DNA of 64,000 bases from a virus. Its lineage: Duplodnaviria; Caudoviricetes. Every line of letters starts with the position of its first letter. Positions within the stretch are counted from its first letter, which is position 1. Positions 1 to 64,000 of the stretch are shown here, one piece after another. The stretch lies in IMG/VR virus record IMGVR_UViG_3300047160_014545, positions 17,625 to 81,624 of that record. One strand, written 5' to 3'. The notes under the pieces are model-generated. The model was not told where the DNA came from, did not search any database, and saw only the letters and a program-made list of their open reading frames with translations. The position numbers and the translations under genes are program-made.

Positions 1-754
1 TGAGCTGACTGAGAGTGTGGCTGCTCGACGATGAAATCGCCGTGGTATTGCCAGATGCGAAAACATTTTGCACCGTGCCGGAAGCCACAGTCGTGGCACC
101 GGAGATGACCAGCGCACCCGCGCCGGCCGCCGTCGTCGAAAAGCCGACGCTTACCCCGCCAGCACCTGAGATTGAGATGCTGCTGAGGGTCTGCGTCGAA
201 GATGACAACGCACCCGTCGTATTCCCTATAGCATATTCATTTTGCACCACCCCGCTGGCCACAGCCACCGGAGCGGAGATGACAACCGAACTGTTGCTGA
301 CCCCGACACTAACAGCACCGGCGCCATCAAACGACAGCGAGCCTGCCGCAATGACACCCGACGAGACCGAGCTCGTCGTGTTGCCAACCGCGTAGACGCT
401 GATCGTCGGCGCGGTTTGCGTGCTCGAGGCCGAAATGACAATCGAGCCATTCGAGAAGCCGACCGAGGCAATCCCGGCACCGTCAAACGATAGCGAGCGG
501 GCATCGCGCGTCTGTGAGGTAGTTGTCCCGGTCGTGTTGCCGACCGCGGACATTCCCAGCGTCTGTACGCTCTGACTCGCCACGCTGAGGGTGGCTGTGT
601 TGCCGGAACCGCTGATTGTCAGATTTTGCCCGGCCAGGTACAGGGTCCGGCCGGAAAGGGAGCTTCGCCCTGCGGTATTGGTGCCGCTTAGGCCAACATG
701 GAGCCGCGCCGGCCCGAGCGCTCGATCACCCGGGATCGGTGAGAAATCAGCCAC
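1..754 (-). CDS. Repeat-rich virion fibre/structural protein, partial (runs off left edge)
   Basis: Hand translation from GTG at 754 (MADFSPIPGDRALGPARLHVGL...) is open to base 2, with repeated units of about 50 aa: GNTT...S(L/I)S(F/I)xGAGxxSVG(F/V)S...VIS. Absent from the ORF track because no stop lies in the window. Confidence 0.7.
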   Translation of the reverse strand, partial: MADFSPIPGDRALGPARLHVGLSGTNTAGRSSLSGRTLYLAGQNLTISGSGNTATLSVASQSVQTLGMSAVGNTTGTTTSQTRDARSLSFDGAGIASVGFSNGSIVISASSTQTAPTISVYAVGNTTSSVSSGVIAAGSLSFDGAGAVSVGVSNSSVVISAPVAVASGVVQNEYAIGNTTGALSSSTQTLSSISISGAGGVSVGFSTTAAGAGALVISGATTVASGTVQNVFASGNTTAISSSSSHTLSQL

Positions 755-763
755 GGGTGCCGG

Positions 764-1189
764 CTAGAAGTCGGCAGCAAACGTGGTCAACGTGACCGAT
801 AGTGCCGTCGTTACCGTCGTGAGCGAGGCAAATTTGAGCACATCACCGGAAATCAGATACAGAAAGGGGTTGCCATCGCTATCGATCGGCAGACCCGGAA
901 TAACTGCCGGATCCAGGATATTCGTTGACGGGGTTCCGTTCACATTGCCGGAACTAATCGCCACGTTTTTCGTACCCAACAGATAGTCCGTACCACCATT
1001 AGTAATAAACACTTGGATATCGCGAGCCACCGTGTCCGTGCTCGTGGCGATGATGCCGGTAATTTTGCTGCCGTTGGCACCCGCGGTATAGCCGGTGACC
1101 AAGGTTGTGCCGGTCGCATTGAGGATTTTGACTTTGAGGTTTTGCGGCTGATACGGAAAAACCGGTGTAGCGTTAGGCGTGAACGGCAC
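764..1189 (-). CDS. Putative virion structural protein
   Basis: 141 aa, T/G/A-rich, beta-strand-like; tightly packed in the late operon. Confidence 0.6.
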   Translation of the reverse strand: MPFTPNATPVFPYQPQNLKVKILNATGTTLVTGYTAGANGSKITGIIATSTDTVARDIQVFITNGGTDYLLGTKNVAISSGNVNGTPSTNILDPAVIPGLPIDSDGNPFLYLISGDVLKFASLTTVTTALSVTLTTFAADF

Positions 1190-1190
1190 T

Positions 1191-2492
1191 TCAGGCTACT
1201 CCGCCTAGCATTGAGAAAAAATACAACGAACTTGGCCCGCGCGCCCCAGTGCTTCCCGTGTTTCCACCTAAACCCGTGGCCCCGGTCGGGCCGGTGACGC
1301 CTTGTCCACCAGCCGGGCCTGTAGCTCCAACACCTGGCGGGCCGGTTGGCCCAGTGGCACCCGTACCCGAAGCAGCTCCGGCGGCTCCTGTGGCCCCGGT
1401 CGGGCCTGTGCCAAGAGGCCCCGTAGGCCCCGTCGCACCAGTTCCTGAAGATGTCCCCGGAGCCCCGGTAGCACCTGTCGGGCCTACCCCAAAGGGACCT
1501 GTATTACCAGTCGGCCCCGTGGCTCCTAGCCCGGTCGGCCCGGTGGCTCCTACGCTGCCGCCAGCCCCCGTCGGCCCGGTGCTCCCGACCCCTGCCGCGC
1601 CGGCAGCGCCTGTAGGCCCCTGGGAGCCCGTAGGACCAGGGGAACCGGTACTGCCCGCTACCCCTGTAGCCCCCGTGCTTCCCGGCGCTCCAGCGGCTCC
1701 GGACGCGCCCACAGCGCCGGTCGGCCCGGTAACCCCTGGGCTGCCCGCAATCCCGGTCGCACCCGTAGATCCGACACCCCCCGTAGGGCCTGTCGCACCC
1801 GTAGATCCGACACCCCCAGCCGAACCCGCACCCCCCGTCGGCCCGGTCGCCCCAACATCTCCGGTCGGACCGGTACGCCCCGGATTTCCTGTGGCCCCCG
1901 CAGGACCGGTCAAGCCGATGCCGACAGCGCCTGTGGGACCCGTTGGTCCGCCTGAAGGGCCAGTAGGCCCGGCACTGCCCGTAGGCCCTGTAGAACCTAT
2001 GGTTCCGCTAAAACCCGCCTGGCCGGTGGCGCCGGTCGGGCCTGTGGCACCAAGCCCCGTTGGCCCAGTCGGTCCGCCACGATCGCCGGTCGGCCCCGCC
2101 ACCCCGGCTGAACCGGTGGGACCCGAGCTGCCGGTTGGTCCGGTAACTCCGATAATTCCCGGGAGATCCTCGGAGAGCAGCGAACTCCACACCAGAGCCA
2201 GAGGGCCGGCATGGATCGGCGCGCCGCCAAGCGAGGAATTTATCGAACCCCGCTCGATTGTCTGATTTACGGCATCATATCTGCCGTGCCCGACCTCCCA
2301 ATAAGTCCATTGCCCGTTGACGTAAGGACCATCAACCAGCGTGTAAGCCACAAGCTGCTGGTTGACGATCGGCGGGTTGACATCAGCAAACGATCTAAAC
2401 CCGCGGAGTGCGGAGCCCAGCTGGATGATCCCAATGCCCGGTGCCGCGCGCACGGACATTTTGACCATGTCATAGGCGAGAACCGCAACCAT
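1191..2492 (-). CDS. Collagen-like fibre protein (GPTG/GATG repeats)
   Basis: About 300 aa of interrupted Gly-X-Y repeats after a globular N-terminal domain. Confidence 0.8.
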
Positions 2493-2495
2493 CTA

Positions 2496-3134
2496 TCAAG
2501 GATCGATAATATTCCCTGCGGCCTCGATAACCGTGCGTACCGGGTAATTACGGGTGATGATGCGGTTGAACAGATAAGTGCGATCGACGCGCTTGAGCCA
2601 GCGTCGATTGATTAGTTCGGGCGCCCACACTGGATTGCCGACTTCGACCAAGCCAAAGCCGCCGAGCTGCAGAGCTTCCCGGTTTTGAGCGATGGCCAAG
2701 CCATCGCGCAGAATGCCGTCGCTCCAGCCGGCATGCGGGCCATAACTGGTCACCAGCAAATCCATTTGCTCGTGCTGCAGCATACGGTATTGCACACCAT
2801 CTTGAGTCGTCTGGTCGGGCTCAAACCCTTCCCACGAGAAACCGGGATTGAGTCTACTGTTGGTGATGCCGATCGCTACCCAATCAACATCGAGCTCGGG
2901 CAGCGGCACCGGTTCGGGTTGCCAGCGCGGCCGCACGAGCTCCACCGGTAGATGGAGGACCCCGGCAACCAATTGTTGAAAGAAATTGTCGAGTATGTCG
3001 CCATCGAGCGGCTGGGCTCTGACCCAATAGGATGGGTCGGTGCCCATCTCGAAGGTCCATCGGTAAATGCCTGGCCCCGGAAGAAGCGGGCCAGGAACGG
3101 CGCTATCAAGCGCCGTTGGCAGCGTATCGGTCAT
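2496..3134 (-). CDS. Putative neck/tail-terminator-like protein
   Basis: 212 aa; position downstream of DUF4054 and head-closure genes; resembles the equivalent gene in DUF2213/DUF2184 phages. Confidence 0.5.
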   Translation of the reverse strand: MTDTLPTALDSAVPGPLLPGPGIYRWTFEMGTDPSYWVRAQPLDGDILDNFFQQLVAGVLHLPVELVRPRWQPEPVPLPELDVDWVAIGITNSRLNPGFSWEGFEPDQTTQDGVQYRMLQHEQMDLLVTSYGPHAGWSDGILRDGLAIAQNREALQLGGFGLVEVGNPVWAPELINRRWLKRVDRTYLFNRIITRNYPVRTVIEAAGNIIDP

Positions 3135-3435
3135 GTACCATCGATGATGCTATGGCCTGATCGTAAACCGCCAAACATTCTTTCTTGCTTCGGCCTGGGG
3201 TATCGTTAAACGCAGGAACCGAGTTCCATTCGCCAAACCCGACATCGGCAATGGCTCGCAACAGAACTCCCGGATCCCCGCCTGCACCAATCATGCAAAC
3301 GGCCTCCCGGCATTCTCCTGGCCAAAACCATTTTCGCGTTAGGCAGGAATTTTGGCACCATCCGGCTTCTAACCGGGTACGTCCGGCTATGAGTTGTCGC
3401 GTGACCTGTGAGACTTCGCTCGCATCAAATGGCAT
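3106..3435 (-). CDS. DUF6197-like phage protein
   Basis: Motifs GWCQ...CMIGA...FNDTPGRSKKECLAVYDQAI. Confidence 0.6.
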   Translation of the reverse strand: MPFDASEVSQVTRQLIAGRTRLEAGWCQNSCLTRKWFWPGECREAVCMIGAGGDPGVLLRAIADVGFGEWNSVPAFNDTPGRSKKECLAVYDQAIASSMVHDRYAANGA

Positions 3436-3447
3436 AAGGTTCTTCCT

Positions 3448-3783
3448 TTACCCACAAAGCATGGTCGTCGAAAGCATCAACCGTCGGCCGTCGCTGAGAT
3501 TGGCGAATGCGGTATGCAGATAAATCGCGCCGAGCGCACTGTCAGGCAGCCCTCCAATGAGGGCGGTCACATAAGCGCCGCGGCGCGGATAGAGACAATT
3601 GTCGAGCGGAGAGCGCAGATCGATCGAGCGCTCAATGGTAACCCCCAGCACATGCGATTGCGGGGAGGGATCCAAGCCCACACCAGATTGCAGACTCAGC
3701 GTCCAGCTCGCACCCACAATATCGGCAGCACCAGCGTCGAAAGCGAAGTTGAACGATAATCTGTCGGTTTCGCCCGGCGCCAT
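3448..3783 (-). CDS. Putative fibre-tail adaptor-like protein
   Basis: 111 aa, PGETDRLSFNF N-terminus; late-operon context. Confidence 0.4.
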   Translation of the reverse strand: MAPGETDRLSFNFAFDAGAADIVGASWTLSLQSGVGLDPSPQSHVLGVTIERSIDLRSPLDNCLYPRRGAYVTALIGGLPDSALGAIYLHTAFANLSDGRRLMLSTTMLCG

Positions 3784-3811
3784 CGGGTCGAACGGATTTA
3801 CTGTGCGAATG

Positions 3812-4579
3812 TCAGACGATCCTGATCCGGCCCTGGCTTTCGCACAGCCGCCCCTCGCTCACTTCCAGCGCCTGCGTTGACGCAGGGTAGAGCGTCAGCA
3901 AGCCGCCTGCCGGCAGCGTAACATCGATATTATTTTGCGCCAACACCTTGAACCGCTGAGTAGTAAAATCGATCGGCACTCCGGCCGCCCATATCTGCTC
4001 GCCGCTCATGTAGGTGCGCAAAGCAAACATCAGCTGAAAGTCAGCGGGCCGCGCCGGTGGCCGAACAAAAGCCAAACGCGCGCCGATATCGTCGGCGAGT
4101 GCGGCTTGCGACATCTGCACGGTCGAGGCCATCGGCGCCGAGGCGACATAGGTTCCGACCGGAATATTTAGTGGCTGCGCCAAATCAAAAACATAGGCTG
4201 AGCGGGAATTGCTCGAGCTGTCAAACCAGATGCCATCGGTTGGCACGACATTGGTCAGATTGAGCGAGACGCCGCCAACATCGCCGGTCGCCTGGCCATA
4301 TTCAAATTTTTGCCCATCGCTTGTTGGAAGTAACCAGACATCTATGGTCGGTGTGCCCACTAATGTACTGGTTAGTGCACCACCCAATGTGTAGACCAGC
4401 AAACCCCGACCAAATTGAGCGCTAAACAGGCCACCTGCTCCGCTGGCGCTCGACAGCGCCAAACCGTTTGGCGGCAGCCCGTCCATCTCGGTCGTCAGCA
4501 GAGTGAGTGGGGTTGGCGGCAGGCAATCGGAGCGATCGACCGACTGCCAGCAGCAATTCAGCGGATCCCAGAACGCCAT
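3812..4579 (-). CDS. Hypothetical structural protein
   Basis: 255-aa ORF abutting its neighbours. Confidence 0.55.
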   Translation of the reverse strand: MAFWDPLNCCWQSVDRSDCLPPTPLTLLTTEMDGLPPNGLALSSASGAGGLFSAQFGRGLLVYTLGGALTSTLVGTPTIDVWLLPTSDGQKFEYGQATGDVGGVSLNLTNVVPTDGIWFDSSSNSRSAYVFDLAQPLNIPVGTYVASAPMASTVQMSQAALADDIGARLAFVRPPARPADFQLMFALRTYMSGEQIWAAGVPIDFTTQRFKVLAQNNIDVTLPAGGLLTLYPASTQALEVSEGRLCESQGRIRIV

Positions 4580-4580
4580 A

Positions 4581-4844
4581 TTATTTAGATGCTCTCTGAC
4601 AATTCAACACTGCACGTTTCACCGTATCCAGTGCTTCCGTCACGTCTTGTTCCCGCCAAGGTCTATCCTCCAGAACCGCCGCCAACTCGCATAGCGACAG
4701 ACCCCCGCGAGAAGCTAATACCTCCAATGTTTGACGATGGTTCTTGACCGCTTGCGCTTCGTGAGGCTCGACAATTTGCCACTCAACACCCAGAAGATAA
4801 TTTCTGTGTATCGAATGAATCGGAAAGAGCCGTTCGCTCATCAA
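4581..4844 (-). CDS. Small phage hypothetical protein
   Basis: 87 aa, 4-bp overlap with the upstream gene; HRQTLEVLASRGGLSLCEL. Confidence 0.55.
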   Translation of the reverse strand: MMSERLFPIHSIHRNYLLGVEWQIVEPHEAQAVKNHRQTLEVLASRGGLSLCELAAVLEDRPWREQDVTEALDTVKRAVLNCQRASK

Positions 4845-5236
4845 TAGCTTTCCTGCTCCGGCACAGGCGTCCGCGCCTCGATACGCTCGGCGCCAGCCAG
4901 GATGAATCCGCCGCTAAAGCCGGTCAGGTCATTGTTGGTGGTCACGACATAAACTTCGTCGTGCCAGATTACTTGATCCGGCTGCCTTCCTGGCCTTGGC
5001 CCTTGCAGTCGGAACCGGGTGGCGATGTTGATGGCGTTGGGCTGATATTCGGTATCCGGAACCCGCATCAAATCGCTGGGATTGCTGGCGGTAATGATGC
5101 CCGATGTCTTGATGGTTTCGACGACAAAGGGCTGGGAGCGGCCATACTGGTCGACATGAGCCGAGCGGCGCTGCACCAGAAAGAAATCGACGAGATTGGA
5201 GTCGCTAAAGAGCGGCGAGAAATCAGCGTCGGGCAT
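4841..5236 (-). CDS. Head-closure/head-tail adaptor protein
   Basis: 131 aa, VQRRSAHVDQYGR...DQVIWHDEVYVV; synteny. Confidence 0.55.
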   Translation of the reverse strand: MPDADFSPLFSDSNLVDFFLVQRRSAHVDQYGRSQPFVVETIKTSGIITASNPSDLMRVPDTEYQPNAINIATRFRLQGPRPGRQPDQVIWHDEVYVVTTNNDLTGFSGGFILAGAERIEARTPVPEQESY

Positions 5237-5245
5237 GCGATATCA

Positions 5246-5515
5246 TTATTTGTGGCCCGGCCGAGCTCGATTATCCGACATCGACTTCCAACGGACGCCA
5301 GCATCAAATGCTGCTCGTAGTTTTTTCAATTCAGTTTCGGCTACGGCCTCGAATATCTCACGATCGAAGAGTCGACCAATTTTTGCTTTGGTGAAGCCCC
5401 TTGCTGCCGCTTCCAAAACGGCCAACTCCGCCAGTTTGTCGATGATACGGCGATCAGCTTCATCCATATTCTTTTCGAACTGCTCGGTCAGAGGATCTTT
5501 CTTTTCTGCGATCAT
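5246..5515 (-). CDS. Hypothetical protein
   Basis: 89 aa, translationally coupled to the upstream gene. Confidence 0.5.
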   Translation of the reverse strand: MIAEKKDPLTEQFEKNMDEADRRIIDKLAELAVLEAAARGFTKAKIGRLFDREIFEAVAETELKKLRAAFDAGVRWKSMSDNRARPGHK

Positions 5516-6054
5516 CGCACCCGCACTTTCCTAATCACATAAGCATAGGCGGCGCGAAGTTGACCGCTGTCAAGCAGCGGTTTGATGGCGGTAAACCCCG
5601 GTGCCACCTTGCCGCCGGATTTGGCCAGTTTGCGCATGCGGGCGCGAACAGTCGCGGGTGCCAACGGCGCGAATTGTCCGGTGGTGATTTCCTGGCGCAC
5701 CGCATTCTGTCCGAGCAAACCTACCGCATGCAGATTTTGCATCATGCCTTGCTGATTGCCTTTTGACGCAAACGTAGCGGCTCGCCTCAGAAACGCCACC
5801 ATGCGCGGCAGCGCTTTCTCCACACCCGGTACCAGATGCGGGCGCGCCGGTATATTCTGAGCCGGCGAACCGGTGTTGTGAATATAGGCCAAGAGCGCAT
5901 TTGTCGGTCCGTCATTGCGCTGATTAGAACCCGGGCTGGCTCCTTCCGGATGGTCAGCGGGAACGCCAATCATCACCCGCAAACCCGCGAGATCGTTTAT
6001 TGCTTTGACGAATTTCGCAACGTCATCTTTGACAACAATAACCGGGTCAGCCAT
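5512..6054 (-). CDS. Neck/tail-completion protein (HK97 gp10-like)
   Basis: RVMIGVP...NALLAYIHNTGSPAQNIPARPHL...LLDSGQLRAAYAYVIR. Confidence 0.65.
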   Translation of the reverse strand: MADPVIVVKDDVAKFVKAINDLAGLRVMIGVPADHPEGASPGSNQRNDGPTNALLAYIHNTGSPAQNIPARPHLVPGVEKALPRMVAFLRRAATFASKGNQQGMMQNLHAVGLLGQNAVRQEITTGQFAPLAPATVRARMRKLAKSGGKVAPGFTAIKPLLDSGQLRAAYAYVIRKVRVR

Positions 6055-6058
6055 TTAA

Positions 6059-6625
6059 TTACATATTATTCCAGGCTGGCACCCATACCGGCGGGCCTGG
6101 CCAGCCTTCGCCCGAAGTGGGTCCATGCGTCGGCGAAGTACATCCCGGCGGCGGGATCAGTGGGCGCGGGAACCCGATGCCAACCTGGATCGGGATCGCA
6201 CCCACCATATTCGCCAGCCAGATAAAGCGGGTGCCATAAGTCGTCAGGTTCCAATGCCCCGCATCGGTCACGATCCCAGCCTGAGTATCGTAGGAGACGC
6301 TGGCACCGTTGACACCATTCGCCTGCACAATTCCGGTGGCAGTTCCAGGAATGCCGCCGAGCGCCCCTTGCTGCCGGGCGCGCATCTCGAGCGCCAGATT
6401 ATGCGCGACGAAAAGCTCCATGCCGATGTCGCGCATCGAGCGCGGCGGGCACATGCGGCTTTTCTTGGTTGACCAGAAACAAGTCAACAGCAAATCGGCT
6501 ACCATCAGCCAATATTGAACGACATTATCGGGATTGCGCTGCTGGTCATCGAATTCCGGATAATCGGCGCGGAATTCAGCGAGAGTTACCGGGCAATCGC
6601 AGCCGCATTGAGGAAGCGGCACCAT
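6059..6625 (-). CDS. DUF4054 head-tail connector
   Basis: AEFRADYPEF...ELFVAHNLAL...GASVSYD...WNLTTYGTRF. Confidence 0.8.
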   Translation of the reverse strand: MVPLPQCGCDCPVTLAEFRADYPEFDDQQRNPDNVVQYWLMVADLLLTCFWSTKKSRMCPPRSMRDIGMELFVAHNLALEMRARQQGALGGIPGTATGIVQANGVNGASVSYDTQAGIVTDAGHWNLTTYGTRFIWLANMVGAIPIQVGIGFPRPLIPPPGCTSPTHGPTSGEGWPGPPVWVPAWNNM

Positions 6626-6705
6626 TCAGAGGCCTTTCTGAAAGAACACCACAGCAATCGCAACCAAGAACGTGATGCTCGTTCCCAAATAGCCGATGGC
6701 CAATC

Positions 6706-7014
6706 TCATGGCAGAGAGGCTATCCCACGCGGCAGAAAAGGGTCAAGACCCGCACCTTGCTCGGTCGCATCAGAGAAGCGCCCGCTGGGTGCTTCGACAA
6801 TCGGCACATCTTCTGGGGTTTTGGATGCGCGCGGCATCGCATGCCGGGCGTAATGCTCGTCTTTTTCGACATCAGCCAGAATCCCAGCTGCTGCTAATTC
6901 GAGCACCATCGCGTGTGCTCGCAATTCTGCTGTTTCCCTATCCACACCCCAAAGACGCTCCAAGCGCTGAATCACGCCTACCGCCGGATGAAAAACGCCT
7001 GGCCAGAAACTCAT
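6706..7014 (-). CDS. Hypothetical protein
   Basis: 102 aa, ATGA-coupled to the upstream gene. Confidence 0.45.
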   Translation of the reverse strand: MSFWPGVFHPAVGVIQRLERLWGVDRETAELRAHAMVLELAAAGILADVEKDEHYARHAMPRASKTPEDVPIVEAPSGRFSDATEQGAGLDPFLPRGIASLP

Positions 7015-7346
7015 ACCGGCCTCACCTTTTGCACATCCGGTTGCAGCGGAACGCTTTGCTTTTGTCGCCAGTATTCCTCGTTGCGCCGCTGAAGCTCGGC
7101 CAGGGTGAGTTCGGGATCGACCTGGGTGTATTCGGCATCGGTCGTGCCGCTCGTTCCCTGAGTGCGGTATTGCGGCACCTCACCAGCCGGATCAGCACCA
7201 CCGTAGCGGTATTCGCTCGGTTCATCATGAACACCGGTAATGGTGCCTTTGTTGGCACTGGCGTAGAACACTCGCTCTCCTTTCTCCGGACCATATTCCT
7301 TTTCCATGGCCTGTTTAATCTCTGAGCCCTTCTCCGTGAGCGGCAT
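7011..7346 (-). CDS. Conserved small phage head-module protein
   Basis: N-terminal MPLTEKGSEIKQAMEKEYGPEKGERVFYASANKGTITG, a motif I recognise from many phage head modules. Confidence 0.65.
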   Translation of the reverse strand: MPLTEKGSEIKQAMEKEYGPEKGERVFYASANKGTITGVHDEPSEYRYGGADPAGEVPQYRTQGTSGTTDAEYTQVDPELTLAELQRRNEEYWRQKQSVPLQPDVQKVRPV

Positions 7347-7361
7347 CTCTCTAACTCCCCG

Positions 7362-7811
7362 CTAGCGGCGGCCCCGGTCGGGTTGCGACGACCTAGAACC
7401 GTTGCGCACGTCTTCGGGCCTGGCCCCCGGAACTGGCTGCGGCTCCACCTTCTCGGGGGCCTCGGGTGTGCGCGGCGGAGCAACCGATTTCTCCGGCTCT
7501 GGGGTTGCTGCCGCCGGCCGGTTCACCGCTTCCGCTCCGGCCGCCTTCACATACCAATGGTCGGCCAGGCTTGCCGGGACGTCATATGTGCCGGCCCGCA
7601 ACAGCACTCTGTCCCCACCAACCATTCCCTTGGTTTTATCAGTCGGATCAAGCGTGACCAGAATATTGGCAGGGATGCGCAACCGCACCATCCCTTCGCC
7701 TTCCTTGGGTTGCAAATCGCCCGCCTCGATCGGCATGGCGACAGCCCCGCCGGGACCGACCGGCGTGAACGGGTCGACCTGTGGTGTCGCAGCTACACGG
7801 TCATCCGACAT
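7362..7811 (-). CDS. STY1053-like phage-associated protein
   Basis: AGTYDVPASLADHWYVKA; directly after the major capsid gene. Confidence 0.55.
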   Translation of the reverse strand: MSDDRVAATPQVDPFTPVGPGGAVAMPIEAGDLQPKEGEGMVRLRIPANILVTLDPTDKTKGMVGGDRVLLRAGTYDVPASLADHWYVKAAGAEAVNRPAAATPEPEKSVAPPRTPEAPEKVEPQPVPGARPEDVRNGSRSSQPDRGRR

Positions 7812-7900
7812 GGCAAGAATCCTCCTTGGTCCACAAAACGCCGCAGGTTTATCCGGGTTCCGAAGCCGACCTGCGGCAGCAACAGCAGGAGGACACTACC

Positions 7901-8974
7901 TCAAATGCCGTCGGAGTAGCTGATTGTTTCCGGATACACCACCTCGACCACGCCGAGCCGCCCGAAATAGGTCGATTTGTGGTAGATGCCGTCATACTGC
8001 ACCGGGGTGCGTTGGAGCAGCGTCATCGGGTAGCGCAACCGATTCTCGTCATTGGTATAAGTCACCATGCGGTCGACGGTCCCGGTGGTGCCGATGGTGC
8101 CGCCCGAACCTGCGCCGATCAGCCATTTCACCGGCAGAATGTCGAGCGTGCCCAAACCCGAAGCGGTCAGGACGTTGAACTGCTTCAGATAGGCCAGGAC
8201 CGACATATTGCCGGCGGCGCTGACGATGCGGATCGAGATGTCGCCAAACTGATTGGGCGGGATCAGAATGCGATTTGGCATCACCGCCCAGGCGCTGTTG
8301 GCCCAAGTCAACATGATCGCATTGTTGACGTCGCTTAGGATCTCCTGCGGGGTCTTGGTCGCCCATTGCGGAGTGCCGCCACCTCCAGTGACAACATTGG
8401 TCGGGGTCACCCGGCTGGAATTGGTCATGCCGGTATCGCCGGTGCTGGTGTCACCAAAATAGACCTGCTCGTCGACATCCATTTGGTGCTTCATCTGCAG
8501 CGCTTCGAATTTCTGCTGGTCGATTGGCCGACCAACTTTCGCTGCGCTCTCCAGCTCGAGGATGGAATATTTCAATTCCAGTTCCCATGGCCGCAACGGC
8601 TGGGTGATCTTGGCGATGTCGACCGACACATTGCTGATTTGCGTCGTCGTCTTGCCGCCCCAAGCCTTGCCGGTGCCGATGCCGTTGCCAGTGCCCAATG
8701 CGCCCGCAGAAGCAAAGGTGCTAAGGGTAAAACTCGACACTTCGTCGGCAATGGTCACGTCATTGCGCAATTTGATGTCGCGTGACCAAGTGATGCTGAC
8801 CAATGGCCGGTGCAGGGTTTGATCAAGCCGCTCGAGCTCACCCACTAGGAAAGCACCGGAACTGTCGACCACATTGCCGTCATGGGTGGTGTAGGGCTGC
8901 GGAAATTTTTGCCCTATTTGGTTGCCGGCGCCATCGGTCGTGAATGCCGCCGATGTGTCATACGTCATATACAT
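7901..8974 (-). CDS. Major capsid protein (DUF2184)
   Basis: 357 aa; GAFLVGELERLDQTL...ELESAAKVGRPIDQQK...DEQVYFGD...RMVTYTND. Confidence 0.9.
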   Translation of the reverse strand: MYMTYDTSAAFTTDGAGNQIGQKFPQPYTTHDGNVVDSSGAFLVGELERLDQTLHRPLVSITWSRDIKLRNDVTIADEVSSFTLSTFASAGALGTGNGIGTGKAWGGKTTTQISNVSVDIAKITQPLRPWELELKYSILELESAAKVGRPIDQQKFEALQMKHQMDVDEQVYFGDTSTGDTGMTNSSRVTPTNVVTGGGGTPQWATKTPQEILSDVNNAIMLTWANSAWAVMPNRILIPPNQFGDISIRIVSAAGNMSVLAYLKQFNVLTASGLGTLDILPVKWLIGAGSGGTIGTTGTVDRMVTYTNDENRLRYPMTLLQRTPVQYDGIYHKSTYFGRLGVVEVVYPETISYSDGI

Positions 8975-9015
8975 AGTATTATTCCTTCTCCCCTGTAACG
9001 CGCGTGCCGCAGCGG

Positions 9016-9555
9016 CTAGTAATTCGTGTCAATGCTGATCTCCCCAATGCCATTGGGGTCGGGCGGGCCATTGAAGCGGCAATTAGTCAGCGCCACTGTG
9101 CTGCCGCCGGTGGCGCTGGCCTCGAAGCCGCCCTGCACATGATCAGTGCCAAAGACACCACCGCCGGTGCTCGCTGCGATCCACAGATTCACGGCGCCGA
9201 ATTTTGTCGGCTGGCCGAATATCGGCACCAAGATGTAGCCTTTTTTGACGACGTCGATTTCGCCAGCCGGCGGCAGCACTGCGGCACCAAAGGCGATGGC
9301 GCCAAAATTCACCGCACTGACCTGCTGAATCGGGAAGGGCCGCGCGGCAATGCCATCGATTGTGGTGACGCCAGTGTCGCTGGAGAGCACACCGCGATAG
9401 GAATTATTGGCGGTGACACCAATAACCGCCTGACCAAAGAACTGCACCGGATTGGTCGTATCGTTTTTACCGGGCTCGATTGAGACCGGGTGCGAGCGAT
9501 TGACGTCTCCGGCAAACCCGGCATTCATCCGGAACGGGAAAGCCATGTATGGCAT
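9016..9555 (-). CDS. Head decoration/cement protein
   Basis: FRMNAGFAGDVNRSHP...GPPDPNGIGEI; lies between scaffold and capsid genes. Confidence 0.75.
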   Translation of the reverse strand: MPYMAFPFRMNAGFAGDVNRSHPVSIEPGKNDTTNPVQFFGQAVIGVTANNSYRGVLSSDTGVTTIDGIAARPFPIQQVSAVNFGAIAFGAAVLPPAGEIDVVKKGYILVPIFGQPTKFGAVNLWIAASTGGGVFGTDHVQGGFEASATGGSTVALTNCRFNGPPDPNGIGEISIDTNY

Positions 9556-9584
9556 TACGATTTACTCCTTTATTGCAATCGCTC

Positions 9585-10853
9585 TTAATTGATGCGGCCG
9601 CCAGCCCAATGCTGGTCTAATTGCGCTTGCAAATCGGCCGGCGTCTGCGGGCGGTTCCGGGTTGCAGCGGGGATATTCTGGCGTCCGACTTGCTGGGCAG
9701 CGGTATTCAATGTCCGCTTCTGCATTGCCGCAGCTTTGAACACCACCCGCAACTGATCATTGGGCAAGCGCCCGCTGTCGAAATGCCCGGGCGAGCCCGA
9801 GGTCAGAACATCAATCGCCGCCCGCATTTCCGGACCCGAGGCATAAGCCCCGGTCAATGCCCGGCGGCGCAGATCAAACATCGCTCCGACGGTTTCTGCC
9901 GGTTTGGCATTGCGGTTAAACGCTGGCAGGCGGATCCCCGGATTGAGGATTTCGGCGAGCGCTACGGTTTCCTGATGAGCGTCGACAAACAGTGCACTGT
10001 CATGAGCTGTGCGGGCGCGGTCGCCGGTGCCTGGCGGCGCCTCAAATTCGAGCTCGCCCAGGATCTCGCGATTAGCCTCCATGGGTGCGGGCTCGGCATT
10101 GAAGGCGTCGTCAAACCGCTTGCGGTCGTCATCCATGCGGCGGCGGGCATCGTCGTCATAGCGGCGATAGCCGTCCTCTTCGTGCCGGCGCATGGCGTCA
10201 TCCATGCGCCGCCAGTCTTCCTCGAGGCGGCGATGGCGGTCTTCCTCCATACGCCCGCGAGCATCATCGAGGCGGCGACGAGCATCGCCTAGATGCCGTC
10301 GGGCGTCCTCTGCATGCCGGCGACGATCCTCCATGCGCCGATCGTCGTGCCGCCGGTCGTCATGCCGGCGCCGGTCATCGTGGCGGCGGTCTTCCATGTG
10401 CTTGCGCATGCGGTCGAGATGCCGTCTGCGGGCATCGTCCATGCGCTTGCCGCGGGCGTCATCGGCGCGGCGGTCCCGGGCGGCGTCTTCGTAACGCCGC
10501 CGGCGATCCTCGTAGCAGCGGTCGTACCAGTCGTCTTCCCCTTCGCCTTCGGCGCGCTGCTCGACCTCTTCGGCCTCGGCTTCGGCCAACACCTCAAGGT
10601 CGGCGCCCAATTCCTCGACCTGGCGCTCCAGCGCCTCCATTCGAGTTGCGACCTGTTCGCCTTCCTCCTGGTCCTTCTCGGCAGCCTCGGGCAAATGCAC
10701 GTGCACGTGCTGGTGCTCGCCCTCTTCGCCCTCTTCGGCTTCCTTCTCGATCTCCTCCAGCTCAGCCGCATCACGCGCGGCAAATGCTCGCCGAACCAAG
10801 TTCTGTAACTTGCCACGTGCGGCCATAGCGTTGCCCTTTCTTGACCTTCTCAA
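9585..10853 (-). CDS. Capsid scaffold-like protein with D/R-rich low-complexity repeats
   Basis: 422 aa, charged coiled coil, repeated DDARRR/DDRRH units; between protease and decoration genes. Confidence 0.65.
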   Translation of the reverse strand: MRRSRKGNAMAARGKLQNLVRRAFAARDAAELEEIEKEAEEGEEGEHQHVHVHLPEAAEKDQEEGEQVATRMEALERQVEELGADLEVLAEAEAEEVEQRAEGEGEDDWYDRCYEDRRRRYEDAARDRRADDARGKRMDDARRRHLDRMRKHMEDRRHDDRRRHDDRRHDDRRMEDRRRHAEDARRHLGDARRRLDDARGRMEEDRHRRLEEDWRRMDDAMRRHEEDGYRRYDDDARRRMDDDRKRFDDAFNAEPAPMEANREILGELEFEAPPGTGDRARTAHDSALFVDAHQETVALAEILNPGIRLPAFNRNAKPAETVGAMFDLRRRALTGAYASGPEMRAAIDVLTSGSPGHFDSGRLPNDQLRVVFKAAAMQKRTLNTAAQQVGRQNIPAATRNRPQTPADLQAQLDQHWAGGRIN

Positions 10854-10880
10854 CGAAACCGAAAAAATGAACCGCTTCTT

Positions 10881-11534
10881 TTACTTGGCGCGGTTCAGAC
10901 CAAGCTCCCCTGCAGAGAGGTGGAGATGAATATGTCTGATACGGCGGCGCTGTACTGCCGCAAGAATTACTGGCGGCATGTTATTGTCGTCATCGCCAAT
11001 TGAGCAGCGCGGGCCACAGCGGGCACTATCGACGAGCGCTATGTGATTGCCGACAATATTGGTCTGCGCATAATGGCCATCGCCCAATTTCTTGTAATCG
11101 GCACCGTATCCGCAGCTGACTTGCCGCTTGCCCTCCATAATCGCTTGAATGGCTTCCTCGTCCTGAATTACGAGGTCGGCAAACAGCAGCGAGTCTTCGA
11201 TGCCCTCGCCGCGGTGCACATGCTGGGCATTGCCCATGGCATAGCGCCGCCAGTTGCCGGGGTTGACATCCTCGCTAGGATGATCGTTGACGATCGGTGC
11301 GCCTTCGAACGAAGCAATCGTTTGCGGGCGGAACACCTCTTCGGGTTCGCGCTCAACCTTGATGTAGCCATTGGGCCCGGGCTCAATCGGCGGGTCATTC
11401 GGACCAGCGCGGATTTCGTTTGGCCCATAGATTTGCAACCCGGTACGAGCAATTGGCACATCAAAGCAGATCAATGCTCCCGATGCGGTGCGCGCCCGCT
11501 TTGGACCGAGTTGTGCGGTGGTGTAGAACTTCAT
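10881..11534 (-). CDS. DUF2213 capsid maturation protease
   Basis: DVPIARTGLQIY...FEGAPIVNDHP...VSCGYGADY...GNHIALVDSARCGPRCSIGD. Confidence 0.85.
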   Translation of the reverse strand: MKFYTTAQLGPKRARTASGALICFDVPIARTGLQIYGPNEIRAGPNDPPIEPGPNGYIKVEREPEEVFRPQTIASFEGAPIVNDHPSEDVNPGNWRRYAMGNAQHVHRGEGIEDSLLFADLVIQDEEAIQAIMEGKRQVSCGYGADYKKLGDGHYAQTNIVGNHIALVDSARCGPRCSIGDDDNNMPPVILAAVQRRRIRHIHLHLSAGELGLNRAK

Positions 11535-11827
11535 CTAGTAGATGCGGGTGCCGTGTTTGAAGTGTCGCGTTTGGTCAAAGTGCAAGTCTGGGTAATGCTC
11601 GGCAGCGTTGGTACATCGGTGGTCGCCGCATAAGCGCCGCCGACCTTGGCCGGGATAGCACTCGCTGGAATTGTTGCCGTGGTGGTTGCGGTGCCGCCCG
11701 TCGGATTGCCGTACACATAAACCGTTACACACGCATCGTTTGCTGTGAGAGTTAGAGGCCCATTCTGGCCAGGGGTGCAAGCAACTAAACTTGCTGCGAA
11801 CAGTAACGAGACTGCACGCAATTTCAT
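11531..11827 (-). CDS. Small lipoprotein
   Basis: Signal peptide with lipobox LVAC. Confidence 0.55.
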   Translation of the reverse strand: MKLRAVSLLFAASLVACTPGQNGPLTLTANDACVTVYVYGNPTGGTATTTATIPASAIPAKVGGAYAATTDVPTLPSITQTCTLTKRDTSNTAPASTR

Positions 11828-11845
11828 GTGCTACTCCATTTGAGG

Positions 11846-12820
11846 TTAGGCGAAGCCGGTAATTATCCCATTCACCACCGTGATAGTTTTGCCGACAAGA
11901 GTGGCTGAAGTTATGGTTCCCGAAAAACCGCTATAGGAGGGTCCGGTGGCACCCGTGGGCCCGCCTGCCCCGGTGGGGCCCGTGGCACCCGGTGTCGAGG
12001 TGGCTCCCGTCGGGCCCTGAACTCCGGTCGGTCCGGTGGCTGCTGCACCGGTAGCGCCGGTCGGACCCGTACCGAGCGCGCCGGTTGGCCCGGTGGCACC
12101 GACTGCTCCGGTTGGTCCAGCTCCGGTTGGGCCCGTAACTCCAGGCGTACCGTTCGCGCCAGTGCTTCCGGCGGCGCCTGTCGGACCGGTAGCCGCAGCA
12201 CCCGCGGCGCCGGCTGGCCCGGTGGCACCGGTCGGGCCTGGCCCTGTAGCCCCGGTGCTTCCAGCTGTCCCTGTCGGGCCTATACTTCCAGTTGCGCCCG
12301 TAACCCCGGGCACACCATTTGGCCCGGTCATTCCTGTGGGGCCGGTCGGTCCGCCGGATGGCCCCGTGTTGCCAATAGGCCCTGTGGGGCCCGTGGAAGC
12401 CGCTCCAGCGCCTCCAGTTGGTCCGGCGGTACCAGTGGGACCCGTCGCTCCTACCCCGCCTGTAGGGCCGCCGCTGGGCCCCGTTGCCCCGCCCGGGCCT
12501 GTGGGTCCAGCAGCGCCGGTCGGACCGCCTGAGGGACCAGTTGGTCCGGTTGAGCCTACCCCAGACCCGAGCGGGACCTGAATATCGAGCGTGCTTGCTC
12601 CCGATACGGTAATGCCGGCGATATAACCGTTCCCGCCGACCCCCATTTGGAGAACGCCGCCCGGCTGAACCGGCGTATCGGTTGTAACCGCTACAACCGA
12701 GGCGCTGCCCAGCCGGACATACCCGGTAACAGTGCCGTTATTGGCGACAAAGGCTGTGAGCCCACCACCCGTAGGAAGGGCGACGCGCGCAGAAACATTG
12801 GTGATCGCGAGCGTCGCCAT
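11846..12820 (-). CDS. Second collagen-like fibre protein
   Basis: About 210 aa of GPTG/GATG repeats; C-terminal [11 protein letters not shown]. Confidence 0.8.
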
Positions 12821-12848
12821 GGACTACTTCCTCTTCAAGCGGACGGAA

Positions 12849-13331
12849 TTAGTCCAAAGAGCAATCGACGTGCCCGGTGGTCGTGCTGCCGCCCCCGGTG
12901 ATCACTGTCTTGCTCCGCCATTGGGCAGGCAATGGTATTCCGGCGCCGACATTGGTTGTGGTCGTGACACCCGGACCAACACTCAATGCCGTCGTTCCAT
13001 CAGTCGCGACAATGCTGGCTGAGGACAACAGCGACACATAGGTCGTCGCGAATTTGCCCTCGAGCGAAAACACTACAGTCGGCGAGCCGGTATGAGCGGT
13101 CTGGTTATAGACGCAAATTATCGTCGAGCCATAACCGCCCTGATCGGTCGAGGTAAACGTGCCGGGTGCGGCAGCGGTCAGCGTTTGCACACCGGTTATA
13201 GCGGTGCGTCGCTCTTGCGTACCTACTATACTCGAGGGCGGTGATTGAGCCAGCGCAAGCGCCGTCAAACCGCCAAGAAGCACAACAGCCGGCAGCAACG
13301 CCGTGAGAATGTGACGGCGCAGTTCTTTCAT
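12849..13331 (-). CDS. Hypothetical protein with N-terminal hydrophobic segment
   Basis: 160 aa; T/G-rich, beta-sandwich-like body. Confidence 0.55.
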   Translation of the reverse strand: MKELRRHILTALLPAVVLLGGLTALALAQSPPSSIVGTQERRTAITGVQTLTAAAPGTFTSTDQGGYGSTIICVYNQTAHTGSPTVVFSLEGKFATTYVSLLSSASIVATDGTTALSVGPGVTTTTNVGAGIPLPAQWRSKTVITGGGSTTTGHVDCSLD

Positions 13332-13347
13332 CGGATTTCTCCTTGGT

Positions 13348-14112
13348 TTACGCGGCCCGCCGTTCGGGCAAAATGTCAGGAATTACCGGCAGTGGTGTGC
13401 AGCGACAGTTTGGGAAATTGCCGGCGTGCCCCGTCATGTTGTCGAGGGTTGGGGGCTCATCCCAACGCACGAATTTCCCTTCCATGGTCCGATGGCTAGG
13501 CCTGACGCGCGCATCCCGCACCGTAAGCCAGCGATACCCAGCCGAGCCGACATATTCGGCGCGCGCCTGGGTTAGGCTGCTCGAGGTCCGTGCCACCTCG
13601 GTGCGCGCGATCAGTGTTGCGCGGTTGACGGTGATATCGCCGAGCCCGTGTATTTCGGGCACAAGTTCGGCTGCTCGCTTCCCGGCAAGCAAGCCCTCGA
13701 TGGTGAGCTCGTGCACCCGCTGCGCCGCTTCGAGCGGCAGCGAGGTAATCAGATCCACCTGCTCGTCGAGTATGTCGCGAAACAATTGGCCCGTCGGCGC
13801 GTTGGCTATTTCAAGCCGCAAAGCCCGGGACATTTGCTGCGCCATCGTCGCCCAGGCCTTGGCGTCGCGGCGCTCGACATCTTGCAGCATGCGCAACCCG
13901 GTGGTGCGCGCCCAAGGGCGGATCAGCTCTGCATATCGAACAAGAGCATTCTGGACCAAGCTGTCGAAGAGCGGATCCTCGAGCGAAAAGCCATTGAGGA
14001 TCTCAGCAACATGACGGGCAATCGCCCGCAGCCGTCGCGCGTATTCGGTATCGGCGCGGCGTACCTTGGCCCATGCCGAACGCTCGGCGCGGGTGTTCTG
14101 TTGTGCTGGCAA
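13348..14112 (-). CDS. MuF (phage Mu gpF-like) head morphogenesis protein
   Basis: ATLIARTEVAR...YRWLTVRDARVRPSH...FPNCRC. Confidence 0.9.
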   Translation of the reverse strand: MPAQQNTRAERSAWAKVRRADTEYARRLRAIARHVAEILNGFSLEDPLFDSLVQNALVRYAELIRPWARTTGLRMLQDVERRDAKAWATMAQQMSRALRLEIANAPTGQLFRDILDEQVDLITSLPLEAAQRVHELTIEGLLAGKRAAELVPEIHGLGDITVNRATLIARTEVARTSSSLTQARAEYVGSAGYRWLTVRDARVRPSHRTMEGKFVRWDEPPTLDNMTGHAGNFPNCRCTPLPVIPDILPERRAA

Positions 14113-14226
14113 AAGTTTAGATTATTTTCCGAATAGGAAAAAACCAAACACACACGCGAATAGAATTAGAACCAAGGCTGTCCAAAGTAATCCGCTGTTA
14201 CCGCCACGACCATGACCCATAAATTC

Positions 14227-14604
14227 CTACGGCAGAAATTCCCGCAAGCGCGGATCGGCGATCAGCTTTTCGACCGCGCATCTGATGGCTTCAGATAACA
14301 TTTCCGACTCGCCCGATTTGGTCAATTGCCGATTGTTGCGGGTAACGGTGACCGCCCACCCATGCATTGGCGGAACGCCAGGCTCTTCGGATGGCGTCTT
14401 CAGCTGATACACAAATACCGCGGTTGCATTGTCTGACAAGGTTCGTTCCTTCCAAAAATGTACTTGTCCAATCCATTTCCTCCAAAAAGAGCGGGGCCGG
14501 CATTTGGAAACATTGGGGAATGCCGACCCCAGTTTATGGGAGGAAACGACCCCGGGCGGCCTGGACAGCACCGACCGGGCCCCTTCACCGCAGATGTGAC
14601 CCAT
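14227..14604 (-). CDS. Hypothetical protein (start uncertain)
   Basis: The C-terminal 70 aa look protein-like; start is ambiguous. Confidence 0.35.
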   Translation of the reverse strand: MGHICGEGARSVLSRPPGVVSSHKLGSAFPNVSKCRPRSFWRKWIGQVHFWKERTLSDNATAVFVYQLKTPSEEPGVPPMHGWAVTVTRNNRQLTKSGESEMLSEAIRCAVEKLIADPRLREFLP

Positions 14605-14633
14605 CGCGGCAAAGCTCGTATTAGCCTATCATC

Positions 14634-14957
14634 CTATTTCGCATTTTCGATCTTCTTGTGAACTTCCGGACACGTTTCCAAGACGGTGATGAATTTCCCA
14701 TCTGTTGTTTGAACGGCACAGTTGGCCCCCACGGGCAGCAGCCGTTTGTGCTCGCGAGGCGCCCGGATGGCAACGACTGCCGAAGGGTTGATCTCGATAA
14801 TTTCGTGATCGAGACCGGTCAGGATTACGAGCTCATAAGCAAGTTGGTCGCGCGAGGACGAAGTGCAGGCGCTCAGACCCGACAGAAGCGCACCAACAAT
14901 TAAAATTGTTGCGTTGCGGCGTGGCGCAGCGGTGCGACGTAGCGTGATTCTCGTCCG
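14634..14957 (-). CDS. Lipoprotein-like ORF with no canonical start upstream of its signal peptide
   Basis: Hand translation ...RRTAAPRRNATILIVGALLSGLSACTSSSRDQLAYELVILTGLDHEIIEINP...CAVQTTDGKFITVLETCPEVHKKIENAK*; in frame directly after the TGA of 14958-15200. Confidence 0.55.
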   Translation of the reverse strand, partial: RTRITLRRTAAPRRNATILIVGALLSGLSACTSSSRDQLAYELVILTGLDHEIIEINPSAVVAIRAPREHKRLLPVGANCAVQTTDGKFITVLETCPEVHKKIENAK

Positions 14958-15200
14958 TCAGCATACGCAGAGGGAAGCGTTCATTTTCGCCGGAATTGTC
15001 ATCGTGACTTTGGCCGGTTCCCCGGATTGTTCCTGCTCGGCTGTCTCAAGCGTGACTGTCGTGGTCTTGGTGCTGCCACCTGCGGTATGCTCGTGCCCGC
15101 CACCCGTTTCTTCGCATACGCAGCCCTTGATGCTGCCGCAACCATTAATAGAAAGCATAGATAAGCCCATTACCAGAGCAATGAGACGCATCGTCTTCAT
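14958..15200 (-). CDS. Small lipoprotein
   Basis: MKTMRLIALVMGLSMLSINGC signal peptide/lipobox. Confidence 0.5.
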   Translation of the reverse strand: MKTMRLIALVMGLSMLSINGCGSIKGCVCEETGGGHEHTAGGSTKTTTVTLETAEQEQSGEPAKVTMTIPAKMNASLCVC

Positions 15201-15215
15201 GGGCAGATAATCCGT

Positions 15216-15425
15216 TTAAGCTGCCGATGGTTCGCGTTCTCTGATCGGTCGAAACTGTATTCCGTGATCCCCTTCGAATGGCTCGCTGTGGTCGTGACTG
15301 CCGCTGGCGATCTCGACCGGGATGCCGCCGAGCGTCAAATCTTTCTGTGCCGGGAACGCTTCACAGAAGGGCCAATTGCGGAGCCAACCGCACGAGAAAC
15401 ACACAGGGCTACCGCCCGCCATCAT
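15216..15425 (-). CDS. Small Cys-rich protein (CxxC...CEAFP...GIP...DH...GDHGIQF)
   Basis: 69 aa from an ATG overlapping the upstream TGA. Confidence 0.6.
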
Positions 15426-15646
15426 ACGAGGCCCACGTATTCCCAATAGGCCGAGTGATCGTAGCCGATAAATCGATACAGATAGCGTTTCACAACAATC
15501 TCTTTGGTTATCCGCGGGGTGGGGGTGTCTTTTGGGATCTCCCATTCAAGCGAGGGGAATTCGTGGAGCAGAAGTTCTCGGTATGGAGATGCATGAATTT
15601 CTCCATCGTGCGGCCCACCACGACACATTCCAGTGAAATCCTTCAT
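15422..15646 (-). CDS. Hypothetical protein
   Basis: 74 aa with a GGPHDG motif; RBS-like GGA upstream. Confidence 0.5.
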
Positions 15647-15658
15647 TGGGCGCGCATG

Positions 15659-16420
15659 CTACCAATTCTTGCCGGTGTAGTGGTTGATTGCGGTTTGGGT
15701 ATTGGAACCCCACAAGCCGTCTACCGTACCAGCATCATAGCCCATCTGGTTCAGCGCGAATTGCAGCATCGCAATCGCGGGTTTGACGGTGTCCGGCCGA
15801 GGCGGCGGCAAGGTGCCCTTGGCAAGCCATTTGTTCAGGTCATCAATCGTGATCGGGGGCGCGAGCTGGTTGAGATCCGTCTGGTTGCCCGGACAGCCGG
15901 GAACCTGCCCGGTCTCGCTAGACTGCCAGATTGCCCAACACTCGCGCCAATCCGGGTTTGCCGTGGTGCCGTCCCACGGCTTCAGCTTGAGATTGTTCCA
16001 GCTGGTATATTCCGGAAACCAGCGCGGCCATTGGCCGATGCGCGCACTTGGTGCTGCCGGCGGATACAACCCGTAATAATTCATGCCCTGCCGGAGATAG
16101 CGCGCCTCGTAGGCGTCCATCCAACGTTCTACCGCCGCGGCAGGCACACCCTCCATTTCCCAATCAAGACAGAGCACCGTATCGCCGATTGAATCAAAAC
16201 ACGCCTGCATGTCGTCGGCACTGTCATCAGCATGCAGGTAGACGTAAGCCATCACCGGCATGCCGGCTGCCTGAGCGTTGGCGAGATTGACGGCAAACTG
16301 CGGGTCGGGCGAGGACCCCTCCCAGGCTTTGATGACGACAAACTGGATACCCGCCGCAGCCATTTTCGGCACATCGGGATAATCTTGATAGTGCGAATAG
16401 TCGACGCCGTTGACGGTCAT
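15659..16420 (-). CDS. Endolysin, GH25 muramidase with C-terminal peptidoglycan-binding domain
   Basis: GVDYSHYQ...VIKAWEG...LDWE; C-terminal LQFALNQMGYDAGTVDGLWGSNTQTAI. Confidence 0.9.
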   Translation of the reverse strand: MTVNGVDYSHYQDYPDVPKMAAAGIQFVVIKAWEGSSPDPQFAVNLANAQAAGMPVMAYVYLHADDSADDMQACFDSIGDTVLCLDWEMEGVPAAAVERWMDAYEARYLRQGMNYYGLYPPAAPSARIGQWPRWFPEYTSWNNLKLKPWDGTTANPDWRECWAIWQSSETGQVPGCPGNQTDLNQLAPPITIDDLNKWLAKGTLPPPRPDTVKPAIAMLQFALNQMGYDAGTVDGLWGSNTQTAINHYTGKNW

Positions 16421-16429
16421 CAGAAGGAT

Positions 16430-16639
16430 TCAATCCGGGGATCGCTCGGCTTCAAATTCACCTTGAACACACGCATATATCTGAAGCGCCGCCGCAACAT
16501 CGGCTACGCGGTTCTCGCGCGCGGCCGGTGGGCCGCCAAGCTTCGGCATGTACACCGCCAAGGCTCGCTTGATCTCATCCGTTGCCAGCCAGCGGGCTAT
16601 CGCCGCTATCTGTTCGGGCTCGGGTACGTAGCCGCTCAT
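16430..16639 (-). CDS. Hypothetical protein
   Basis: 69 aa, coupled start/stop. Confidence 0.45.
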   Translation of the reverse strand: MSGYVPEPEQIAAIARWLATDEIKRALAVYMPKLGGPPAARENRVADVAAALQIYACVQGEFEAERSPD

Positions 16640-16815
16640 CAGAAAGACTCGACCACTCGGTTGTGCGCGTCACAGATCTGCTTCAACAACACTTCGACGT
16701 CGTCGGCATTTTCAGGGGTCACCGCGAAATAAACGATGGTTGTGGCCGTCCCGCGCTCACCTTCCTCGATCAAGACGCCGAGGCCATCATCGGTTACTCG
16801 AACATGCCACAGCAT
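16639..16815 (-). CDS. Hypothetical protein (58 aa)
   Basis: Hand translation MLWHVRVTDDGLGVLIEEG...; TGATG overlaps at both ends. Confidence 0.5.
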   Translation of the reverse strand: MLWHVRVTDDGLGVLIEEGERGTATTIVYFAVTPENADDVEVLLKQICDAHNRVVESF

Positions 16816-17261
16816 CAGAGCGGATCCATTCCGGCATCGCTAGCGTCGGCGAGCCAGCTGTCGATCGCTTCACGAGTGGTGAGCTTGTCGACGCGCAAGC
16901 GCATCATGGCAAGCCAAGCACAGCTGTCGGCATCGATATGCGGATTGTTATCCCACACCGAAGAATCGATCCACTGACGAAAGTAGGCGCGCAAGGTGGC
17001 GATCTGCTCATCGCTCAGCAGTTCCTTATGTTGGAGGTAGGCCTCCATCGCGGGTCGCAACACTCCCGAGGTCTCGTACATCCAATAGCCAGGACCCTCT
17101 TGGCCTGGCGGAACTGTCCAGCGGAAATGGCCATCCACCGCTATTCCTGCGACGCCGTTGGCCAACATCATTTTACCTAAAATAGCTTTCCAGCAATCGG
17201 CTAAGGTCATCCACACCGGGTGCGCTCTTAGCGGTATCGTCGCCCCAGCGCAAGACGGCAA
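16815..17261 (-). CDS. Hypothetical protein (start uncertain)
   Basis: 148-aa ORF; core GPGYWMYETSGVLRPAMEAYL. Confidence 0.5.
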   Translation of the reverse strand: MPSCAGATIPLRAHPVWMTLADCWKAILGKMMLANGVAGIAVDGHFRWTVPPGQEGPGYWMYETSGVLRPAMEAYLQHKELLSDEQIATLRAYFRQWIDSSVWDNNPHIDADSCAWLAMMRLRVDKLTTREAIDSWLADASDAGMDPL

Positions 17262-17964
17262 ATGCCTCGGCCGCCCACTCGTCCTCGTTCACCAAAGCAT
17301 ATCTGGTAGGGAAGCGGTCGAGCCGTCTACATGTAGCCCATGCAGCGTTCTGAAGCTTTTCGAATGAGGGTCCGAATTCCTGGTCGGCCGCGATTTCGTG
17401 AGCCACGAAATGCCCGTACTCATGGCTGAATATGGATTTAATCGTGGTCATGCCACCATGAAAGCGCCGCGGGCCATCTCGATAATCGGTGAAATTGCCG
17501 GCAAAGAGCCGCGCCTCAAGCGCTTCCCGGCCTTCGCCGCTCTCACCAAAAGCTCGGCTATTGAGGTAAAGCGTGCCGTCAGGGTCCGCATCGCCAAACC
17601 AGCCGCTGCAATTCTGCTCGCCACCGGGCATGCGATCGGCGATCTCGATGCGCCTGATGCCCGAACGCAGCGGGAATTTCTCCTGCAGCTCGGCGAGCTC
17701 GTCGAGGACGTCGGTGCGCAACGAAGGGTGCAGCGCCTCGCCGGTAAATTCGATAAGGTCGGCATTCTCAGTCGGGGGCGCATCGCGAGCCGCGCGGCAA
17801 TTCGAGCATTCGCAGGCCGGCCCGCAATCGGTTGTTTGTGTCAGTATATTGTGTAACTCAGAGAGCGGTGGCGACGGATAAAAACGTAGCAAACGCGTTC
17901 TCGATACCGGACCGCGCCGCATCACGACATGGGCGCCACGGATATGGAGGTGCATCGCGGTCAC
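17173..17964 (-). CDS. Zincin-like metallopeptidase, possibly virion-packaged
   Basis: HEYGH zinc motif followed by TRYALVNEDEWAAEAF. Confidence 0.75.
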   Translation of the reverse strand: MTAMHLHIRGAHVVMRRGPVSRTRLLRFYPSPPLSELHNILTQTTDCGPACECSNCRAARDAPPTENADLIEFTGEALHPSLRTDVLDELAELQEKFPLRSGIRRIEIADRMPGGEQNCSGWFGDADPDGTLYLNSRAFGESGEGREALEARLFAGNFTDYRDGPRRFHGGMTTIKSIFSHEYGHFVAHEIAADQEFGPSFEKLQNAAWATCRRLDRFPTRYALVNEDEWAAEAFAVLRWGDDTAKSAPGVDDLSRLLESYFR

Positions 17965-18321
17965 AGAAGCGTCCCTATGGGCTCACGAGCGTTTCGGGAT
18001 TTAGCGACAATCGAATGCCGGCCCTCGCCCTCATAGAAACTCATTCGCTCACGAATATCGGAAATATATTCGGCTTCTTTCTCGACCAAGATTGCGTTGC
18101 GGCCCGTGGCCAGGGCGGCGATACCTGTTGTACCTGATCCAGCGAAGCAATCGAGCACCAAGCCATCCTTCGGCGTAACGAGCGGCACGAGCCATGCCGA
18201 AGCGGGCAAGTGTGCTTGTCAGATGATACGGCGGGTCAGTCACGATGCTGTCCACCACCACGCCCTCCGCGACAAGGCGCGGGATCACTTCGAGCATATC
18301 TCCGTGCTCGAGGCGAATCAT
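17961..18321 (-). pseudogene. N4/N6 DNA methyltransferase, internally deleted and frameshifted
   Basis: N-terminal GDMLEV...VTDPPY (18049-18321) and C-terminal WLVPLVTP...VLDCFAGSGTTG (17961-18209) lie in different frames and join within a few codons. Confidence 0.8.
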
Positions 18322-19931
18322 GCGACGTTGAGCCGTTCGGCATCCATGTTGCGCCAGTTCTCTTCGAGGTGGTCCACCAAACGTAGCCTGGGGCGCTCTC
18401 CGGAGGCGCTGGAGCGCTGTTGTTGCCCGGGGGCTAGTTGGGTAGCCTCCTGGCCTTCCCCCCTCTTAGCGGGCTCCCCAGGGCGCGGCAGAGCATGTTG
18501 CGGGCCACCGCCAAATGCACCTAGCTCTTCGAGGCCCGGCGGAGCCGGCGGCGGAGCCGATTTGAGCTCCTCGATGTATTCGTCGGTAATGTTCGAGAAC
18601 ACCCCGGTCTTGCGCGAAGCCTCCCGCAATTCCTCGGCGGCGATGGCGAGATTGATGATTCCGTCGGCAAGCGCGTTCGAAACTGCCTGCGTGGTTTGCA
18701 CCGAAATTTGCGCCTTCTCGGCTTCCTGCAGCTGCCACAGCGTTTTGAACCGGAAATCAAAATTCTCGGGAATGGCGATGCCTTCGCTGCGCGCCATCAT
18801 TTTGTAGATTTTGTTGACCGGCTCGTGCAAGTGCCTTTCTTGCTGCGAATTAATCCCGTCGTAGTACATTCGCAGGTCGCTCTCGCCGGTCGAGTTGAGA
18901 CCAGCGGGCGACATCCCGAACAGCCGCACCAACGGGATCTGCAACGCTCCGGCTAGCTGCTGCCCGAGTTGCAGCAGACCATCCGACATCCCGGTAAAAT
19001 TGCTTTGATTGACCGACCCGAAATCGTCTTCGCCATCGAGCATCGTCACACCCTCGACGCCCTGGAACTTGCGCATCATCTCGACGTAGTTGATGACACC
19101 GCGAAGCTGGTCGTCGCCGGCATAGATGATCTGACGCATTCCCTTGATTTTAAGCCACCGCAAATATGATTTATATATACTCTGCGAAAGGCCCTGGGTA
19201 GCGCTGTCAAAACCGATCATGCGGTCGTAGAGGCGCTCGAGCACCGAAATCGACCACATGTTTTCCATGACTCGCTGCGCATAAGGCAGCCGCACACCCT
19301 CCATGCGGAGCACCCGCGAATAATGCACTTGCTGCCCGGTGAGTGCGGGAGCCAACGCCAGCACATGGTAATATTCCGGCATCCCGAGGTCGGGCCCAAA
19401 TTCTTTGACCAGGTTGGTGAGCGAAGGCTCGACCATCCAGCGATCGAGCACCGTCAAACCGCGGAAGTCGTTTTTGCCCACGGTCTCGATGCGCAAGGGT
19501 TGGGAGACGTCCTGGCCTTCGATCAGCATTACAGCGATAGCCCCGCCATAAAGCCGGCCCCACTTGATGGTATCGTTGATTTCCGGCCACAGGTTCAGCC
19601 GGCGCGCCAAATTCTGTAATTCCTCGATGTCGTCGGGCGGCATCGTCGAAGTGATTTCGATGCCCGCTTTGGTCATGTCATCGGCGACGAGGTCAATCGC
19701 CACCCCACCCAACCAGCTACCGCGATGAATCCACTCGAGCAACGTTCTGTTGCGAGTGATCGGGTTGAAACCATAGGTGCTCTGGCTGAGCGCATTGTTG
19801 GTACCGACACCAAGCGACAGGCCGAAATTTTGAAACGAATCGCGGAATTGCGCGGAGCCGAAATAGCTCTGCATTTTTTCGTTTTGCTCGGCGAGCGCGC
19901 GAGCGTCAGCGATCGGATTCGGATCAGCCAT
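18318..19931 (-). CDS. Portal protein (DUF1073)
   Basis: 537 aa; VAIDLVADDMTKAG...WGRLYGGA...IPLVRLFGMSPAGLNSTGESDLRMYYD. Confidence 0.9.
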   Translation of the reverse strand: MADPNPIADARALAEQNEKMQSYFGSAQFRDSFQNFGLSLGVGTNNALSQSTYGFNPITRNRTLLEWIHRGSWLGGVAIDLVADDMTKAGIEITSTMPPDDIEELQNLARRLNLWPEINDTIKWGRLYGGAIAVMLIEGQDVSQPLRIETVGKNDFRGLTVLDRWMVEPSLTNLVKEFGPDLGMPEYYHVLALAPALTGQQVHYSRVLRMEGVRLPYAQRVMENMWSISVLERLYDRMIGFDSATQGLSQSIYKSYLRWLKIKGMRQIIYAGDDQLRGVINYVEMMRKFQGVEGVTMLDGEDDFGSVNQSNFTGMSDGLLQLGQQLAGALQIPLVRLFGMSPAGLNSTGESDLRMYYDGINSQQERHLHEPVNKIYKMMARSEGIAIPENFDFRFKTLWQLQEAEKAQISVQTTQAVSNALADGIINLAIAAEELREASRKTGVFSNITDEYIEELKSAPPPAPPGLEELGAFGGGPQHALPRPGEPAKRGEGQEATQLAPGQQQRSSASGERPRLRLVDHLEENWRNMDAERLNVA

Positions 19932-20212
19932 AAATATAATATATTATTTTTTGATAAAGCTAAGGAGTTTCGGCAAACCCGGGAAAACATTATCTCCGTT
20001 GGTTTTGACAACGCAGCGATTGCGCGGTGTGGCACAGCGCATCGCTGTTGCGGGGAGCAGCCTTTTTTCGGTTGGCGCATCGTGGCGCAAGGTATCGGCT
20101 CTCGGGATTTCGGGCGAGGTTTGCAATTGCCAACCGAATTTATCGAAGATAAAAGTTTGATAATATATGATCATACTACTGGCAGAGACTCGCAAAGAGA
20201 GGAGGTAGGATC

Positions 20213-20461
20213 ATGCTCTGTCCCAAATGTCACAGGGAAATGCGCCACATTGGCATAAGCCTAATTCGAGGCGAGCACGAAATTCTCGGTAATGACGCTT
20301 CTTGGGATGACGGACATGCAATAACTTCCGACAAATACGAATGTGCAACCTGCGGCATTACCGCGCTTTCCCAAGAAGATAATGATAATTACAATTATAC
20401 AGAACAGTCCCGATCCAATATCGTTTCTGTAGTAATTTCATTAAAACCGGCAAATAAATAA
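20213..20461 (+). CDS. Small Zn-finger-like moron gene, antisense to the packaging operon
   Basis: CPKC...CATC; strong RBS GAGGAGG; AT-rich flanks. Confidence 0.65.
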   Translation: MLCPKCHREMRHIGISLIRGEHEILGNDASWDDGHAITSDKYECATCGITALSQEDNDNYNYTEQSRSNIVSVVISLKPANK

Positions 20462-20564
20462 CAGACGCCGATTTCATCATACTACTTGGCGCAGCAATCT
20501 TGCCTTCGGCTCTAGGATGAAACAGGCGACGTGCTGACCAATCCCGGGACCAGGACTGCCATCT

Positions 20565-20771
20565 TCAGCCTAAAGAAAATATTTCTTTGGCGCTAATAAC
20601 TTCTTTACCATATCGGTATTCTATCCAAAGCATGAACCAAGGGAGTTGGATTTTGGATTTAAACCCGAAACAGAGGTGAGGCTTGAGCATACAATCGTAG
20701 GCCGGCCGCCATATGTCGTAGGCTGAGAGTAGTTTGACTGTTGGCATTATTCGTCTCTTTCTTGTCGTCAT
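20565..20771 (-). CDS. Hypothetical protein
   Basis: ATGA overlap with the TerL stop. Confidence 0.4.
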   Translation of the reverse strand: MTTRKRRIMPTVKLLSAYDIWRPAYDCMLKPHLCFGFKSKIQLPWFMLWIEYRYGKEVISAKEIFSLG

Positions 20772-22135
20772 TGCCCGAGCTTGCGCCACATTTCGAGGTC
20801 GACGACGCTTTCGTCGACGAGAAGATCGGTTATTGCCCAGACGAGCGCATCGACTCTATCGGGTGAAGCGGCTTTGTCGTTGGCGACGAGCGCGCTGCCG
20901 CGGTCTTTTGGGTCGACAACGAAATTGACCATTTGGTCTTCGAGGTCAGCAAAGTTCCCGACATGGTGCACCCGCTTTTGCTCGTAGAGAGCCGCCACGG
21001 GTTCGGCGCGCACATATTTTCCTCGAGTGGCTTTAACCTGCTGATAGCTTATCGAGGCATCAATCATGCGCATGGTATTTTCGACCATGTCGCCGCCGTT
21101 GTTGGTTTCGGCTACGACGCGATCGGCGCGCCAGGTTTTATAGAGATGAACAACCTTGCTCGCCCACTCCAACGGCGAGTAGCGCCCGCTCTCATCGGCA
21201 AGGACAAAGCCATGACCCGCGCTGTTGCGGCCGGCAACGATGATTCCGGTTTCGTCCGACTCCTCACCCATGGTCATAGCAGGGTCCACCGCGACCACGA
21301 TACGAGCGAAATTGCGTGGTCTGCCGCTGGTTTGAAATTCGATGTCCTCTGCTTTGGCACGAGTTTCATCGATCATCTGATGGGTCCAGAGCGCGCCTTC
21401 GAGCTGCTCCAGAATTTCGGCGTTGAGCTCCTGGCGACCGAGCCGGGTGCCCTCATATTTGCGAATTATCTGGGCAAAAAATGCGTCGGGTAAATTGGCG
21501 CGGTTTTCGTAGGTTGAGCCGCGGGTGACCGCGGTATTTGGATCGGCAATTAAATTTCGAATAATCTGAATAGGCTTAGGAGTGGTAGTAACTACCACGC
21601 GCGGGTCCGCGCCCAAGCGAAGGCCGAACATCAGCATGTCCCAGGCTTCGGGGTAGCGCCAAGACCCCAATTCATCACACCAAGAAGCATCATGAGAAGG
21701 GCCCCGAAGGCGCTCAGGTTCGTCGGCGCTGTAGGTTGTCGCCATGCCGCCGTTGGGCCAGATGATTTCGCTTTTGGTGCCGATATACCGCGGGCGCTCG
21801 GAAATTCGCCCAACCGATAATATTCCGCTCTCGCCCTCGACCATCACTCGGCGCACATCACCGGCGGTCGGAGCGACCAGCGCCATGCGGCGGCGGCCAT
21901 GATGCATGATCTGGTCGTGCACCCACTCGGCACCGCTCCGGGTTTTGCCTAGACCGCGACCCCCAAGCAGCAACCAGGTGCGCCAGTTTCCTGGCGGAGG
22001 CAGCTGATTAGGACGAGCCCAGAATGTCCAATCGTTTTCGAGAGCTTCGAGATCGGCGTCAGTTAGCCCCTGCAGCACTTTCGCTCGTTGCTGCGGCGGC
22101 AGCGAGGCGATCGAAGCGGCGTTCAAGACGGGCAC
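20768..22135 (-). CDS. terL: Terminase large subunit
   Basis: Walker A GGRGLGKT, LRGP...WCDE, nuclease motifs VAVDPA...DETG...SPDRVDAL. Confidence 0.95.
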   Translation of the reverse strand: MPVLNAASIASLPPQQRAKVLQGLTDADLEALENDWTFWARPNQLPPPGNWRTWLLLGGRGLGKTRSGAEWVHDQIMHHGRRRMALVAPTAGDVRRVMVEGESGILSVGRISERPRYIGTKSEIIWPNGGMATTYSADEPERLRGPSHDASWCDELGSWRYPEAWDMLMFGLRLGADPRVVVTTTPKPIQIIRNLIADPNTAVTRGSTYENRANLPDAFFAQIIRKYEGTRLGRQELNAEILEQLEGALWTHQMIDETRAKAEDIEFQTSGRPRNFARIVVAVDPAMTMGEESDETGIIVAGRNSAGHGFVLADESGRYSPLEWASKVVHLYKTWRADRVVAETNNGGDMVENTMRMIDASISYQQVKATRGKYVRAEPVAALYEQKRVHHVGNFADLEDQMVNFVVDPKDRGSALVANDKAASPDRVDALVWAITDLLVDESVVDLEMWRKLGQ

Positions 22136-22664
22136 GGACGTTTGATGCCTCCGGCGCTGAATCTGCGCCTTCTGGGGTTTCGAGTGCTCGAGCCTCTTTC
22201 CAGCCGCAGCGGGTTTTGGCCCAGAAAATTGCTGCCGTTACAGTAGCGGATGTTACCCCGATATGACGGATGGCAAGCGTGCCATTTTTTTTGGTGTAGG
22301 TTTCGCGCCCGGTGGCGGCATCGTAGAGAAACCGCCCGACGGCAGCATTAGCGATGGTCGAGCCGTCGATAAGCTCGGCGACAAAATGTTTGTTCAGCGT
22401 GAGAACGGAGATGCGCAGCACCGCCGCGATTTTTTCCTGCGGGATGCCGACACCGGACATCGCCTGCACTTTTTCCCGGTCGCCCTGAGAGGGGACCCAC
22501 GCTCTGGGCCCTACACGAGCAGCGCCGGCTGCGAGCGACACAACGTTTGTAGCCAGCAGCTCCGGGGGCAGAGTTTTCGGCTTGGTTTTGCTACCCTTCG
22601 GGCGGCCCCGGCCACGCTTCACCGGAATTTCCGCCGCCGCAGAATGCGCCTTTGAGGCGTCCAA
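22059..22664 (-). CDS. terS: Terminase small subunit
   Basis: HTH (VQAMSGVGIPQEKIAAVLRISVLTLNKHF) and AAIFWAKTRCGW; immediately upstream of TerL. Confidence 0.8.
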   Translation of the reverse strand: MDASKAHSAAAEIPVKRGRGRPKGSKTKPKTLPPELLATNVVSLAAGAARVGPRAWVPSQGDREKVQAMSGVGIPQEKIAAVLRISVLTLNKHFVAELIDGSTIANAAVGRFLYDAATGRETYTKKNGTLAIRHIGVTSATVTAAIFWAKTRCGWKEARALETPEGADSAPEASNVRARLERRFDRLAAAAATSESAAGAN

Positions 22665-22708
22665 CCCACTACCCCTTAGAAGATAATTTCGGGATCGTGA
22701 GCAAGCCT

Positions 22709-22735
22709 TGTCAAGATTTTTGGAAGGATGTCAAG
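22709..22735. promoter_or_regulatory. Tandem TGTCAAG (TTGACA on minus strand) with 20-bp period upstream of terS
   Basis: TGTCAAG at 22709 and 22729; same arrangement at 41406/41426. Confidence 0.4.
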
Positions 22736-22797
22736 ATATTTTTACGCTTTCTACCCCGGAATGTGCGAACAGCGCGGGCCGTCACAAAATACGGTGG

Positions 22798-22821
22798 TTA
22801 ACAAAGGTTAAGATATGTTAA
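22798..22821 (-). promoter_or_regulatory. Three phased TTAAC half-sites (10-bp period)
   Basis: Minus strand reads TTAACATATC-TTAACCTTTG-TTAACC. Confidence 0.35.
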
Positions 22822-23018
22822 TGTGCATCGCGTAGCTCCCACCGGGAGAAGGAGCAACGAGGGGGATGCAGCTAACAATTTGGGAGACAATTCGGCTCAC
22901 CACGTTTAGCGGATTGATATCCGCAGCGATATGGGCTGGGATAATTTGGCTGATTATCACAACCTTATGAACAGAGCGATCCTGGCGAGCATATATCCCC
23001 CCACAGGAGGATATCCTG

Positions 23019-23195
23019 TCAATATTGCCAGGTCACGAGCGTAACGCCGCTGATCGCGCTGCACAGCAGGCTTCCCACCTGGACAATCCGGGTCGAATGG
23101 GGAAAGGGTGGCAGATCGTCGCCGCAAAGAGATCGCTCTACAAGCCAGCTGGTGATCGGACCCCCGATTAGGAATGCGTCCAGAAAAATGTTCAT
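23019..23195 (-). CDS. Small hydrophobic protein (58 aa)
   Basis: Hand translation MNIFLDAFLIGGPITSWLV...; ATGA overlap with the DUF6065 stop. Confidence 0.45.
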   Translation of the reverse strand: MNIFLDAFLIGGPITSWLVERSLCGDDLPPFPHSTRIVQVGSLLCSAISGVTLVTWQY

Positions 23196-23926
23196 CTCTC
23201 GGCTGCCCGGCGTTTGCGCACGCCCACAGCGTAGCTGCCTATCTGTCGCTTCGCATCCTGGGATGGCTCGACAACGGTTCGCTCATAAACCTCCCATGCT
23301 GCCGCCGGCATCTCGTCGAGCGTGGCGATGCTTGCAACGACCGAGCAGGCCGAGCGCGGGAGCGGCATTACCGTCAGTAGTGGGTGGAAAGCCGGGAACC
23401 GGATCGGCGTATCGGTCGCGATCAGCCGAATGTTGATAAACAGCGGCCCGCACCAGGTGTCCGTCTCTACCAGGCCCTCATAAGCCTGGAAAGAACCAGA
23501 ATGGGCTATATTCGGCGGCATCCGAATCAGCGTGTTCCAGCCAGGTGCGGTCTTGATTATACAGCCGGACCAAATCTGAATGATGCCGGGCGCACCTAAT
23601 CGAGTGAGCCAAGGCGGACAATAAGCTCGGCAATCAGGCAAGGCCAGTTCCTCGAACACCGAGAGCGCACCCGGATATTGGATGGCATCCCGCAGCGGAT
23701 ACCATCCATCGTCGTTATCGAATGCCCACCAGATATCGTGACCGTCCCACTGCAGCTGAAATCCGACCGGCGGGTAGACGTAATAGCCCAGAGCGCTGGC
23801 CGACGTGAGAGCCTCGCAGTAGCGATGCCCCCGCGTCGGCAGCTCCCCCCGAGCCGACCGGTCACCCCGCTCAGGCGGTTTGCCGCCTAAGACTTGCCAT
23901 AGAGAGAGGATCGGCTCGGCTGACAT
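23192..23926 (-). CDS. DUF6065-like protein
   Basis: SALGYYVYPPVGFQLQWDG...IKTAPGWNTLIRMPPN...YEGLVETD...PLFINIRL. Confidence 0.65.
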   Translation of the reverse strand: MSAEPILSLWQVLGGKPPERGDRSARGELPTRGHRYCEALTSASALGYYVYPPVGFQLQWDGHDIWWAFDNDDGWYPLRDAIQYPGALSVFEELALPDCRAYCPPWLTRLGAPGIIQIWSGCIIKTAPGWNTLIRMPPNIAHSGSFQAYEGLVETDTWCGPLFINIRLIATDTPIRFPAFHPLLTVMPLPRSACSVVASIATLDEMPAAAWEVYERTVVEPSQDAKRQIGSYAVGVRKRRAAER

Positions 23927-24019
23927 TTACTTGCTCTGCGCTGGAGCTTGTCCGCCGCCTACACGGACGCGGCCGGGATCGCGGGTCGATGTCGGTGCGG
24001 TCGGGTGCTTCGTCGTCAT
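23927..24019 (-). CDS. 30-aa peptide MTTKHPTAPTSTRDPGRVRVGGGQAPAQSK
   Basis: RBS-like GAAAGG upstream; its TAA directly abuts the DUF6065 ATG. Confidence 0.55.
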   Translation of the reverse strand: MTTKHPTAPTSTRDPGRVRVGGGQAPAQSK

Positions 24020-24237
24020 GATCATATACCTTTCGTTGAGAAAGGTCCGAGCCGAACCCGTCAGCAGCCGACAAGTTTGTGCCGTGAACAAAGTGGCCCG
24101 TGGTCCAGTTGTCACCTTGCCGGCATCGAGCAGATCGGCCCGAACCGAGCGAAGGAATACAGTGGTCGGCGTCAGCAACTCGTCCCGATTAGCGTGAATG
24201 ACTGTGAAAAAATCGGGAATAATATGTCAGCGCGCCG

Positions 24238-24456
24238 TCAAATCGACATGGTAGCCGGAGCATAGGTTCCTCTCTCGCGAGCCACCGCTTCGGCAAAATC
24301 TGCTACCGGCATTCGATAGCATCGGTCGATCGGCCAGAATTGAGAGGCGACGCCAGGAGGCCATACCTGATAGAGCACCTGCCCGCGCCAGATCTCATGC
24401 ACGGCGATCCCGTAACCATTCGGAAAATCTATGCAGCTGGGGACTTTGATGACCAA
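24238..24456 (-). CDS. Hypothetical protein
   Basis: 72 aa in a tightly packed leftward cluster. Confidence 0.45.
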   Translation of the reverse strand: MVIKVPSCIDFPNGYGIAVHEIWRGQVLYQVWPPGVASQFWPIDRCYRMPVADFAEAVARERGTYAPATMSI

Positions 24457-24458
24457 CG

Positions 24459-24671
24459 TCAGCGCACCGTCAAATCGACATCGGCGAGCACGACCGCGAA
24501 TTGGTTCGCAGCATCGTGGATCGTCGACAGGATGCGGTCGCCATTGACCGTGATCCTGCCATCGCGGACCGTGATGCGGATGCGGTCCTCGCCATCACCA
24601 AACACGATCCGGCTGCAGCCGGTGAGGTCGATCTGCTTTGCCGGAGCATACCAGTCGGCGGTGATCTTCAT
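24459..24671 (-). CDS. Hypothetical protein
   Basis: 70 aa, coupled. Confidence 0.5.
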   Translation of the reverse strand: MKITADWYAPAKQIDLTGCSRIVFGDGEDRIRITVRDGRITVNGDRILSTIHDAANQFAVVLADVDLTVR

Positions 24672-24868
24672 GGGTTTGCCCTATCCATTGCGTCTCGGTG
24701 TTTACGCCATTCTCGGTATTGGGCGCTGGCCCGAAAATCCTCGCCGAATACAGTGGACACCCAACCGCATGAGCAGCTCAACTGCCGACAAGAAGAGTCC
24801 GTCATCCCCATATACCGATGCGCAACGGATTTCAGCACCCGATCGGTCGTCTGCGGTTGGTCAGTCAT
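24668..24868 (-). CDS. Hypothetical protein (CSCGW motif)
   Basis: 66 aa, coupled. Confidence 0.5.
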   Translation of the reverse strand: MTDQPQTTDRVLKSVAHRYMGMTDSSCRQLSCSCGWVSTVFGEDFRASAQYREWRKHRDAMDRANP

Positions 24869-25079
24869 CTTCTCGCTCCAGAAAAATGGTGACTGGATAG
24901 ACCTTGCCTTCGCCGGCAGCGAGCCGCGTAGCCTCGGCTTTGTCGCGGATCGAGTTGACGATTATGCGTCCTCTCGCATCAAGCATTGCCCAGCCGGTTG
25001 CCCTAAGCACCTTACGGCCCCTGCCGCGCTTAGAAAGCTGAGCCAGCAATTCCGGCGGCAATCCTTCGTGGTCAGTCAT
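24861..25079 (-). CDS. Hypothetical protein
   Basis: 72 aa. Confidence 0.5.
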   Translation of the reverse strand: MTDHEGLPPELLAQLSKRGRGRKVLRATGWAMLDARGRIIVNSIRDKAEATRLAAGEGKVYPVTIFLEREDD

Positions 25080-25118
25080 GGTTCGACCTCACATTTGGAC
25101 ATCTTGCCCCCTACTCAT

Positions 25119-25334
25119 TTACTGAACGTCAAATGGACACGCCTCTAAGGTCCAGCCACCATTTTTGTATAGGGTTGTGATCCCACAGCCCTTTTCGTCC
25201 CAATCAATAACCATGTGCTTTGATAAAACGTCCGAGGGTAAATCTTGATATTGGTAAGTTGTCATATTAGGAAACGCAATAACTACATAAAAGGCAACTG
25301 GAAGGATATTCATCTTTGCTCCTGATTTCCACAT
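25119..25334 (-). CDS. Hypothetical protein, AT-rich
   Basis: 71 aa with hydrophobic N-terminus. Confidence 0.45.
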   Translation of the reverse strand: MWKSGAKMNILPVAFYVVIAFPNMTTYQYQDLPSDVLSKHMVIDWDEKGCGITTLYKNGGWTLEACPFDVQ

Positions 25335-25399
25335 TCCTCGCGGCTATCATCTAAACACCTTCCCAATGTGGCGGGCCAGCGCCAACGGGATGCGCGCGA

Positions 25400-25711
25400 T
25401 CATCGCCGAGGCGTTTTGTTGAGAGCATGGGCGAGCGCGGCCCGCGCCTGTTGCATGTAGCTGACACTCTCCGGGATCAGCCTGTCAGTAGCTATCACCC
25501 TCAAGATGTCGTCGAGAGCGTGGTAGAGATCAGGAGCGGCGGCGATCAGAGCAGCGTTAGCACTATTCTCGCGATCATCTGCCGACGTGAAACCGCCCTC
25601 GTAAAGAGAGCCGCCTTCATGGCAAAGATAGCTGAATGGCAAGTCGCCTTCAGTGTCCGGGCGGTGATGCTCGAACCACCAAGGGCCATCGGTGAATTTT
25701 GGCTCTGTCAT
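25400..25711 (-). CDS. Conserved phage protein (TxGPW...NAALIAAAPDL family)
   Basis: Signature motif seen directly. Confidence 0.65.
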   Translation of the reverse strand: MTEPKFTDGPWWFEHHRPDTEGDLPFSYLCHEGGSLYEGGFTSADDRENSANAALIAAAPDLYHALDDILRVIATDRLIPESVSYMQQARAALAHALNKTPRR

Positions 25712-25717
25712 TTTCAA

Positions 25718-25979
25718 TCCGCCGCTATCTCGAGGAAGAGGGGGGCGCGCCGGCGCGCGGGGACCGGTTATAACAGAGGCAAGCGCTAAATTCGGGACAG
25801 GTTTCGTCAATCGCCATGAAGTCCCAATCTGGGCAGTAGTGTTTGAAATGGCCGCTCAATTCGGCATATCGCTCTGTTTCACGGTCATACGTTTCCTGAC
25901 TGTCCGCCATGTTGCCCCACTTCACTCGATCCTCCATCAGTCCGCCGCTATCTCGAGGAAGAGGGGCGCGTCGGCGCGC
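25718..25979. repeat. About 40-bp imperfect direct repeat (25718-25758 and 25941-25979)
   Basis: tccgccgctatctcgaggaagagggg(gg)cgcg(c/t)cggcgcgc in both copies. Confidence 0.85.
25725..25937 (-). CDS. Small protein between the repeats (HYCPDWDFMAIDETCPEFSAC)
   Basis: 70 aa. Confidence 0.5.
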   Translation of the reverse strand: MEDRVKWGNMADSQETYDRETERYAELSGHFKHYCPDWDFMAIDETCPEFSACLCYNRSPRAGAPPSSSR

Positions 25980-26018
25980 AGGCGGATCACTCGATTCGCT
26001 CCCACTGCACCAGCTATT

Positions 26019-26330
26019 TCACGTGCTCAACACCAAAGCTGTCCGGCGATCTAAAATCGGTCCATAATCCCGATCATCTTCTTCTCCTACCGCAATCCAG
26101 CCGCCTTCCCAGGTATAGGTTCGCGGCTTTATCGGAATTCCTCTCTCATCCTCAGATGGACCGAAATAGTCCTTTGGGCCGAAGAAAAACGCCTGCGCGA
26201 CGGTCATCTCAGAGACTAAGCCACTGTAAAATTCATCACTACATTTAAACATAATCAGCGCGTCCGGCGGTAATTTCTCCAACTTCGCCATGAGCTCTCT
26301 CGCCGTTACGATCGTTTCCTCATCAGACAT
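26019..26330 (-). CDS. Hypothetical protein
   Basis: 103 aa, TARELMAKLEKLPPDA. Confidence 0.55.
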   Translation of the reverse strand: MSDEETIVTARELMAKLEKLPPDALIMFKCSDEFYSGLVSEMTVAQAFFFGPKDYFGPSEDERGIPIKPRTYTWEGGWIAVGEEDDRDYGPILDRRTALVLST

Positions 26331-26379
26331 AGCTATTGCCCCACACAGTCACTCGACCCTCGTCCAAGGCATTTGCTCG

Positions 26380-26745
26380 TCAGCCATTTCGGATCTTCTC
26401 GGCGATAGAAAAAGCAGTCACCCAGTCGGCCTCTTCTGCATCGGCGATCTTAGCGCAGCGCTCGCGCTCCTCACGCCGCACCGACGCAATGATCTTCGCG
26501 AGCTGGTGTTGATCAATGATCCTGGCCAGTAGGCGATGGTGACGATGGTCCAAGGTGAAGCCGGTAGCGCAAAACTCGGCCGCGATTTCCTCATCGCGCG
26601 GACTCGGCTTTGGGATCGCTTCGTCAGCTTTCCCGCGCATTGGCCCACTCGAGAATTTTGCGCGCAAGCGCCAGCGTGGCGTTCCTGCCGCGTCCGCCTC
26701 TGCCTGCGAACGGAAAGAAATCACAGATTTTATTCCCCGTGGCAT
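26380..26745 (-). CDS. Hypothetical protein
   Basis: C-terminal ERERCAKIAD...IAEKIRNG, typical of phage accessory genes; start uncertain. Confidence 0.45.
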   Translation of the reverse strand: MPRGIKSVISFRSQAEADAAGTPRWRLRAKFSSGPMRGKADEAIPKPSPRDEEIAAEFCATGFTLDHRHHRLLARIIDQHQLAKIIASVRREERERCAKIADAEEADWVTAFSIAEKIRNG

Positions 26746-27064
26746 CGACGATGCTTAGATACCCGTGGCTTTGGATGTTGTGCTCTTCCAGCCGCCAAGG
26801 ATGCGGCGCGTCTCGACTCGAGCTTGGGGTCGTCTCATCCGCCATGCTGCACCCCCTCTTACCTCGGCCTGAGGGATCGATCGTTTCTGTCATGTCACAC
26901 CCTCTTTAATTTCAGCTTGGATTGCGTAAAAAATCCTCTCCCATGCAGCGGCAGACAGATCTCCCGGCGCAGTAATCGCCAGCAGCTGAATCAAACCATC
27001 CCGAAGCTCCGCAACAGACAAGTAGCGATCGGTCGTCTGCTTTGCGTCGCTCATACTACCCCCC

Positions 27065-28015
27065 TCAAATCACCGCCGATATCACGGCAGAGATAGATTT
27101 ACCGCCCTGATCGGCGGTTATTTTTAGTGAATGGTCCCCCTGATCCGCCGATGTCAGCGCTTGCGCTGTGACCAGGATCGAGCCAGAGATGCGGAAGAGG
27201 GGACTACCACTGACCGACAATGTTCCGGTAAATGCCGAACCATCGGACATAACGACTCCGATCGTGGTCACTAGAGTGCCAATAGGGGAGGTCGGTGGTA
27301 TTTGCGCACTTTCTGGCGAGAAGGTGATATCAGATGGAGTTGCTCCAGCGACTACAGCTGAGGTGGCCCATACGGTTTGGGTGGCGGACATCGCTAAAAC
27401 ATTTGAAACCAGCGACAAGTATTCATTAGTTCTATCATTTAGAATTGTATAGCCGCCGCCGCTGGCTTTGATTGTCCAGGTGTCACCGGTGGCATTTTCT
27501 GTTACCGTGCCGTCGTTGGCGTCCGCCATAAAAGCTCCGGTAATTTGCCCACCGCCGCTTGCGACCAAAACATTACTCAGTTTTGAACCATCCCACACCC
27601 ATTGTTGGCCGGTGCCAGTATTGGTTGGATAAATCTGCACGTATGGTGTAGCGCCCCAATATCCGTGCCCGCCGTCGACCGAATCGCTACCAGACGCAAA
27701 ATTATAAGTCCCGTTAGCCAGAGATTGAATGGGAGGGATAGTGGCGGCGGTAACGGTTACAGGAAATATAGCATTTCCCGAATCCACAGGGCTAGCGCTT
27801 GTTCCATTGATGCCTACGGAATAATGCCCCGCTAAAATCGGAGTGACTCTTGTTACTAAATTACTCCCCGATATCTCAAAAAGATCTCCCCCTGTGACTA
27901 TTGTATAGGCACAGGTTATCACCGTGCCCGGTGGTTGCTGCGCGCTGAGCACGCCCACCACTGTCCCCTTATTTGCGTTGGCGGCGATCGTTAGATTGCT
28001 GATACCAATAATCAT
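27065..28015 (-). CDS. Cadherin-like / ricin-B-lectin-like multidomain protein
   Basis: Two GT(V/L)V...FxISGS.LVT cadherin-like units flank a central QIYPTNTGTGQQWVW lectin-like region. Confidence 0.6.
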   Translation of the reverse strand: MIIGISNLTIAANANKGTVVGVLSAQQPPGTVITCAYTIVTGGDLFEISGSNLVTRVTPILAGHYSVGINGTSASPVDSGNAIFPVTVTAATIPPIQSLANGTYNFASGSDSVDGGHGYWGATPYVQIYPTNTGTGQQWVWDGSKLSNVLVASGGGQITGAFMADANDGTVTENATGDTWTIKASGGGYTILNDRTNEYLSLVSNVLAMSATQTVWATSAVVAGATPSDITFSPESAQIPPTSPIGTLVTTIGVVMSDGSAFTGTLSVSGSPLFRISGSILVTAQALTSADQGDHSLKITADQGGKSISAVISAVI

Positions 28016-28159
28016 GGAATCTCTCCTTCTCTTATCACTCGGGCCACGGATTGGGCGGTCGCGGCTTTTTTACCTTATCCGGTTTGTATTTGCGTAGTTG
28101 TTTTTGCCGTTTCATGCGTCTGGATTCGGCGGTGTAGGGTTTCGTCGGGCGAAATTTTC

Positions 28160-28672
28160 TCATTTTCCCTCTCGCACCGTCACGTCACGATAGGCAGCCT
28201 CGGGCAGCCATTCACCAGAACGCGTGCGGATGACGCATTCCTGTAGCGGGCCCCAAGATGTCTCGATGCCAGCGGCTCGCCAGCGGCTGTGACAGCTGGC
28301 CGCCGCTAACCACATGCATCCGCCGACCATGATTGACAGCACACAAACACAAATACTCGCAAATGTAGCAAACCCAACCCAATCTCTAGTATGTCCATAT
28401 TCGTCATAAAATAGCCTCGGCAGCTTGCGGCGCTTTCTTCCTCCTTTGAACTGATCCTGAGCATCTCGAATAATCTCATCAAAGGCCTTGTCCGCTGCAG
28501 CTAGCTCGGCATAGGAACTAAGTAGATTTATCGGCTGCGGAACGATTCTGATTTTCCCGCATTCTACGCATTTCTTGTTTGGCCGTATTTGCCCGCTCAT
28601 TAGCGGCAAACTAATCCAATTAGAATGGTCGCATCTTTGCGTCAACGCACGGTCTTTATCGTCCTTTGTCAT
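28160..28672 (-). CDS. Hypothetical membrane protein
   Basis: 170 aa with one hydrophobic helix. Confidence 0.45.
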   Translation of the reverse strand: MTKDDKDRALTQRCDHSNWISLPLMSGQIRPNKKCVECGKIRIVPQPINLLSSYAELAAADKAFDEIIRDAQDQFKGGRKRRKLPRLFYDEYGHTRDWVGFATFASICVCVLSIMVGGCMWLAAASCHSRWRAAGIETSWGPLQECVIRTRSGEWLPEAAYRDVTVREGK

Positions 28673-28869
28673 TTTTCCTCTCCATTTTTTAGCTGTTCGG
28701 GATGCTCGAGCAGATAGGCCATCGCCAGGCGCACCACGCGCGGCACCGGGTGACCGATATCGCCCGCCTCGTAATAGGCGATGGTGCGCAGCCCGAGATC
28801 GAGGGCGGCACCCGCCTGCGGCTGGGTGAGCCCGAGCTCACGCCGCCATTTCTTGAGGGTGAGTTCCAT
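28669..28869 (-). CDS. XRE-family HTH regulator
   Basis: LKKWRRELGLTQPQAGAALDLGLRTIAYYEAG. Confidence 0.85.
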   Translation of the reverse strand: MELTLKKWRRELGLTQPQAGAALDLGLRTIAYYEAGDIGHPVPRVVRLAMAYLLEHPEQLKNGEEK

Positions 28870-28873
28870 TTAT

Positions 28874-29182
28874 TCATCTTTCTTTTGCAGCGGGATCGTC
28901 CGGCTGATTGCTGTCATCCCAGCCAAACGGCGACGGCAACTTATCGTAATACCGCGCAAAAATTACCCTGTCGTTAGGCGCTATTTCGCTCGCGGCACGC
29001 TGGTCCCAGGTTCGATGAATAAAGTCCGGCAATCCGAATACCGCTATCGCACGGTGATATTGACCGCTCTCGGCAAACCCTACGAAGTGAGCCGCTGTCG
29101 GTGCATCAGCAAAGACATCATCCACCGGCGCACGATGCAACCTCACGCACAGTACCCGCTCAAAACAGAGGAATTTGTTCAT
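28874..29182 (-). CDS. Conserved phage protein (HFVGF...PDFIHRTWD)
   Basis: Motif seen; start uncertain. Confidence 0.5.
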   Translation of the reverse strand: MNKFLCFERVLCVRLHRAPVDDVFADAPTAAHFVGFAESGQYHRAIAVFGLPDFIHRTWDQRAASEIAPNDRVIFARYYDKLPSPFGWDDSNQPDDPAAKER

Positions 29183-29213
29183 ACAGGGCTCCGCGGAGGC
29201 GGGACAAATAGCA

Positions 29214-29552
29214 TCAGAGGGCTTTGGTTTCATTCCAGAGTCCCATAAGCGGCAAAGGACGAAAATCGTCGTTGCCGAAAGCCGCCGCAAGATCAACCGG
29301 GACACCATTCATCCCAGCTGATATCGCGGACAAGAACCGCGCAGATCGGGTGATTTGTTCTTTTTCCTTCTCATCTGTGGTTTCTAAATGAGCGGCAGTC
29401 AATGCTGCTGTGAACCGCAAATCATCATCCGTAGACAGCCAAAATTGATGCGCCGCCCTCATCGCTTTACGCAGACGCTCTGTAAGAGCCGGCTCATTCG
29501 CACATTCCGGTCTAATAGATGTAACAGCTATCATCAAAACGGCGTTATTCAT
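29214..29552 (-). CDS. Hypothetical protein
   Basis: 112 aa, coupled to DUF4942. Confidence 0.5.
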   Translation of the reverse strand: MNNAVLMIAVTSIRPECANEPALTERLRKAMRAAHQFWLSTDDDLRFTAALTAAHLETTDEKEKEQITRSARFLSAISAGMNGVPVDLAAAFGNDDFRPLPLMGLWNETKAL

Positions 29553-30355
29553 GCTGCCGCCCTCCGACCATCGGCCAGCACCTCACCATAATAGTCGGCA
29601 ACAATCTTATTTGCCTTGGCGACAAGGTCCGGCTTTTTGAAGATGACGTGTAGATTGCCGTTGCGATACAGCTGGAACCGGAAATATTCGGTCTCGCATT
29701 CCCGCTCGTGCTTGTGGCTGGCCTCGCCGACAACGGTTCCGGCATCGTTCAGGTGAGACGGCGGCTGTTTGCCGTCGAGCACATGAAACATGCGGTCGAC
29801 ATCGGCCACCAGGTCGCGCTTGTAGCCGTAGAACCCGCCGTGCTGCGACAATGCGTAATCGAGGATCATTTTCTTGCCCAGCCGAAACGCGTCGTTGTTC
29901 GCATAGTGCCGGCTCAACTTTTTGAACACATTGACCAGGCTCTGCTGCAGGATCGAGCCGCGGCGGTCACGCAGGCCGGTAAACGTGCTGATCAAGTTGT
30001 CGAGCGTCACCTCGGGCGGATCCTTGCGGACCTGCTCCTGGAATGCTTTGAGCGTCTCCGCGTCCATCAGCGATTTAAGCTCGGTGGCACCGATGAGATA
30101 GGTCCATACGTCGCAGTCGACCTCGCGCTTGACTTCCTCCATCGCCTTGTCGACCGAGGAATAACGCAGATCGACCGCACCGCGCTGGCTTAGGCTCTCA
30201 GGGAAATACGAACCGGGTGCCGCAAGCTTCTGCGCCTCGTGCGCCTTGCTGATCCATTCGAGCCCGAGCTTGAAATACTCCAGCGCCCGATTGCGGTGGC
30301 CGATTAATTCCTCGGCCGAGCCCTTGCGAATGATTTCGTGGCTGGTTGAGATCAC
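29549..30355 (-). CDS. DUF4942 protein
   Basis: TLDNLISTF...NVFKKLSRHYANNDAFRLGKKMIL...ETEYFRFQLYRNGNLH. Confidence 0.75.
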   Translation of the reverse strand: MISTSHEIIRKGSAEELIGHRNRALEYFKLGLEWISKAHEAQKLAAPGSYFPESLSQRGAVDLRYSSVDKAMEEVKREVDCDVWTYLIGATELKSLMDAETLKAFQEQVRKDPPEVTLDNLISTFTGLRDRRGSILQQSLVNVFKKLSRHYANNDAFRLGKKMILDYALSQHGGFYGYKRDLVADVDRMFHVLDGKQPPSHLNDAGTVVGEASHKHERECETEYFRFQLYRNGNLHVIFKKPDLVAKANKIVADYYGEVLADGRRAAA

Positions 30356-30364
30356 TTTCTTCCC

Positions 30365-30565
30365 CTATGTGCGTTCGAGAACTTCGGGGCGGCCACTGTG
30401 CGCCCCTCGAATCAATACGCTGCTGCCATCGTCGAAAATGACGACCTCGCCGCTCAAACCGTGCGATCGCTCGCCGCCTAATTCTGTCGCATACTGAAAC
30501 AACACCGTTCGATAATCCAGCCCGTTGTCTCGCACGGCTTTTGCAAATTCATAAGCCTTCGTCAT
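30365..30565 (-). CDS. Hypothetical protein
   Basis: 66 aa. Confidence 0.5.
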   Translation of the reverse strand: MTKAYEFAKAVRDNGLDYRTVLFQYATELGGERSHGLSGEVVIFDDGSSVLIRGAHSGRPEVLERT

Positions 30566-30582
30566 CTTTCCTTCCTTGTCCC

Positions 30583-30948
30583 CTATAGCTCGCGCCAGGA
30601 CGTAAACCCGTGGCGCTCATGGCCGTATTCCCGGCAATTCTGGCAGAACGCCATATGAAATTGCTCGTCTTCCTTCGGATGATAATTCAGCCCCGGCATG
30701 GCTCGAGCCTGGCGAGAGGCAATCCACACCGCTGGCGCGCCGCATTCATGCCCATAGGTACCCATTTGCGCATTTTGACAGAACGCATGCGCGACCAAAA
30801 AATCAATCGCCGCATCCCGATCCGGAAACCGCTGATTTGTATGGGTGCAGACAAATTCATCGCGGATGCAGGACACCGTCCCACGATAATGCCCGTCGAC
30901 AGAAATCGACCAGTCGCGCTCAGAGCGCTGATTTATTTCGGTTGCCAT
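30583..30948 (-). CDS. Hypothetical Cys-containing protein
   Basis: Probable ATG at 30948 (MATEINQ). Confidence 0.5.
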   Translation of the reverse strand: MATEINQRSERDWSISVDGHYRGTVSCIRDEFVCTHTNQRFPDRDAAIDFLVAHAFCQNAQMGTYGHECGAPAVWIASRQARAMPGLNYHPKEDEQFHMAFCQNCREYGHERHGFTSWREL

Positions 30949-30955
30949 TTTAAAC

Positions 30956-31252
30956 CTACGCTGTCGGGCAAATCGGCAGATGCCGGCACGCTCGCCATAA
31001 GAGTGAGCGAAGATGCGCCCGCGGAACCGCCATCGCGCGACTCCCCTGGGCGGGGAAATGCACGACATCGAGACCCGCCAGCGGCGTGTCCGATATCACC
31101 AGCTTGCCCGGCTCGCTGCCTTTCGATGGGATCACAAAGATGGCGATATCGTTCGAGTAACCGCGCATCCGAAATGCCGAGTCCAGTGATGCCTGAACAG
31201 ACGCCGTTTCCTGGTCAATCCAGGCGTTGTAAGAAAAATCTCCGTAGCTCAT
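30956..31252 (-). CDS. Hypothetical protein
   Basis: Probable ATG at 31252 behind AGGAGCGGAGAGG. Confidence 0.5.
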   Translation of the reverse strand: MSYGDFSYNAWIDQETASVQASLDSAFRMRGYSNDIAIFVIPSKGSEPGKLVISDTPLAGLDVVHFPAQGSRAMAVPRAHLRSLLWRACRHLPICPTA

Positions 31253-31468
31253 CGTCAGTCCCTCTCCGCTAGGAGGTCCGTTAGCCAAGCCGGTAATAGC
31301 TGCTGCCGACATATGTACCGTGCAGCCCGGCTAGGTCTTCCAGCCGGTCGTATTCCTTTTGCTCCTTCCGAGTCCGCTCTTCAGCGTAGGTCGGCAGTAG
31401 CAGTTCGGCAAAAACGCTTGGCGTTGATACATGGAAAAACTTATAGCCTTCTGGTGCGTAGTTCATTT

Positions 31469-32290
31469 CTATAATCCCCATTTCTCGGCACAAATCGGGC
31501 CTATGCCAGCCTCGATTGATTTCCCGACGGTTAGTGTTCTGCCGCAGCATGAGCAGGTGCCGGTGCGCTGCCCATAGCGAACCGCCTCGCCTCGCGGGTC
31601 GGCGGCGATATCCGAAAGCGCGGGAGCCAATTTGCCGGTGTAGGCGGTGCCGATGATTTTTCCGAGATAATCATCGTTCTCGCTCTTGACGTAGAGAGCA
31701 CCGGGATTTTTCCCGATGTCGGACGCCCGAGTGATGATGAGCCCCGCCGCCCGATACACAGGGCGCTTGTAGCCGTTGGCGCGCGCCGCCTCGAACATGG
31801 TACGGATCGGCGATAGGTCTACCACCGCATCGCCCGCATGCCGCTCAGCGGCTCTCTCCGCCGTCCGGACCGCTACTTTGGCGGCCATGCTGCGGACCGC
31901 CCGCACTTGCCCATCTGTAAGACTGCCATATTCGGTTAGCTTGCTCGCCAATTCGACCACAAACGGCGACCACGTGTTCTGCGCCAGGAAGGGCGCGACA
32001 TCAGGATATTGCTCGTCAAAAGCCGCACGCGCCTCGGCGAGCCGGCGCGCCTTGCTGGCGGCTTTTTGCGCCCGGGCCTTTTGCCGATCGCGTTCACTTG
32101 TCAAAAAATATCCCTTGCCGCTGCACGCAAAACAATCGCTGCGCGTCTGATGCGTGCGCACGCCACGGTATTTTCCGGTGCCGCCACAGGCCTGGCAGGG
32201 AAAGCGCTCGGTCTTCGCATCCGGACCGCGCTTCTCGCTGACAACCGCGGTGTCGAGATCGTCAGCCGGGAAATCGTCTTGCAAGGTCAT
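31469..32290 (-). CDS. DUF6011 protein with N-terminal Zn-finger
   Basis: CQACGGTG...CFACSGKG and CSCCGRTLTVGKSIEAGIGPICAEK. Confidence 0.75.
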   Translation of the reverse strand: MTLQDDFPADDLDTAVVSEKRGPDAKTERFPCQACGGTGKYRGVRTHQTRSDCFACSGKGYFLTSERDRQKARAQKAASKARRLAEARAAFDEQYPDVAPFLAQNTWSPFVVELASKLTEYGSLTDGQVRAVRSMAAKVAVRTAERAAERHAGDAVVDLSPIRTMFEAARANGYKRPVYRAAGLIITRASDIGKNPGALYVKSENDDYLGKIIGTAYTGKLAPALSDIAADPRGEAVRYGQRTGTCSCCGRTLTVGKSIEAGIGPICAEKWGL

Positions 32291-32514
32291 CACAATAATC
32301 CCATCGCGATTGCGAGTGAGCAGAACGGACGCCAATCTTTGGGTTTCGCCAAGGCTGTAGGGAAAGGAATGAGCCGCACGAGGCGCGGTTGCATATGAGC
32401 GGTGTCGATAATCAAAGTGCGATCATCGCATGTCAGAACCGGGCAGGGCGCGGGACCGGAAACAGATTTGCGGCGGGGATGATAAACGCTGATTTCCATC
32501 GCAGCTATCTCCGC

Positions 32515-32829
32515 TTAAAGATGCGTGTAGAGCCCGGTGAGCCGGGTGAAGGATTCTTGTAAATCGTCGCAATAGATGGCGCTCTCTGAAGCGATGACCT
32601 TGATCAGGTTTGCCGCCCGCGCCGAGCAGCGGAAAGCCTCGACGGTATAGGTGTCGCTCGGGTCGAGAGTGACGCGAACATGCGTCACCCGGGCCTCGCC
32701 GTGGCGGGCATTTGGCACCCGCATCGAAAGATAATTTTCGCCGCCGACAAAGCTATTTGCGCCGGTCATCACCTGGAACCGCCGGCCGCCAAGCTGCTGA
32801 AGGATGATTTGCGGAACTTCGTGCATCAT
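32515..32829 (-). CDS. Conserved early phage protein (ILQQLGGRRFQVMTGA family)
   Basis: Motif seen directly; function unknown. Confidence 0.65.
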   Translation of the reverse strand: MMHEVPQIILQQLGGRRFQVMTGANSFVGGENYLSMRVPNARHGEARVTHVRVTLDPSDTYTVEAFRCSARAANLIKVIASESAIYCDDLQESFTRLTGLYTHL

Positions 32830-33020
32830 TCGCCTCCGCGCATAAGCAGCGAGAGAGGCGCGGCACCGCCGCCGACCAAATAACGCCCTTGCCGCTGCAA
32901 CGCATCGAGCGCCTCGATATATTCCGGATCGTCGCGGTCGAGCGCCTCATCAAGATCGCACTCGCCCTCAAGCGTTTGAGTGCCGGTGTTTTGATCGATC
33001 GTATAAATCTTAATTTTCAT
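32826..33020 (-). CDS. Hypothetical protein
   Basis: First gene after the leftward promoter; RBS AAGGA. Confidence 0.55.
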   Translation of the reverse strand: MKIKIYTIDQNTGTQTLEGECDLDEALDRDDPEYIEALDALQRQGRYLVGGGAAPLSLLMRGGE

Positions 33021-33060
33021 CGCAGGGATCCTTTGTTTTCGTTCGCTTTCGATAACGCAT

Positions 33061-33089
33061 CATATGCATCGCGTCGGCGGGCATGTCAA
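33061..33089 (-). promoter_or_regulatory. Leftward sigma70-type promoter
   Basis: TTGACA-17 nt-CATATG. Confidence 0.6.
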
Positions 33090-33188
33090 CCATTTTTTTG
33101 GCGTGCGCGCGATTTTTTCCGGGCGGAAAATCGAGGGAACCCGCCGAAAACGGCTCCGGAATATTTTTTGTTTTTCCGAAAAAATATG

Positions 33189-33217
33189 TTGACACCCGTC
33201 TCCGAAAGACGCATATT
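33189..33217 (+). promoter_or_regulatory. Rightward sigma70-type promoter
   Basis: TTGACA-17 nt-CATATT; spacer contains TCTCCG. Confidence 0.65.
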
Positions 33218-33262
33218 ATTCATGCAAACACGACGACACCACCCTTTAAGGAGCACCCGCAA

Positions 33263-33496
33263 ATGGCGAAGATGACCGAACAACAAACCCGCCGCGCCCT
33301 GCTCGCGATATGCGATGCGCTCGTCGAATCCGTACAGGCGGCCGGTTCGCTCGGTGCCCCGGCGGGCGTCATGTATGCCGTGCTTATGCAGCATGGGTGC
33401 AGCCTCGATCAATTCAACCAATTGACGGGCGCGCTCGTTTCGCTCGGCAAGTTGCGCCGGCAAGGCGACCTGTTTTTCGTCGGCACGGAGGCCTGA
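33263..33496 (+). CDS. Hypothetical (winged-helix-like) protein
   Basis: ATG behind AAGGAG; 77 aa. Confidence 0.6.
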   Translation: MAKMTEQQTRRALLAICDALVESVQAAGSLGAPAGVMYAVLMQHGCSLDQFNQLTGALVSLGKLRRQGDLFFVGTEA

Positions 33497-33497
33497 A

Positions 33498-33848
33498 ATG
33501 CGCGGTTCATTCTACACCCCACGCGAAAGCCTGATCCCGAAAGGGGCGCAAAAGATTTCCGACAAGCTCTCGGATGCGGTCGCCTATCTCTACCCTGCCG
33601 GTAATGGCAAGCCTGCGATGATGGTCTTCTACGGCAAGCAGGCGAAGCCGGTGGCCCGATTCTTTTACGTCGATGAAGCGAGCCGCGAAGCGGCCGTAAA
33701 ACGCTATTTTGATGCGCGCCAACAGCACAACGCCAGAAATATCGAAAGGGCCACTCCAGCGCTTCCCCAGGGGCTCGCAGACACCATCTCGCGGAACTGG
33801 GCCCGGAAGCGGTCGAGGCATTCCGCTCCGCCATGGAAGAATTCTTGA
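33498..33848 (+). CDS. Early phage protein, possibly truncated
   Basis: IPKGAQKISDKLSDAVAYLY...FYGKQAKP N-terminus, then loss of protein-like character after HNARNIER. Confidence 0.5.
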   Translation: MRGSFYTPRESLIPKGAQKISDKLSDAVAYLYPAGNGKPAMMVFYGKQAKPVARFFYVDEASREAAVKRYFDARQQHNARNIERATPALPQGLADTISRNWARKRSRHSAPPWKNS

Positions 33849-34003
33849 CCAGCCCTGGCAAGATGCGCGCCTGGAAGAATGGTGACACTGACCGATTCAC
33901 CTACCGCATTCAGGTGTTTCGCGTTTCGACAGCGAAGAGAAAGCTGCTGATTGGCATATCCGGTTTTCACGCAAGTCGGCCTAACTCCAAAGGAACCAAA
34001 AAA

Positions 34004-34729
34004 ATGGCTCAATCCCTGCAAATCGTTTCGTCCGAGAAATCCCGCCCGACAGCAAAGCGCCGCGGCATCAAGGCATTCTCGGTCACCTCATTGTGCGGAC
34101 ACACCATGTATCCGCCGCCGGTAGCCTGTGCCGAATTTGCTGGCGGTGAAAAAATCCGCATGTCTTTCTGCCAGATGGCGGGCAAGCCGTGGGACTTCAC
34201 CCGAGCTCGGCGGCTCTTGGCGCAAACCATCGGCAACGAGCGCGGCCGCAGCACCCCGGTGCACCATAAGGATTTGGAAAACCTGCGGCGCAAGGTCGAG
34301 GCGGCGCGCACCCTGGCGGCTCGGCCTGGCTCGGCCGGCGAAGGCGATGCCGCGAAGCGCGCGCTGGCGCGGCTTTCGAAGTCGGAAAAGCTTCTCGCCG
34401 AGAAGCAGGCAATGGCAGCGGCCTTTGATGCGCTCAACGTTTACACCCGCGTCTATGCGCCCGCCACCGACTTTGTTTTGTTCTGGGTCGAGCACGACGG
34501 CAAGAGGATCGATCCAGCCAAGATCGAGGCACCCGCCAGAAAGGCGCTAGGGAGCCCCAGGAAGCGCGGAAGCTCCCCGGTGGCCATACCTACCCCGGAA
34601 CCCGCAAAGAGACCTCGAAACCATGGAAAAAGGCGGCATAAAGATGGCCATGAGCATAATAATCGATCGCGCCTACATCGAGCAGCTCTCCTGGCGCTTC
34701 GCCCGGACCATGCCGCAATGGCCGCATGA
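34004..34729 (+). CDS. Hypothetical protein
   Basis: ATG 34004 behind AAGGA (MAQSLQIV). Confidence 0.55.
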   Translation: MAQSLQIVSSEKSRPTAKRRGIKAFSVTSLCGHTMYPPPVACAEFAGGEKIRMSFCQMAGKPWDFTRARRLLAQTIGNERGRSTPVHHKDLENLRRKVEAARTLAARPGSAGEGDAAKRALARLSKSEKLLAEKQAMAAAFDALNVYTRVYAPATDFVLFWVEHDGKRIDPAKIEAPARKALGSPRKRGSSPVAIPTPEPAKRPRNHGKRRHKDGHEHNNRSRLHRAALLALRPDHAAMAA

Positions 34730-34997
34730 GTACACGGTGCGGGCTCGGGACGGCTCGGCTCGGGATCATGCCTATTTAGTGCTGTGGCAAACCATCCGAG
34801 ACCATGGCACCGAGGAAACTTTTACCGGCACCCGCCAGCCGTCGACCAAGAAATACCTCTATCCTGGTGACGGTTGGCGCTACTGGTTCGAAAATCCGGA
34901 TCCGCACACAAGCCGGATAATCAACCGGAACCGGGTGGAGGAAGCGGAACGGCTGCGAGCTCTGGGGCTACTCTCCGCACGATCTTTGCCCGAGTAG
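34644..34997 (+). CDS. Conserved phage protein (WRFARTMPQWPHEY...IINR)
   Basis: Motif seen; convergent on the GNAT gene. Confidence 0.6.
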   Translation: MAMSIIIDRAYIEQLSWRFARTMPQWPHEYTVRARDGSARDHAYLVLWQTIRDHGTEETFTGTRQPSTKKYLYPGDGWRYWFENPDPHTSRIINRNRVEEAERLRALGLLSARSLPE

Positions 34998-35367
34998 CCA
35001 GCACCAGCCGGACCCGCGTCGCACCTGCGGTGGTTCGCTTTCCGACAACCTGGAAACCCTTGGCCGTATAATGTGAGGGATAGTAGGCATACGCATCGAC
35101 ATACGCGACGCGCCCGCGGCATTCCGCAATGTGTCGGTCAATTAACGCTCCAGCGACCCCCCGGCGCCGCCAAGCACCATCGACCCACATGCCGCGAGAC
35201 CGAGCGCGGCCGTTCGCCATTGTGAGCCCGCCCACCGCTACAATGACGCCATCCTGATATCCGGCAAACCATCGGGTGTTGGCCATCTCGCCAAGAGTGA
35301 CGCGGTCCTTGGCAGCGGCTTTTTTCAGATGGGCGATTTCCTGATATGAAACCTCTTTAATTTTCAT
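34921..35367 (-). CDS. GNAT-family acetyltransferase
   Basis: Motif A WVDGAWRRRGVAGALI; YTAKGFQVVG. Confidence 0.75.
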   Translation of the reverse strand: MKIKEVSYQEIAHLKKAAAKDRVTLGEMANTRWFAGYQDGVIVAVGGLTMANGRARSRGMWVDGAWRRRGVAGALIDRHIAECRGRVAYVDAYAYYPSHYTAKGFQVVGKRTTAGATRVRLVLATRAKIVRRVAPELAAVPLPPPGSG

Positions 35368-35368
35368 C

Positions 35369-35941
35369 TTATCGCTTCACATAGAATTTGCTGCCGCAAT
35401 TATCGCAGAGCACCTCGAGATAGTCGGGCTCTTGGATATCGACGAGATCAGCTGCCGTTAATTCATCCTTATCGGCACCATCCCCCCTAGCCTCGGCAGC
35501 TGGCGAAGCGGCCGGCGACTGGGCAAATGACAGATTGAGTTGCGGCAACTCTGTTTTGAAGTCCAGCACTGCGAGGTCGAATTCGAATGGGAGGTTCAAG
35601 CCGGCGAGTTCGCTGCCGAGCAAATCGTGGTCCCAAAGCGAAAACTCCTGCACCCGATTATCGGCGATCCGGTCGAGTTTGTTGGTCTCTGCATCGTTGT
35701 CGGTGTAGACGCATGGCAGCTCTTTCATGTTGAGCCGACGAGCGGCCTGCCATCGCGTATGGCCTTTTACGATGACATTGTTGCGGTCGAGAACGAGCGG
35801 AACATTAAACCCGACTTTGGGCAATATCTCGACCAATTTAGCAACGGTTTGATCGTTTCTGCGGGCATTTCGCTGATAAGGCTTGATCCGCCCAATTGGG
35901 ACCATCTCGATTTTGCTGACGACGTCTACCATGGGAATCAC
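35369..35941 (-). CDS. ParB/Srx-domain protein
   Basis: IKPYQRNARRN...GFNVPLVLDRNNVIVKGHTRWQAA...RIADNR. Confidence 0.85.
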   Translation of the reverse strand: MIPMVDVVSKIEMVPIGRIKPYQRNARRNDQTVAKLVEILPKVGFNVPLVLDRNNVIVKGHTRWQAARRLNMKELPCVYTDNDAETNKLDRIADNRVQEFSLWDHDLLGSELAGLNLPFEFDLAVLDFKTELPQLNLSFAQSPAASPAAEARGDGADKDELTAADLVDIQEPDYLEVLCDNCGSKFYVKR

Positions 35942-36555
35942 GATCCTTTGGTTTTCAGCCGGCTTTCAATCTGCCGCGGCGTTTCCAGCGCCCGCGAATA
36001 TTCCGCATTTTCATAAAGCTTGGCATATCCGGTAATATGTTTCAACCGGGCAAGCTCCTCGGGCTCCAGGCCAATTTCCTCACAGATCTGTTTATTCCCC
36101 CATCCGTTCTCGAGCATTGACATCACGAGCGTACCCATGCCCTGGATGCTGTGCTTGCCACGAGCCCGGTTGTGGCGGACGGTCGAAGCCATGCGGTCAT
36201 TCAGCGACTTGTCGAGCACGACGATTGGCAGCAAACCATGGTTGCGCTCGTATATGTCGCGGAACCGCTTCATTACTGTGAAGCGATGGAGCCCGTCTAT
36301 GATAATCCAGCCATCCCGCGCATCATCCCTGATAGTGACAATAGGCATCGTGTACCCATCGTGCTTTATCGACGTGTACAGCAGCCGCAGCTCGGAGATA
36401 GCTACATTATTGGGGTTATAATTGTTAGCAAATACTTTCTCTATCGGCACCCAAATGACATTGCTTACAGGATTGTGGCTCAGATCAGGTGCGGACATGA
36501 GGCCTCTGATCAATAGCGATTTTCTTCGCCTTTGATTTGGTGCCGTCAACGTCAT
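35938..36555 (-). CDS. IbrB/YbdM-like ParB-domain protein
   Basis: VFANNYNPNNVA...SIKHDGYTMPIV...IIDGLHR...MASTVRHNRARGKH. Confidence 0.85.
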   Translation of the reverse strand: MTLTAPNQRRRKSLLIRGLMSAPDLSHNPVSNVIWVPIEKVFANNYNPNNVAISELRLLYTSIKHDGYTMPIVTIRDDARDGWIIIDGLHRFTVMKRFRDIYERNHGLLPIVVLDKSLNDRMASTVRHNRARGKHSIQGMGTLVMSMLENGWGNKQICEEIGLEPEELARLKHITGYAKLYENAEYSRALETPRQIESRLKTKGS

Positions 36556-37576
36556 TGATCACCAGCCCGCGCACATGCTCCCTATACCACTCATCTGTAT
36601 TCTGCCCTTGCCAGAGCTTCAGGAAGATCGGGCGGTTGTGAGGTGCCACCAGATTATCTAGCAGGTAATCGCGGTATTCATGCCAGTCCCGAAACACCGA
36701 GGGCAACTTGGTCGGGACCAGATCTTCGTGTATGTGATTATAGGTCGATGCTCCGGGAACACGACGCACAAAGCGATCGTAAGTTTCGGGCTCAACTTCC
36801 TGCAGAATAGCAATCCAGCGAATCGACGTCTCATGAATTAAAAACGATACCCTCATATCATGACGAGCAATTCCGTAGCGGAAATAATAATCATAAACCC
36901 GGTTGTAAGGCAGATTATTCTTGGCGAGGCAAACCCAGACATCCTGATCGGTAAAATCATAGATTGGCCAGAAAGTGCGGGTCGGGCCGAACATTCGTTT
37001 TTCGCACCACTTGATATGCTTATAGGTACCCCCGCCGGCAGTGAACTGAAGGCGGCGCATCGGGCTCTCCACCATGCGGATCCCGACAAGCACGCCCACA
37101 TGCTTCTTCCCGGCGACACCGCAGTGCTGGTGCATGTTCTTGCTGATCTGAGCGTATCGGTCGTAGGGGGCGCACGGGTTGACTTTGATGCTGATGGGAT
37201 CTTGCGGGCGGATCCATAAATCCTGTGCCTCGGGATCCCAGCAAGTCAAAAAGCCGCTGGTGTGCGACAGGCTGTTTGTCAGCCGGAACGGAAACTGAAA
37301 CCAATAGGGCTCGATGTCCGGGGAATATAAAACCTGTCGCATGTGATCATAGGTACCCTGCCACTCGACCTCCTGGTCGAGCCAGACCACCTTGATTTTA
37401 GAAATGCCCCGCTCTTTGGCGACAACCCGGGCGAGGTGCAGCAACACAGTGCTGTCCTTGCCGCCCGACATGGCGACGATGACGTCGTCGCACTCGTCAT
37501 AGACAAAGCGGACGCGATCTAACGCCGCCTCGTAAACCGTGATGTTCTTGTAGGTATTTGCGCGCTTGATGGCTAT
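36485..37576 (-). CDS. IbrA/YbdN-like PAPS-reductase-family (PP-loop) protein
   Basis: NITVYEAALDRVRFVYDECDDVIVAMSGGKDS...GIRMVES...WPIYDFTDQDVW. The conserved N-terminus extends upstream of ATG 37471 to an ATA at 37576. Confidence 0.85.
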   Translation of the reverse strand: MAIKRANTYKNITVYEAALDRVRFVYDECDDVIVAMSGGKDSTVLLHLARVVAKERGISKIKVVWLDQEVEWQGTYDHMRQVLYSPDIEPYWFQFPFRLTNSLSHTSGFLTCWDPEAQDLWIRPQDPISIKVNPCAPYDRYAQISKNMHQHCGVAGKKHVGVLVGIRMVESPMRRLQFTAGGGTYKHIKWCEKRMFGPTRTFWPIYDFTDQDVWVCLAKNNLPYNRVYDYYFRYGIARHDMRVSFLIHETSIRWIAILQEVEPETYDRFVRRVPGASTYNHIHEDLVPTKLPSVFRDWHEYRDYLLDNLVAPHNRPIFLKLWQGQNTDEWYREHVRGLVINDVDGTKSKAKKIAIDQRPHVRT

Positions 37577-37646
37577 TTCAGGGGGATCCTACCAAAGCTG
37601 AACCTGCGGCATAAGGCGCATCGTTGCTTGAGCCATCGCCAGAGGC

Positions 37647-37841
37647 TCATTCGCTCGCCTGCCGGCGCCGCCGGCTAATGCCAAAGCGGCCGCGGCCTCG
37701 GGTATCTGTCGCCCGACTATCAGAACCGCCGTGCTCCCGCACATACTGATCGAACGGCATCTTGGTGCCGTCAGGCAAAACGATGTTCGTTTGGTCCAGG
37801 TACTGCAAAAAGAAACGGTCGGGCCCGTCATTATCAGCCAC
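37647..37841 (-). CDS. Small protein directly downstream of the kinase-ART gene
   Basis: 64 aa; RBS AGGAGGAG. Confidence 0.55.
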   Translation of the reverse strand: MADNDGPDRFFLQYLDQTNIVLPDGTKMPFDQYVREHGGSDSRATDTRGRGRFGISRRRRQASE

Positions 37842-37843
37842 AG

Positions 37844-40045
37844 CTACTCTCCTCCTTTATCCATTTCGCATTCCATATATTTCTTTTGCCTATCGAAATG
37901 CGTGATTTTCAGAAACACGCCGCGATTAAAAAGGATCTCGCTTTCACCAACGTTGGCTACCGTAGTTCCTGGCATGCCGGCAGGAGCGGTGATTTTGATG
38001 GTCATGCCGCCCCAACTTTTCATAGGGTTCGGATCAAGGCTGGTTGAGACAAAACCCCGTTCCTCCCAGCGCATTCCGACCGTGCCGATGGACATCAACG
38101 CCGCCTGATATGGTCCCTTGACCCGGCGCCACAAGGTCATCGGCAAAGGCGTTTTCGCCTGGCCCAGCCACTCGTCAAGAGCCTTCACACGGGTGTCCGT
38201 GCAATCTACCTGCTGGCGCATGCAATCGTTCATATCGGTATAACCGCTTCCCTTATAGCTGCTCAGAGAAGACTGCTGATCAGGCGTTATTTCTGGTCGA
38301 TGCGTTTCGAGCTTGTGATAGGCGTCCGAATAACTTCCTGCAGCTATGGAGCTCTCGATCTCGGCGACCGGCACCGGCGCTGGTTTTGGCATTGGTGGCG
38401 GTTTGGGGGGCGGAGCGGGTGCAACCGGCTTCACGGGAGCCGTGACATCGGCACTAAGAATGGTATTTCTTCTATCTGCTAATTTGGTCGCGAGAGATTG
38501 CTTCGCAGCCGAATCGCCAGGACCCCATTGCTCAACTACAGAAAGAATAGCCGCCTCTGAAATTTGCAGAGACTTCTTTGATTCCTGCAATTCCTGTGGT
38601 GTCATATCGCCATAAAGCGAAGCAGCTGACGGATTCTTATGCGGGTCTCGCATCGTTGTCCATTCCGATGCCTGATATCCGAAGGCGTCTCCCTTCGGGG
38701 TTCCCCCAGCGCGGTAGAGCAGAGCGCCGCCAAAATCCAGCGGCAATAACTTTCCGTTTTTATCTGCCCCGACATTATCGCCGGTCAGCCCGACTGCGTC
38801 CCAATTGGCCAGCCATGCGTGGATCGCGAAATCCTTCTTGGCCTGCGCCCGCTGCTCGGGCGTGAGTTCCTTCAGGTTGTCTTTGCCGAGGTCGACCATC
38901 TTGGTCGCCACTCCGAGCTTACCTTCGGGCAACGCCACCGGGTGATAATCCAGAGTGCTGCCCCCAGCCAGCCGGAAAAGAGCGGCAGCGAGCATCTCAT
39001 TCGCGGCGTGGGCATCGGTCTTAGAGAACTTCACATAGTATTTATTCCCTGATGCGTCCTCGAACACACCGCCCGGGTTCGAACCCTTTTGCGGCCCAAC
39101 CTGCTTGAGATTGGCGAAGTTCAAAATCGGCCCGATCGCCGAGTTGGCTCGTTCAACCGGCGAAAGCTCTTTCTTGGGCGTCGGCACCTCCGGCTCTGGC
39201 TTGGCCGCAGGAGCCTCTGCGGGGACTGCTGGCGCTTCGCCGCCGGGCTTGCCCTTGAACTTGCCGCCGGGCCCGCGCGGATGGAGCGCTTCAAACGCTA
39301 TATTGAGCTGCTGCTGAGTCGTACCCTGAACGATTCCTTTTTCCTTTGTCCAAAGCTGCCACTTTCCGGCATTCGGGGGATCAATCCCGATAACGAGGGA
39401 TTCAGTTCCCGCGTTGTTGACCCACCGCATGGCCTGGCCGCCCTGCCACTTGGTGCCCTCCATATTTGGCAAAACCGCATTCACCCCAGGCGGAGGTGCT
39501 AGCGGCGTCTTTCCGGCGGCTGGTTCCTTTGCTTCAGGCTTCGCCGCCGGGGCCGCTGCGGAGGCCGCTGGAGCAGGGGAAGGCTTTTCGTGATGGATAT
39601 GTACCTGTGGCTCGTTAGGGTGCTCCAGCAAGCTCTGGAGAGCCGCTAGACCCTTGCCAGTTTTCTCTACTCGATAGCCGGGTCCGGCACTCACCCATTT
39701 GAAAGACCCCGACGGGATATATTTAGATTTGCCAGAGGTTGGCGGGTCAAACGAGAAGGTGAGCGTTTTCCCGCTCGGATGCGCAAAAGTCTGCTGTCCC
39801 TTTTGATGTTGAAATCCGAGTTCCTGTAACAGGTTTGTAATTTTCGAGCTTAGTGAGTAGGGGGCGCCCTTTGCAGCTGCCGGCGTTTCCTTTCCTACCG
39901 CTGCCGCTTCGCCGCCCCCCTCGCCTGCCTTGACAAACTGCCCACCCTTGCCGGTGCCCTTGGCACCGCGCGGATGCTCAGCTTCCTTGAATTCATCGCG
40001 GAAATAATACCTCTTGTGTCCGATATGGATCCCGATGGTTAGCAT
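37844..40045 (-). CDS. Polyvalent effector: HipA/CtkA/PI3-4K-like kinase plus VIP2-type ADP-ribosyltransferase
   Basis: Kinase: YYVKF...NEMLAA...WLANWDAVG..DNV...LDFGGAL. ART: LWRR...FVSTS...ESEILF (R-S-ExE). Confidence 0.8.
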   Translation of the reverse strand: MLTIGIHIGHKRYYFRDEFKEAEHPRGAKGTGKGGQFVKAGEGGGEAAAVGKETPAAAKGAPYSLSSKITNLLQELGFQHQKGQQTFAHPSGKTLTFSFDPPTSGKSKYIPSGSFKWVSAGPGYRVEKTGKGLAALQSLLEHPNEPQVHIHHEKPSPAPAASAAAPAAKPEAKEPAAGKTPLAPPPGVNAVLPNMEGTKWQGGQAMRWVNNAGTESLVIGIDPPNAGKWQLWTKEKGIVQGTTQQQLNIAFEALHPRGPGGKFKGKPGGEAPAVPAEAPAAKPEPEVPTPKKELSPVERANSAIGPILNFANLKQVGPQKGSNPGGVFEDASGNKYYVKFSKTDAHAANEMLAAALFRLAGGSTLDYHPVALPEGKLGVATKMVDLGKDNLKELTPEQRAQAKKDFAIHAWLANWDAVGLTGDNVGADKNGKLLPLDFGGALLYRAGGTPKGDAFGYQASEWTTMRDPHKNPSAASLYGDMTPQELQESKKSLQISEAAILSVVEQWGPGDSAAKQSLATKLADRRNTILSADVTAPVKPVAPAPPPKPPPMPKPAPVPVAEIESSIAAGSYSDAYHKLETHRPEITPDQQSSLSSYKGSGYTDMNDCMRQQVDCTDTRVKALDEWLGQAKTPLPMTLWRRVKGPYQAALMSIGTVGMRWEERGFVSTSLDPNPMKSWGGMTIKITAPAGMPGTTVANVGESEILFNRGVFLKITHFDRQKKYMECEMDKGGE

Positions 40046-40343
40046 CCTGCGCCCTCTTCAGGATTCCCCAAACGTTACCGTAAAGTGCCGACCGGGAGGT
40101 GTCTACCGTCTCTTTGAAGTTATGATAATCGATCCTCATAATTAGCGCAAACACTGCGTCTGCAACAGTCCGCCGCGGAAGAGATATTCGATAGCGATAA
40201 TCGGCATCTGGCGTGAAGCTGATTTTTGCCCTTGGAAAAAGTTTCTGAAGATCTCGGCGAAAACGCCCGCGCACCATTAAATTATCAGAGTTGTTTTTGT
40301 CTTCGACGACCGAGATAAAGCCACGCGTGGCGAACACCCACAT
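39993..40343 (-). CDS. Conserved phage protein (MWVFATRGFISVV...DYRYR...IDYHNFK)
   Basis: Motif seen; ATG at 40343 behind AAAGGA. Confidence 0.65.
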   Translation of the reverse strand: MWVFATRGFISVVEDKNNSDNLMVRGRFRRDLQKLFPRAKISFTPDADYRYRISLPRRTVADAVFALIMRIDYHNFKETVDTSRSALYGNVWGILKRAQDANHRDPYRTQEVLFPR

Positions 40344-40394
40344 TTTTATTTTTCCTTTCTGCCGCATTTATTTTTAGCGGCGTGCGCCACAGCC

Positions 40395-40661
40395 TCATGG
40401 CGTGGTGCCCATGATCTTGGCGTTCGCCGAGGTAAGCTCGCGCACCATCGAGCAATGCACGCTGAGCAATTCAGCCCGCATCTTGCGGGTGCCCTCCACA
40501 TCGCCGGGTATATGATGGCCCGCCAACCAGATCGCCAGGCAATCAGCAAGCACCGCCCCCTGAACTTCGGCTGGCTTGCCAGCTAACAACGGCCCGAATT
40601 GCTCGACGATTGCCGCAACCTGCTCGGCGCGTCCGGTTATTTTCGCGTGGTCATCACACAT
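40395..40661 (-). CDS. Hypothetical protein
   Basis: 88 aa. Confidence 0.5.
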   Translation of the reverse strand: MCDDHAKITGRAEQVAAIVEQFGPLLAGKPAEVQGAVLADCLAIWLAGHHIPGDVEGTRKMRAELLSVHCSMVRELTSANAKIMGTTP

Positions 40662-41052
40662 GAAACACCGGCAGCGGCACGTCTTGCGCCCGCACCGGGC
40701 GATAGGGTGTTAGCCTCGGGTCGCGCCGGCCGAGCTCCCGCGCCTGGCGGATCGCCTCCGCCTCGAGGCGGTAACGCTGCTCGCTCAGCGGCATCGGTTG
40801 TTTCCAATGTCCAGCAAGGCAAGTCTGCCGCTCGCGGGCGAATTCGAACACCGGCTCGGTCCAGATCGACTTAGGCGGATCATACCATTCGCCACCGACC
40901 TCAGCGGCGAGAAACGGCTTGCCGCCGCGGTCAAGCTTGTTTTCAGGATCCCCCGGCTCGTGGTCGCACCACCAAATGCGCACCGGCACAAACGGGCCAC
41001 GGCGAACCATCTGCATCAGCCAGCAACCAGTTTGAGGGACGAAGCTAGACAT
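40654..41052 (-). CDS. Hypothetical protein (VRRGPFVPVRIWW)
   Basis: 132 aa. Confidence 0.55.
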   Translation of the reverse strand: MSSFVPQTGCWLMQMVRRGPFVPVRIWWCDHEPGDPENKLDRGGKPFLAAEVGGEWYDPPKSIWTEPVFEFARERQTCLAGHWKQPMPLSEQRYRLEAEAIRQARELGRRDPRLTPYRPVRAQDVPLPVFHV

Positions 41053-41374
41053 TGCCGAAGGTCATCCCACCAGATCGGCTGGGATGATGCGCTCCATCAC
41101 ACGCTTGGTTTGCGGGCGCGGGCTCTGCCTCTCCATCGCCGAGCACCGACAAACGCCAGCTGTCGTCGAGCACCACCAGCCCAACTCCGCTCGTCAGCGT
41201 ACCGAGAAAACATTGTCGCACATTAAGGTCAAACTGGGCGCGCTCTTCACGCGGCATCGTCTGCAGAAACGGCACCCACACGACGAGCGTATCGCCGGGG
41301 TTAAGCGCCAAGCGCTCGATGCGCGGGGTATCGGGCAAAAGCGGGGACATCGTCCCCTCCTTTAGATTGTCCAT
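41045..41374 (-). CDS. Hypothetical protein
   Basis: 109 aa. Confidence 0.45.
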   Translation of the reverse strand: MDNLKEGTMSPLLPDTPRIERLALNPGDTLVVWVPFLQTMPREERAQFDLNVRQCFLGTLTSGVGLVVLDDSWRLSVLGDGEAEPAPANQACDGAHHPSRSGGMTFGNV

Positions 41375-41397
41375 ATGTTTCCTCTCTCTTATATTTG

Positions 41398-41432
41398 CGG
41401 AGAGTTGTCAAGGCGGTTTACAAAATGTCAAG
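41398..41432 (-). promoter_or_regulatory. Tandem TTGACA (20-bp period) followed by TCTCCG
   Basis: Minus strand cTTGACAttttgtaaaccgccTTGACAacTCTCCG. Confidence 0.4.
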
Positions 41433-41435
41433 CCT

Positions 41436-41768
41436 TTAATATCTCCTGCCGGTGGCACGAAGCAGCGCCAAATGCTGCTCATTTGGCGTAGGCACGTGCC
41501 TGAAAGGCGGCACCGGTGCCGGCTCAGATTCAACGGCAACCGGTTCCTTGGTCACACGCGGAATGTCACCATAACAGCGCCGCAAATATTCCCGGCCGCA
41601 AACCCGGCCAGTCGCGTCGTGTACCTCCCTGGCAATCTGCGTCCAGCTTAGCCCCCGAGCCCGCGCGGCCGTTACGATTTCAGCTTCGGACTTCTCGGTG
41701 GTCTGGGATTGGTCAGGCATTTTGCAACCCCTTGCATGCCACTTTGATTGAGCGCGGGTCATCAGCAC
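41436..41768 (-). CDS. HTH-like protein
   Basis: ARARGLSWTQIAREV. Confidence 0.45.
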   Translation of the reverse strand: MLMTRAQSKWHARGCKMPDQSQTTEKSEAEIVTAARARGLSWTQIAREVHDATGRVCGREYLRRCYGDIPRVTKEPVAVESEPAPVPPFRHVPTPNEQHLALLRATGRRY

Positions 41769-41987
41769 GCCCCGCAGTGGTGCAGGCGATGGATAGTCCG
41801 CAAATCCGACAGACTATATGCCACGCCCCGCACCGGCGAGCAGGATACGGTAACGCGATGATACAGGTCTTAGCTGCCCCTAGAGAAAGATCACAATCAA
41901 TGCCATGAGGATACGCTGGGTTCGGCTGACATTGGGGTTCGCGACCAGAGTCGAGCCAGCGCACGTCATGGGATGTTGGCGTGCCCG

Positions 41988-42197
41988 TCACCCGCAATCC
42001 TCCAGCTGATAGCCTTTTCTCATTTCGATGAGATGCTGTTGGAATTCGGTATGCGTGCCGACCCACCCACATCTGCAGCGCATTTCCGACCCGTCCAATC
42101 GACCAGCGAAAACGTCATGTCCGGGGACCCCCCAACGACGGATAATCTCTGCTTCGACCGCACTCCATCCGATTTTACCGGCATCTTTCCATATCAT
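41988..42197 (-). CDS. Hypothetical protein (CRCGW)
   Basis: 69 aa. Confidence 0.4.
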   Translation of the reverse strand: MIWKDAGKIGWSAVEAEIIRRWGVPGHDVFAGRLDGSEMRCRCGWVGTHTEFQQHLIEMRKGYQLEDCG

Positions 42198-42212
42198 TTA
42201 CAGCACCCCCGA

Positions 42213-42716
42213 CTAGAATGGAATGTCGTCGTCGAGCTCGGGATGACCGCCAACACGAGGCCGCTCGAACTGGGTGACGTTGTCGCCAAAATCGCTTGTA
42301 TTACCCCAGTTCCCGTCATCCTCGTCAAAGCCATTGGCGCGCGCCGCTGCCTTCTCGGCGCGCTTGTCGGTGAGCAGCAGGAATCTTCCACCCCAACCGC
42401 GCACCACGATTTCGGTCGAGTAACGGTCTTTGCCGTCCCTGTCCTGCCATTTGCGGGTCTGCAATTGCCCCTCGATATAAACGCGGTCACCCTTTCGCAC
42501 CGATTTCTCGATGTGCTTCACCAGGCCATCACCCCAAACGACGATGCTATGCCACTCGGTTTTTTCCTTGCGCCCGCCGCCGTTCTTGTCAAACCAGTAT
42601 TCCGAGGTCGCCACCGAAAGGTTCGCCAGGCGGTCGCCAGATGTAATTGAGCGCGTCTCCGGGTCCCGGCCCATCGTGCCGAGCACAGTCACCCGATTTA
42701 TGCAGTAGGAGGGCAT
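42213..42716 (-). CDS. ssb: Single-stranded DNA-binding protein
   Basis: NRVTVLGTMGRDPE...TEWHSIVVWG...KGDRVYIEGQLQTRKW; acidic tail DDDIPF. Confidence 0.95.
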   Translation of the reverse strand: MPSYCINRVTVLGTMGRDPETRSITSGDRLANLSVATSEYWFDKNGGGRKEKTEWHSIVVWGDGLVKHIEKSVRKGDRVYIEGQLQTRKWQDRDGKDRYSTEIVVRGWGGRFLLLTDKRAEKAAARANGFDEDDGNWGNTSDFGDNVTQFERPRVGGHPELDDDIPF

Positions 42717-42749
42717 GGAATTCTTTACTCCGAGGAATTTCTATAAATA

Positions 42750-43310
42750 CTATTTGCTACGCGGGATCGCCTTGACCTCGGCAACCGAATCCAAAAAACG
42801 CAAGCTTGTTTCAGCCCAATACACCATGCCGGAGCGCCCATGATTCATACTCCTATGATTCTCATGCTCCACCAGGAAACCGAGCTCCTGCCCGAACAAT
42901 CCAGTCGGGCATTTCTTAGGACATCCGCAGTTTATATCTCGGGGATTTGGCGTGCTGTTTTGGTGTAGAAACAGCAGCCACACCGGCAGTTTTGTGATCC
43001 TAGCGACGTGCTGATAATCTTCATAGTGCCGTAGATCGATTCCAGTAGTCCATCGCTGTGTTTTGCGGTGCCAACTGAATACAGACTTGTGCTTGGCTTC
43101 GCACCATAACACCCCCCATGCGCGAGTAAATACGAGCATGTCAGGCGCGACGTATTCACCAATCGGCGCAAAGAACTGTGGCCCCTTGCCGGTATGGTAC
43201 TCAGTCTCGTAAATCGGGAGGATCGAGTTTCCACGATCGCGAATCCACCTACCGATATATTTCTCGGACACCCGACCGGTCTTCAGATTATCTTCAAATG
43301 TCAAACCCAT
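42750..43310 (-). CDS. PD-(D/E)xK nuclease-like protein
   Basis: PDMLVF...WCEAKHK. Confidence 0.6.
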   Translation of the reverse strand: MGLTFEDNLKTGRVSEKYIGRWIRDRGNSILPIYETEYHTGKGPQFFAPIGEYVAPDMLVFTRAWGVLWCEAKHKSVFSWHRKTQRWTTGIDLRHYEDYQHVARITKLPVWLLFLHQNSTPNPRDINCGCPKKCPTGLFGQELGFLVEHENHRSMNHGRSGMVYWAETSLRFLDSVAEVKAIPRSK

Positions 43311-43315
43311 GATGA

Positions 43316-44932
43316 TTAACCAAGCACCCGCGCCTCCGCAGCATCGAAGAATTTCTTGTCGATCTCGATGCCGATGGCCCGCCGCCCGTTTTTCTTGGCT
43401 ACTGCCGGCACAGTCCCAACACCCATGAACGGATCTAACACCAACTCACCAGGAATCGTGATCAAATCGATAAGGTATGCCACAACCGCTTGCGGCTTCT
43501 GAGTCGGATGGAGCGGATTGCCCTTCTGATCGACGATACGCTCCTTTCCCTGACAAATCGGGAATCGCTGATAATTCAACCCCGCTCCATCTGCATCACC
43601 GGGATAGTTGAATGTGCGCACGCCACCAGGCTTGGAGAACTGGATCGCGTAGTCCATCGCCGGCATGAAGTCCGCCTTCGTTACACTTGGCCCAGGATTG
43701 GAACGGCACCAAAAGAACGTCTGGCGGATTTCAAATCCTGCCGCATCAAACAACGACTGAGCGACATTAAGCCAGCGCTCACCGACAAACATGAACCCGG
43801 TGCCGCCAGGTTTCAGAATCCTAAAAAACTCCGCGGCCCAATCCGCCATTGCAGCAACGAAATCACCCGCCTCGTGATTGTCCCAGTCACCGAAATTCTT
43901 GTTCCAGTCAGGCTGAGTGCTTAGCGTAAAGATACGATCATCACTGATATTGTATGGCGGGTCGGTGACAATAGCGTCGATGGCACCATCGCCAATTTTG
44001 GCTAGTTCATCCAGTGCGTCACCAAGGTGCAGCTGGACGCTGTAGCGCTTGGCCACCTTGTCGCGGGTAGCTTCGAGCAGCTTCTCCAGCTTTGGCCCCG
44101 GCCCTTTCTTGTCGAGCCACTCGTCGTCGTAGATCCCCTTATGCACCTGCTCGAAGGCCTCATCGATGATATCTTCGTCGACTTCCCCAAGCTGCCGTTT
44201 CAGCCAGCATTCCATCGCGGCCTGTGCATGATAGGAATCGGCCAAGCGCGAAAATTGCTTCTTGGTGAAGCGACGGTCGTTATCGTCTTTGCCGGCAGCG
44301 AGCCACTTCACCAGTTCGATCTGCAGACGCGGATTGAGCGCAATCGCGTCCGCGTCTTTCTTACCGAGCACGTCCCACTTGCGCGGCAGAAGCGCGCGGA
44401 GCAGGCCTTCCGTAAACATTGCCACAGGTGTGGCAATCTCTGCCACAACGCCCTGATCTCGTGGCAATCCGTTTTCTCGAACCGTTGTGGCAACAATATT
44501 CCAAGCTACAAGTGCTATCTTTTGGAGCAGGGCGTAGTTGCTGACGTCGCTCCGGCTCCATCCGAGCTCGCCGGCGACGGCCTGCTGCGTCTTGCCCTCG
44601 CCAAGCATCTGCCAGATCAGTTCCGCGTAGCAGCAGAATGTCATCGGCAGCGCGTCTTCACTGGCGATGTTCAGATCAATCGCCGCTTTCGTAAGAGAAC
44701 CATTCGGCGGCGGGCCGACGTCCATATACGCCTCGGTGTGCCCGAGCCGCTTCAAGGCCTCGTACTTGTGGTTGCCGCCATAAAGGATGCCATCGGCGGT
44801 GACAGCCAACGGATACTGGCGGAGCAATCCGAGCGTCTCGATCTTGTGGATCAGGCGCTCGATGTGGCGCTCGTTGAGCGGGCGGACGACGTGAATGCTC
44901 TCGATCGTCGAGAGCGGGAGTAACTCGGTCAT
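43316..44932 (-). CDS. ParB-HTH-DNA methyltransferase (N4/N6, beta class) fusion
   Basis: N-terminal ParB (PLAVTADGILYGGNHK), HTH (KTQQAVAGELGWSRSDVS), then TDPPY...HPTQKP...LDPFMGVG. Likely ATG at 44932. Confidence 0.85.
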   Translation of the reverse strand: MTELLPLSTIESIHVVRPLNERHIERLIHKIETLGLLRQYPLAVTADGILYGGNHKYEALKRLGHTEAYMDVGPPPNGSLTKAAIDLNIASEDALPMTFCCYAELIWQMLGEGKTQQAVAGELGWSRSDVSNYALLQKIALVAWNIVATTVRENGLPRDQGVVAEIATPVAMFTEGLLRALLPRKWDVLGKKDADAIALNPRLQIELVKWLAAGKDDNDRRFTKKQFSRLADSYHAQAAMECWLKRQLGEVDEDIIDEAFEQVHKGIYDDEWLDKKGPGPKLEKLLEATRDKVAKRYSVQLHLGDALDELAKIGDGAIDAIVTDPPYNISDDRIFTLSTQPDWNKNFGDWDNHEAGDFVAAMADWAAEFFRILKPGGTGFMFVGERWLNVAQSLFDAAGFEIRQTFFWCRSNPGPSVTKADFMPAMDYAIQFSKPGGVRTFNYPGDADGAGLNYQRFPICQGKERIVDQKGNPLHPTQKPQAVVAYLIDLITIPGELVLDPFMGVGTVPAVAKKNGRRAIGIEIDKKFFDAAEARVLG

Positions 44933-45087
44933 ATCAGGCCCTCTTCGTCTCCGGCTTGGCGGTCCCGGAATTGGATTACAGGAGCAGCTTACGCTGCGCC
45001 GGAAACGAAGAGGATTCCACGTTTCCAATTCTGTGCTGCCTCTCTCCGGCACCTCGGGTCAAGCTTCGCTTTTCGGCGCCGCCGGCT

Positions 45088-45291
45088 TTATCCCGACGAG
45101 CCCAATTCCAATTCCTCGTCAAACGCCTCGGCGTAGAAATCCGTCAGTGATTTCGGCCGGACGCGCTGCTTTTCCTCCCGAATATATTCCTGCCAGCGCT
45201 CAAAGCCGCGCAGAATCAGCTGGTGACCGAGGGTTGGCTTGGGCTTATTCATCGCCGCGCCCCAATCTCTCGCGCTATTGACTCGGCGCAC
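45088..45291 (-). CDS. Hypothetical protein
   Basis: 67 aa. Confidence 0.35.
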   Translation of the reverse strand: MRRVNSARDWGAAMNKPKPTLGHQLILRGFERWQEYIREEKQRVRPKSLTDFYAEAFDEELELGSSG

Positions 45292-45605
45292 AGATCTCCG
45301 TCCCGCCCAAATGGGCCAAGAGTTCGCCCGTCATCTGGGCTGCCCATCGAGCGGGCAATTTTGAGGCATTCTTCGCGCTCGCTTTTTACGCCGAGCGCAT
45401 GAGCGTCTATGGCGCTCGTCAGGCGTGCGTGGGCGAGCGCATCCAAAACTATTGCTTCAGCCCCGGCGCAACCCGGATACGCCTCTAGGATACGAGCCAC
45501 AGCCTGCCTATCAAACGGCTCCCACTGCGTCCGATAAGCAACCTCTTGTTCCCCGCTCTGGTCCTGGTCGAGCGCGCCCAACTGTTCTGCATCATCAGCC
45601 ATCAT
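45249..45605 (-). CDS. Hypothetical protein
   Basis: ATGA-coupled start at 45605. Confidence 0.45.
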   Translation of the reverse strand: MMADDAEQLGALDQDQSGEQEVAYRTQWEPFDRQAVARILEAYPGCAGAEAIVLDALAHARLTSAIDAHALGVKSEREECLKIARSMGSPDDGRTLGPFGRDGDLCAESIAREIGARR

Positions 45606-46081
45606 TTCCCTCCCGATTCGGGTCCGATAAGCTCCGCGTTCCAGCCCTGTTTGGTCCGCCACACCCAAATATATTTATCTCCGCTTTTCGCGGTGCCGCC
45701 ACATCTTTTTCCAATATTCTGATGTTGTGGAAATCCTTTCTGTGCATGCCAGGAAAAGACAGAAACCAATAATGCTCGCGCCTCATCGTAATTCCTGCAT
45801 CCCTGCAGGGTTATCGTTCCTATTCCTATATAAGCATGATCTTCAAAATCATTCCGACCTCCGGATCGATAGGTCTTAACCCCATCTTCGTTGGCGACCG
45901 CGAGTGAATTGCACACCGCATTCTCGGCATCGGCATCATTATGGGAGCGGACATAAGCCACTATCAGTGCGGCCCAATCTCGATAGCTTTTGCACCCAAG
46001 CACTCCCGAGAAGCGCCAAGGTTCATCACAATGCTTTAAGCGTTTTTTCAGCATTCTTCTTTCTCCAAAAACCATAGTCAC
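45602..46081 (-). CDS. Hypothetical protein
   Basis: 159 aa; RBS AGAGG. Confidence 0.5.
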   Translation of the reverse strand: MTMVFGERRMLKKRLKHCDEPWRFSGVLGCKSYRDWAALIVAYVRSHNDADAENAVCNSLAVANEDGVKTYRSGGRNDFEDHAYIGIGTITLQGCRNYDEARALLVSVFSWHAQKGFPQHQNIGKRCGGTAKSGDKYIWVWRTKQGWNAELIGPESGGK

Positions 46082-46089
46082 ACCTCTAG

Positions 46090-46720
46090 CCCTTTCTGTC
46101 CCCGGATGTAGGAAGGGATACTCTAGCTGTACCCCCTTACCAGCACCTCGAGTGGCTCTTGTCCTTTGAGCCAGGTAGCCACCATGAAGGAGCTACCGAC
46201 ATACTAGGGCCCCCCGGAGCCGTTGAGCTCCCCCGAATCGTAATTCGGTCATCCTGGGCCATTTTGAGCGGGTTGGCCCCTATGCGAGTTTCGGACTCTG
46301 GCCCGCATAGCCGTTAACCCGTTTGTCCAACTCCGAGGTGAGTGCTCGAAGCCATCCATTGTGCCGGGGCGTCAAATGGGCGCAAGACGGAGCCCGGCCT
46401 TCTCGTGCAATACGGGAGGCGAAGGGTTTTGAGACCCTACTCGCTCGCCTCTTGCTTCACAGGCTTGTTGTGGGACACGCCTGGCAACCCGGTGGACAGC
46501 AGATTTCTTGCGGGGTTGCCAACGGAGGAAAACTAAGTTAGGCTCCTCCGTGTTCGAGCGCGGGACTGCCGTCACAGACCGACTCGACAAGGCACCAAAG
46601 GGGCACCCGGGTCGGTCATGAAGGCAACCGCTCGGGTGTTCTTTTGTGCACCTCCAGCCTTACACAGAAGCGCAGAAGCGCGCAAGCGGGAAAATTGATG
46701 CGCCCTCAGCGCGGGCGGGC
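46090..46720 (-). ncRNA. Candidate large structured RNA or long structured leader
   Basis: No credible ORF; at least six short perfect stems (46153/46168, 46174/46192, 46233-46248, 46280/46304, 46416/46445, 46483/46513). Strand is a guess. Confidence 0.45.
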
Positions 46721-46754
46721 AACCCCGACATTTTAATTTATTCCCGAAAATATA

Positions 46755-46784
46755 TTGACCTCTCCGCGGAAACCGGCGCATATT
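46755..46784 (+). promoter_or_regulatory. Rightward sigma70-type promoter
   Basis: TTGACC-18 nt-CATATT; contains TCTCCG. Confidence 0.5.
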
Positions 46785-46875
46785 ATGCGTGTTCGAGGGA
46801 AAACCCCTTAACCGGAGATAGCCATGCGGACAGCGCCGGGAAAACCGGCGCACCCACGTCGCTAAAGGAGCCAGG

Positions 46876-47076
46876 ATGCTAATGGGCTACGCCGATATTC
46901 CAATAACTCGATACAAGGTCGAGTTTGTGTGTCCGTCGACCGGCAACGTCGGAAGCGACGAGGTTGACGCGTACAGCGCCAAAGATGCGCGGGACCGAGT
47001 CAGACGATCGGCGCACGTCAGGATTGACATCACCGGTGTCTCGCCGATTGGGCGAGGCGGGCAAACGAGTCGATAA
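46876..47076 (+). CDS. Hypothetical protein
   Basis: RBS AAGGAG; 66 aa. Confidence 0.55.
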   Translation: MLMGYADIPITRYKVEFVCPSTGNVGSDEVDAYSAKDARDRVRRSAHVRIDITGVSPIGRGGQTSR

Positions 47077-47089
47077 CCCCCCCGAGCGG

Positions 47090-47788
47090 ATGGCAAATTA
47101 CCCAATAAGGTTGGAGCGAGATTACGTAGAATCGTTTACCCCCGCTGACCTCTCGGCTCCGCTTTCATTGATGCGCTTTCGCCTGACCTATGATGGCCCC
47201 TTGCCAGCGATGAATAAGCGCAAGCGTGCATCATGGGCTCCTGTGAAATGGAAGATCAGAGAACAAATAAGCCCTCAACTTATCGAATTGTACGAAGTCC
47301 ATCCCATACTAAGCGCGCCGGCGCGCATGATGTTGTGGGCCGGCAATCAATATTTATTGAAGAACGCTGCAGGAAGAGAAGTGAGTGGAGTACATGAGGC
47401 GGTACGAGAACCTATTAGCGTTGGAAGTAACAACTTTATTTCTCTTGTCAGGAAATCTCTCGCGCTTTCTTGCTCTATAAACGTAATCTTTTTAAGAAGA
47501 CATAAGCCAGGTCAACTGGTAACAGGAGGAGATATTGACAATAGGATGCAAATTCTCTTTGATGCGCTCCAAATACCCGACAAGAATGAGTTAGCGGCAG
47601 GTATACCCAATAACCCGCCATCTCACTATTTATTGGAAGACGATTCGCTCGTAACCGGAATTTCCATACAAACAGATAGGTTATTAATCCCAAAGGGTGC
47701 CGATCCAAATCATGCCCTTTTGATGATTGATGTCACGATCCGGGTTATGGAACTAACGGCTTACAATATCGGTTTTATCGGAGATTGA
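47090..47788 (+). CDS. RusA-like fold protein, lower GC
   Basis: MRFRLTYDGPL...GGDIDNRMQILFDAL...LLEDDSLV. Start at 47090 or 47171. Confidence 0.55.
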   Translation: MANYPIRLERDYVESFTPADLSAPLSLMRFRLTYDGPLPAMNKRKRASWAPVKWKIREQISPQLIELYEVHPILSAPARMMLWAGNQYLLKNAAGREVSGVHEAVREPISVGSNNFISLVRKSLALSCSINVIFLRRHKPGQLVTGGDIDNRMQILFDALQIPDKNELAAGIPNNPPSHYLLEDDSLVTGISIQTDRLLIPKGADPNHALLMIDVTIRVMELTAYNIGFIGD

Positions 47789-47876
47789 TCCTAGAAGTCG
47801 CCACTACACGGTGTTATCTGTGGCTTCATGCGAAAGTCCACATCGGCTCAGAAGCCAGTTAATTGACGAGCCCGGA

Positions 47877-48014
47877 ATGGCAGAGCGCTTTCAGCGGGCG
47901 CTACGGAATGCCCTCAACATGCCGCCGAAGCATCGATCGCCACCCTCGCCGAAACCGAAGGAGCGACCTACATCGAAGGGGCGCGTTCACAAGGGGAAAA
48001 CGCGCGGGAATTAA
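47877..48014 (+). CDS. Small basic protein (ERFQRALRNALNMPPK)
   Basis: Resembles short ORFs I associate with IS1595-family elements (recollection). Confidence 0.45.
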   Translation: MAERFQRALRNALNMPPKHRSPPSPKPKERPTSKGRVHKGKTRGN

Positions 48015-48189
48015 GCCCTAACGGCGAAACTCTCTGAATGCCGCACCTCGGCAGGTAACGCCAGAAAGCCCAACTCGCGGCGTGTCGGTAGTGCCGCAAT
48101 GCGCTCCATGATTGAATTCGAGGCCGGCCTCGGTCGCGGGGTATTCGATGTCCGGCAGAAGAGGGCTGTCGTCTGGCATGCGCCCCGGT

Positions 48190-48240
48190 ATGAGTCCGCC
48201 GATAGGTGAGGCGCTTGCCTTCGGCTCCGGCGATGGCGCG
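48190..48240 (-). mobile_element. Possible remnant of an IS1595-family transposase C-terminus
   Basis: Translates RAIAGAEGKRLTYRRTH with no upstream DDE core. Confidence 0.45.
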
Positions 48241-48469
48241 GCGGGTGGGGAGCCGCTACCAGCGGAACGTTCTTTGAACTTCTTGCCTTTGCCGACAATG
48301 AAGGCGTCATCGGCTCTCGGGTCGCCACGAAGCTAGCGAAAGACTTTGCAGATAACGATAGCAAAGCGCGATCGATGGATGATGACGGCTATTGCTACGG
48401 AAAATATCGAGAATGGGTGAACGCTCTCAATATGGCCAGCGATGGCGGCGCGATTGATTTTCACTGAAA

Positions 48470-49099
48470 TTAACTCGCAATCCTCTGCTGCGGGTTAGGC
48501 TCTGTATGGTCCATGCCCCAAACATCGAAATTCCGGAATTCTATATCGGCGATTTCCACTAATAATTTATATAGAGAATTCCACCAATGTGAATAGGCGG
48601 AAAAGGCTTGAGCGACGGCGATGTCATCGTTGATGATAACCACCGGACACCACGACAATTTGCAGCGCAATTCGAAGTCGTAGCGGCTGCTCTGCTTGAC
48701 GACTAATTTTCTTCCATTGTGCTCAGTGACCGGAACCAATTTGGGTGGCCCGGGATAATCCGGGATCTCGCCACCGCGCCCGAAGCGAACAATCTCGCTG
48801 GCCATCAGCACCGGCAACGATAAAACCGCATCATGGAGGAGCTCGGCATCGGGATGAACAGCAGCGGCATAAACCCCGCCACGGGGCGGGCGGTCGTTAT
48901 CGATCATGCAACCGAGCTCGGCGATTCTGCCCACCGCCGCCAGCCCATCAAGACTGTGCCGACGCAAAGGCGGGGCAAAACTGTCGCGCTCGACCTCGCG
49001 TTCGCCGGCAAGCAAAGCTTTACCAGTGACCTCAATTACCCGTTGCCGGGAATAAGTCCAGATGACAAAATCCTCAAGAGATGTTGATTTGCGCAGCAA
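48470..49099 (-). CDS. Conserved alphaproteobacterial phage protein, possible regulator
   Basis: EDFVIWTY...SLDG...LGCMID...HPDAELLHDAV; has its own strong promoter. Confidence 0.6.
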   Translation of the reverse strand: MLRKSTSLEDFVIWTYSRQRVIEVTGKALLAGEREVERDSFAPPLRRHSLDGLAAVGRIAELGCMIDNDRPPRGGVYAAAVHPDAELLHDAVLSLPVLMASEIVRFGRGGEIPDYPGPPKLVPVTEHNGRKLVVKQSSRYDFELRCKLSWCPVVIINDDIAVAQAFSAYSHWWNSLYKLLVEIADIEFRNFDVWGMDHTEPNPQQRIAS

Positions 49100-49142
49100 A
49101 AGTGCGTTCTCCCCTTAATGCAATTCCCCATCAAACGAAATT

Positions 49143-49171
49143 ATATTAGTAAAATAAACGGCGACTGTCAA
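49143..49171 (-). promoter_or_regulatory. Leftward sigma70-type promoter
   Basis: TTGACA-17 nt-TAATAT. Confidence 0.7.
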
Positions 49172-49233
49172 ACGCCGCAAAAAGTGAGCGAGAGGATCGA
49201 ATAACGATAACGCCAATTATTCAATTTCCTCTC

Positions 49234-49317
49234 GTGCCCACACCGGCCTCGCCTTGCCATGCCCGGCCAAGCCTCTCCATGCGTCGCCCTGCCGAGCCTG
49301 CCCCAGCGTACCATGCC
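49234..49317 (-). repeat. Minus-strand GGC-NN pentamer unit (candidate guide RNA)
   Basis: GGCAGGC TC GGCAG GGCGA CGCAT GGAGA GGCTT GGCCG GGCAT GGCAA GGCGA GGCCG GTGTG GGCAC. Confidence 0.8.
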
Positions 49318-49514
49318 CCTGAGCAAGCGGAGGCGGGAAATTTTCCTTCTTGACATTCCCAGCGAAATTCGCCGGAATCCATTCGCCGTCGCAGTCACGA
49401 CGGAAAAGAACGCGACACCGGAAATTTACGAGCTTCCTCGTTCCGGCGTTGCATAGCAACCCCTGTACCATCGCGTTCCGGGCGTGACTGGCCGGAACGA
49501 GGAGGACCTGATTT

Positions 49515-50549
49515 ATGACTAAAATACAATCGGACATCGCTACCATCGCAGGCGTGGCTTCGCATGGCGAGGACAGGACTGGCCCGGTAGGGCAGGCTTC
49601 GACGGGCATGGATTCGCGCGGGGCGGCAAGACAACGCTCGGCAGGCGCGGCAACGCGGGGCAGGGCAAGGATCGGCCAGCCAATGTCCGGCGTGGAAGGG
49701 CAGGCATGGCAAGGCGCGGCGGGACAGGACGCGGCGAGGCATGGCAAGGCAGGCTCGGCTGGGAGTGATCTGGTCAGACGAGGCTTGGAAGGGCCGGGCA
49801 CGGCAGGCGGGGCAACGCTCGGCAAGGAGAGGTATGGCTTGGATGGGCTCGGCCAGGCAGGCGCGGGCAGGCGTGGTAAGGCAGGGTCTGGCGTGGAGCG
49901 GCCGGCAACAAATGGTTTAGAACTCGCGCAATCTAAAGAAATCGTTCGAATCCCCGAGCCAAACTTTAAAGAAGCCATTCTCGTGATAGAGGGTACGGCG
50001 CCTTACGTGCAGCACGCGTTTTCGCAAAAAGCGCGAACGAAAATGGAGGAAAGCCAGCGCGCTGGCGCGCGCAGCAAAACCAGAAAAACACGAGAAGCAC
50101 GCAACTTCGAGAGTGATTACGAAGCTGCGATGCATCGGTCGACTGAAGGATGGCTTGGGATCCCTGCTCCATCATTTCGGAATGCTCTAATCTCCGCATG
50201 TAAAATCGTCGGCTTCGTAATGACGAAAGCCAAGCTGGCGGTTTTTATAATTGCCGATGGGATTGATGTCGTTGATGGCACACCGCTCGTCAAAATCGAG
50301 GGAGAGCCGAGGATCCATCAGAGCTATGCCCGCAACGAAAGTGGTGTAGCCGATCTGCGATGGCGACCAATGTGGGAAAAATGGTCAGCAAAGGTCCACA
50401 TCAAATGGGATGCTGATATGTTTTCGGCACAAGATATAACTAATCTAATGGCGCGGGCTGGCGGTCAGGTGGGGATTGGCGAAGGCCGGCCCGATTCACC
50501 CAACTCCAACGGGCTTGGTTGGGGCACTTTTGAGGTAATTCCATCATGA
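49515..50549 (+). CDS. RAMP/Cas7-like protein (Vipr-like); folded domain about 49893-50549
   Basis: ILVIEGTAPYVQH, GIPAPSFRNALISA and C-terminal Gly loop GIGEGRP...GLGWGTFEV. Start is either ATG 49515 (GGAGGA RBS, reading through the array) or GTG 49893. Confidence 0.75.
   Translation: MTKIQSDIATIAGVASHGEDRTGPVGQASTGMDSRGAARQRSAGAATRGRARIGQPMSGVEGQAWQGAAGQDAARHGKAGSAGSDLVRRGLEGPGTAGGATLGKERYGLDGLGQAGAGRRGKAGSGVERPATNGLELAQSKEIVRIPEPNFKEAILVIEGTAPYVQHAFSQKARTKMEESQRAGARSKTRKTREARNFESDYEAAMHRSTEGWLGIPAPSFRNALISACKIVGFVMTKAKLAVFIIADGIDVVDGTPLVKIEGEPRIHQSYARNESGVADLRWRPMWEKWSAKVHIKWDADMFSAQDITNLMARAGGQVGIGEGRPDSPNSNGLGWGTFEVIPS
49547..49904 (+). ncRNA. GGY-NN pentamer array, six complete units plus a partial seventh, delimited by GGCAGGC (VIPR-like guide array)
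   Basis: Delimiters at 49547 (CGCAGGC), 49591, 49640, 49699, 49748, 49802, 49856 and 49866; strict 5-nt phase within units. Confidence 0.8.
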
Positions 50550-50989
50550 GCATCAAAGACGAACTACTGGCGTTGACTGACACTGCGGATGGCATGATTC
50601 ATGCCGGTCAGGTCGTCAGTTGGGCGCAGCGTAACACCGATTCCGAGCTTCATCCCCAGTTCGAATGGGATGACAGTAAAGCGGCGCATGAGCACCGGCT
50701 TAATCAGGCCCGACGGCTTATCGCTATCCATGTGGTCTTTGAACCCACTGGGAAGCGCGCTGTCGTTTCGCTAATTCCTGATCGGGTACATGGGGGCGGA
50801 TACCGCCCCCTACCCCCTATTCTCTCGAATCGGGAAATGCGCAGTATGCTGGTGCGGCAAATCCTCGACGAAGCCACGCGAGTGCTCGATCGCTACCCGC
50901 AACTCAACGAGTTGAGCCCACTACGGAATGCGATCGAGACACAGCGGCGATTGCTGGAAATGGCAGAACAACCGTTGGCTGCCGATTAA
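50546..50989 (+). CDS. Partner protein of the RAMP-like gene
   Basis: ATGA overlap; VVSWAQRNTDSELHPQFEWDDSKAAHEHRLNQARRLI. Confidence 0.75.
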   Translation: MSIKDELLALTDTADGMIHAGQVVSWAQRNTDSELHPQFEWDDSKAAHEHRLNQARRLIAIHVVFEPTGKRAVVSLIPDRVHGGGYRPLPPILSNREMRSMLVRQILDEATRVLDRYPQLNELSPLRNAIETQRRLLEMAEQPLAAD

Positions 50990-50996
50990 ACTTTTC

Positions 50997-51285
50997 GGCT
51001 GGGCTCGGCTAGGCTCGGCAAGGCCTGGCAGCGCAGGCATGGTTAGGCCGGGCATGGCGGGACGGGGCTGGGCAGGCGGGGCATGGCATGGTTAGGCCAG
51101 ACACGGCCAGGACTGGCAGGCGCGGCTCGGCGGGGCCGGGCGCCGCGAGGCTAGGATGGGCGAGGCAGGGACGGGCCGGCCGGGCAAGGCGTGGTATGGG
51201 AAGGCAAGGAAGGGCGGGGCAGAAACGGAAGGGCGCGACTTGGCGCGACTCGGCACGGTTTGGGCGGGCAGGCACGGCTAGGCTG
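50997..51285 (+). ncRNA. Second GGY-NN pentamer array
   Basis: Delimiters at 51032 (CGCAGGC), 51071, 51115 and 51267; variants GGCCGGC at 51174 and GGCAGAA at 51218. Confidence 0.75.
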
Positions 51286-51295
51286 CGTTCTCTAT

Positions 51296-51357
51296 CCATG
51301 CCTGCGAGCCAACCGGGCCTGACCTTGCCTAGCCGAGCCGTGCCAAACCCAGCCATC
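51296..51357 (-). repeat. Inverted GGY-NN unit closing the second array
   Basis: Minus strand GGCTG GGTTT GGCAC GGCTC GGCTA GGCAA GGTCA GGCCC...CGCAGGC ATGG. Confidence 0.75.
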
Positions 51358-51421
51358 CGAACTTAACACGGCCCTCCATCAAACCGACGGAAATATTTTT
51401 CGTAAATTCGCTAAAATAATG

Positions 51422-51450
51422 TTGACACCCTCTCCGTTTCGGCATATTTT
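51422..51450 (+). promoter_or_regulatory. Rightward sigma70-type promoter
   Basis: TTGACA-17 nt-TATTTA; contains TCTCCG and CATATT. Confidence 0.55.
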
Positions 51451-51483
51451 ATTCTCGGAATAAGAGGGGAAAGTAACCCAAAG

Positions 51484-51723
51484 ATGCGACCCGATGACCT
51501 CTCCGTGTGGATACGCCTTCGCTTTGGCGCGCAAAAGCCAGCTGCCGAAGCGCTCGCTATCTCTACTTCTACATTGGAAAAGTACCTTTACGGCACGCAA
51601 GCCATCACCCGGCAATCGCGCCGCATCATCGAGTTGCTTAATCGAATCGAGGGGCTCGAAAAAGAAAATGCGAGCCTAGCCGCAACCATCGTCGATATGG
51701 CGCGGTCCAAAATCGCGGAATAA
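51484..51723 (+). CDS. Cro/XRE-like HTH regulator
   Basis: QKPAAEALAISTSTLEKYLYG. Confidence 0.7.
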   Translation: MRPDDLSVWIRLRFGAQKPAAEALAISTSTLEKYLYGTQAITRQSRRIIELLNRIEGLEKENASLAATIVDMARSKIAE

Positions 51724-51745
51724 CCCTGCAATTGGAGGAACGATC

Positions 51746-52387
51746 ATGGCCTATCGCAATCTCCCGCCAGTGCCGCACGACATGGATTTTCAGATCCCGC
51801 TGGTAATCGTCGGCGAGTGCCCGACACCGCCGGCAGAGGGGAACTGGTTGTTCGAAGTGAAGCAAGATGGCTGGCGGACTGTCGTGTTCACCGATGGCCG
51901 CGGCGGGCTTCGAGTGCAAACCAAGAACGGGCGAGATTACACTTGGCAATTCGCGGCACCCTTTCGCGAATTCGCACGCGAGGGCCATGCGATGATTCTC
52001 GACGGCGAGATTGTGGTCCCCGACGAAATCGGCATCACTCGCCTAGATGCGCTGCATCAAGCCATGCGCTCGGGCGAAACCGGGCGGCTGATTTTTTGCC
52101 CGTTTGACGTGCTGATCCTGGATGGCCGCGATATGCGCCCGTTTCCGATCGAGACGCGCAAGGCGAGTCTGGCAGCTCATTTTAAGGCACACCCTCACCC
52201 GACCATCAACCCGGTGCCTTGCCTGACCGGCGTTACCGCCGAAAAAGTATGGAGTTGCGCGCAGACTCTTGGCGTTGAAGGTATCGTCAGCAAAAAAATG
52301 GGCACGCCTTATTGGGGCTCGCCGCAGCCCTCAAAGGTGTGGCTCAAATCTATCTGCAACCCTCCGGCTATGATTTCAGCCGGATAG
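51746..52387 (+). CDS. ATP-dependent DNA ligase, adenylation domain only
   Basis: Motif I EVKQDGWR, ILDGEIVV, FDVLILDG, EGIVSK, WLK; ends without an OB domain. Confidence 0.85.
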   Translation: MAYRNLPPVPHDMDFQIPLVIVGECPTPPAEGNWLFEVKQDGWRTVVFTDGRGGLRVQTKNGRDYTWQFAAPFREFAREGHAMILDGEIVVPDEIGITRLDALHQAMRSGETGRLIFCPFDVLILDGRDMRPFPIETRKASLAAHFKAHPHPTINPVPCLTGVTAEKVWSCAQTLGVEGIVSKKMGTPYWGSPQPSKVWLKSICNPPAMISAG

Positions 52388-52696
52388 GAGACCGGGAGCC
52401 CTGTACCTCACACGGCCAGCGGAGAGGCCGACAGACGCGATGCTCGCAAGAGTTAAGGTCAGCCAAGGCTCCCGTGTTCATAGTCCGGCAGCCAATCGCG
52501 CCGTTCGTTCTCCGCATCAACAACCCTGCAATGGAGGAAAATAAAATGACCGCAGATGGCCTCAACAATCGAGCAAGCTTTGATGAATTGCGCCATACTG
52601 TTTACCAGCGCAATGCGCACAGCAACCGCGAAAAGCTGTGGAATTTCCTGGGCATTACGGCGCTCGTTATCCTGTTGCTGACATGAGGACCTTCCC

Positions 52697-53197
52697 TTGG
52701 CTAAGGTTAAATCCCAATGGGTACCGCTGGCGCCAGCGAAGTTGATCCAGCCCGTCGGCGATGACGACGTGCGATACGCGATGGAGAGGACCGGCTGCGA
52801 CGAAGCCACCGCCCGCGCCCAGCTTGAGCACGAGGCCACCAGCGTCGAGTATTGGGTCAACGATCTATACCAAGTCGCCAAGCGACGGGTGCTCCCCGAG
52901 CACCCATGGAACCACACTGGAAACAACATGATCCATCTCAACATCCGCCGCCGCGACGGCAAGCCGATCTTTCGCGACTGGCGGCATTTCCAATGGATCA
53001 AAAACCAGCTGATCGGCGAGGAATGCGAGGCGCTGGAGATTTACCCAGCCGAATCGCGATTGCACGATACGTCGAACAAGTATCACCTGTGGGGCTTTGC
53101 CGATCCCGAGATCCGCTGCCCCTTTGGGATGCTCGGACGCGATGTTGTCGACGACAGCAATGGAACCCGACCCGGCACCCGGCAGAGGCTGCGATGA
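52697..53197 (+). CDS. DUF7694-like protein
   Basis: HLNIRRRDGKP...DWRHFQWIKNQLIGEECEALEIYPAESRL...YHLW. Confidence 0.65.
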   Translation: MAKVKSQWVPLAPAKLIQPVGDDDVRYAMERTGCDEATARAQLEHEATSVEYWVNDLYQVAKRRVLPEHPWNHTGNNMIHLNIRRRDGKPIFRDWRHFQWIKNQLIGEECEALEIYPAESRLHDTSNKYHLWGFADPEIRCPFGMLGRDVVDDSNGTRPGTRQRLR

Positions 53198-53418
53198 CCC
53201 CGGAAATTAAAGCCGATATCGAAAAGCTTATCCGCGATGAAATCGGACGAGCGGAGGATAATCTCTTTCGAGCCGAATGTGCCGCGCGTAAACACGACCC
53301 AAGAAAACAATGGGGCGAGAGCGGCCAGACATTACAGCAGATCATCGACGGTTATCAGGCCCAGAATGATCGCTATTTGCGCGCCCTCGCGGCTTTCGCG
53401 GAGATCGAATCAAAATGA
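53194..53418 (+). CDS. Hypothetical protein
   Basis: ATGA-coupled, MTPEIKADIEKLIRDE. Confidence 0.5.
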   Translation: MTPEIKADIEKLIRDEIGRAEDNLFRAECAARKHDPRKQWGESGQTLQQIIDGYQAQNDRYLRALAAFAEIESK

Positions 53419-53820
53419 GCAAAACAACCGAAATCGAAAGGGAAAGACGATGACCAAGGATTTCCACATTGGCGACATCCTTAGCGTAACGACCGGGAGG
53501 CTCCTATCTCCGCGGCGTATGGAAGGGGTGTACGACATCTTAGGCTTTATGGCCGGCGAATCACTGTTTACGCATCAACTCCCGCGAGTTGGGCAAGAAG
53601 CGAAACCCGTTATTTTGCGGCAACACCCGCAGCTGGCGGATGCTGCTGCAGAAGCCGAGCAGATTACGCAAGACAACTGGCGCGACTGGCTCGACACCTG
53701 GATCGCTCGTTATGGCGAAACGCTGCCGATAGCGCCGTTCGCTTCAGAGCGCAGAAGCGGGTGAGATGGTGCCATCAAGCAAGATCATTGTTGTCGCTCC
53801 ATGAGCAAAACAACCGAAAT
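53415..53820 (+). repeat. 20-bp exact direct repeat ATGAGCAAAACAACCGAAAT (53415 and 53801)
   Basis: Seen directly; brackets the DUF7736-like gene. Confidence 0.85.
53450..53764 (+). CDS. DUF7736-like protein
   Basis: FHIGDILSVTTGRLLS...VYDILGFMAGESLFTHQLPR. Confidence 0.65.
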   Translation: MTKDFHIGDILSVTTGRLLSPRRMEGVYDILGFMAGESLFTHQLPRVGQEAKPVILRQHPQLADAAAEAEQITQDNWRDWLDTWIARYGETLPIAPFASERRSG

Positions 53821-53904
53821 GATTGATGAGCTCGCGGCGCAATTGCGCGCCGCCTGCGGACCGCTGCAGGCGTTTTTCGAATGGTGCGAAAAAGGGGGAA
53901 AGTC

Positions 53905-54183
53905 ATGCCCGTGAAGCGATCCACTCAGCGCAAAATCGATCAGGTGATACAGGCTTTTGTTAAGTTTCAAGATCAGTTGGCGCCACTAGATGCTGCCCTG
54001 TCCATGATGGTGAATGGGCTTATGGAGTTGAAACGCACCGGCAATGTGAGTGATCAAATGATAGAGGGGGCGGACGCGGCTCGGAAGCTACTGGTAAAGC
54101 TTCCGCAGGCAGCGGACGAACTAACCAAAGTCGGGCCGTTGATGGAAATGATTATGGCAGAAATAACGGGGGAAGAACTATGA
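53905..54183 (+). CDS. Hypothetical protein
   Basis: Helical; start uncertain. Confidence 0.45.
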   Translation: MPVKRSTQRKIDQVIQAFVKFQDQLAPLDAALSMMVNGLMELKRTGNVSDQMIEGADAARKLLVKLPQAADELTKVGPLMEMIMAEITGEEL

Positions 54184-54398
54184 CCACTAATTTTGCGCAT
54201 TCAACGTCGCTTTGCGAGTCGGTACAGGTCGAGGATTTGGAGCAGCGAATGCGCTTCTGCCGGGGGCAAATCGTGGAGGCGCTCGGCGACATCGCAAACG
54301 GGAACCCCGTCGAAGCCGCGCGGGCCTTGCGTTACGCAATCGCCGAGCTCGATGGCAAGGCGCGAGCGTCGATTAACAACGAAAGGGGCGAGCTATGA
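54180..54398 (+). CDS. Hypothetical protein
   Basis: ATGA-coupled. Confidence 0.45.
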   Translation: MTTNFAHSTSLCESVQVEDLEQRMRFCRGQIVEALGDIANGNPVEAARALRYAIAELDGKARASINNERGEL

Positions 54399-54664
54399 AC
54401 GCAAAATGGACGGCAGCAACAAGCGCGGTAATGGGGTCTTTGGCAGCGCTGGCTGTTGTTGGCATGTATCTGAGCGCATCTGCCAGCCAAACCCATGACA
54501 GCATGAAATTGCAAATGCTGCTGGTGCAAACCAAGGCCGGGCTGCCGCAGGCAATAAAAGACCTGACCAGCAATGAATGCCACACCGCAAAGACCTGGCT
54601 CTTGGGGCTACCGCCGCCAAGCGAGGGCGCAACCATCGTTTATGCGGAGTGCGTTCAGCAATAG
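54395..54664 (+). CDS. Hypothetical exported protein
   Basis: Signal-peptide-like N-terminus. Confidence 0.45.
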   Translation: MNAKWTAATSAVMGSLAALAVVGMYLSASASQTHDSMKLQMLLVQTKAGLPQAIKDLTSNECHTAKTWLLGLPPPSEGATIVYAECVQQ

Positions 54665-54859
54665 GAACATTTACGATGAACACAAAGAACGCGGCCGTTA
54701 GAGAGGGCCAAATTTGGCAGGAAGTTGACCCGCGACATCCGCGGTATGTTCAGCTGGACCTATCAAAGCTTGATCCTGGGATCGCGTAGTGGTGACGGTC
54801 GTGCGATCCCGCTAAGCGCAACCGCGTGTTACCCCGTAGCACCATGATGGAGGTGAACG

Positions 54860-55090
54860 ATGGCTCCAAAGCCAATTCAGATTGCTGTGTCACCAGAATA
54901 TGAAGGGACGTATGAAAGGTTATACGTGCTCTGTGACGACGGCTCCATATGGCTTCTTACTGAGCCTGGGATCCAAGATATTTGGCGCTCGCTGCCGGGA
55001 ATTCCGCAACCTCTGGAATCCGATATGTGGACCGGACCCGGGCCAACGCCGCCCGGGTGGCGCTCTAAACCTCATGAGGACATCCCATGA
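54860..55090 (+). CDS. Hypothetical protein (LYVLCDDGSIW)
   Basis: RBS GGAGGT. Confidence 0.55.
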   Translation: MAPKPIQIAVSPEYEGTYERLYVLCDDGSIWLLTEPGIQDIWRSLPGIPQPLESDMWTGPGPTPPGWRSKPHEDIP

Positions 55091-55347
55091 ACGATGACCA
55101 GATCAACGAGCTGCTGAGCATACTCCGCGACATCGCCGCGAGCCTCGCCCGCATCGAAAAGCACCTCTTGAAGCCACCCCAGCCCCTTATTTCCGGAGTA
55201 TGGCGTCAGACGACATCAGGTTTGCAGTTCATTCCGCGAACCGGATACTCCGGTTGGGCGAGCAGCGCGCGCCCCGCGCCGCTATGCGATGAGTCGCAGG
55301 CATCCGCCACTTTCGCATTGCCCGCTGTGTGGCGCAAAAGGCTATAA
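55087..55347 (+). CDS. Hypothetical protein
   Basis: ATGA-coupled. Confidence 0.4.
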   Translation: MNDDQINELLSILRDIAASLARIEKHLLKPPQPLISGVWRQTTSGLQFIPRTGYSGWASSARPAPLCDESQASATFALPAVWRKRL

Positions 55348-55549
55348 TGCTTGGGGCCGCGATGCCGCGTGGTATGATTGTGGGTCGGGCTTTGATGAGC
55401 GGGGAATTCTTACCATTGGGTTCCGCTGCCGGGAACCTGACGCGCCCCACAAAAAAGACGGGGGCGAAAGCGCGACCTCTCACCCCCGCTAGGCTCCCTG
55501 CAATGAAGGCGCTGCATGGAGGAGCAGCAACCATCGTGCAAAGGAAAGT

Positions 55550-55930
55550 ATGATGCTCGGCCAACGAATTGTCAAGATTATCGAAAATGAGAGCGGCGCC
55601 ATCCTGGTCGAGTTCGCGATAATCTTCCCTATTTTTCTGCTGTTCGTTATCGGCGGCATTGACGTGATTGTCGCGATGATAGGCTTGAGTTGGTTGACTT
55701 TCGCCGTCCAAGCAGGGTCCACGTGCGGAGCGATCCATGCGCCCTTATGCACCACTTTGACCGCCACCACCACTTATGCGACAAATGCCGCCAATTTAAC
55801 CGGCGCCGTCTTTACCGCCAAACAATTGCCGTGCGGCATCGAGGTTGCCGGCAGCTGGACCTATGTCAGCATGATTTTGCCGTACAATTTCCCGTGGAGC
55901 ACGTCTGCGTGTTACCCGGTAGCACCGTAA
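55550..55930 (+). CDS. TadE/TadG-like pseudopilin
   Basis: ESGAILVEFAIIFPIFLLFVIGGID: prepilin G|xxxxE motif with hydrophobic helix. Confidence 0.75.
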   Translation: MMLGQRIVKIIENESGAILVEFAIIFPIFLLFVIGGIDVIVAMIGLSWLTFAVQAGSTCGAIHAPLCTTLTATTTYATNAANLTGAVFTAKQLPCGIEVAGSWTYVSMILPYNFPWSTSACYPVAP

Positions 55931-56045
55931 AAGGAGAGAATAAATCTATGTTGGATGCTGGCACGATTGCTCTTTGGCTGTTCGCATGCGCTGCGGGCCT
56001 GACCGCTGGTGTTGCGGTCGTGAACGCGATACTCGCGGTTCTGCA

Positions 56046-56225
56046 ATGAACATCAACCAAGCAAAATCCCGGATCATGCGGCGTATTTGGCTTCGATTTC
56101 GCCGCCGCAGATTGCTCTACAATGAAAAGGCATGGACCTATGAGCGTTGGGTTCGTGAAGGACGTCCGACTTCAATTGATGAATGGGAACACAAAACCGC
56201 TCAGGAATTAGCCCATGAAAGCTAA
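56046..56225 (+). CDS. Hypothetical protein
   Basis: MNINQAKSRIMRR; coupled. Confidence 0.35.
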   Translation: MNINQAKSRIMRRIWLRFRRRRLLYNEKAWTYERWVREGRPTSIDEWEHKTAQELAHES

Positions 56226-56454
56226 ACAGCCTCAAGACGCCATTATGGATTTCGTTTCTGTTGAGATTCAACTGCCAGAGAAGCATGCGGAGGTGCTTGT
56301 TCGGGGATGGGGCGAAAGACGACGTCATTACGTCTACGCTTTCGCAACATACGAAATCAAAACCGCCTGCAAGCGTTGGGTAGCGCGCGATCAGACCACT
56401 CTGCATTTCGAGCCCATCGAATGGGCGGCTTTGCCTCAACCCCTCAGCAATTGA
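56215..56454 (+). CDS. Hypothetical protein
   Basis: 79 aa. Confidence 0.4.
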   Translation: MKAKQPQDAIMDFVSVEIQLPEKHAEVLVRGWGERRRHYVYAFATYEIKTACKRWVARDQTTLHFEPIEWAALPQPLSN

Positions 56455-57503
56455 TCACTCCAGAACAAATAGCACAGGCTCGCCGACGCATTCCGTTGCC
56501 GGAGCTCATCGGCCGCGATGTTGTGCTCAAGCGCCGCGGTCCTGGCTATTGGGGCCTATGCCCGTTCCACAAAGAAAAGACACCGTCCTTTCTCGTGCAG
56601 GCCGATCACTACCATTGTTTCGCTTGCCGGGCACACGGGAATGCCATCACCTGGATCATGGTGCGGCACAATCTCAAATTCCCCGAAGCTGTCAGAGAGC
56701 TGTTGGGATTGCCGCAGCGCGCCACCCAGGCGCGCCGATCGGTGCCAGAAGCAACACCGCACAATGATAATAAATACCTGGAATATGCGCTGTCGCTGTG
56801 GAACGAGACGCAGGCGGTTACCGATTTCACCGCTGCCGCGTTGTATTTTCATTCACGCGGGATCAGCTTTGCCAATCTCCCGCCTGATATCCGGTATCAC
56901 CCTCGAGCAAAAATAAACCAAGAAGATGGCGGCGGGTTCTTGCCGGCGGTGGTGGCGGCGGTCCGGGAGCGCGCCGCGAGGATTTGCGCCATTCAGGTGA
57001 TTTATGTCAAGCCGCAGGATGAAGTCGGTCCGGATGCCAGCACGCAGCATAGCGGCGCTACGCATCTGCGGGTGCGCAAGCGCACCTATGGCCGCTTGCT
57101 CGATGGCTGTGTCAGGTTGGGCAAGATCGACCCCACGGAACGCTCGCTGGGTCTCGCTGAGGGTGTCGAGACCGGCCTCAGCGCCTACCAGATGTTTTTT
57201 GCCCCGGTATGGGTGACATGCGGTTTAGCGCGGTGGGGCATGCCGGCGCATTGGAGCGCGCCTGACGCTAAAGGAAAGCGCTATAAAATGGCCGAGCGCG
57301 CCCCAACCATTTGGCTGCCTGCTGATATAAACAAAATAATACTTTATGCCGACAATGGAATGATAGCACACCAGGCGGCGGATTACACCAAATGGTATTG
57401 GGAGGGAACCCGCGGGATCGAATGCGACATTCGCCAGCCCGATGATTACCTATCTGACTGGCAGGACTATCATCGATATTATTATCCGGGAAATTCCGTA
57501 TAA
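56451..57503 (+). CDS. DNA primase (CHC2 Zn-finger plus Toprim)
   Basis: CPFHKEKTPSF...CFAC; LAEGVETG; ILYADNG. TTG start at 56451 is likely. Confidence 0.9.
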   Translation: MITPEQIAQARRRIPLPELIGRDVVLKRRGPGYWGLCPFHKEKTPSFLVQADHYHCFACRAHGNAITWIMVRHNLKFPEAVRELLGLPQRATQARRSVPEATPHNDNKYLEYALSLWNETQAVTDFTAAALYFHSRGISFANLPPDIRYHPRAKINQEDGGGFLPAVVAAVRERAARICAIQVIYVKPQDEVGPDASTQHSGATHLRVRKRTYGRLLDGCVRLGKIDPTERSLGLAEGVETGLSAYQMFFAPVWVTCGLARWGMPAHWSAPDAKGKRYKMAERAPTIWLPADINKIILYADNGMIAHQAADYTKWYWEGTRGIECDIRQPDDYLSDWQDYHRYYYPGNSV

Positions 57504-57658
57504 AGTCGGTTGACTTGCAGTTAACGCCAGATGCAGAATGAATGAAGCCGGTGAGGGGTGGCACCCTGACCGGCTTCTAAATCTCCTCTGGAGACCCATC
57601 CAATGTACTTATATCCCTCAATTAGCGGAGCAATGCCAGGATATCAAGGCATTTCTTC

Positions 57659-58864
57659 GTGAATTCCCGCGATGGCGGGAATATTACGCCGTTCCCCGAC
57701 CGGTACAATCCGTCCCGGCAATCTCCTCCTCAGCCTCGTCAACAGGCCGGAAGACCGCTGGTTCCTTTCTATCCGGCCACGTTTGAAGGCACCGAGGCAC
57801 CACCGCTGCGCTGGGTCGTTCCCAACCTGATCCCGCGCGGTTATGCCACATTGCTGACCGGCAATTATAATCTCGGGAAATCCTTTATAATCCTAGATTT
57901 GCTAGTAGCCGCAGCACTAGGGCAAGAATGGCTCGGCAATGAAGTTGCCATGAGCAACGTCTTCGGTTTGTTTTGTGAAGACCCAAAGGATCGATTGCAT
58001 TGGCGGCTGGCGCAAGTTCTGCGCCACCATAATGCCAGTTATGCCGACCTGGAAACCAGATTTTCCTGGGATGCGCGATTTGGTGAATATAGCGCACTGA
58101 TGCAGTTTCACCGGTTTACCGAACAAGGCCGAACGACTCCCTTATGGGATCAGTTGTGGCATTTGACGGTTCAACAATTGGGATCACAGATAATTTTTAT
58201 CGATACCGCGCGACAGACTTTCAAGGGCGAGGAAAATTCCTCGTTACAAGTCACAGAATTTCTGAACAACTTGAACAAGCTCGCCGCGGCGATCGATGGA
58301 GCGGTAATTATTAGTCATCACCCGCCCAAAAATGGCACTAGCGAATATGCGGGCTCAGGTGCCTGGGCCGGCACCGCGCGCAACCACCTGTATCTTACAC
58401 GCAGCAAGGAGTGGGATCCGGAAACTCGCGAGGGCTGGGATAAACGCGTCCTGCGGCAAATGAACGGGAATTACTCAAGCGAGAATGAGCCGGCCTTAAA
58501 CCTGCGCTGGGACGCCCCGGCAAATATGTTTTTGCTTGATGACACGCAACCAGCCGCCGTGTCCGGCTCGACCAATCTCGATATGTTCGGGAGGATGGAT
58601 CTCGACCTGCGGATCATGGCGGCGGTGCGCTCGCTGATCCTCGACGGCAGCCTGCCTCATGCTGCCCGCGAACGGCAGCAAAACATCGTCAGGTTGTTGC
58701 GGGGGTTGCCGGGCTTTCGGTCGACCGCCGAGGCGCAACTATGGGCGGGTGTCGACCGGCTGATCGAGAAAAATGAACTGCTCAGGATCGAGTATGGAGC
58801 GGCCGGAAACCGGCGAATTTTGTTGCGTCCAGCCGATCTGCGCTTCCCCGGCGAGGGGGCCTAG
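57659..58864 (+). CDS. RepA-like SF4 helicase (AAA_25)
   Basis: LRWVVPNLIP...GNYNLGKS, FCED, IFIDT, ISHHPPK, YAGSGAW. Confidence 0.9.
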   Translation: MNSRDGGNITPFPDRYNPSRQSPPQPRQQAGRPLVPFYPATFEGTEAPPLRWVVPNLIPRGYATLLTGNYNLGKSFIILDLLVAAALGQEWLGNEVAMSNVFGLFCEDPKDRLHWRLAQVLRHHNASYADLETRFSWDARFGEYSALMQFHRFTEQGRTTPLWDQLWHLTVQQLGSQIIFIDTARQTFKGEENSSLQVTEFLNNLNKLAAAIDGAVIISHHPPKNGTSEYAGSGAWAGTARNHLYLTRSKEWDPETREGWDKRVLRQMNGNYSSENEPALNLRWDAPANMFLLDDTQPAAVSGSTNLDMFGRMDLDLRIMAAVRSLILDGSLPHAARERQQNIVRLLRGLPGFRSTAEAQLWAGVDRLIEKNELLRIEYGAAGNRRILLRPADLRFPGEGA

Positions 58865-59108
58865 AAAGACGCGGCCGCCCAGTTTTCTCAAACCGAATAT
58901 CAGCAGCAACCGCCAATCCGTACAAATAGACGTAAGCCGAGATCGGCTCCGGCACGGCAGATTTGCCCTTGCACCAACGCGACACCGTGGCCTCGGTCAC
59001 TCCGAGCACCGTCGCCAATTCGAGTTGGCGCAGCTGTAGGTCGCCAAGGGCATTTTTGAGATCGGCCGCCCGCAATAGCGGCGGCGGCTCGAGCGGGATT
59101 GTTTTCAT
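58782..59108 (-). CDS. XRE-family HTH regulator
   Basis: LQLRQLELATVLGVTEATVSRWCKG; ATG at 59108. Confidence 0.8.
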   Translation of the reverse strand: MKTIPLEPPPLLRAADLKNALGDLQLRQLELATVLGVTEATVSRWCKGKSAVPEPISAYVYLYGLAVAADIRFEKTGRPRLSRPPRRGSADRLDATKFAGFRPLHTRS

Positions 59109-59113
59109 GGCGC

Positions 59114-59551
59114 CTAGTGAAACGTGTCCGCCGCTGAGGGCAATTGGCCGAGCAACAGCCGTCGCTCCCGCACTCCAACACCCTTGTCGACGAGCTCGGC
59201 AGGACGAATGCCCCATGCGCCGATGATCGCCTCGGCGATTTCCCCTGGCGTCACGGTAGGATGAGCGCTGGTAAAATTCACTACCTGCTGCGCGATGCTG
59301 CTGATATCGAGATCTGCTCGCGCGAGCTCGAGAATGCCGAGCCGTGGCACCACTACCATAACCATGACCGGAAACTGTATACCTTGCTGACGGCAGTGAG
59401 TGCGATGATCCAGGATCAGCTGTTTGGCGTCAGTCAACAAACCTCCAGTAATCCGATTCCCATGCAAAGCACGCAGCCGACCGACCAATTGCGCGAGATC
59501 CTTTGCCGCCGCGATCATGTCGGGATGGGTGTCATCGTCTTCCCGGATCAT
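59114..59551 (-). CDS. Hypothetical protein
   Basis: 145 aa. Confidence 0.55.
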   Translation of the reverse strand: MIREDDDTHPDMIAAAKDLAQLVGRLRALHGNRITGGLLTDAKQLILDHRTHCRQQGIQFPVMVMVVVPRLGILELARADLDISSIAQQVVNFTSAHPTVTPGEIAEAIIGAWGIRPAELVDKGVGVRERRLLLGQLPSAADTFH

Positions 59552-59817
59552 TTGAGCGATTCCAATCTTTCTATAGCATCGTCACGACTATGCTCGGTAT
59601 CTGTATATTTTGGGACATCATGCATGTCGGCATATCGTGCAAACTCTTTATCTTCAATGTCTTTTGGACACCATGATCCGGGCGATCCAAGACGAACCGC
59701 CAAATTTCCATCTAAACACGCGTGAATTCGCCAATCTGTAGCTCGCGAAGGCGCGGACAGTTCCTTTATTTCTTTTAGGATCGCATTCCGAAATTCTTGA
59801 CGAGAGTTCATCTTCAT
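59548..59817 (-). CDS. Hypothetical protein
   Basis: 89 aa, coupled. Confidence 0.45.
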   Translation of the reverse strand: MKMNSRQEFRNAILKEIKELSAPSRATDWRIHACLDGNLAVRLGSPGSWCPKDIEDKEFARYADMHDVPKYTDTEHSRDDAIERLESLK

Positions 59818-60389
59818 CCCCGCAAATCAACAAACAGCGGGCCAGCGCTGCGCTGCGCCAGCGGCGCTAGGATGCTTTCGGCATAAAAGAATAGCGAAAG
59901 CGCATCGCTCTCGTCATCATTCGCCGGAGTAAATCCGTACAACCTGGCCATCGCCATAGTCGCCGCTTTTTTGCCCTCGCGACCGCCGTGTCGCCCAAAG
60001 CCCGTAAAATGTCGGGTGATGGCGCTGCTCTCGACCTCGCGATATTCGATGTTGTAGCGATATTTTATCAGCTGAGCAACAGCGCGCAGACCGATCAGTC
60101 GTTTGATGACGGCGATGTTGAATGGCGGCGAGCCGGCGCCCGGCACAAGATCATCACCGGCTTTTTTGAAGCGGATCCGCGGCTGCGGCACATAGGCCGC
60201 TTCAGCATAAATGTGAGTGATCTGGTGCTCGGTAATCATCCCGGCGAGCCAGCCGGCAAAGAGCGAGAATATCTTGCCCTCGTCGGCACCGCTCTCGGCC
60301 AGCCGGCGCGACCCATATTCCGGGCGCATACCCGGTGGGCCCCAGGCGTACCCGGTGCGGGTTGCGATATCGAGCGCCAGGATTTTCAT
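59814..60389 (-). CDS. RuvC-like Holliday junction resolvase
   Basis: ILALDIATRTGYAW...IYAEA...KKAATM...NDDESDAL. Confidence 0.8.
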   Translation of the reverse strand: MKILALDIATRTGYAWGPPGMRPEYGSRRLAESGADEGKIFSLFAGWLAGMITEHQITHIYAEAAYVPQPRIRFKKAGDDLVPGAGSPPFNIAVIKRLIGLRAVAQLIKYRYNIEYREVESSAITRHFTGFGRHGGREGKKAATMAMARLYGFTPANDDESDALSLFFYAESILAPLAQRSAGPLFVDLRG

Positions 60390-60734
60390 TTACCGAACAC
60401 ATCGTGGAAAGATATGGATTGCATCATTCCACGTGGGTGATGGCTCAGTAATCTGAAAAAGACGGCATTCCTCAAGTTCGGCAGATGTGGCTAGACGTTT
60501 AACTCCTTCCTTAAATTTACACCGAACTTCTCGACAGGGGGTTGCTATCGAAGCGACCTCACCGTTTCGGCACCAAACCATGTTGCCATTCATGGCGCGA
60601 GATAGATTTATCTTAAACAGAGCCCGACGTATTTCTCCTAGACGGCGCTTGTATGGTGCCGAGACATCGGAAAGCTCTGTCATCAATTGTAGCTCTTCTT
60701 CGAGCAATTGCGCCTCTTTCGATTCAATCGACAT
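60390..60734 (-). CDS. Hypothetical protein
   Basis: Probable start MSIESKEA at 60734. Confidence 0.4.
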   Translation of the reverse strand: MSIESKEAQLLEEELQLMTELSDVSAPYKRRLGEIRRALFKINLSRAMNGNMVWCRNGEVASIATPCREVRCKFKEGVKRLATSAELEECRLFQITEPSPTWNDAIHIFPRCVR

Positions 60735-61323
60735 GCGGAACCCCGGCATCCAAGGGGAAATTCGCCATCGCGTGGGCTTTTTGATGGGTAAACCAGATCG
60801 GCAGCGTGTAGCGGATCCCGCTGTGCACCGGCAACACCTCATGCACATGATCGCCATCGGCAGGGAACATCACCAGAAGCCCGGGCCGCGGTTTGATGGA
60901 CAGCCCTTCCCGCCGAAAGCAGATTTCGCCTCCCTTAAAATCGCCATTCAGATAGAAGATTGCAGCCGCGCAGCGCTGCGGGGTGTGGTTGGGCACCCAC
61001 TCGCCCTTTTCGTTCTGTCGGCAATTGTCGGCATGCTCGATATGAAAACCGCCCGGACCAAGCGCGGTAAGAAGGACGGTCTCAGGATAAATTAGGTCCG
61101 GGGCGATCGGTGGCAAAATATCCCACACGAAGCGCCCCGCCCGTTTTACCAGATTGGTAATGATTTCGCCGCCCGGAACCGAACGATGCCAATATACGAG
61201 CGGATTGCCGCATCCGTCTTTGGCAGCGGAAAACTGCTTGTGTTGATTGTATAGATCGATTAGCCGAGAACAATCCGCTTCAGAAATTGTTTCGGTAATC
61301 TGAAGGATCATGGGTGATAGCAA
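60724..61323 (-). CDS. 2OG-Fe(II) oxygenase (prolyl-hydroxylase-like)
   Basis: HADN...YLNGDFKGGE...HVHEVLPV..GIRY (HxD...H...R). Confidence 0.85.
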   Translation of the reverse strand: MLSPMILQITETISEADCSRLIDLYNQHKQFSAAKDGCGNPLVYWHRSVPGGEIITNLVKRAGRFVWDILPPIAPDLIYPETVLLTALGPGGFHIEHADNCRQNEKGEWVPNHTPQRCAAAIFYLNGDFKGGEICFRREGLSIKPRPGLLVMFPADGDHVHEVLPVHSGIRYTLPIWFTHQKAHAMANFPLDAGVPHVD

Positions 61324-61530
61324 TCAGGCGAGCAAATTAGCTCGCCGCCATTGCAGACAGTCGCGCTCCTCGAATATCTCTTCCGCCGCACCTGGACTTT
61401 GGCCATCGGCTTGGGTGAGCATGCTTTCAAAATCAAGCTCCCAGTCAATCAGCGCTTCGATGTCCTCCCATTCCGGCTCGAAATATGGGTCTGAATTGGG
61501 ATAGCCGCCGATCGTCGTGTAACTAGGCAT
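61324..61530 (-). CDS. Small acidic hypothetical protein
   Basis: 68 aa from ATG 61530; its stop abuts the oxygenase start. Confidence 0.45.
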   Translation of the reverse strand: MPSYTTIGGYPNSDPYFEPEWEDIEALIDWELDFESMLTQADGQSPGAAEEIFEERDCLQWRRANLLA

Positions 61531-62146
61531 CGCCTCGCACCAGGGTGTCGGCGATTTGCTGCTGGCCCTGGATCCACGCGGCATCCCATTGTTGAGCCAT
61601 GAAGGTCCCGGGCGACCACGGGTTTGAACCTCGGTCCTGACCGGAACGCCCGGCCGCCAAACCATTATCCTGGGCGTTGCGCACTTGGTGCTCGGCGATC
61701 GGGTCGCCACTTTCTGGCGAGGCATCCTCATCGCCTTCGCCATCATCGGTCTGCGGCAGATCGAGCGAGCTCTGGAAACCGATCGGTTTGCCGAGCCAGG
61801 CCATGTATAGCGCCTTGAGCCGGAATGCCTCCTCGCGCGCGGCACCACTTAGCCCATCCACGCGAATCGCCTCTTTGAGCTCCTTTTTGTCGAGGCCGGC
61901 TGATTCGGCTCGTTTATAGGTGTTGCGCAGGGTTCCGTTGGCGCTGTCGACCGCAGCCTTGGCGTCGCGGATCTCGCCGACAAAAGCGAGAAACGTTTCA
62001 CGTGAAACATTGCTCCCGCCCTCGCTGGCAGCGGTGATCGACACGACGTTTGTCTCTACCGCGGGCTTGTTTTTGCTTCCGGGCGGACGACCCCGTCTCC
62101 GCTGCATCGGTTCAACTGGCGTTGTGCGCCTTCTGCCTCTCGCCAT
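61523..62146 (-). CDS. GapR/DUF2312-like DNA-binding protein with AT-hook
   Basis: RRRGRPPGSKNK; EIRDAKAAVDSANGTLRNTYKRAESAGLDKKELKEAIR. Confidence 0.55.
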   Translation of the reverse strand: MARGRRRTTPVEPMQRRRGRPPGSKNKPAVETNVVSITAASEGGSNVSRETFLAFVGEIRDAKAAVDSANGTLRNTYKRAESAGLDKKELKEAIRVDGLSGAAREEAFRLKALYMAWLGKPIGFQSSLDLPQTDDGEGDEDASPESGDPIAEHQVRNAQDNGLAAGRSGQDRGSNPWSPGTFMAQQWDAAWIQGQQQIADTLVRGDA

Positions 62147-62230
62147 TTTATCTGTATCCTCTAAAAGACATGCGATAAACCTCTGTCTCCCATATCTTGA
62201 TTAATGTCAAATGCGAATCCCAAAAAAATC

Positions 62231-62259
62231 TTGACGGATTGTTAAGTTTCCTGTGATAT
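62231..62259 (+). promoter_or_regulatory. Rightward sigma70-type promoter
   Basis: TTGACG-17 nt-TGATAT. Confidence 0.5.
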
Positions 62260-62267
62260 TTTCCCGG

Positions 62268-62423
62268 ATGGACGGAAACCAAAATCACCGGGCGATCGAG
62301 CTGATGCTGGCGGAATGCCTGGAGGAACTCGACGAGACGGATTTGCCCGAAAATCGGCGGGTGGAATTAGAACGGCAAATATATCGGCTCGAGAATGCTC
62401 TCAACGGAGATGAACAATCATGA
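62268..62423 (+). CDS. Small hypothetical protein (51 aa)
   Basis: Hand translation MDGNQNHRAIELMLAECLEE...; ATGA-coupled to the next gene. Confidence 0.45.
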   Translation: MDGNQNHRAIELMLAECLEELDETDLPENRRVELERQIYRLENALNGDEQS

Positions 62424-63319
62424 TGACCCCTGCAGCACAACCGCAACCCCAGGGCATCGGCGACAACCGACCACCACTTGCCGACCAACTCGATATGGAG
62501 CTAGAGGAATACCGCGCGGCGGTTGACGCGCATATCGGCTCGGCGAATCAGAGCTCGATCACCGATCATGCCTCAGCTGAGGCGGTCCGCTTGCTCGCCG
62601 GCAAAATCTCCGCGCTGGATAAAACCATCGCCGCCAACCTCGAATTACGGGTGCGGCCGCATCAGGACAATGTCGACATCATTCGGCGCAAATTCAACGC
62701 ATTGCTGACGCCGCTCGGCACCGCCTACAAATCGCTGCGCGACATGATGATCGTCTATGTCAGGCAACAAGACGCGGAGGCGGCGCGGAAGCGAGCTGCG
62801 GCGGAGGCAGAGGCGCGACGAATCGCGGAGGAGGCGCGCAAGGCGCAGGAGGCGGCGGCAAAGGCTCAAGAGGAAGCGCGCAAGGCGCAGGAAGAAGCGT
62901 CCCGGCTCGTCGGTCAGGATGGCGAACGGCTGCCGCTGTTGGGTATTGTTCAGAAACCGAACAATACAGGCGCAAACCTGCTGGCCTTGCAAAAGGAAGC
63001 AACAAGCGCAAACCTGCTGGCCTTGCAAAAGGAGGAGGAAGCCGCAGCGGCAGCGTTGCGAGCGGCGGCAATCAGACCGGAGCCGATCAGAACTGCGCTT
63101 GGCTCAGCCAGTACCCGGCGCGACATAAAATTCGAAATCGAGAATTTAACTCAGGCACTCGCCTGGTTGCGCGCGCATCACAGAACCGCCATCACGGAGG
63201 TCGCCAACGGTATCATCAATCGGCATTTGCGCAGCCTTGGCGTCGATGCCGTCGAGCGCGGAGGCGTTTCTATCCCCGGTGTCAAGGCGTGGGTCGAAAA
63301 GGGAGTGCTGATGCGATGA
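62420..63319 (+). CDS. Coiled-coil recombination-module protein
   Basis: GIGDNRPP N-terminus; C-terminal GGVSIPGVKAWVE. Confidence 0.6.
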   Translation: MMTPAAQPQPQGIGDNRPPLADQLDMELEEYRAAVDAHIGSANQSSITDHASAEAVRLLAGKISALDKTIAANLELRVRPHQDNVDIIRRKFNALLTPLGTAYKSLRDMMIVYVRQQDAEAARKRAAAEAEARRIAEEARKAQEAAAKAQEEARKAQEEASRLVGQDGERLPLLGIVQKPNNTGANLLALQKEATSANLLALQKEEEAAAAALRAAAIRPEPIRTALGSASTRRDIKFEIENLTQALAWLRAHHRTAITEVANGIINRHLRSLGVDAVERGGVSIPGVKAWVEKGVLMR

Positions 63320-63507
63320 CGAAAACTATAATAATAACGATGCCCGCAGACGAAGCTTCGCGCCTTCTTTATGAATTGGGTTGTGTAAAAGGATTTATGG
63401 CTGCCCAATATATAAATTCAGAAAGGCAAATGTTATTGCCTGATGTCAAAAATTTTACAGAATGTTTGCGAAAAAAACTAATCGGCGAGGATATGCATCA
63501 TGAATGA
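63316..63507 (+). CDS. Hypothetical protein
   Basis: ATGA-coupled, AT-rich. Confidence 0.4.
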   Translation: MTKTIIITMPADEASRLLYELGCVKGFMAAQYINSERQMLLPDVKNFTECLRKKLIGEDMHHE

Positions 63508-63873
63508 CATCGTCGCGCTGGTCGGGATATTATTGGTGGTGATAGCGGTTATTCCTATCGCTAGATGGCTGATCGGAAATTCGCCGGATCCCGGCGCTGG
63601 CGTGCCGATAATAGGCCCGGTCGCTGGATGGTTGGGCGGGCGATCAGATATCCCGACCGCGCATCACTGAAGGCCCGTCATGATATAACCATCGCATGGA
63701 TCTGGATTGCACTCGAGGCGGTGAGCAGCGCTGGAACACCTCTACTGCGTTCACAAGGGTGGCTTCGTAAAGAGCGCTGGCAACTGTGCAATTGACGCCG
63801 TCATCCAGGCACTTTTAACAGTGTGGATCTACTTAGCCATAATTTCGGCGTGTAAACCCTAGGAGTAGTCCCT

Positions 63874-64000
63874 ATGTCTGACGACAAAGCAGAAGCAAAC
63901 ACTCTGCCGGCAACCTCGGGCGAGACGGGCGATTTAACCCAACTCGGCGGCCCAGACTTGCCGTTTTCGCTGCGCATCATGCTCGATGACAAGCTCTATG
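63874..64000 (+). CDS. Partial gene running off the right edge (possibly a recombinase)
   Basis: ATG 63874 behind AGGAG; MSDDKAEANTLPATSGE...LRIMLDDKLY. Confidence 0.5.
   Translation, partial: MSDDKAEANTLPATSGETGDLTQLGGPDLPFSLRIMLDDKLY

What the first reader, a model, noticed from the sequence alone, without database searches (positions are those of the whole stretch)
49234..51357. RAMP/Cas7-like gene plus partner gene flanked by GGY-NN guide arrays: a VIPR-like phage RNA-guided system
Seen: four blocks of strictly 5-nt-phased GG(C/T/A)-NN repeats (49234-49317 minus, 49547-49904 plus, 50997-51285 plus, 51296-51357 minus). They surround a two-gene operon whose first product has IxGxAP, GIPxxSFRNAL and a C-terminal GIGxGR...GxGxF loop. 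Established: these are RAMP (Cas7/Cas5/Cas6) RRM-fold hallmarks, and Cas7 polymerises on guide RNA with fixed periodicity. There is no cas1/cas2, nuclease or classical repeat-spacer array. Inference: the constant trinucleotides are protein-binding scaffold and the variable NN pairs are the guide. This matches my recollection of the recently reported VIPR (Viral Interference Programmable Repeat) systems, in which every third target base is skipped. I am recalling this from memory, so verify it.
Basis: partly seen in the sequence, partly recalled or inferred. Interest (0 to 1): 0.97.

Follow-up and report, generated by a model that had tools for sequence, protein, structure and literature searches.

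The report
Phage VIPR guide-RNA system, staggered arrays
This 81.6-kb phage carries a genuine VIPR system (a small Cas7-like protein, a partner gene and about 17 guide RNAs written in five-base GGY-NN units), a CRISPR-related DNA silencer first described in 2026 preprints, so it is a good new example of a known kind.

Summary
Four blocks of GGH-NN pentamers (17 units, 155 triplets, 84% GGC/GGA/GGT) flank a two-gene operon at 49.2-51.4 kb. VIPR is described in three 2026 bioRxiv preprints.

- **Co-occurrence.** 91 of 93 homologue loci carry the same arrays next to the gene, and 83 of 93 also carry the 147-aa partner.
- **Array type.** Units abut through a one-base junction, GGC-A-GGC. This is the published but not experimentally tested 'staggered' array, not the tailed SUSP1 type.
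- **Candidate targets.** Read with the published one-base-skip rule, guide U6 spells WVLHDLRRT. That is the catalytic box of P4-type tyrosine integrases, and 13 diverse metagenomic integrases match it in frame. Guide U5 spells a tape-measure motif. The phage itself has no integrase.
- **Unpublished details.**
  - Two antisense flanking guides nearly spell the genes next to them.
  - A conserved hairpin hides the ribosome-binding site of an ATG that opens the frame through the upstream array.

This scan has already noted VIPR systems in at least 64 other genomes. Verdict: new member of a known kind, moderate interest.

The parts
49236..49317 (-). Antisense flanking guide block: unit ML1 (4 triplets, 49300-49317) and unit ML2 (13 triplets, 49236-49298), joined by GGC-A-GGC
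   Evidence: The reverse-complement decode of ML2 matches the start of the adjacent gene 48470-49099 at 16 of 18 read bases, counted from the start codon.
49433..49506 (+). Structured leader: a long stem whose 3' arm contains the Shine-Dalgarno GGAGGA (49499-49506) of ATG 49515
   Evidence: MFE -40.6 kcal/mol, z -3.76. The same stem occurs in the two nearest relatives, L126 and L127, with 5 compensatory pairs.
49551..49902 (+). Upstream staggered vrRNA array, 7 units (U1, U2, U3, U5, U6, U7, U8) of 9-12 triplets. It lies inside the open frame 49515-50549.
   Evidence: U6 (49752-49804) decodes to S-W-V-L-H-D-L-R-R-T. U5 (49703-50) decodes in reverse complement to L-[IM]-S-A-L-P-A-L-[IM].
49893..50549 (+). 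vipr: Cas7-like RAMP, 218 aa from GTG 49893. The true start may instead be ATG 49515, which would give 344 aa.
50546..50989 (+). vap: 147-aa accessory gene, overlapping vipr by 4 nt
   Evidence: A homologue lies directly after vipr in 83 of 93 loci. phrog_15946. AF2 pLDDT 93.4. The N-terminal part gives weak forkhead/winged-helix matches (E about 0.3), and the C-terminal part is a helical hairpin. No similarity to SUSP1 Vap1.
50997..51283 (+). Downstream staggered vrRNA array, 7 units (D1-D7) of 3-12 triplets
51296..51357 (-). Antisense flanking guide block: unit MR1 (9 triplets, 51312-51354) plus a short remnant
   Evidence: The reverse-complement decode G-W-[LF]-Y-E-V-K-[HQ] matches the phage's own DNA ligase at 51842-51864 (N-W-L-F-E-V-K-Q, in frame, just before the KxDGxR lysine) at 13 of 16 read bases. 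This is the top-scoring site in the whole contig.
51746..52387 (+). ATP-dependent DNA ligase: neighbour gene and possible recoded target of MR1
   Evidence: PF01068 E 1.7e-15. SUSP1 also has a ligase next to its VIPR locus.
48470..49099 (-). 209-aa gene of unknown function: neighbour and possible recoded target of ML2
   Evidence: phrog_9306 weak hit. No homologue in the protein collection.

Best explanation
The locus is a phage-borne VIPR system with staggered guide arrays.

**Inferred mechanism, by homology with SUSP1.** The arrays are transcribed and cut or trimmed at the GGC-A-GGC junctions into guides of about 34-59 nt. One Vipr protomer binds each pentamer. It buries the GGY triplet (His41, Arg158, Glu197 and Arg199 correspond to SUSP1 H17, R138, D177 and R179) and exposes the NN pair. 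The filament then pairs with double-stranded DNA that reads NN-x-NN-x, and it blocks transcription. The 147-aa Vap is a likely DNA-binding helper.

**Likely targets.** The phage has no tyrosine integrase of its own. The best-supported candidate is the catalytic-box codons of a P4-type tyrosine integrase (guide U6), as in SUSP1, where VIPR silences a satellite's recombinase. A tape-measure gene (guide U5) is a second candidate. Both point to competing integrative elements or phages.

**Shown here:** the anatomy, the homology, the fold, the co-occurrence, and the in-silico target matches. **Inferred:** transcription, processing, RNP formation, silencing, and the identity of the real target element.
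For: **Published definition.**

**Homology to the solved SUSP1 Vipr.**. The residue equivalences are read against the residues named.

**Co-occurrence.** Arrays run at 1.71 per kb next to vipr against 0.059 per kb elsewhere, and 91 of 93 loci have them.

**Staggered grammar across the clade.** Of adjacent units, 323 have a 1-nt gap. Of those, 300 have A in the gap and 291 read GGCAGGC. Internal units have mostly 8-14 triplets.

**Guide turnover.** The nearest relatives (75% Vipr identity) have the same layout but entirely different NN strings, and share only vipr and vap with this phage.

**One-base skip in this clade.**
- Six of 406 guides score at least 0.9 on other loci. The other skip lengths give 2, 0 and 1, and eight shuffles give 0-3.
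- The two best hits (19 of 20) fall in another phage's vap and vipr, with the skipped base on the wobble position.

**Guide U6.** Of 27 metagenome matches to 18 read bases, 13 are in-frame WVLHD[LF]RRT in integrases. These are mostly 25-42% identical to each other, and all 10 tested are Arm-DNA-bind_3 + Phage_integrase. One IMG/VR hit is also an integrase.

**Guide U5.** Three of 4 IMG/VR hits are in frame in tape-measure genes, two of which have no other detectable similarity.

**Context.** The contig is a tailed phage: capsid, portal, terminase, tail fibre, primase. It is 100% complete by CheckV and has no tyrosine integrase, PF00589.
Against: **No expression or binding data.** No sigma-70-like promoter was found for any array.

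**Trp178 of SUSP1, which stacks on the second G, is Gly198 here.** The pyrimidine pocket residues also differ (A98/L99 for E71/M72). GGA is as common as GGT here, so details of repeat recognition may differ.

**Full-length guides found little.** U6, ML2, D4 and U7 have no exact match in IMG/VR.

**The U6 and U5 hit counts are about what chance gives for 18 read bases.** Only their in-frame convergence on one gene family argues for meaning. The integrase matches need the rarer TTR and AGR codons, and no matched-shuffle database control could be run.

**Only one of 724 clade guides carries the integrase box.**

**The VIPR type number (I-VII) cannot be read from the text held.**
Confidence: 0.9

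Rival explanations
1. The system mainly regulates the phage's own genes. The antisense flanking guides bind the adjacent ligase gene and the start of gene 48470-49099 despite mismatches, which would tune early gene expression rather than attack rivals.
For: MR1 matches the phage's own ligase at 13 of 16 read bases (81%, above the published 80% cut-off). ML2 matches the phage's own neighbour gene at 16 of 18 from the start codon. Both sites are in frame and within 500 nt of the guide. Own-locus near-matches are 1.9-fold enriched across the clade.
Against: Scores of this size occur by chance in 81 kb (null maxima 13 and 18). The published systems show no self-targets, and disrupting NN pairing abolishes silencing. 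In the clear clade example, the L037 guide fits the sister phage at 19 of 20 but its own copy at only 16 of 20, which looks like avoidance rather than use.
Confidence: 0.08
2. The locus is a decaying or inactive VIPR relic. The arrays are no longer expressed or loaded, and the decoded 'targets' are coincidences.
For: 16% of triplets are degenerate. No promoters were detected. No full-length target was found apart from one isolated 20/20 metagenome match at chance level.
Against: vipr and vap are intact, and the family-invariant residues are present. The junction grammar is intact. The leader hairpin and Shine-Dalgarno are conserved with compensatory changes. Degeneracy of this order is normal in the clade: GGC/GGT/GGA make up 88% of triplets overall. 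The preprint itself notes 'frequently observed internal degeneracy'.
Confidence: 0.05
3. The pentamer blocks are not guides. They would be protein-coding Gly/Ala/Arg-rich low-complexity sequence or simple G-rich repeats, and the RAMP protein would act on some other RNA.
For: The upstream block lies in an open frame that starts at a conserved SD-ATG.
Against: A 5-nt period is not a codon multiple. Three of the four blocks are intergenic or antisense. Across 24 loci with upstream arrays, the vipr frame is no more open than the other two frames. The arrays track vipr in 91 of 93 loci. The same repeats were shown to be guides in SUSP1.
Confidence: 0.02

Closest known systems
VIPR systems with staggered vrRNA arrays (bioRxiv 10.64898/2026.04.26.720920, fig. 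S18 legend)
   Same: Both have a Vipr RAMP plus a vap gene, with GGY-NN pentamer arrays on both sides. [quoted passage not shown] Here and in 70 of 96 related loci the junction is a single base, read as GGCAGGC in 90% of such junctions clade-wide. Both are phage-borne.
   Different: The preprint says this architecture was not confirmed by small-RNA sequencing. Three features seen here are not in the text held: antisense guide units flanking the operon (rare, 5 of 93 loci), an upstream array inside an open frame, and an SD-sequestering leader. The type number could not be assigned.
Type II VIPR of Escherichia phage SUSP1 (NC_028808.2; vipr 28474-29061, vap1 28031-28471; PDB 36pp)
   Same: The Vipr proteins are homologous over their full length, and His, Arg, Asp/Glu and Arg of the GG/Y pockets are conserved. 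Both are two-gene operons with a partner of about 146 aa, a DNA ligase next door and arrays on both sides. Both are phages that carry no tyrosine integrase themselves (checked here only for this phage) and have at least one guide reading a recombinase gene at codon positions 1-2.
   Different: Each SUSP1 vrRNA is a separate unit with a conserved 3' tail. Here there is no tail, and units are fused head to tail. Vap shows no similarity to Vap1. The triplets here are mostly GGC, and GGA is tolerated, whereas SUSP1 uses mostly GGT. Trp178 is replaced by Gly, and the G-loop carries an 8-residue insert.
Class 1 CRISPR-Cas backbone subunit Cas7 (Csm3 of type III-A, e.g. 8do6_E, 6ifn)
   Different: There is no cas1/cas2, Cas10, Cas5/6 or repeat-spacer array. 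The period is 5 rather than 6. The constant bases lie inside the guide. The target is read discontinuously, and according to the preprints it is double-stranded DNA.

Membership tests
VIPR system | Residues that hold the GGY motif in SUSP1 (H17, R138, D177, W178, R179) | tested here: inconclusive
   From the alignment: H41, R158, E197 (Asp to Glu) and R199 are conserved and invariant in the family. W178 corresponds to the invariant G198, and E71/M72 correspond to A98/L99.
VIPR system | Tandem YNNGG (GGY-NN) repeats of at least 4 units beside vipr, with GGY conserved and NN hypervariable | tested here: met
   17 units. 91 of 93 homologue loci have such arrays. The NN strings of the 75%-identical relatives are unrelated.
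VIPR system | Minimal locus of vipr plus one vap gene, with no cas genes and no CRISPR array | tested here: met
   vap is conserved in 83 of 93 loci. No Pfam or PADLOC hit for the seven genes checked. No CRISPR-type repeat in the window.
VIPR system | Carried mostly by viruses or proviruses | tested here: met
   Capsid, portal, terminase, tail fibre and primase are on the contig. It is an IMG/VR record with CheckV completeness 100%.
VIPR system | Targets follow the one-base-skip rule, with the skipped base usually on the wobble position | tested here: inconclusive
   Clade level: skip 1 is enriched over skips 0, 2 and 3 and over shuffles, and the top hits fall in rival vipr/vap genes in frame. 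This window: U6 and U5 match integrase and tape-measure motifs in frame over 18 read bases. There was no matched-shuffle database control, and the only full-length match is one chance-level site.
VIPR system | vrRNAs are expressed, co-purify with Vipr, and silence matching DNA | not testable with these tools
   Needs small-RNA sequencing, pull-down and reporter assays.
VIPR type II (SUSP1 / P. fulva clade) | Each vrRNA ends in a conserved structured 3' tail | tested here: not met
   The SUSP1 tails are visible. Here units are fused by a single base with no tail, and there is no Rfam hit.
VIPR type II (SUSP1 / P. fulva clade) | vap1-type accessory gene | tested here: not met
   No BLASTP alignment. 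hhalign probability 0.6%.
CRISPR-Cas (class 1) | Repeat-spacer array with adaptation genes (cas1/cas2) and a multi-subunit effector | tested here: not met
   Only a single Cas7-like gene is present.

The most novel reading that the evidence does not exclude
Two linked oddities may be real biology that the preprints do not describe.

1. The two antisense guide units that bracket the operon may be weapons against sister phages. They would be spelled to the sister alleles of the genes right next to them: DNA ligase motif I, and the first codons of the 209-aa gene. The phage's own copies would be recoded at two or three read bases, so that guide and resistant allele travel together as a selfish pair.
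2. In this subclade the upstream guide array may also be translated, as a variable N-terminal extension of Vipr starting at an ATG whose ribosome-binding site is masked by a conserved hairpin. That would couple guide production and protein synthesis.
Probability: 0.2. Interest if true: 0.6.

Novelty: new member of a known kind. Interest (0 to 1): 0.36.

Why it matters
This locus adds a complete, well-delimited example of the staggered-array form of VIPR, which the discoverers did not verify experimentally. Four things make it useful:

- **A clade-wide junction rule (GGC-A-GGC).** It predicts where the guides are cut.
- **A testable natural target.** The candidate is the catalytic box of P4-type integrases. 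It parallels the published case of SUSP1 silencing a satellite's recombinase, and it occurs in a phage that has no tyrosine integrase of its own.
- **Independent computational support for the one-base-skip code.** The support comes from a clade far from SUSP1 and includes phages whose guides hit each other's vipr and vap genes.
- **Cheap follow-up leads.** The antisense flanking guides and the masked, array-spanning reading frame can both be tested at low cost.

Tried and rejected
**Target searches that found nothing useful**
- Self-targets: none above the shuffled-guide null in the 81.6-kb contig.
- This window's guides against 93 related loci: nothing above null.
- Decoded guides against 270 Vipr-family proteins: nothing above null.
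- Exact full-length patterns of U6 (20 read bases), ML2 (24), D4 (22) and U7 (20) in IMG/VR: 0 hits.
- The one 20/20 metagenome match of U6 (L120) lies at a gene boundary with no long frame and is at chance level.
- Other guides on the integrase-bearing loci: nothing.
- The integrase-box run in 724 clade guides: found only in this window's U6.
- U2 hits (one integrase N-terminus, one RNA polymerase-like gene): too few to interpret.

**Vap**
- No Pfam or PDB sequence match.
- No similarity to SUSP1 Vap1.
- Foldseek gives only weak forkhead/winged-helix rows, and VIA-align is dominated by the C-terminal helical hairpin. 'DNA-binding' therefore stays a guess.

**RNA and regulatory features**
- Hammerhead or any other Rfam family in 48.8-51.8 kb: none.
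- tRNAs: none.
- Sigma-70 promoters for the arrays: none convincing.
- Tandem Repeats Finder misses the arrays because the NN positions vary.

**Host and relatives**
- Host identification failed. No close portal relative was found in 401 sampled genomes, and the tool gives no taxonomy for them.
- Homologues of the ligase and of gene 48470-49099: none close. The recoded-neighbour idea could therefore not be tested.

**Translation of upstream arrays as a clade-wide rule:** rejected. The three frames are open through the array in 5, 6 and 4 of 24 loci.
Full report
**What is in the sequence.** Reading 48.9-51.7 kb and parsing it in pentamer register gives 17 units.
- They are built as GGH-NN-GGH-NN...GGC.
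- Two lie on the minus strand at 49236-49317, seven on the plus strand at 49551-49902, and seven on the plus strand at 50997-51283. One lies on the minus strand at 51312-51354, with a short remnant reaching 51296.
- Of 155 constant triplets, 101 are GGC, 16 GGA and 13 GGT. All 16 dinucleotides occur at the NN positions.
- Within a unit the 5-nt phase is exact. Most adjacent units are joined by one base (GGC-A-GGC), so the phase slips by one.
- The window has 15 chains of at least five phased units, 14 of them in this 2-kb region (one of those inside vipr). Shuffled sequence gives 0.9 per 64 kb.

Between the plus-strand arrays lie two overlapping genes. The first runs 49893-50549 and the second 50546-50989. 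The first gene may instead start at 49515.

**Is the remembered system real?** Yes.
- A literature search found three 2026 preprints. They describe Viral Interference Programmable Repeat systems.
- A small RAMP protein (Vipr) polymerises on vrRNAs made of 9-16 YNNGG repeats, one protomer per repeat.
- It hides the GGY triplet and presents the NN pairs. The complex recognises double-stranded DNA in which every third base is skipped, and it silences transcription.
- Loci usually hold only vipr and one accessory gene (vap), and most are in phages.
- The first preprint lists 'staggered arrays with overlapping vrRNAs' among the architectures. It says that, unlike two other architectures, this one was not confirmed by small-RNA sequencing.

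**The protein.**
- Pfam finds nothing. PHROGs places the two genes in families of unknown function.
- Against PDB sequences the only real hit is 'SUSP1 Vipr protein' (36pp_D). The E-value is 0.0054 with the single sequence and 2.7e-5 with a 32-sequence profile.
- I located the SUSP1 genes in NC_028808.2. A profile comparison then aligns 173 columns end to end (probability 91.9%, E 6.8e-7).
- In that alignment three of the four guanine-contacting SUSP1 residues, plus Arg179 of the pyrimidine pocket, are kept. They are invariant in this family: H17/H41, R138/R158, D177/E197 and R179/R199. Trp178 is Gly198, and the pyrimidine-pocket pair E71/M72 is A98/L99.
- The family is large: 3587 cluster representatives at E up to 0.001.

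**Co-occurrence.** I fetched 13 genomic and 80 viral loci encoding homologues.
- 91 of 93 have phased chains beside vipr, at 1.71 per kb against 0.059 per kb in the rest of the loci.
- A homologue of the 147-aa partner follows vipr in 83 of 93.
- Downstream arrays are the rule (88 loci). Upstream arrays are less common (23), and antisense units near vipr are rare (5).
- Across 96 loci, 323 adjacent units have a one-base gap. The base is A in 300 of them, and the heptamer GGCAGGC occurs in 291. Internal units have mostly 8-14 triplets, and GGC makes up 75% of triplets.
- The two nearest relatives (75% Vipr identity) have the same layout but unrelated NN strings. They share nothing with this phage outside vipr and vap. 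The cassette therefore moves between phages, and its guides turn over quickly.

**Comparison with SUSP1.** Each SUSP1 vrRNA is a separate unit with a conserved 3' tail. Here there is no tail and no Rfam match. Vap shows no similarity to Vap1. Its confident model (pLDDT 93.4) gives only weak winged-helix-like matches for the N-terminal part and generic helical-hairpin matches for the C-terminal part. This is therefore not the type II form. The type number of the staggered form is not given in the text I could read.

**Context.** The window is part of a single 81,624-bp IMG/VR virus record rated 100% complete. It has capsid, portal, terminase, tail fibre, methyltransferase and primase genes. It has no tyrosine integrase. 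A DNA ligase lies just downstream of the locus, and SUSP1 also has a ligase beside its VIPR.

**Does the one-base-skip code apply in this clade?** I took 406 guides of at least nine pairs from all loci. I scanned 1.3 Mb of array-masked DNA under skips of 0 to 3 bases.
- Six guides score at least 0.9 with skip 1. Skips 0, 2 and 3 give 2, 0 and 1. Eight shuffles of NN order give 0-3.
- The two best hits (19 of 20) are a guide of L015 in the vap gene of L030 and a guide of L037 in the vipr gene of L039. In both, the skipped base falls on the wobble position.
- The L037 guide matches its own vipr at the homologous site at only 16 of 20.

**Targets of this window's guides.**
- There is no self-target and no hit in the related loci. 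Four full-length patterns have no exact match in IMG/VR.
  - Nine pairs (18 read bases) find 27 sites in the metagenome collection. Thirteen of them are in-frame WVLHD[LF]RRT in long frames.
  - Those proteins are mostly only 25-42% identical to one another. The skipped bases vary freely.
  - All ten tested have the P4-type integrase architecture (Arm-DNA-bind_3, Phage_int_M, Phage_integrase), with the site in the catalytic domain.
  - The single IMG/VR hit is another such integrase.
- U5, read on the other strand, finds four IMG/VR sites. Three are in frame in tape-measure genes at L-[IM]-S-A-L-P-A-L-[IM]. Two of those have no other detectable similarity.
- The number of hits is about what 18 read bases give by chance. 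The argument rests on convergence on one gene family, in frame.
- The integrase hits need TTR and AGR codons, so only a subset of such integrases would be hit.
- I rate 'U6 targets the integrase of a competing integrative element' at about even odds. The parallel with SUSP1, whose VIPR silences a satellite's recombinase at invariant codon positions, is close.

**The antisense flanking guides.** A note from another genome described a solo guide next to a recoded target, so I looked at the near-matches in the phage's own contig.
- The best site in the whole contig for MR1 (13 of 16) lies 490 nt away, in frame in the ligase gene. The guide spells G-W-[LF]-Y-E-V-K-[HQ], and the gene reads N-W-L-F-E-V-K-Q, just before the KxDGxR lysine.
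- ML2 has only two sites in the contig scoring at least 17 of 24. One lies 128 nt away and covers the first nine codons of the neighbour gene (16 of 18).
- Given how few sites score this high, adjacency alone has a chance of roughly 0.04 and 0.07.
- Neither neighbour gene has a close homologue in the protein collection. I therefore could not check whether sister phages carry the perfectly matching alleles. This stays a lead, with self-regulation as the rival reading.

**Leader and reading frame.** A strong Shine-Dalgarno and ATG at 49515 open a frame that runs through the whole upstream array into vipr.
- The 60 nt before the ATG are conserved in the two nearest relatives.
- They fold into a long stem whose 3' arm contains the Shine-Dalgarno. 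Five pairs show compensatory changes. The window's version has MFE -40.6 kcal/mol, z -3.76.
- In these three loci the vipr frame has no stop across the array, while the other frames have 1-6. The two relatives have no start codon between the array and the Vipr core.
- Across 24 loci with upstream arrays there is no such frame preference. If this is real, it is a subclade trait.

**Verdict.** This is a bona fide VIPR system of the staggered-array kind, already published. This scan has already noted VIPR systems in at least 64 other genomes. It is a new member of a known kind. It offers a plausible natural target class and two small unexplained features worth a bench test.

Noticed in passing
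window 49433-49517; L126:5921-6006; L127:3760-3845: A conserved leader hairpin sequesters the Shine-Dalgarno of an ATG that opens the vipr frame through the entire upstream guide array. Five pairs show compensatory changes across three loci, and the window version has z -3.76. In the two relatives there is no start codon between the array and the Vipr core, so part of the array must be translated there.
   Followed up: partly
window 51312-51354 (-) against 51842-51864; window 49236-49298 (-) against 49074-49099: The two antisense flanking guides nearly spell the adjacent genes in frame. MR1 matches ligase motif I at 13 of 16 read bases, and ML2 matches the first nine codons of the 209-aa gene at 16 of 18. 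The phage's own copies may be recoded against guides aimed at sister phages. No homologues were available to test this.
   Followed up: partly
L037:11165-11217 against L039:8410-8438 and L037:10319-10347; L015:11336-11388 against L030:7246-7274; L039:4123-4180 (-) against L037:6632-6663: Related phages aim guides at each other. A guide of L037 fits the vipr gene of L039 at 19 of 20 read bases but its own vipr at the homologous site at only 16 of 20. L039 in turn has a guide fitting L037 at 20 of 22. A guide of L015 fits the vap gene of L030 at 19 of 20.
   Followed up: yes
L126 and L127 against window 49893-50989: Only vipr and vap (75% and 61-65% identity) are shared with the nearest relatives, and the flanking genes are unrelated. 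The VIPR cassette therefore moves between otherwise different phages.
   Followed up: yes
L126:6020-6260 and L127:3990-4130: The array-spanning N-terminal extensions of the two nearest relatives share a non-repeat stretch (translated ...SHEGE[LF]LVTGTPEAMAGL[EK]GLGEA...) that is absent from the window. It may be a conserved RNA element embedded in their upstream arrays.
   Followed up: no
phages collection: BK059895.1 31484-32080; Mycobacterium and Gordonia phages (e.g. NC_051648.1 37367-37960): Cultured phages carry Vipr homologues annotated as hypothetical proteins: Cyanophage Cy-LDV1 at 56% identity, and 27 mycobacteriophage and 5 Gordonia phage records at about 31%. These are possible laboratory models for this branch of the family.
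   Followed up: no
L120:10451-10479: This is the only 20/20 match of guide U6 found anywhere. It lies at the start of a membrane-protein gene on a soil metagenome contig, not in a long frame in the guide's register. About one such hit is expected by chance.
   Followed up: partly

Follow-up and report, generated by a model that had tools for sequence, protein, structure and literature searches.

A putative integrase-directed guide in the staggered VIPR array of an uncultured phage

What does a long tract of GGYNN pentamers encode beside a small phage gene, and were the variable dinucleotides of one of its repeats selected to read the active site of a rival's integrase? The locus that raises these questions lies in a window of 64,000 nucleotides, by which we mean the whole stretch of DNA that was analysed. 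The window comes from a complete 81,624-bp IMG/VR record of an uncultured phage that carries terminase, portal, major head, and tail fibre genes as well as a replication module with ligase, primase, and helicase. Its portal protein is ~50% identical to those of Edwardsiella, Acinetobacter, and Burkholderia phages. We looked for a PF00589 gene in the phage and found none, i.e., it has no tyrosine integrase of its own. An earlier, sequence-only reading had described the window as free of integrase genes, and for tyrosine integrases this description extends to the entire phage.

VIPR, a CRISPR-related gene silencer first described in 2026, has three parts: Vipr, which is a minimal RAMP protein with an RRM core, a G-loop, and a thumb; the accessory gene vap; and vrRNAs in which GGY alternates with NN. 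The NN dinucleotides pair with double-stranded DNA with one base skipped between pairs, and binding represses transcription (bioRxiv 10.64898/2026.04.26.720920,.720927, 10.64898/2026.10.15.759431). According to the same three preprints, the natural targets are competing phages and satellites, and the target sites lie mostly within coding sequence, where the wobble base is the one skipped. In the system of Escherichia phage SUSP1, G1, G2, and Y3 make base-specific contacts and perturbation of GGY abolishes silencing (10.64898/2026.04.26.720920,.720927). The SUSP1 vrRNA4 covers six codons in the active site of a satellite's recombinase, in wobble alignment, and immobilises the satellite (10.64898/2026.10.15.759431).

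The window contains four pentamer arrays that bracket two overlapping genes (Table 1), and the five-base periodicity of these arrays is far beyond chance. In the array upstream of the genes, A2, each guide is built from 8–11 variable pentamers followed by a constant GGCAG, whose final G doubles as the opening G of the guide that follows. The resulting GGCAG/GGC junction repeats at 49591-49597, 49640-49646, 49699-49705, 49748-49754, 49802-49808, and 49856-49862. Because successive guides overlap by 1 nt, each guide is offset by -1 from its predecessor. As far as the legend of Fig. S18 in 10.64898/2026.04.26.720920 describes them, staggered arrays consist of overlapping vrRNAs with a 1-nt overlap, and the G shared between GGCAG and GGCnn produces the same arrangement here. 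A sigma-70 scan revealed no convincing promoter for the array itself.

Table 1. Arrays, genes, and guide U5 of the locus (positions are those of the window).
Feature	Position	Strand	Basis or remark
A1, short pentamer array	49237..49306	-	Pentamer parse
A2, upstream vrRNA array	49551..49904	+	At least 7 staggered guides of 44-59 nt each
Guide U5 (A2g5)	49752..49801	+	Ten variable GGYNN units in phase; phase-aware parse
GGCAG, constant terminal unit of U5	49802..49806	+	Final G common to next guide (staggered 1-nt overlap)
vipr (Cas7-like RAMP)	49893..50549	+	phrog_4652 match; profile match to PDB 36pp; AlphaFold fold
vap-like accessory gene	50546..50989	+	phrog_15946 match; ATGA overlap with vipr; 147-aa ORF
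A3, downstream vrRNA array	50997..51271	+	Pentamer parse
A4, short inverted pentamer array	51313..51357	-	Pentamer parse

The first of the two genes, vipr, likely starts at the GTG at 49893; in its relatives, the Vipr protein begins ~10 aa ahead of IPEPNF, the conserved core. As a single sequence, the protein matched the PDB entry 36pp, 'SUSP1 Vipr protein', with E = 0.0054 over residues 32-200, and a profile built from four Vipr homologs matched chain 36pp_D with E = 2.2e-6, including the GvGdwRP G-loop region. An AlphaFold model (pLDDT 81) retrieved Csm3, Cmr4, or type VII Cas7 chains in all of the top 47 Foldseek PDB matches, with a probability of ~1.0. We found 353 Vipr relatives in IMG/VR. 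Pentamer arrays were present in 79 of the 80 related loci that were fetched, nearly all of them on the vipr strand, and 71 of 83 related loci had a homolog of the vap-like gene, which in 57 of the 71 was scored downstream of vipr on the same strand. The 147-aa product of the vap-like gene had no match in Pfam or PDB, and a 615-bp ENA contig was its sole match when the gene was looked up. Since the genes are flanked by arrays, since Vipr has both the profile match and the Cas7-like fold, and since its relatives are accompanied by arrays and a homolog of the vap-like gene, we assign the locus by homology to the VIPR systems and place it in a clade distant from the type II systems that have been characterised.

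Guide U5 stands out among the guides of the A2 array. The letters at 49748-49801, as read from the window, are GGCA followed by ten pentamers, GGCTC GGCTG GGAGT GATCT GGTCA GACGA GGCTT GGAAG GGCCG GGCAC. The leading GGCA at 49748-49751 is part of the terminal GGCAG of the preceding guide, which has G49752 in common with U5. The NN string of U5 is TC TG GT CT CA GA TT AG CG AC; six of its ten units are GGY and the others are GGA (twice), GAT, and GAC. Read through the genetic code with one base skipped after each pair, the string gives S-[C/W/*]-V-L-[H/Q]-[D/E]-[F/L]-[S/R]-R-T, which is compatible with S-W-V-L-H-D-[L/F]-R-R-T. The sequence-only reading had transcribed the same letters, derived the same NN string, and decoded it to the integrase motif WVLHDLRRT, and in our phase-aware parse all three steps proved correct. 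Under a 1-nt skip, the 10-unit target site of U5 would be TCnTGnGTnCTnCAnGAnTTnAGnCGnAC. This pattern has no self-target in the window or in the phage's own genome, even when up to 3 mismatches are allowed.

We searched for the target of U5 in viral and bacterial DNA. The exact 10-unit pattern had no match in IMG/VR and none in the GTDB representative genomes (185,579 species, one genome each). The JGI metagenomes contained one 20/20 match, which is intergenic between two unrelated genes, reads SCVLQEFSR, and is a chance match of the kind expected for a collection of that size. Thus, none of these three collections contains a 20/20 integrase target for U5. Relaxing the Leu and Arg codons of the 10-unit pattern (YTN/MGN) gave no match in IMG/VR either. 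A relaxed 8-unit pattern that admits any Leu or Arg codon was found at 56 IMG/VR loci, 13 of which are long ORFs (277-474 aa) with [W/F]VLHD[L/F]RRT placed ~80 residues from the C-terminus.

When units 2-10 were searched exactly (18 fixed bases), a single match was obtained in all of IMG/VR, and it lies in frame in an integrase gene (L048:11601-12998); the same 9-unit pattern read backwards, which served as a control, had no match in IMG/VR. A second exact 9-unit match is located in an integrase gene of a bacterial genome (L155:5927-7087, genome G502) and reads G-WVLHDLRRT. With up to 2 mismatches, U5 had 3 matches in ~900 Pseudomonadota genomes versus 5 for the backwards control. Two of the three are integrase boxes, in G502 and in a further genome (G069), and the third is out of codon phase in an unrelated ORF. 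The box in the latter genome, PWVLHDFRRT (L059), differs from U5 by 2 mismatches. At the amino-acid level, the best fit is an IMG/VR integrase (L069) that reads SWVLHDFRRT and is compatible with U5 at 10/10 positions, with three mismatches in the DNA. A scan for W-V-[L/F]-H-D-[L/F]-R-R-T in any codons returned only 19 IMG/VR contigs, i.e., the motif is a rare integrase variant, and the TT and AG choices of U5 suit only a minority of the WVLHD[L/F]RRT sites. It had been proposed to search alphaproteobacterial genomes, prophages, and IMG/VR with the U5 pattern, allowing for one or two mismatched pairs, and to ask whether the matches lie in frame in integrase genes. Carried out on IMG/VR, GTDB, JGI, and the Pseudomonadota genomes, this search gave two exact 9-unit matches, both of which are in frame in integrases, whereas mismatched sites did not exceed the control and a perfect integrase target was not found.

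Both genes with an exact 9-unit match encode integrases by domain content. The IMG/VR gene codes for a 465-aa protein with the Pfam domains PF13356 (Arm-DNA-bind_3) and PF00589 (Phage_integrase), and the gene in the bacterial genome has the same two domains. The integrase ORFs that carry the box are mostly 380-474 aa long, and the box lies ~75-85 residues from their C-terminus. As judged by reading the sequences, in most of nine of them HD[LF]RRT is followed ~20 residues on by LNH or LGH and then by a conserved Tyr (VY/HY) at the expected catalytic position. Read in this way, the box has the context of the canonical tyrosine-recombinase order H-x-x-R, H, Y. The suggestion that the decoded motif is the integrase H-x-x-R box is therefore supported by its in-frame position, the Pfam domains in both proteins tested, and the LNH/LGH and Tyr region that follows. 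In all integrase matches, the base that the guide skips is the wobble base, as had also been suggested. Over 25 box sites, conservation is 90% at the first two codon positions and 52% at the wobble position; as the sites were selected by the motif, these figures only illustrate the wobble logic.

A PDB sequence search with the integrase of the bacterial genome gave no match. Among plasmids and chromids, its nearest homologs come from alphaproteobacteria (Sinorhizobium, 52% identity), which agrees weakly with the earlier guess of an alphaproteobacterial host. On the contig that carries this integrase (G502:C19), a large serine recombinase gene (983-3052; Resolvase, Recombinase, and Zn_ribbon_recom domains) lies ~3 kb away, and the remaining ORFs of the island are without annotation. 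Four IMG/VR contigs of 13.5-17.5 kb (L021, L042, L048, and L063) have a WVLHD[L/F]RRT integrase of the Arm-DNA-bind_3 type. Each also encodes, besides a P4/D5-like primase or replication protein, two or three head or packaging proteins from among large terminase, portal, and capsid, and we saw no tail genes on any of the four. We take their gene content to resemble that of capsid-forming phage-inducible islands; this resemblance is a lead only, because the contig ends may be truncated. L048 (IMGVR_UViG_2654588048_000002, 1-13511), which is the contig with the exact 9-unit match, also has a gene for an Hcp-like protein (PF05638) at 6503-7246.

The motif match of U5 was noticed post hoc, and its fit to WVLHD[L/F]RRT could be a coincidence, with U5 acting as a functional guide against another, unsampled target. 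By a rough estimate, chance alone should give each locus about one 9/9 amino-acid match somewhere in the IMG/VR integrases, and such a match is in keeping with coincidence. It is only the catalytic register that makes the match of U5 special. The chance of a match in this register is, again roughly, ~0.005, or 0.005-0.05 if other recognisable motifs are allowed for, which is not negligible. When the 15 guides of the window were compared with integrases, U5 alone exceeded its shuffles (10 compatible residues versus a null maximum of 7). The other 14 guides had no match in the DNA available, and none of them spells the motif. None of the sibling guides matched the integrase-bearing elements at the DNA or protein level, i.e., they do not converge on the elements that U5 points to, and an exact IMG/VR search with the 10-unit sibling A2g3 gave 0 matches. 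The motif does not recur in the related loci either: none of the 475 other distinct guides of 83 related loci shows an integrase motif, and a search for integrase boxes (the broad HxLRHT pattern and GLRxxE) among 476 distinct guides returned none other than U5. Furthermore, when the guides of 84 loci were compared with each other's loci as a sign of inter-VIPR targeting, we saw no excess above shuffles.

The missing convergence and recurrence speak for coincidence, as do the absence of a perfect integrase target, the non-coding chance origin of the only 20/20 match, mismatch counts no higher than the control, and the rarity of the motif variant. Against it stands the six-residue core of the decode. 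Among 512 guides of 84 loci, only U5 is compatible with H[DE][LF]R[RH][TS], for which shuffling predicts 0.0067 guides over all 512 and ~2e-4 for this locus, and three to four further upstream residues of the decode also fit real members of the family. In addition, both exact 9-unit DNA matches, which come from independent collections, hit the same catalytic box in frame while the reversed control hit nothing, and a recombinase active site belongs to the published class of VIPR targets. We therefore regard coincidence as an unlikely, if serious, explanation and consider it probable that U5 has been shaped by an integrase target. The original proposal that the guide targets the catalytic motif of a rival integrase is thus partly supported, by the decode, the two exact in-frame matches, and the SWVLHDFRRT integrase, and it did not gain the backing of a full-length target, of an excess of near matches, or of converging siblings.

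U5 could also be a decayed, inactive guide in which four non-GGY units (GGA, GAT, GAC, and GGA) bar the assembly of Vipr, so that the integrase match would be a relic. That just 6/10 of its units are GGY, together with the loss of silencing upon GGY perturbation in SUSP1 (10.64898/2026.04.26.720920,.720927), is in line with this idea. However, the neighbouring guides of the A2 array show the same GGY degeneracy as U5, and we consider decay very improbable.

Equally hard to credit is a protein-coding array, i.e., a G/A/R-rich N-terminal extension of Vipr whose NN positions hold no targeting information. The ATG at 49515 is preceded by a strong ribosome-binding site (GGAGGA), and its frame is open through the whole upstream array into vipr, yielding a 344-aa ORF. 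Yet GGCNN repeats are by construction nearly stop-free in all plus-strand frames, and a 5-nt period is incompatible with selection at the peptide level. Moreover, further arrays are located downstream of vap and on the opposite strand, and published vrRNAs derive from arrays of this kind. In 15 of 24 related loci that have an upstream array, a stop is found within 45 codons of vipr. As the long frame is not conserved and the relatives start ~10 aa before the core, the 344-aa ORF probably just reflects how few stops the repeat contains. Three other readings, namely TRAP-like protein-binding repeats, G-quadruplex tracts, and a translated low-complexity region, were dropped in light of the published VIPR systems.

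We thus favor the reading of U5 as a VIPR guide directed at integrases. In this model, 49752-49806 would be expressed and processed as one vrRNA of ~54 nt in the VIPR system of an integrase-less 81.6-kb phage. If the system works as those of SUSP1 and P. fulva do, each GGY would be bound by one Vipr protomer, and the Vipr filament on the vrRNA would present the NN dinucleotides for pairing with double-stranded DNA, presumably with every third base skipped in this clade as well. The NN of U5 would have come under selection to match codon positions 1 and 2 of [S]-W-V-L-H-D-[L/F]-R-R-T, and the bound complex would block transcription of the integrase. As the putative target we see the H-x-x-R catalytic box in a family of tyrosine integrases of the Arm-DNA-bind_3 type. 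Several of these integrases are found on small satellite-like elements with capsid genes, and one of these elements may be the natural opponent. With its integrase silenced, a rival integrated element would neither excise nor integrate. Because the skipped base is the wobble base, synonymous mutations would not rescue the target, and a guide against integrases would come at no cost to this phage, which lacks PF00589 genes itself. For the full proposal, namely that an integrase-less phage with a VIPR system of a staggered-array clade silences the invariant H-x-x-R codons of tyrosine integrases on capsid-forming satellite-like elements, we regard the case as evenly balanced.

The locus shares its general plan with the type II VIPR of Escherichia phage SUSP1 (vipr, vap1, vrRNA1-4). 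In both, a phage-borne RAMP-like Vipr precedes a small vap or vap-like gene, pentamer guide RNAs of the GGY/NN type lie on either side of the genes, and reading with one base skipped, here that of U5, keeps the codon frame and leaves out the wobble base. Here, too, the catalytic core of the recombinase of an integrating rival is the presumed target. The two systems differ in several respects. The Vipr protein described here is remote from that of SUSP1 (E = 0.005 for the single sequence, 2.2e-6 for the profile), and its guides lie in staggered arrays with 1-nt overlaps and a constant GGCAG end, whereas SUSP1 has separate ~100-nt vrRNAs with a 3' pseudoknot tail. The candidate target here is the H-x-x-R box of a tyrosine integrase, whereas the SUSP1 target is a strand beside the catalytic serine.

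A comparison with class 1 CRISPR effectors gives a similar mixture. The predicted fold of Vipr is that of Cas7-family backbone subunits (Csm3, Cmr4, and type VII Cas7), and one protomer would likewise bind per guide repeat unit. However, a CRISPR array, further cas genes, and a second RRM are all missing here, and the period is 5 nt in the guide and 3 nt in the target versus 6 and 6 in the Cas7-family class 1 effectors.

The VIPR system, its code, the wobble logic, and the targeting of recombinase active sites have already been published, and no new mechanism is described here. The novelty lies in a guide that putatively reads a tyrosine-integrase H-x-x-R box, belongs to a remote Vipr clade, sits in a staggered array, and is carried by an uncultured phage, and U5 is plausibly a new example of a known inter-virus weapon. 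If real, U5 would extend the result of October 2026, which concerned one E. coli phage and one satellite with a serine recombinase, in three directions: a remote clade of Vipr proteins, arrays of a different architecture, and the tyrosine integrases, a much larger family. The skip-one code would then be valid outside the characterised type II systems, and the catalytic boxes of tyrosine as well as serine recombinases would be VIPR targets. It would also support the notion that the 2+1 code locks guides onto the amino-acid-determining bases of catalytic motifs that rivals cannot change. Finally, it would provide a testable guide-target pair, with small satellite-like elements that carry capsid genes as the likely opponents.

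Some further genes of the phage and some relatives of Vipr deserve mention. On the minus strand of the window, positions 43316-45052 encode a 578-aa N6_N4 DNA methyltransferase that weakly matches ParB-like proteins at its N-terminus, and at 37844-40045 lies a gene for a 733-aa protein whose match to Alt-like ADP-ribosyltransferases is weak. The adjoining gene at 36485-37471, also on the minus strand, is PAPS-reductase-like (phrog_2302, E = 2e-71). Vipr homologs are also present in cultured, annotated phages, where they are named 'hypothetical protein': we found them in 27 Mycobacterium phage records (~31% identity), in 5 Gordonia phage records, and in Cyanophage Cy-LDV1 (g34; 56% identity). 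In Cy-LDV1 and in Mycobacterium phage Donkeykong (NC_051648.1), 5-6 same-strand runs of pentamer guides apiece lie near the homolog gene. The Vipr homolog of Donkeykong, gp49, is annotated with a long N-terminal extension, which probably runs into an upstream array.
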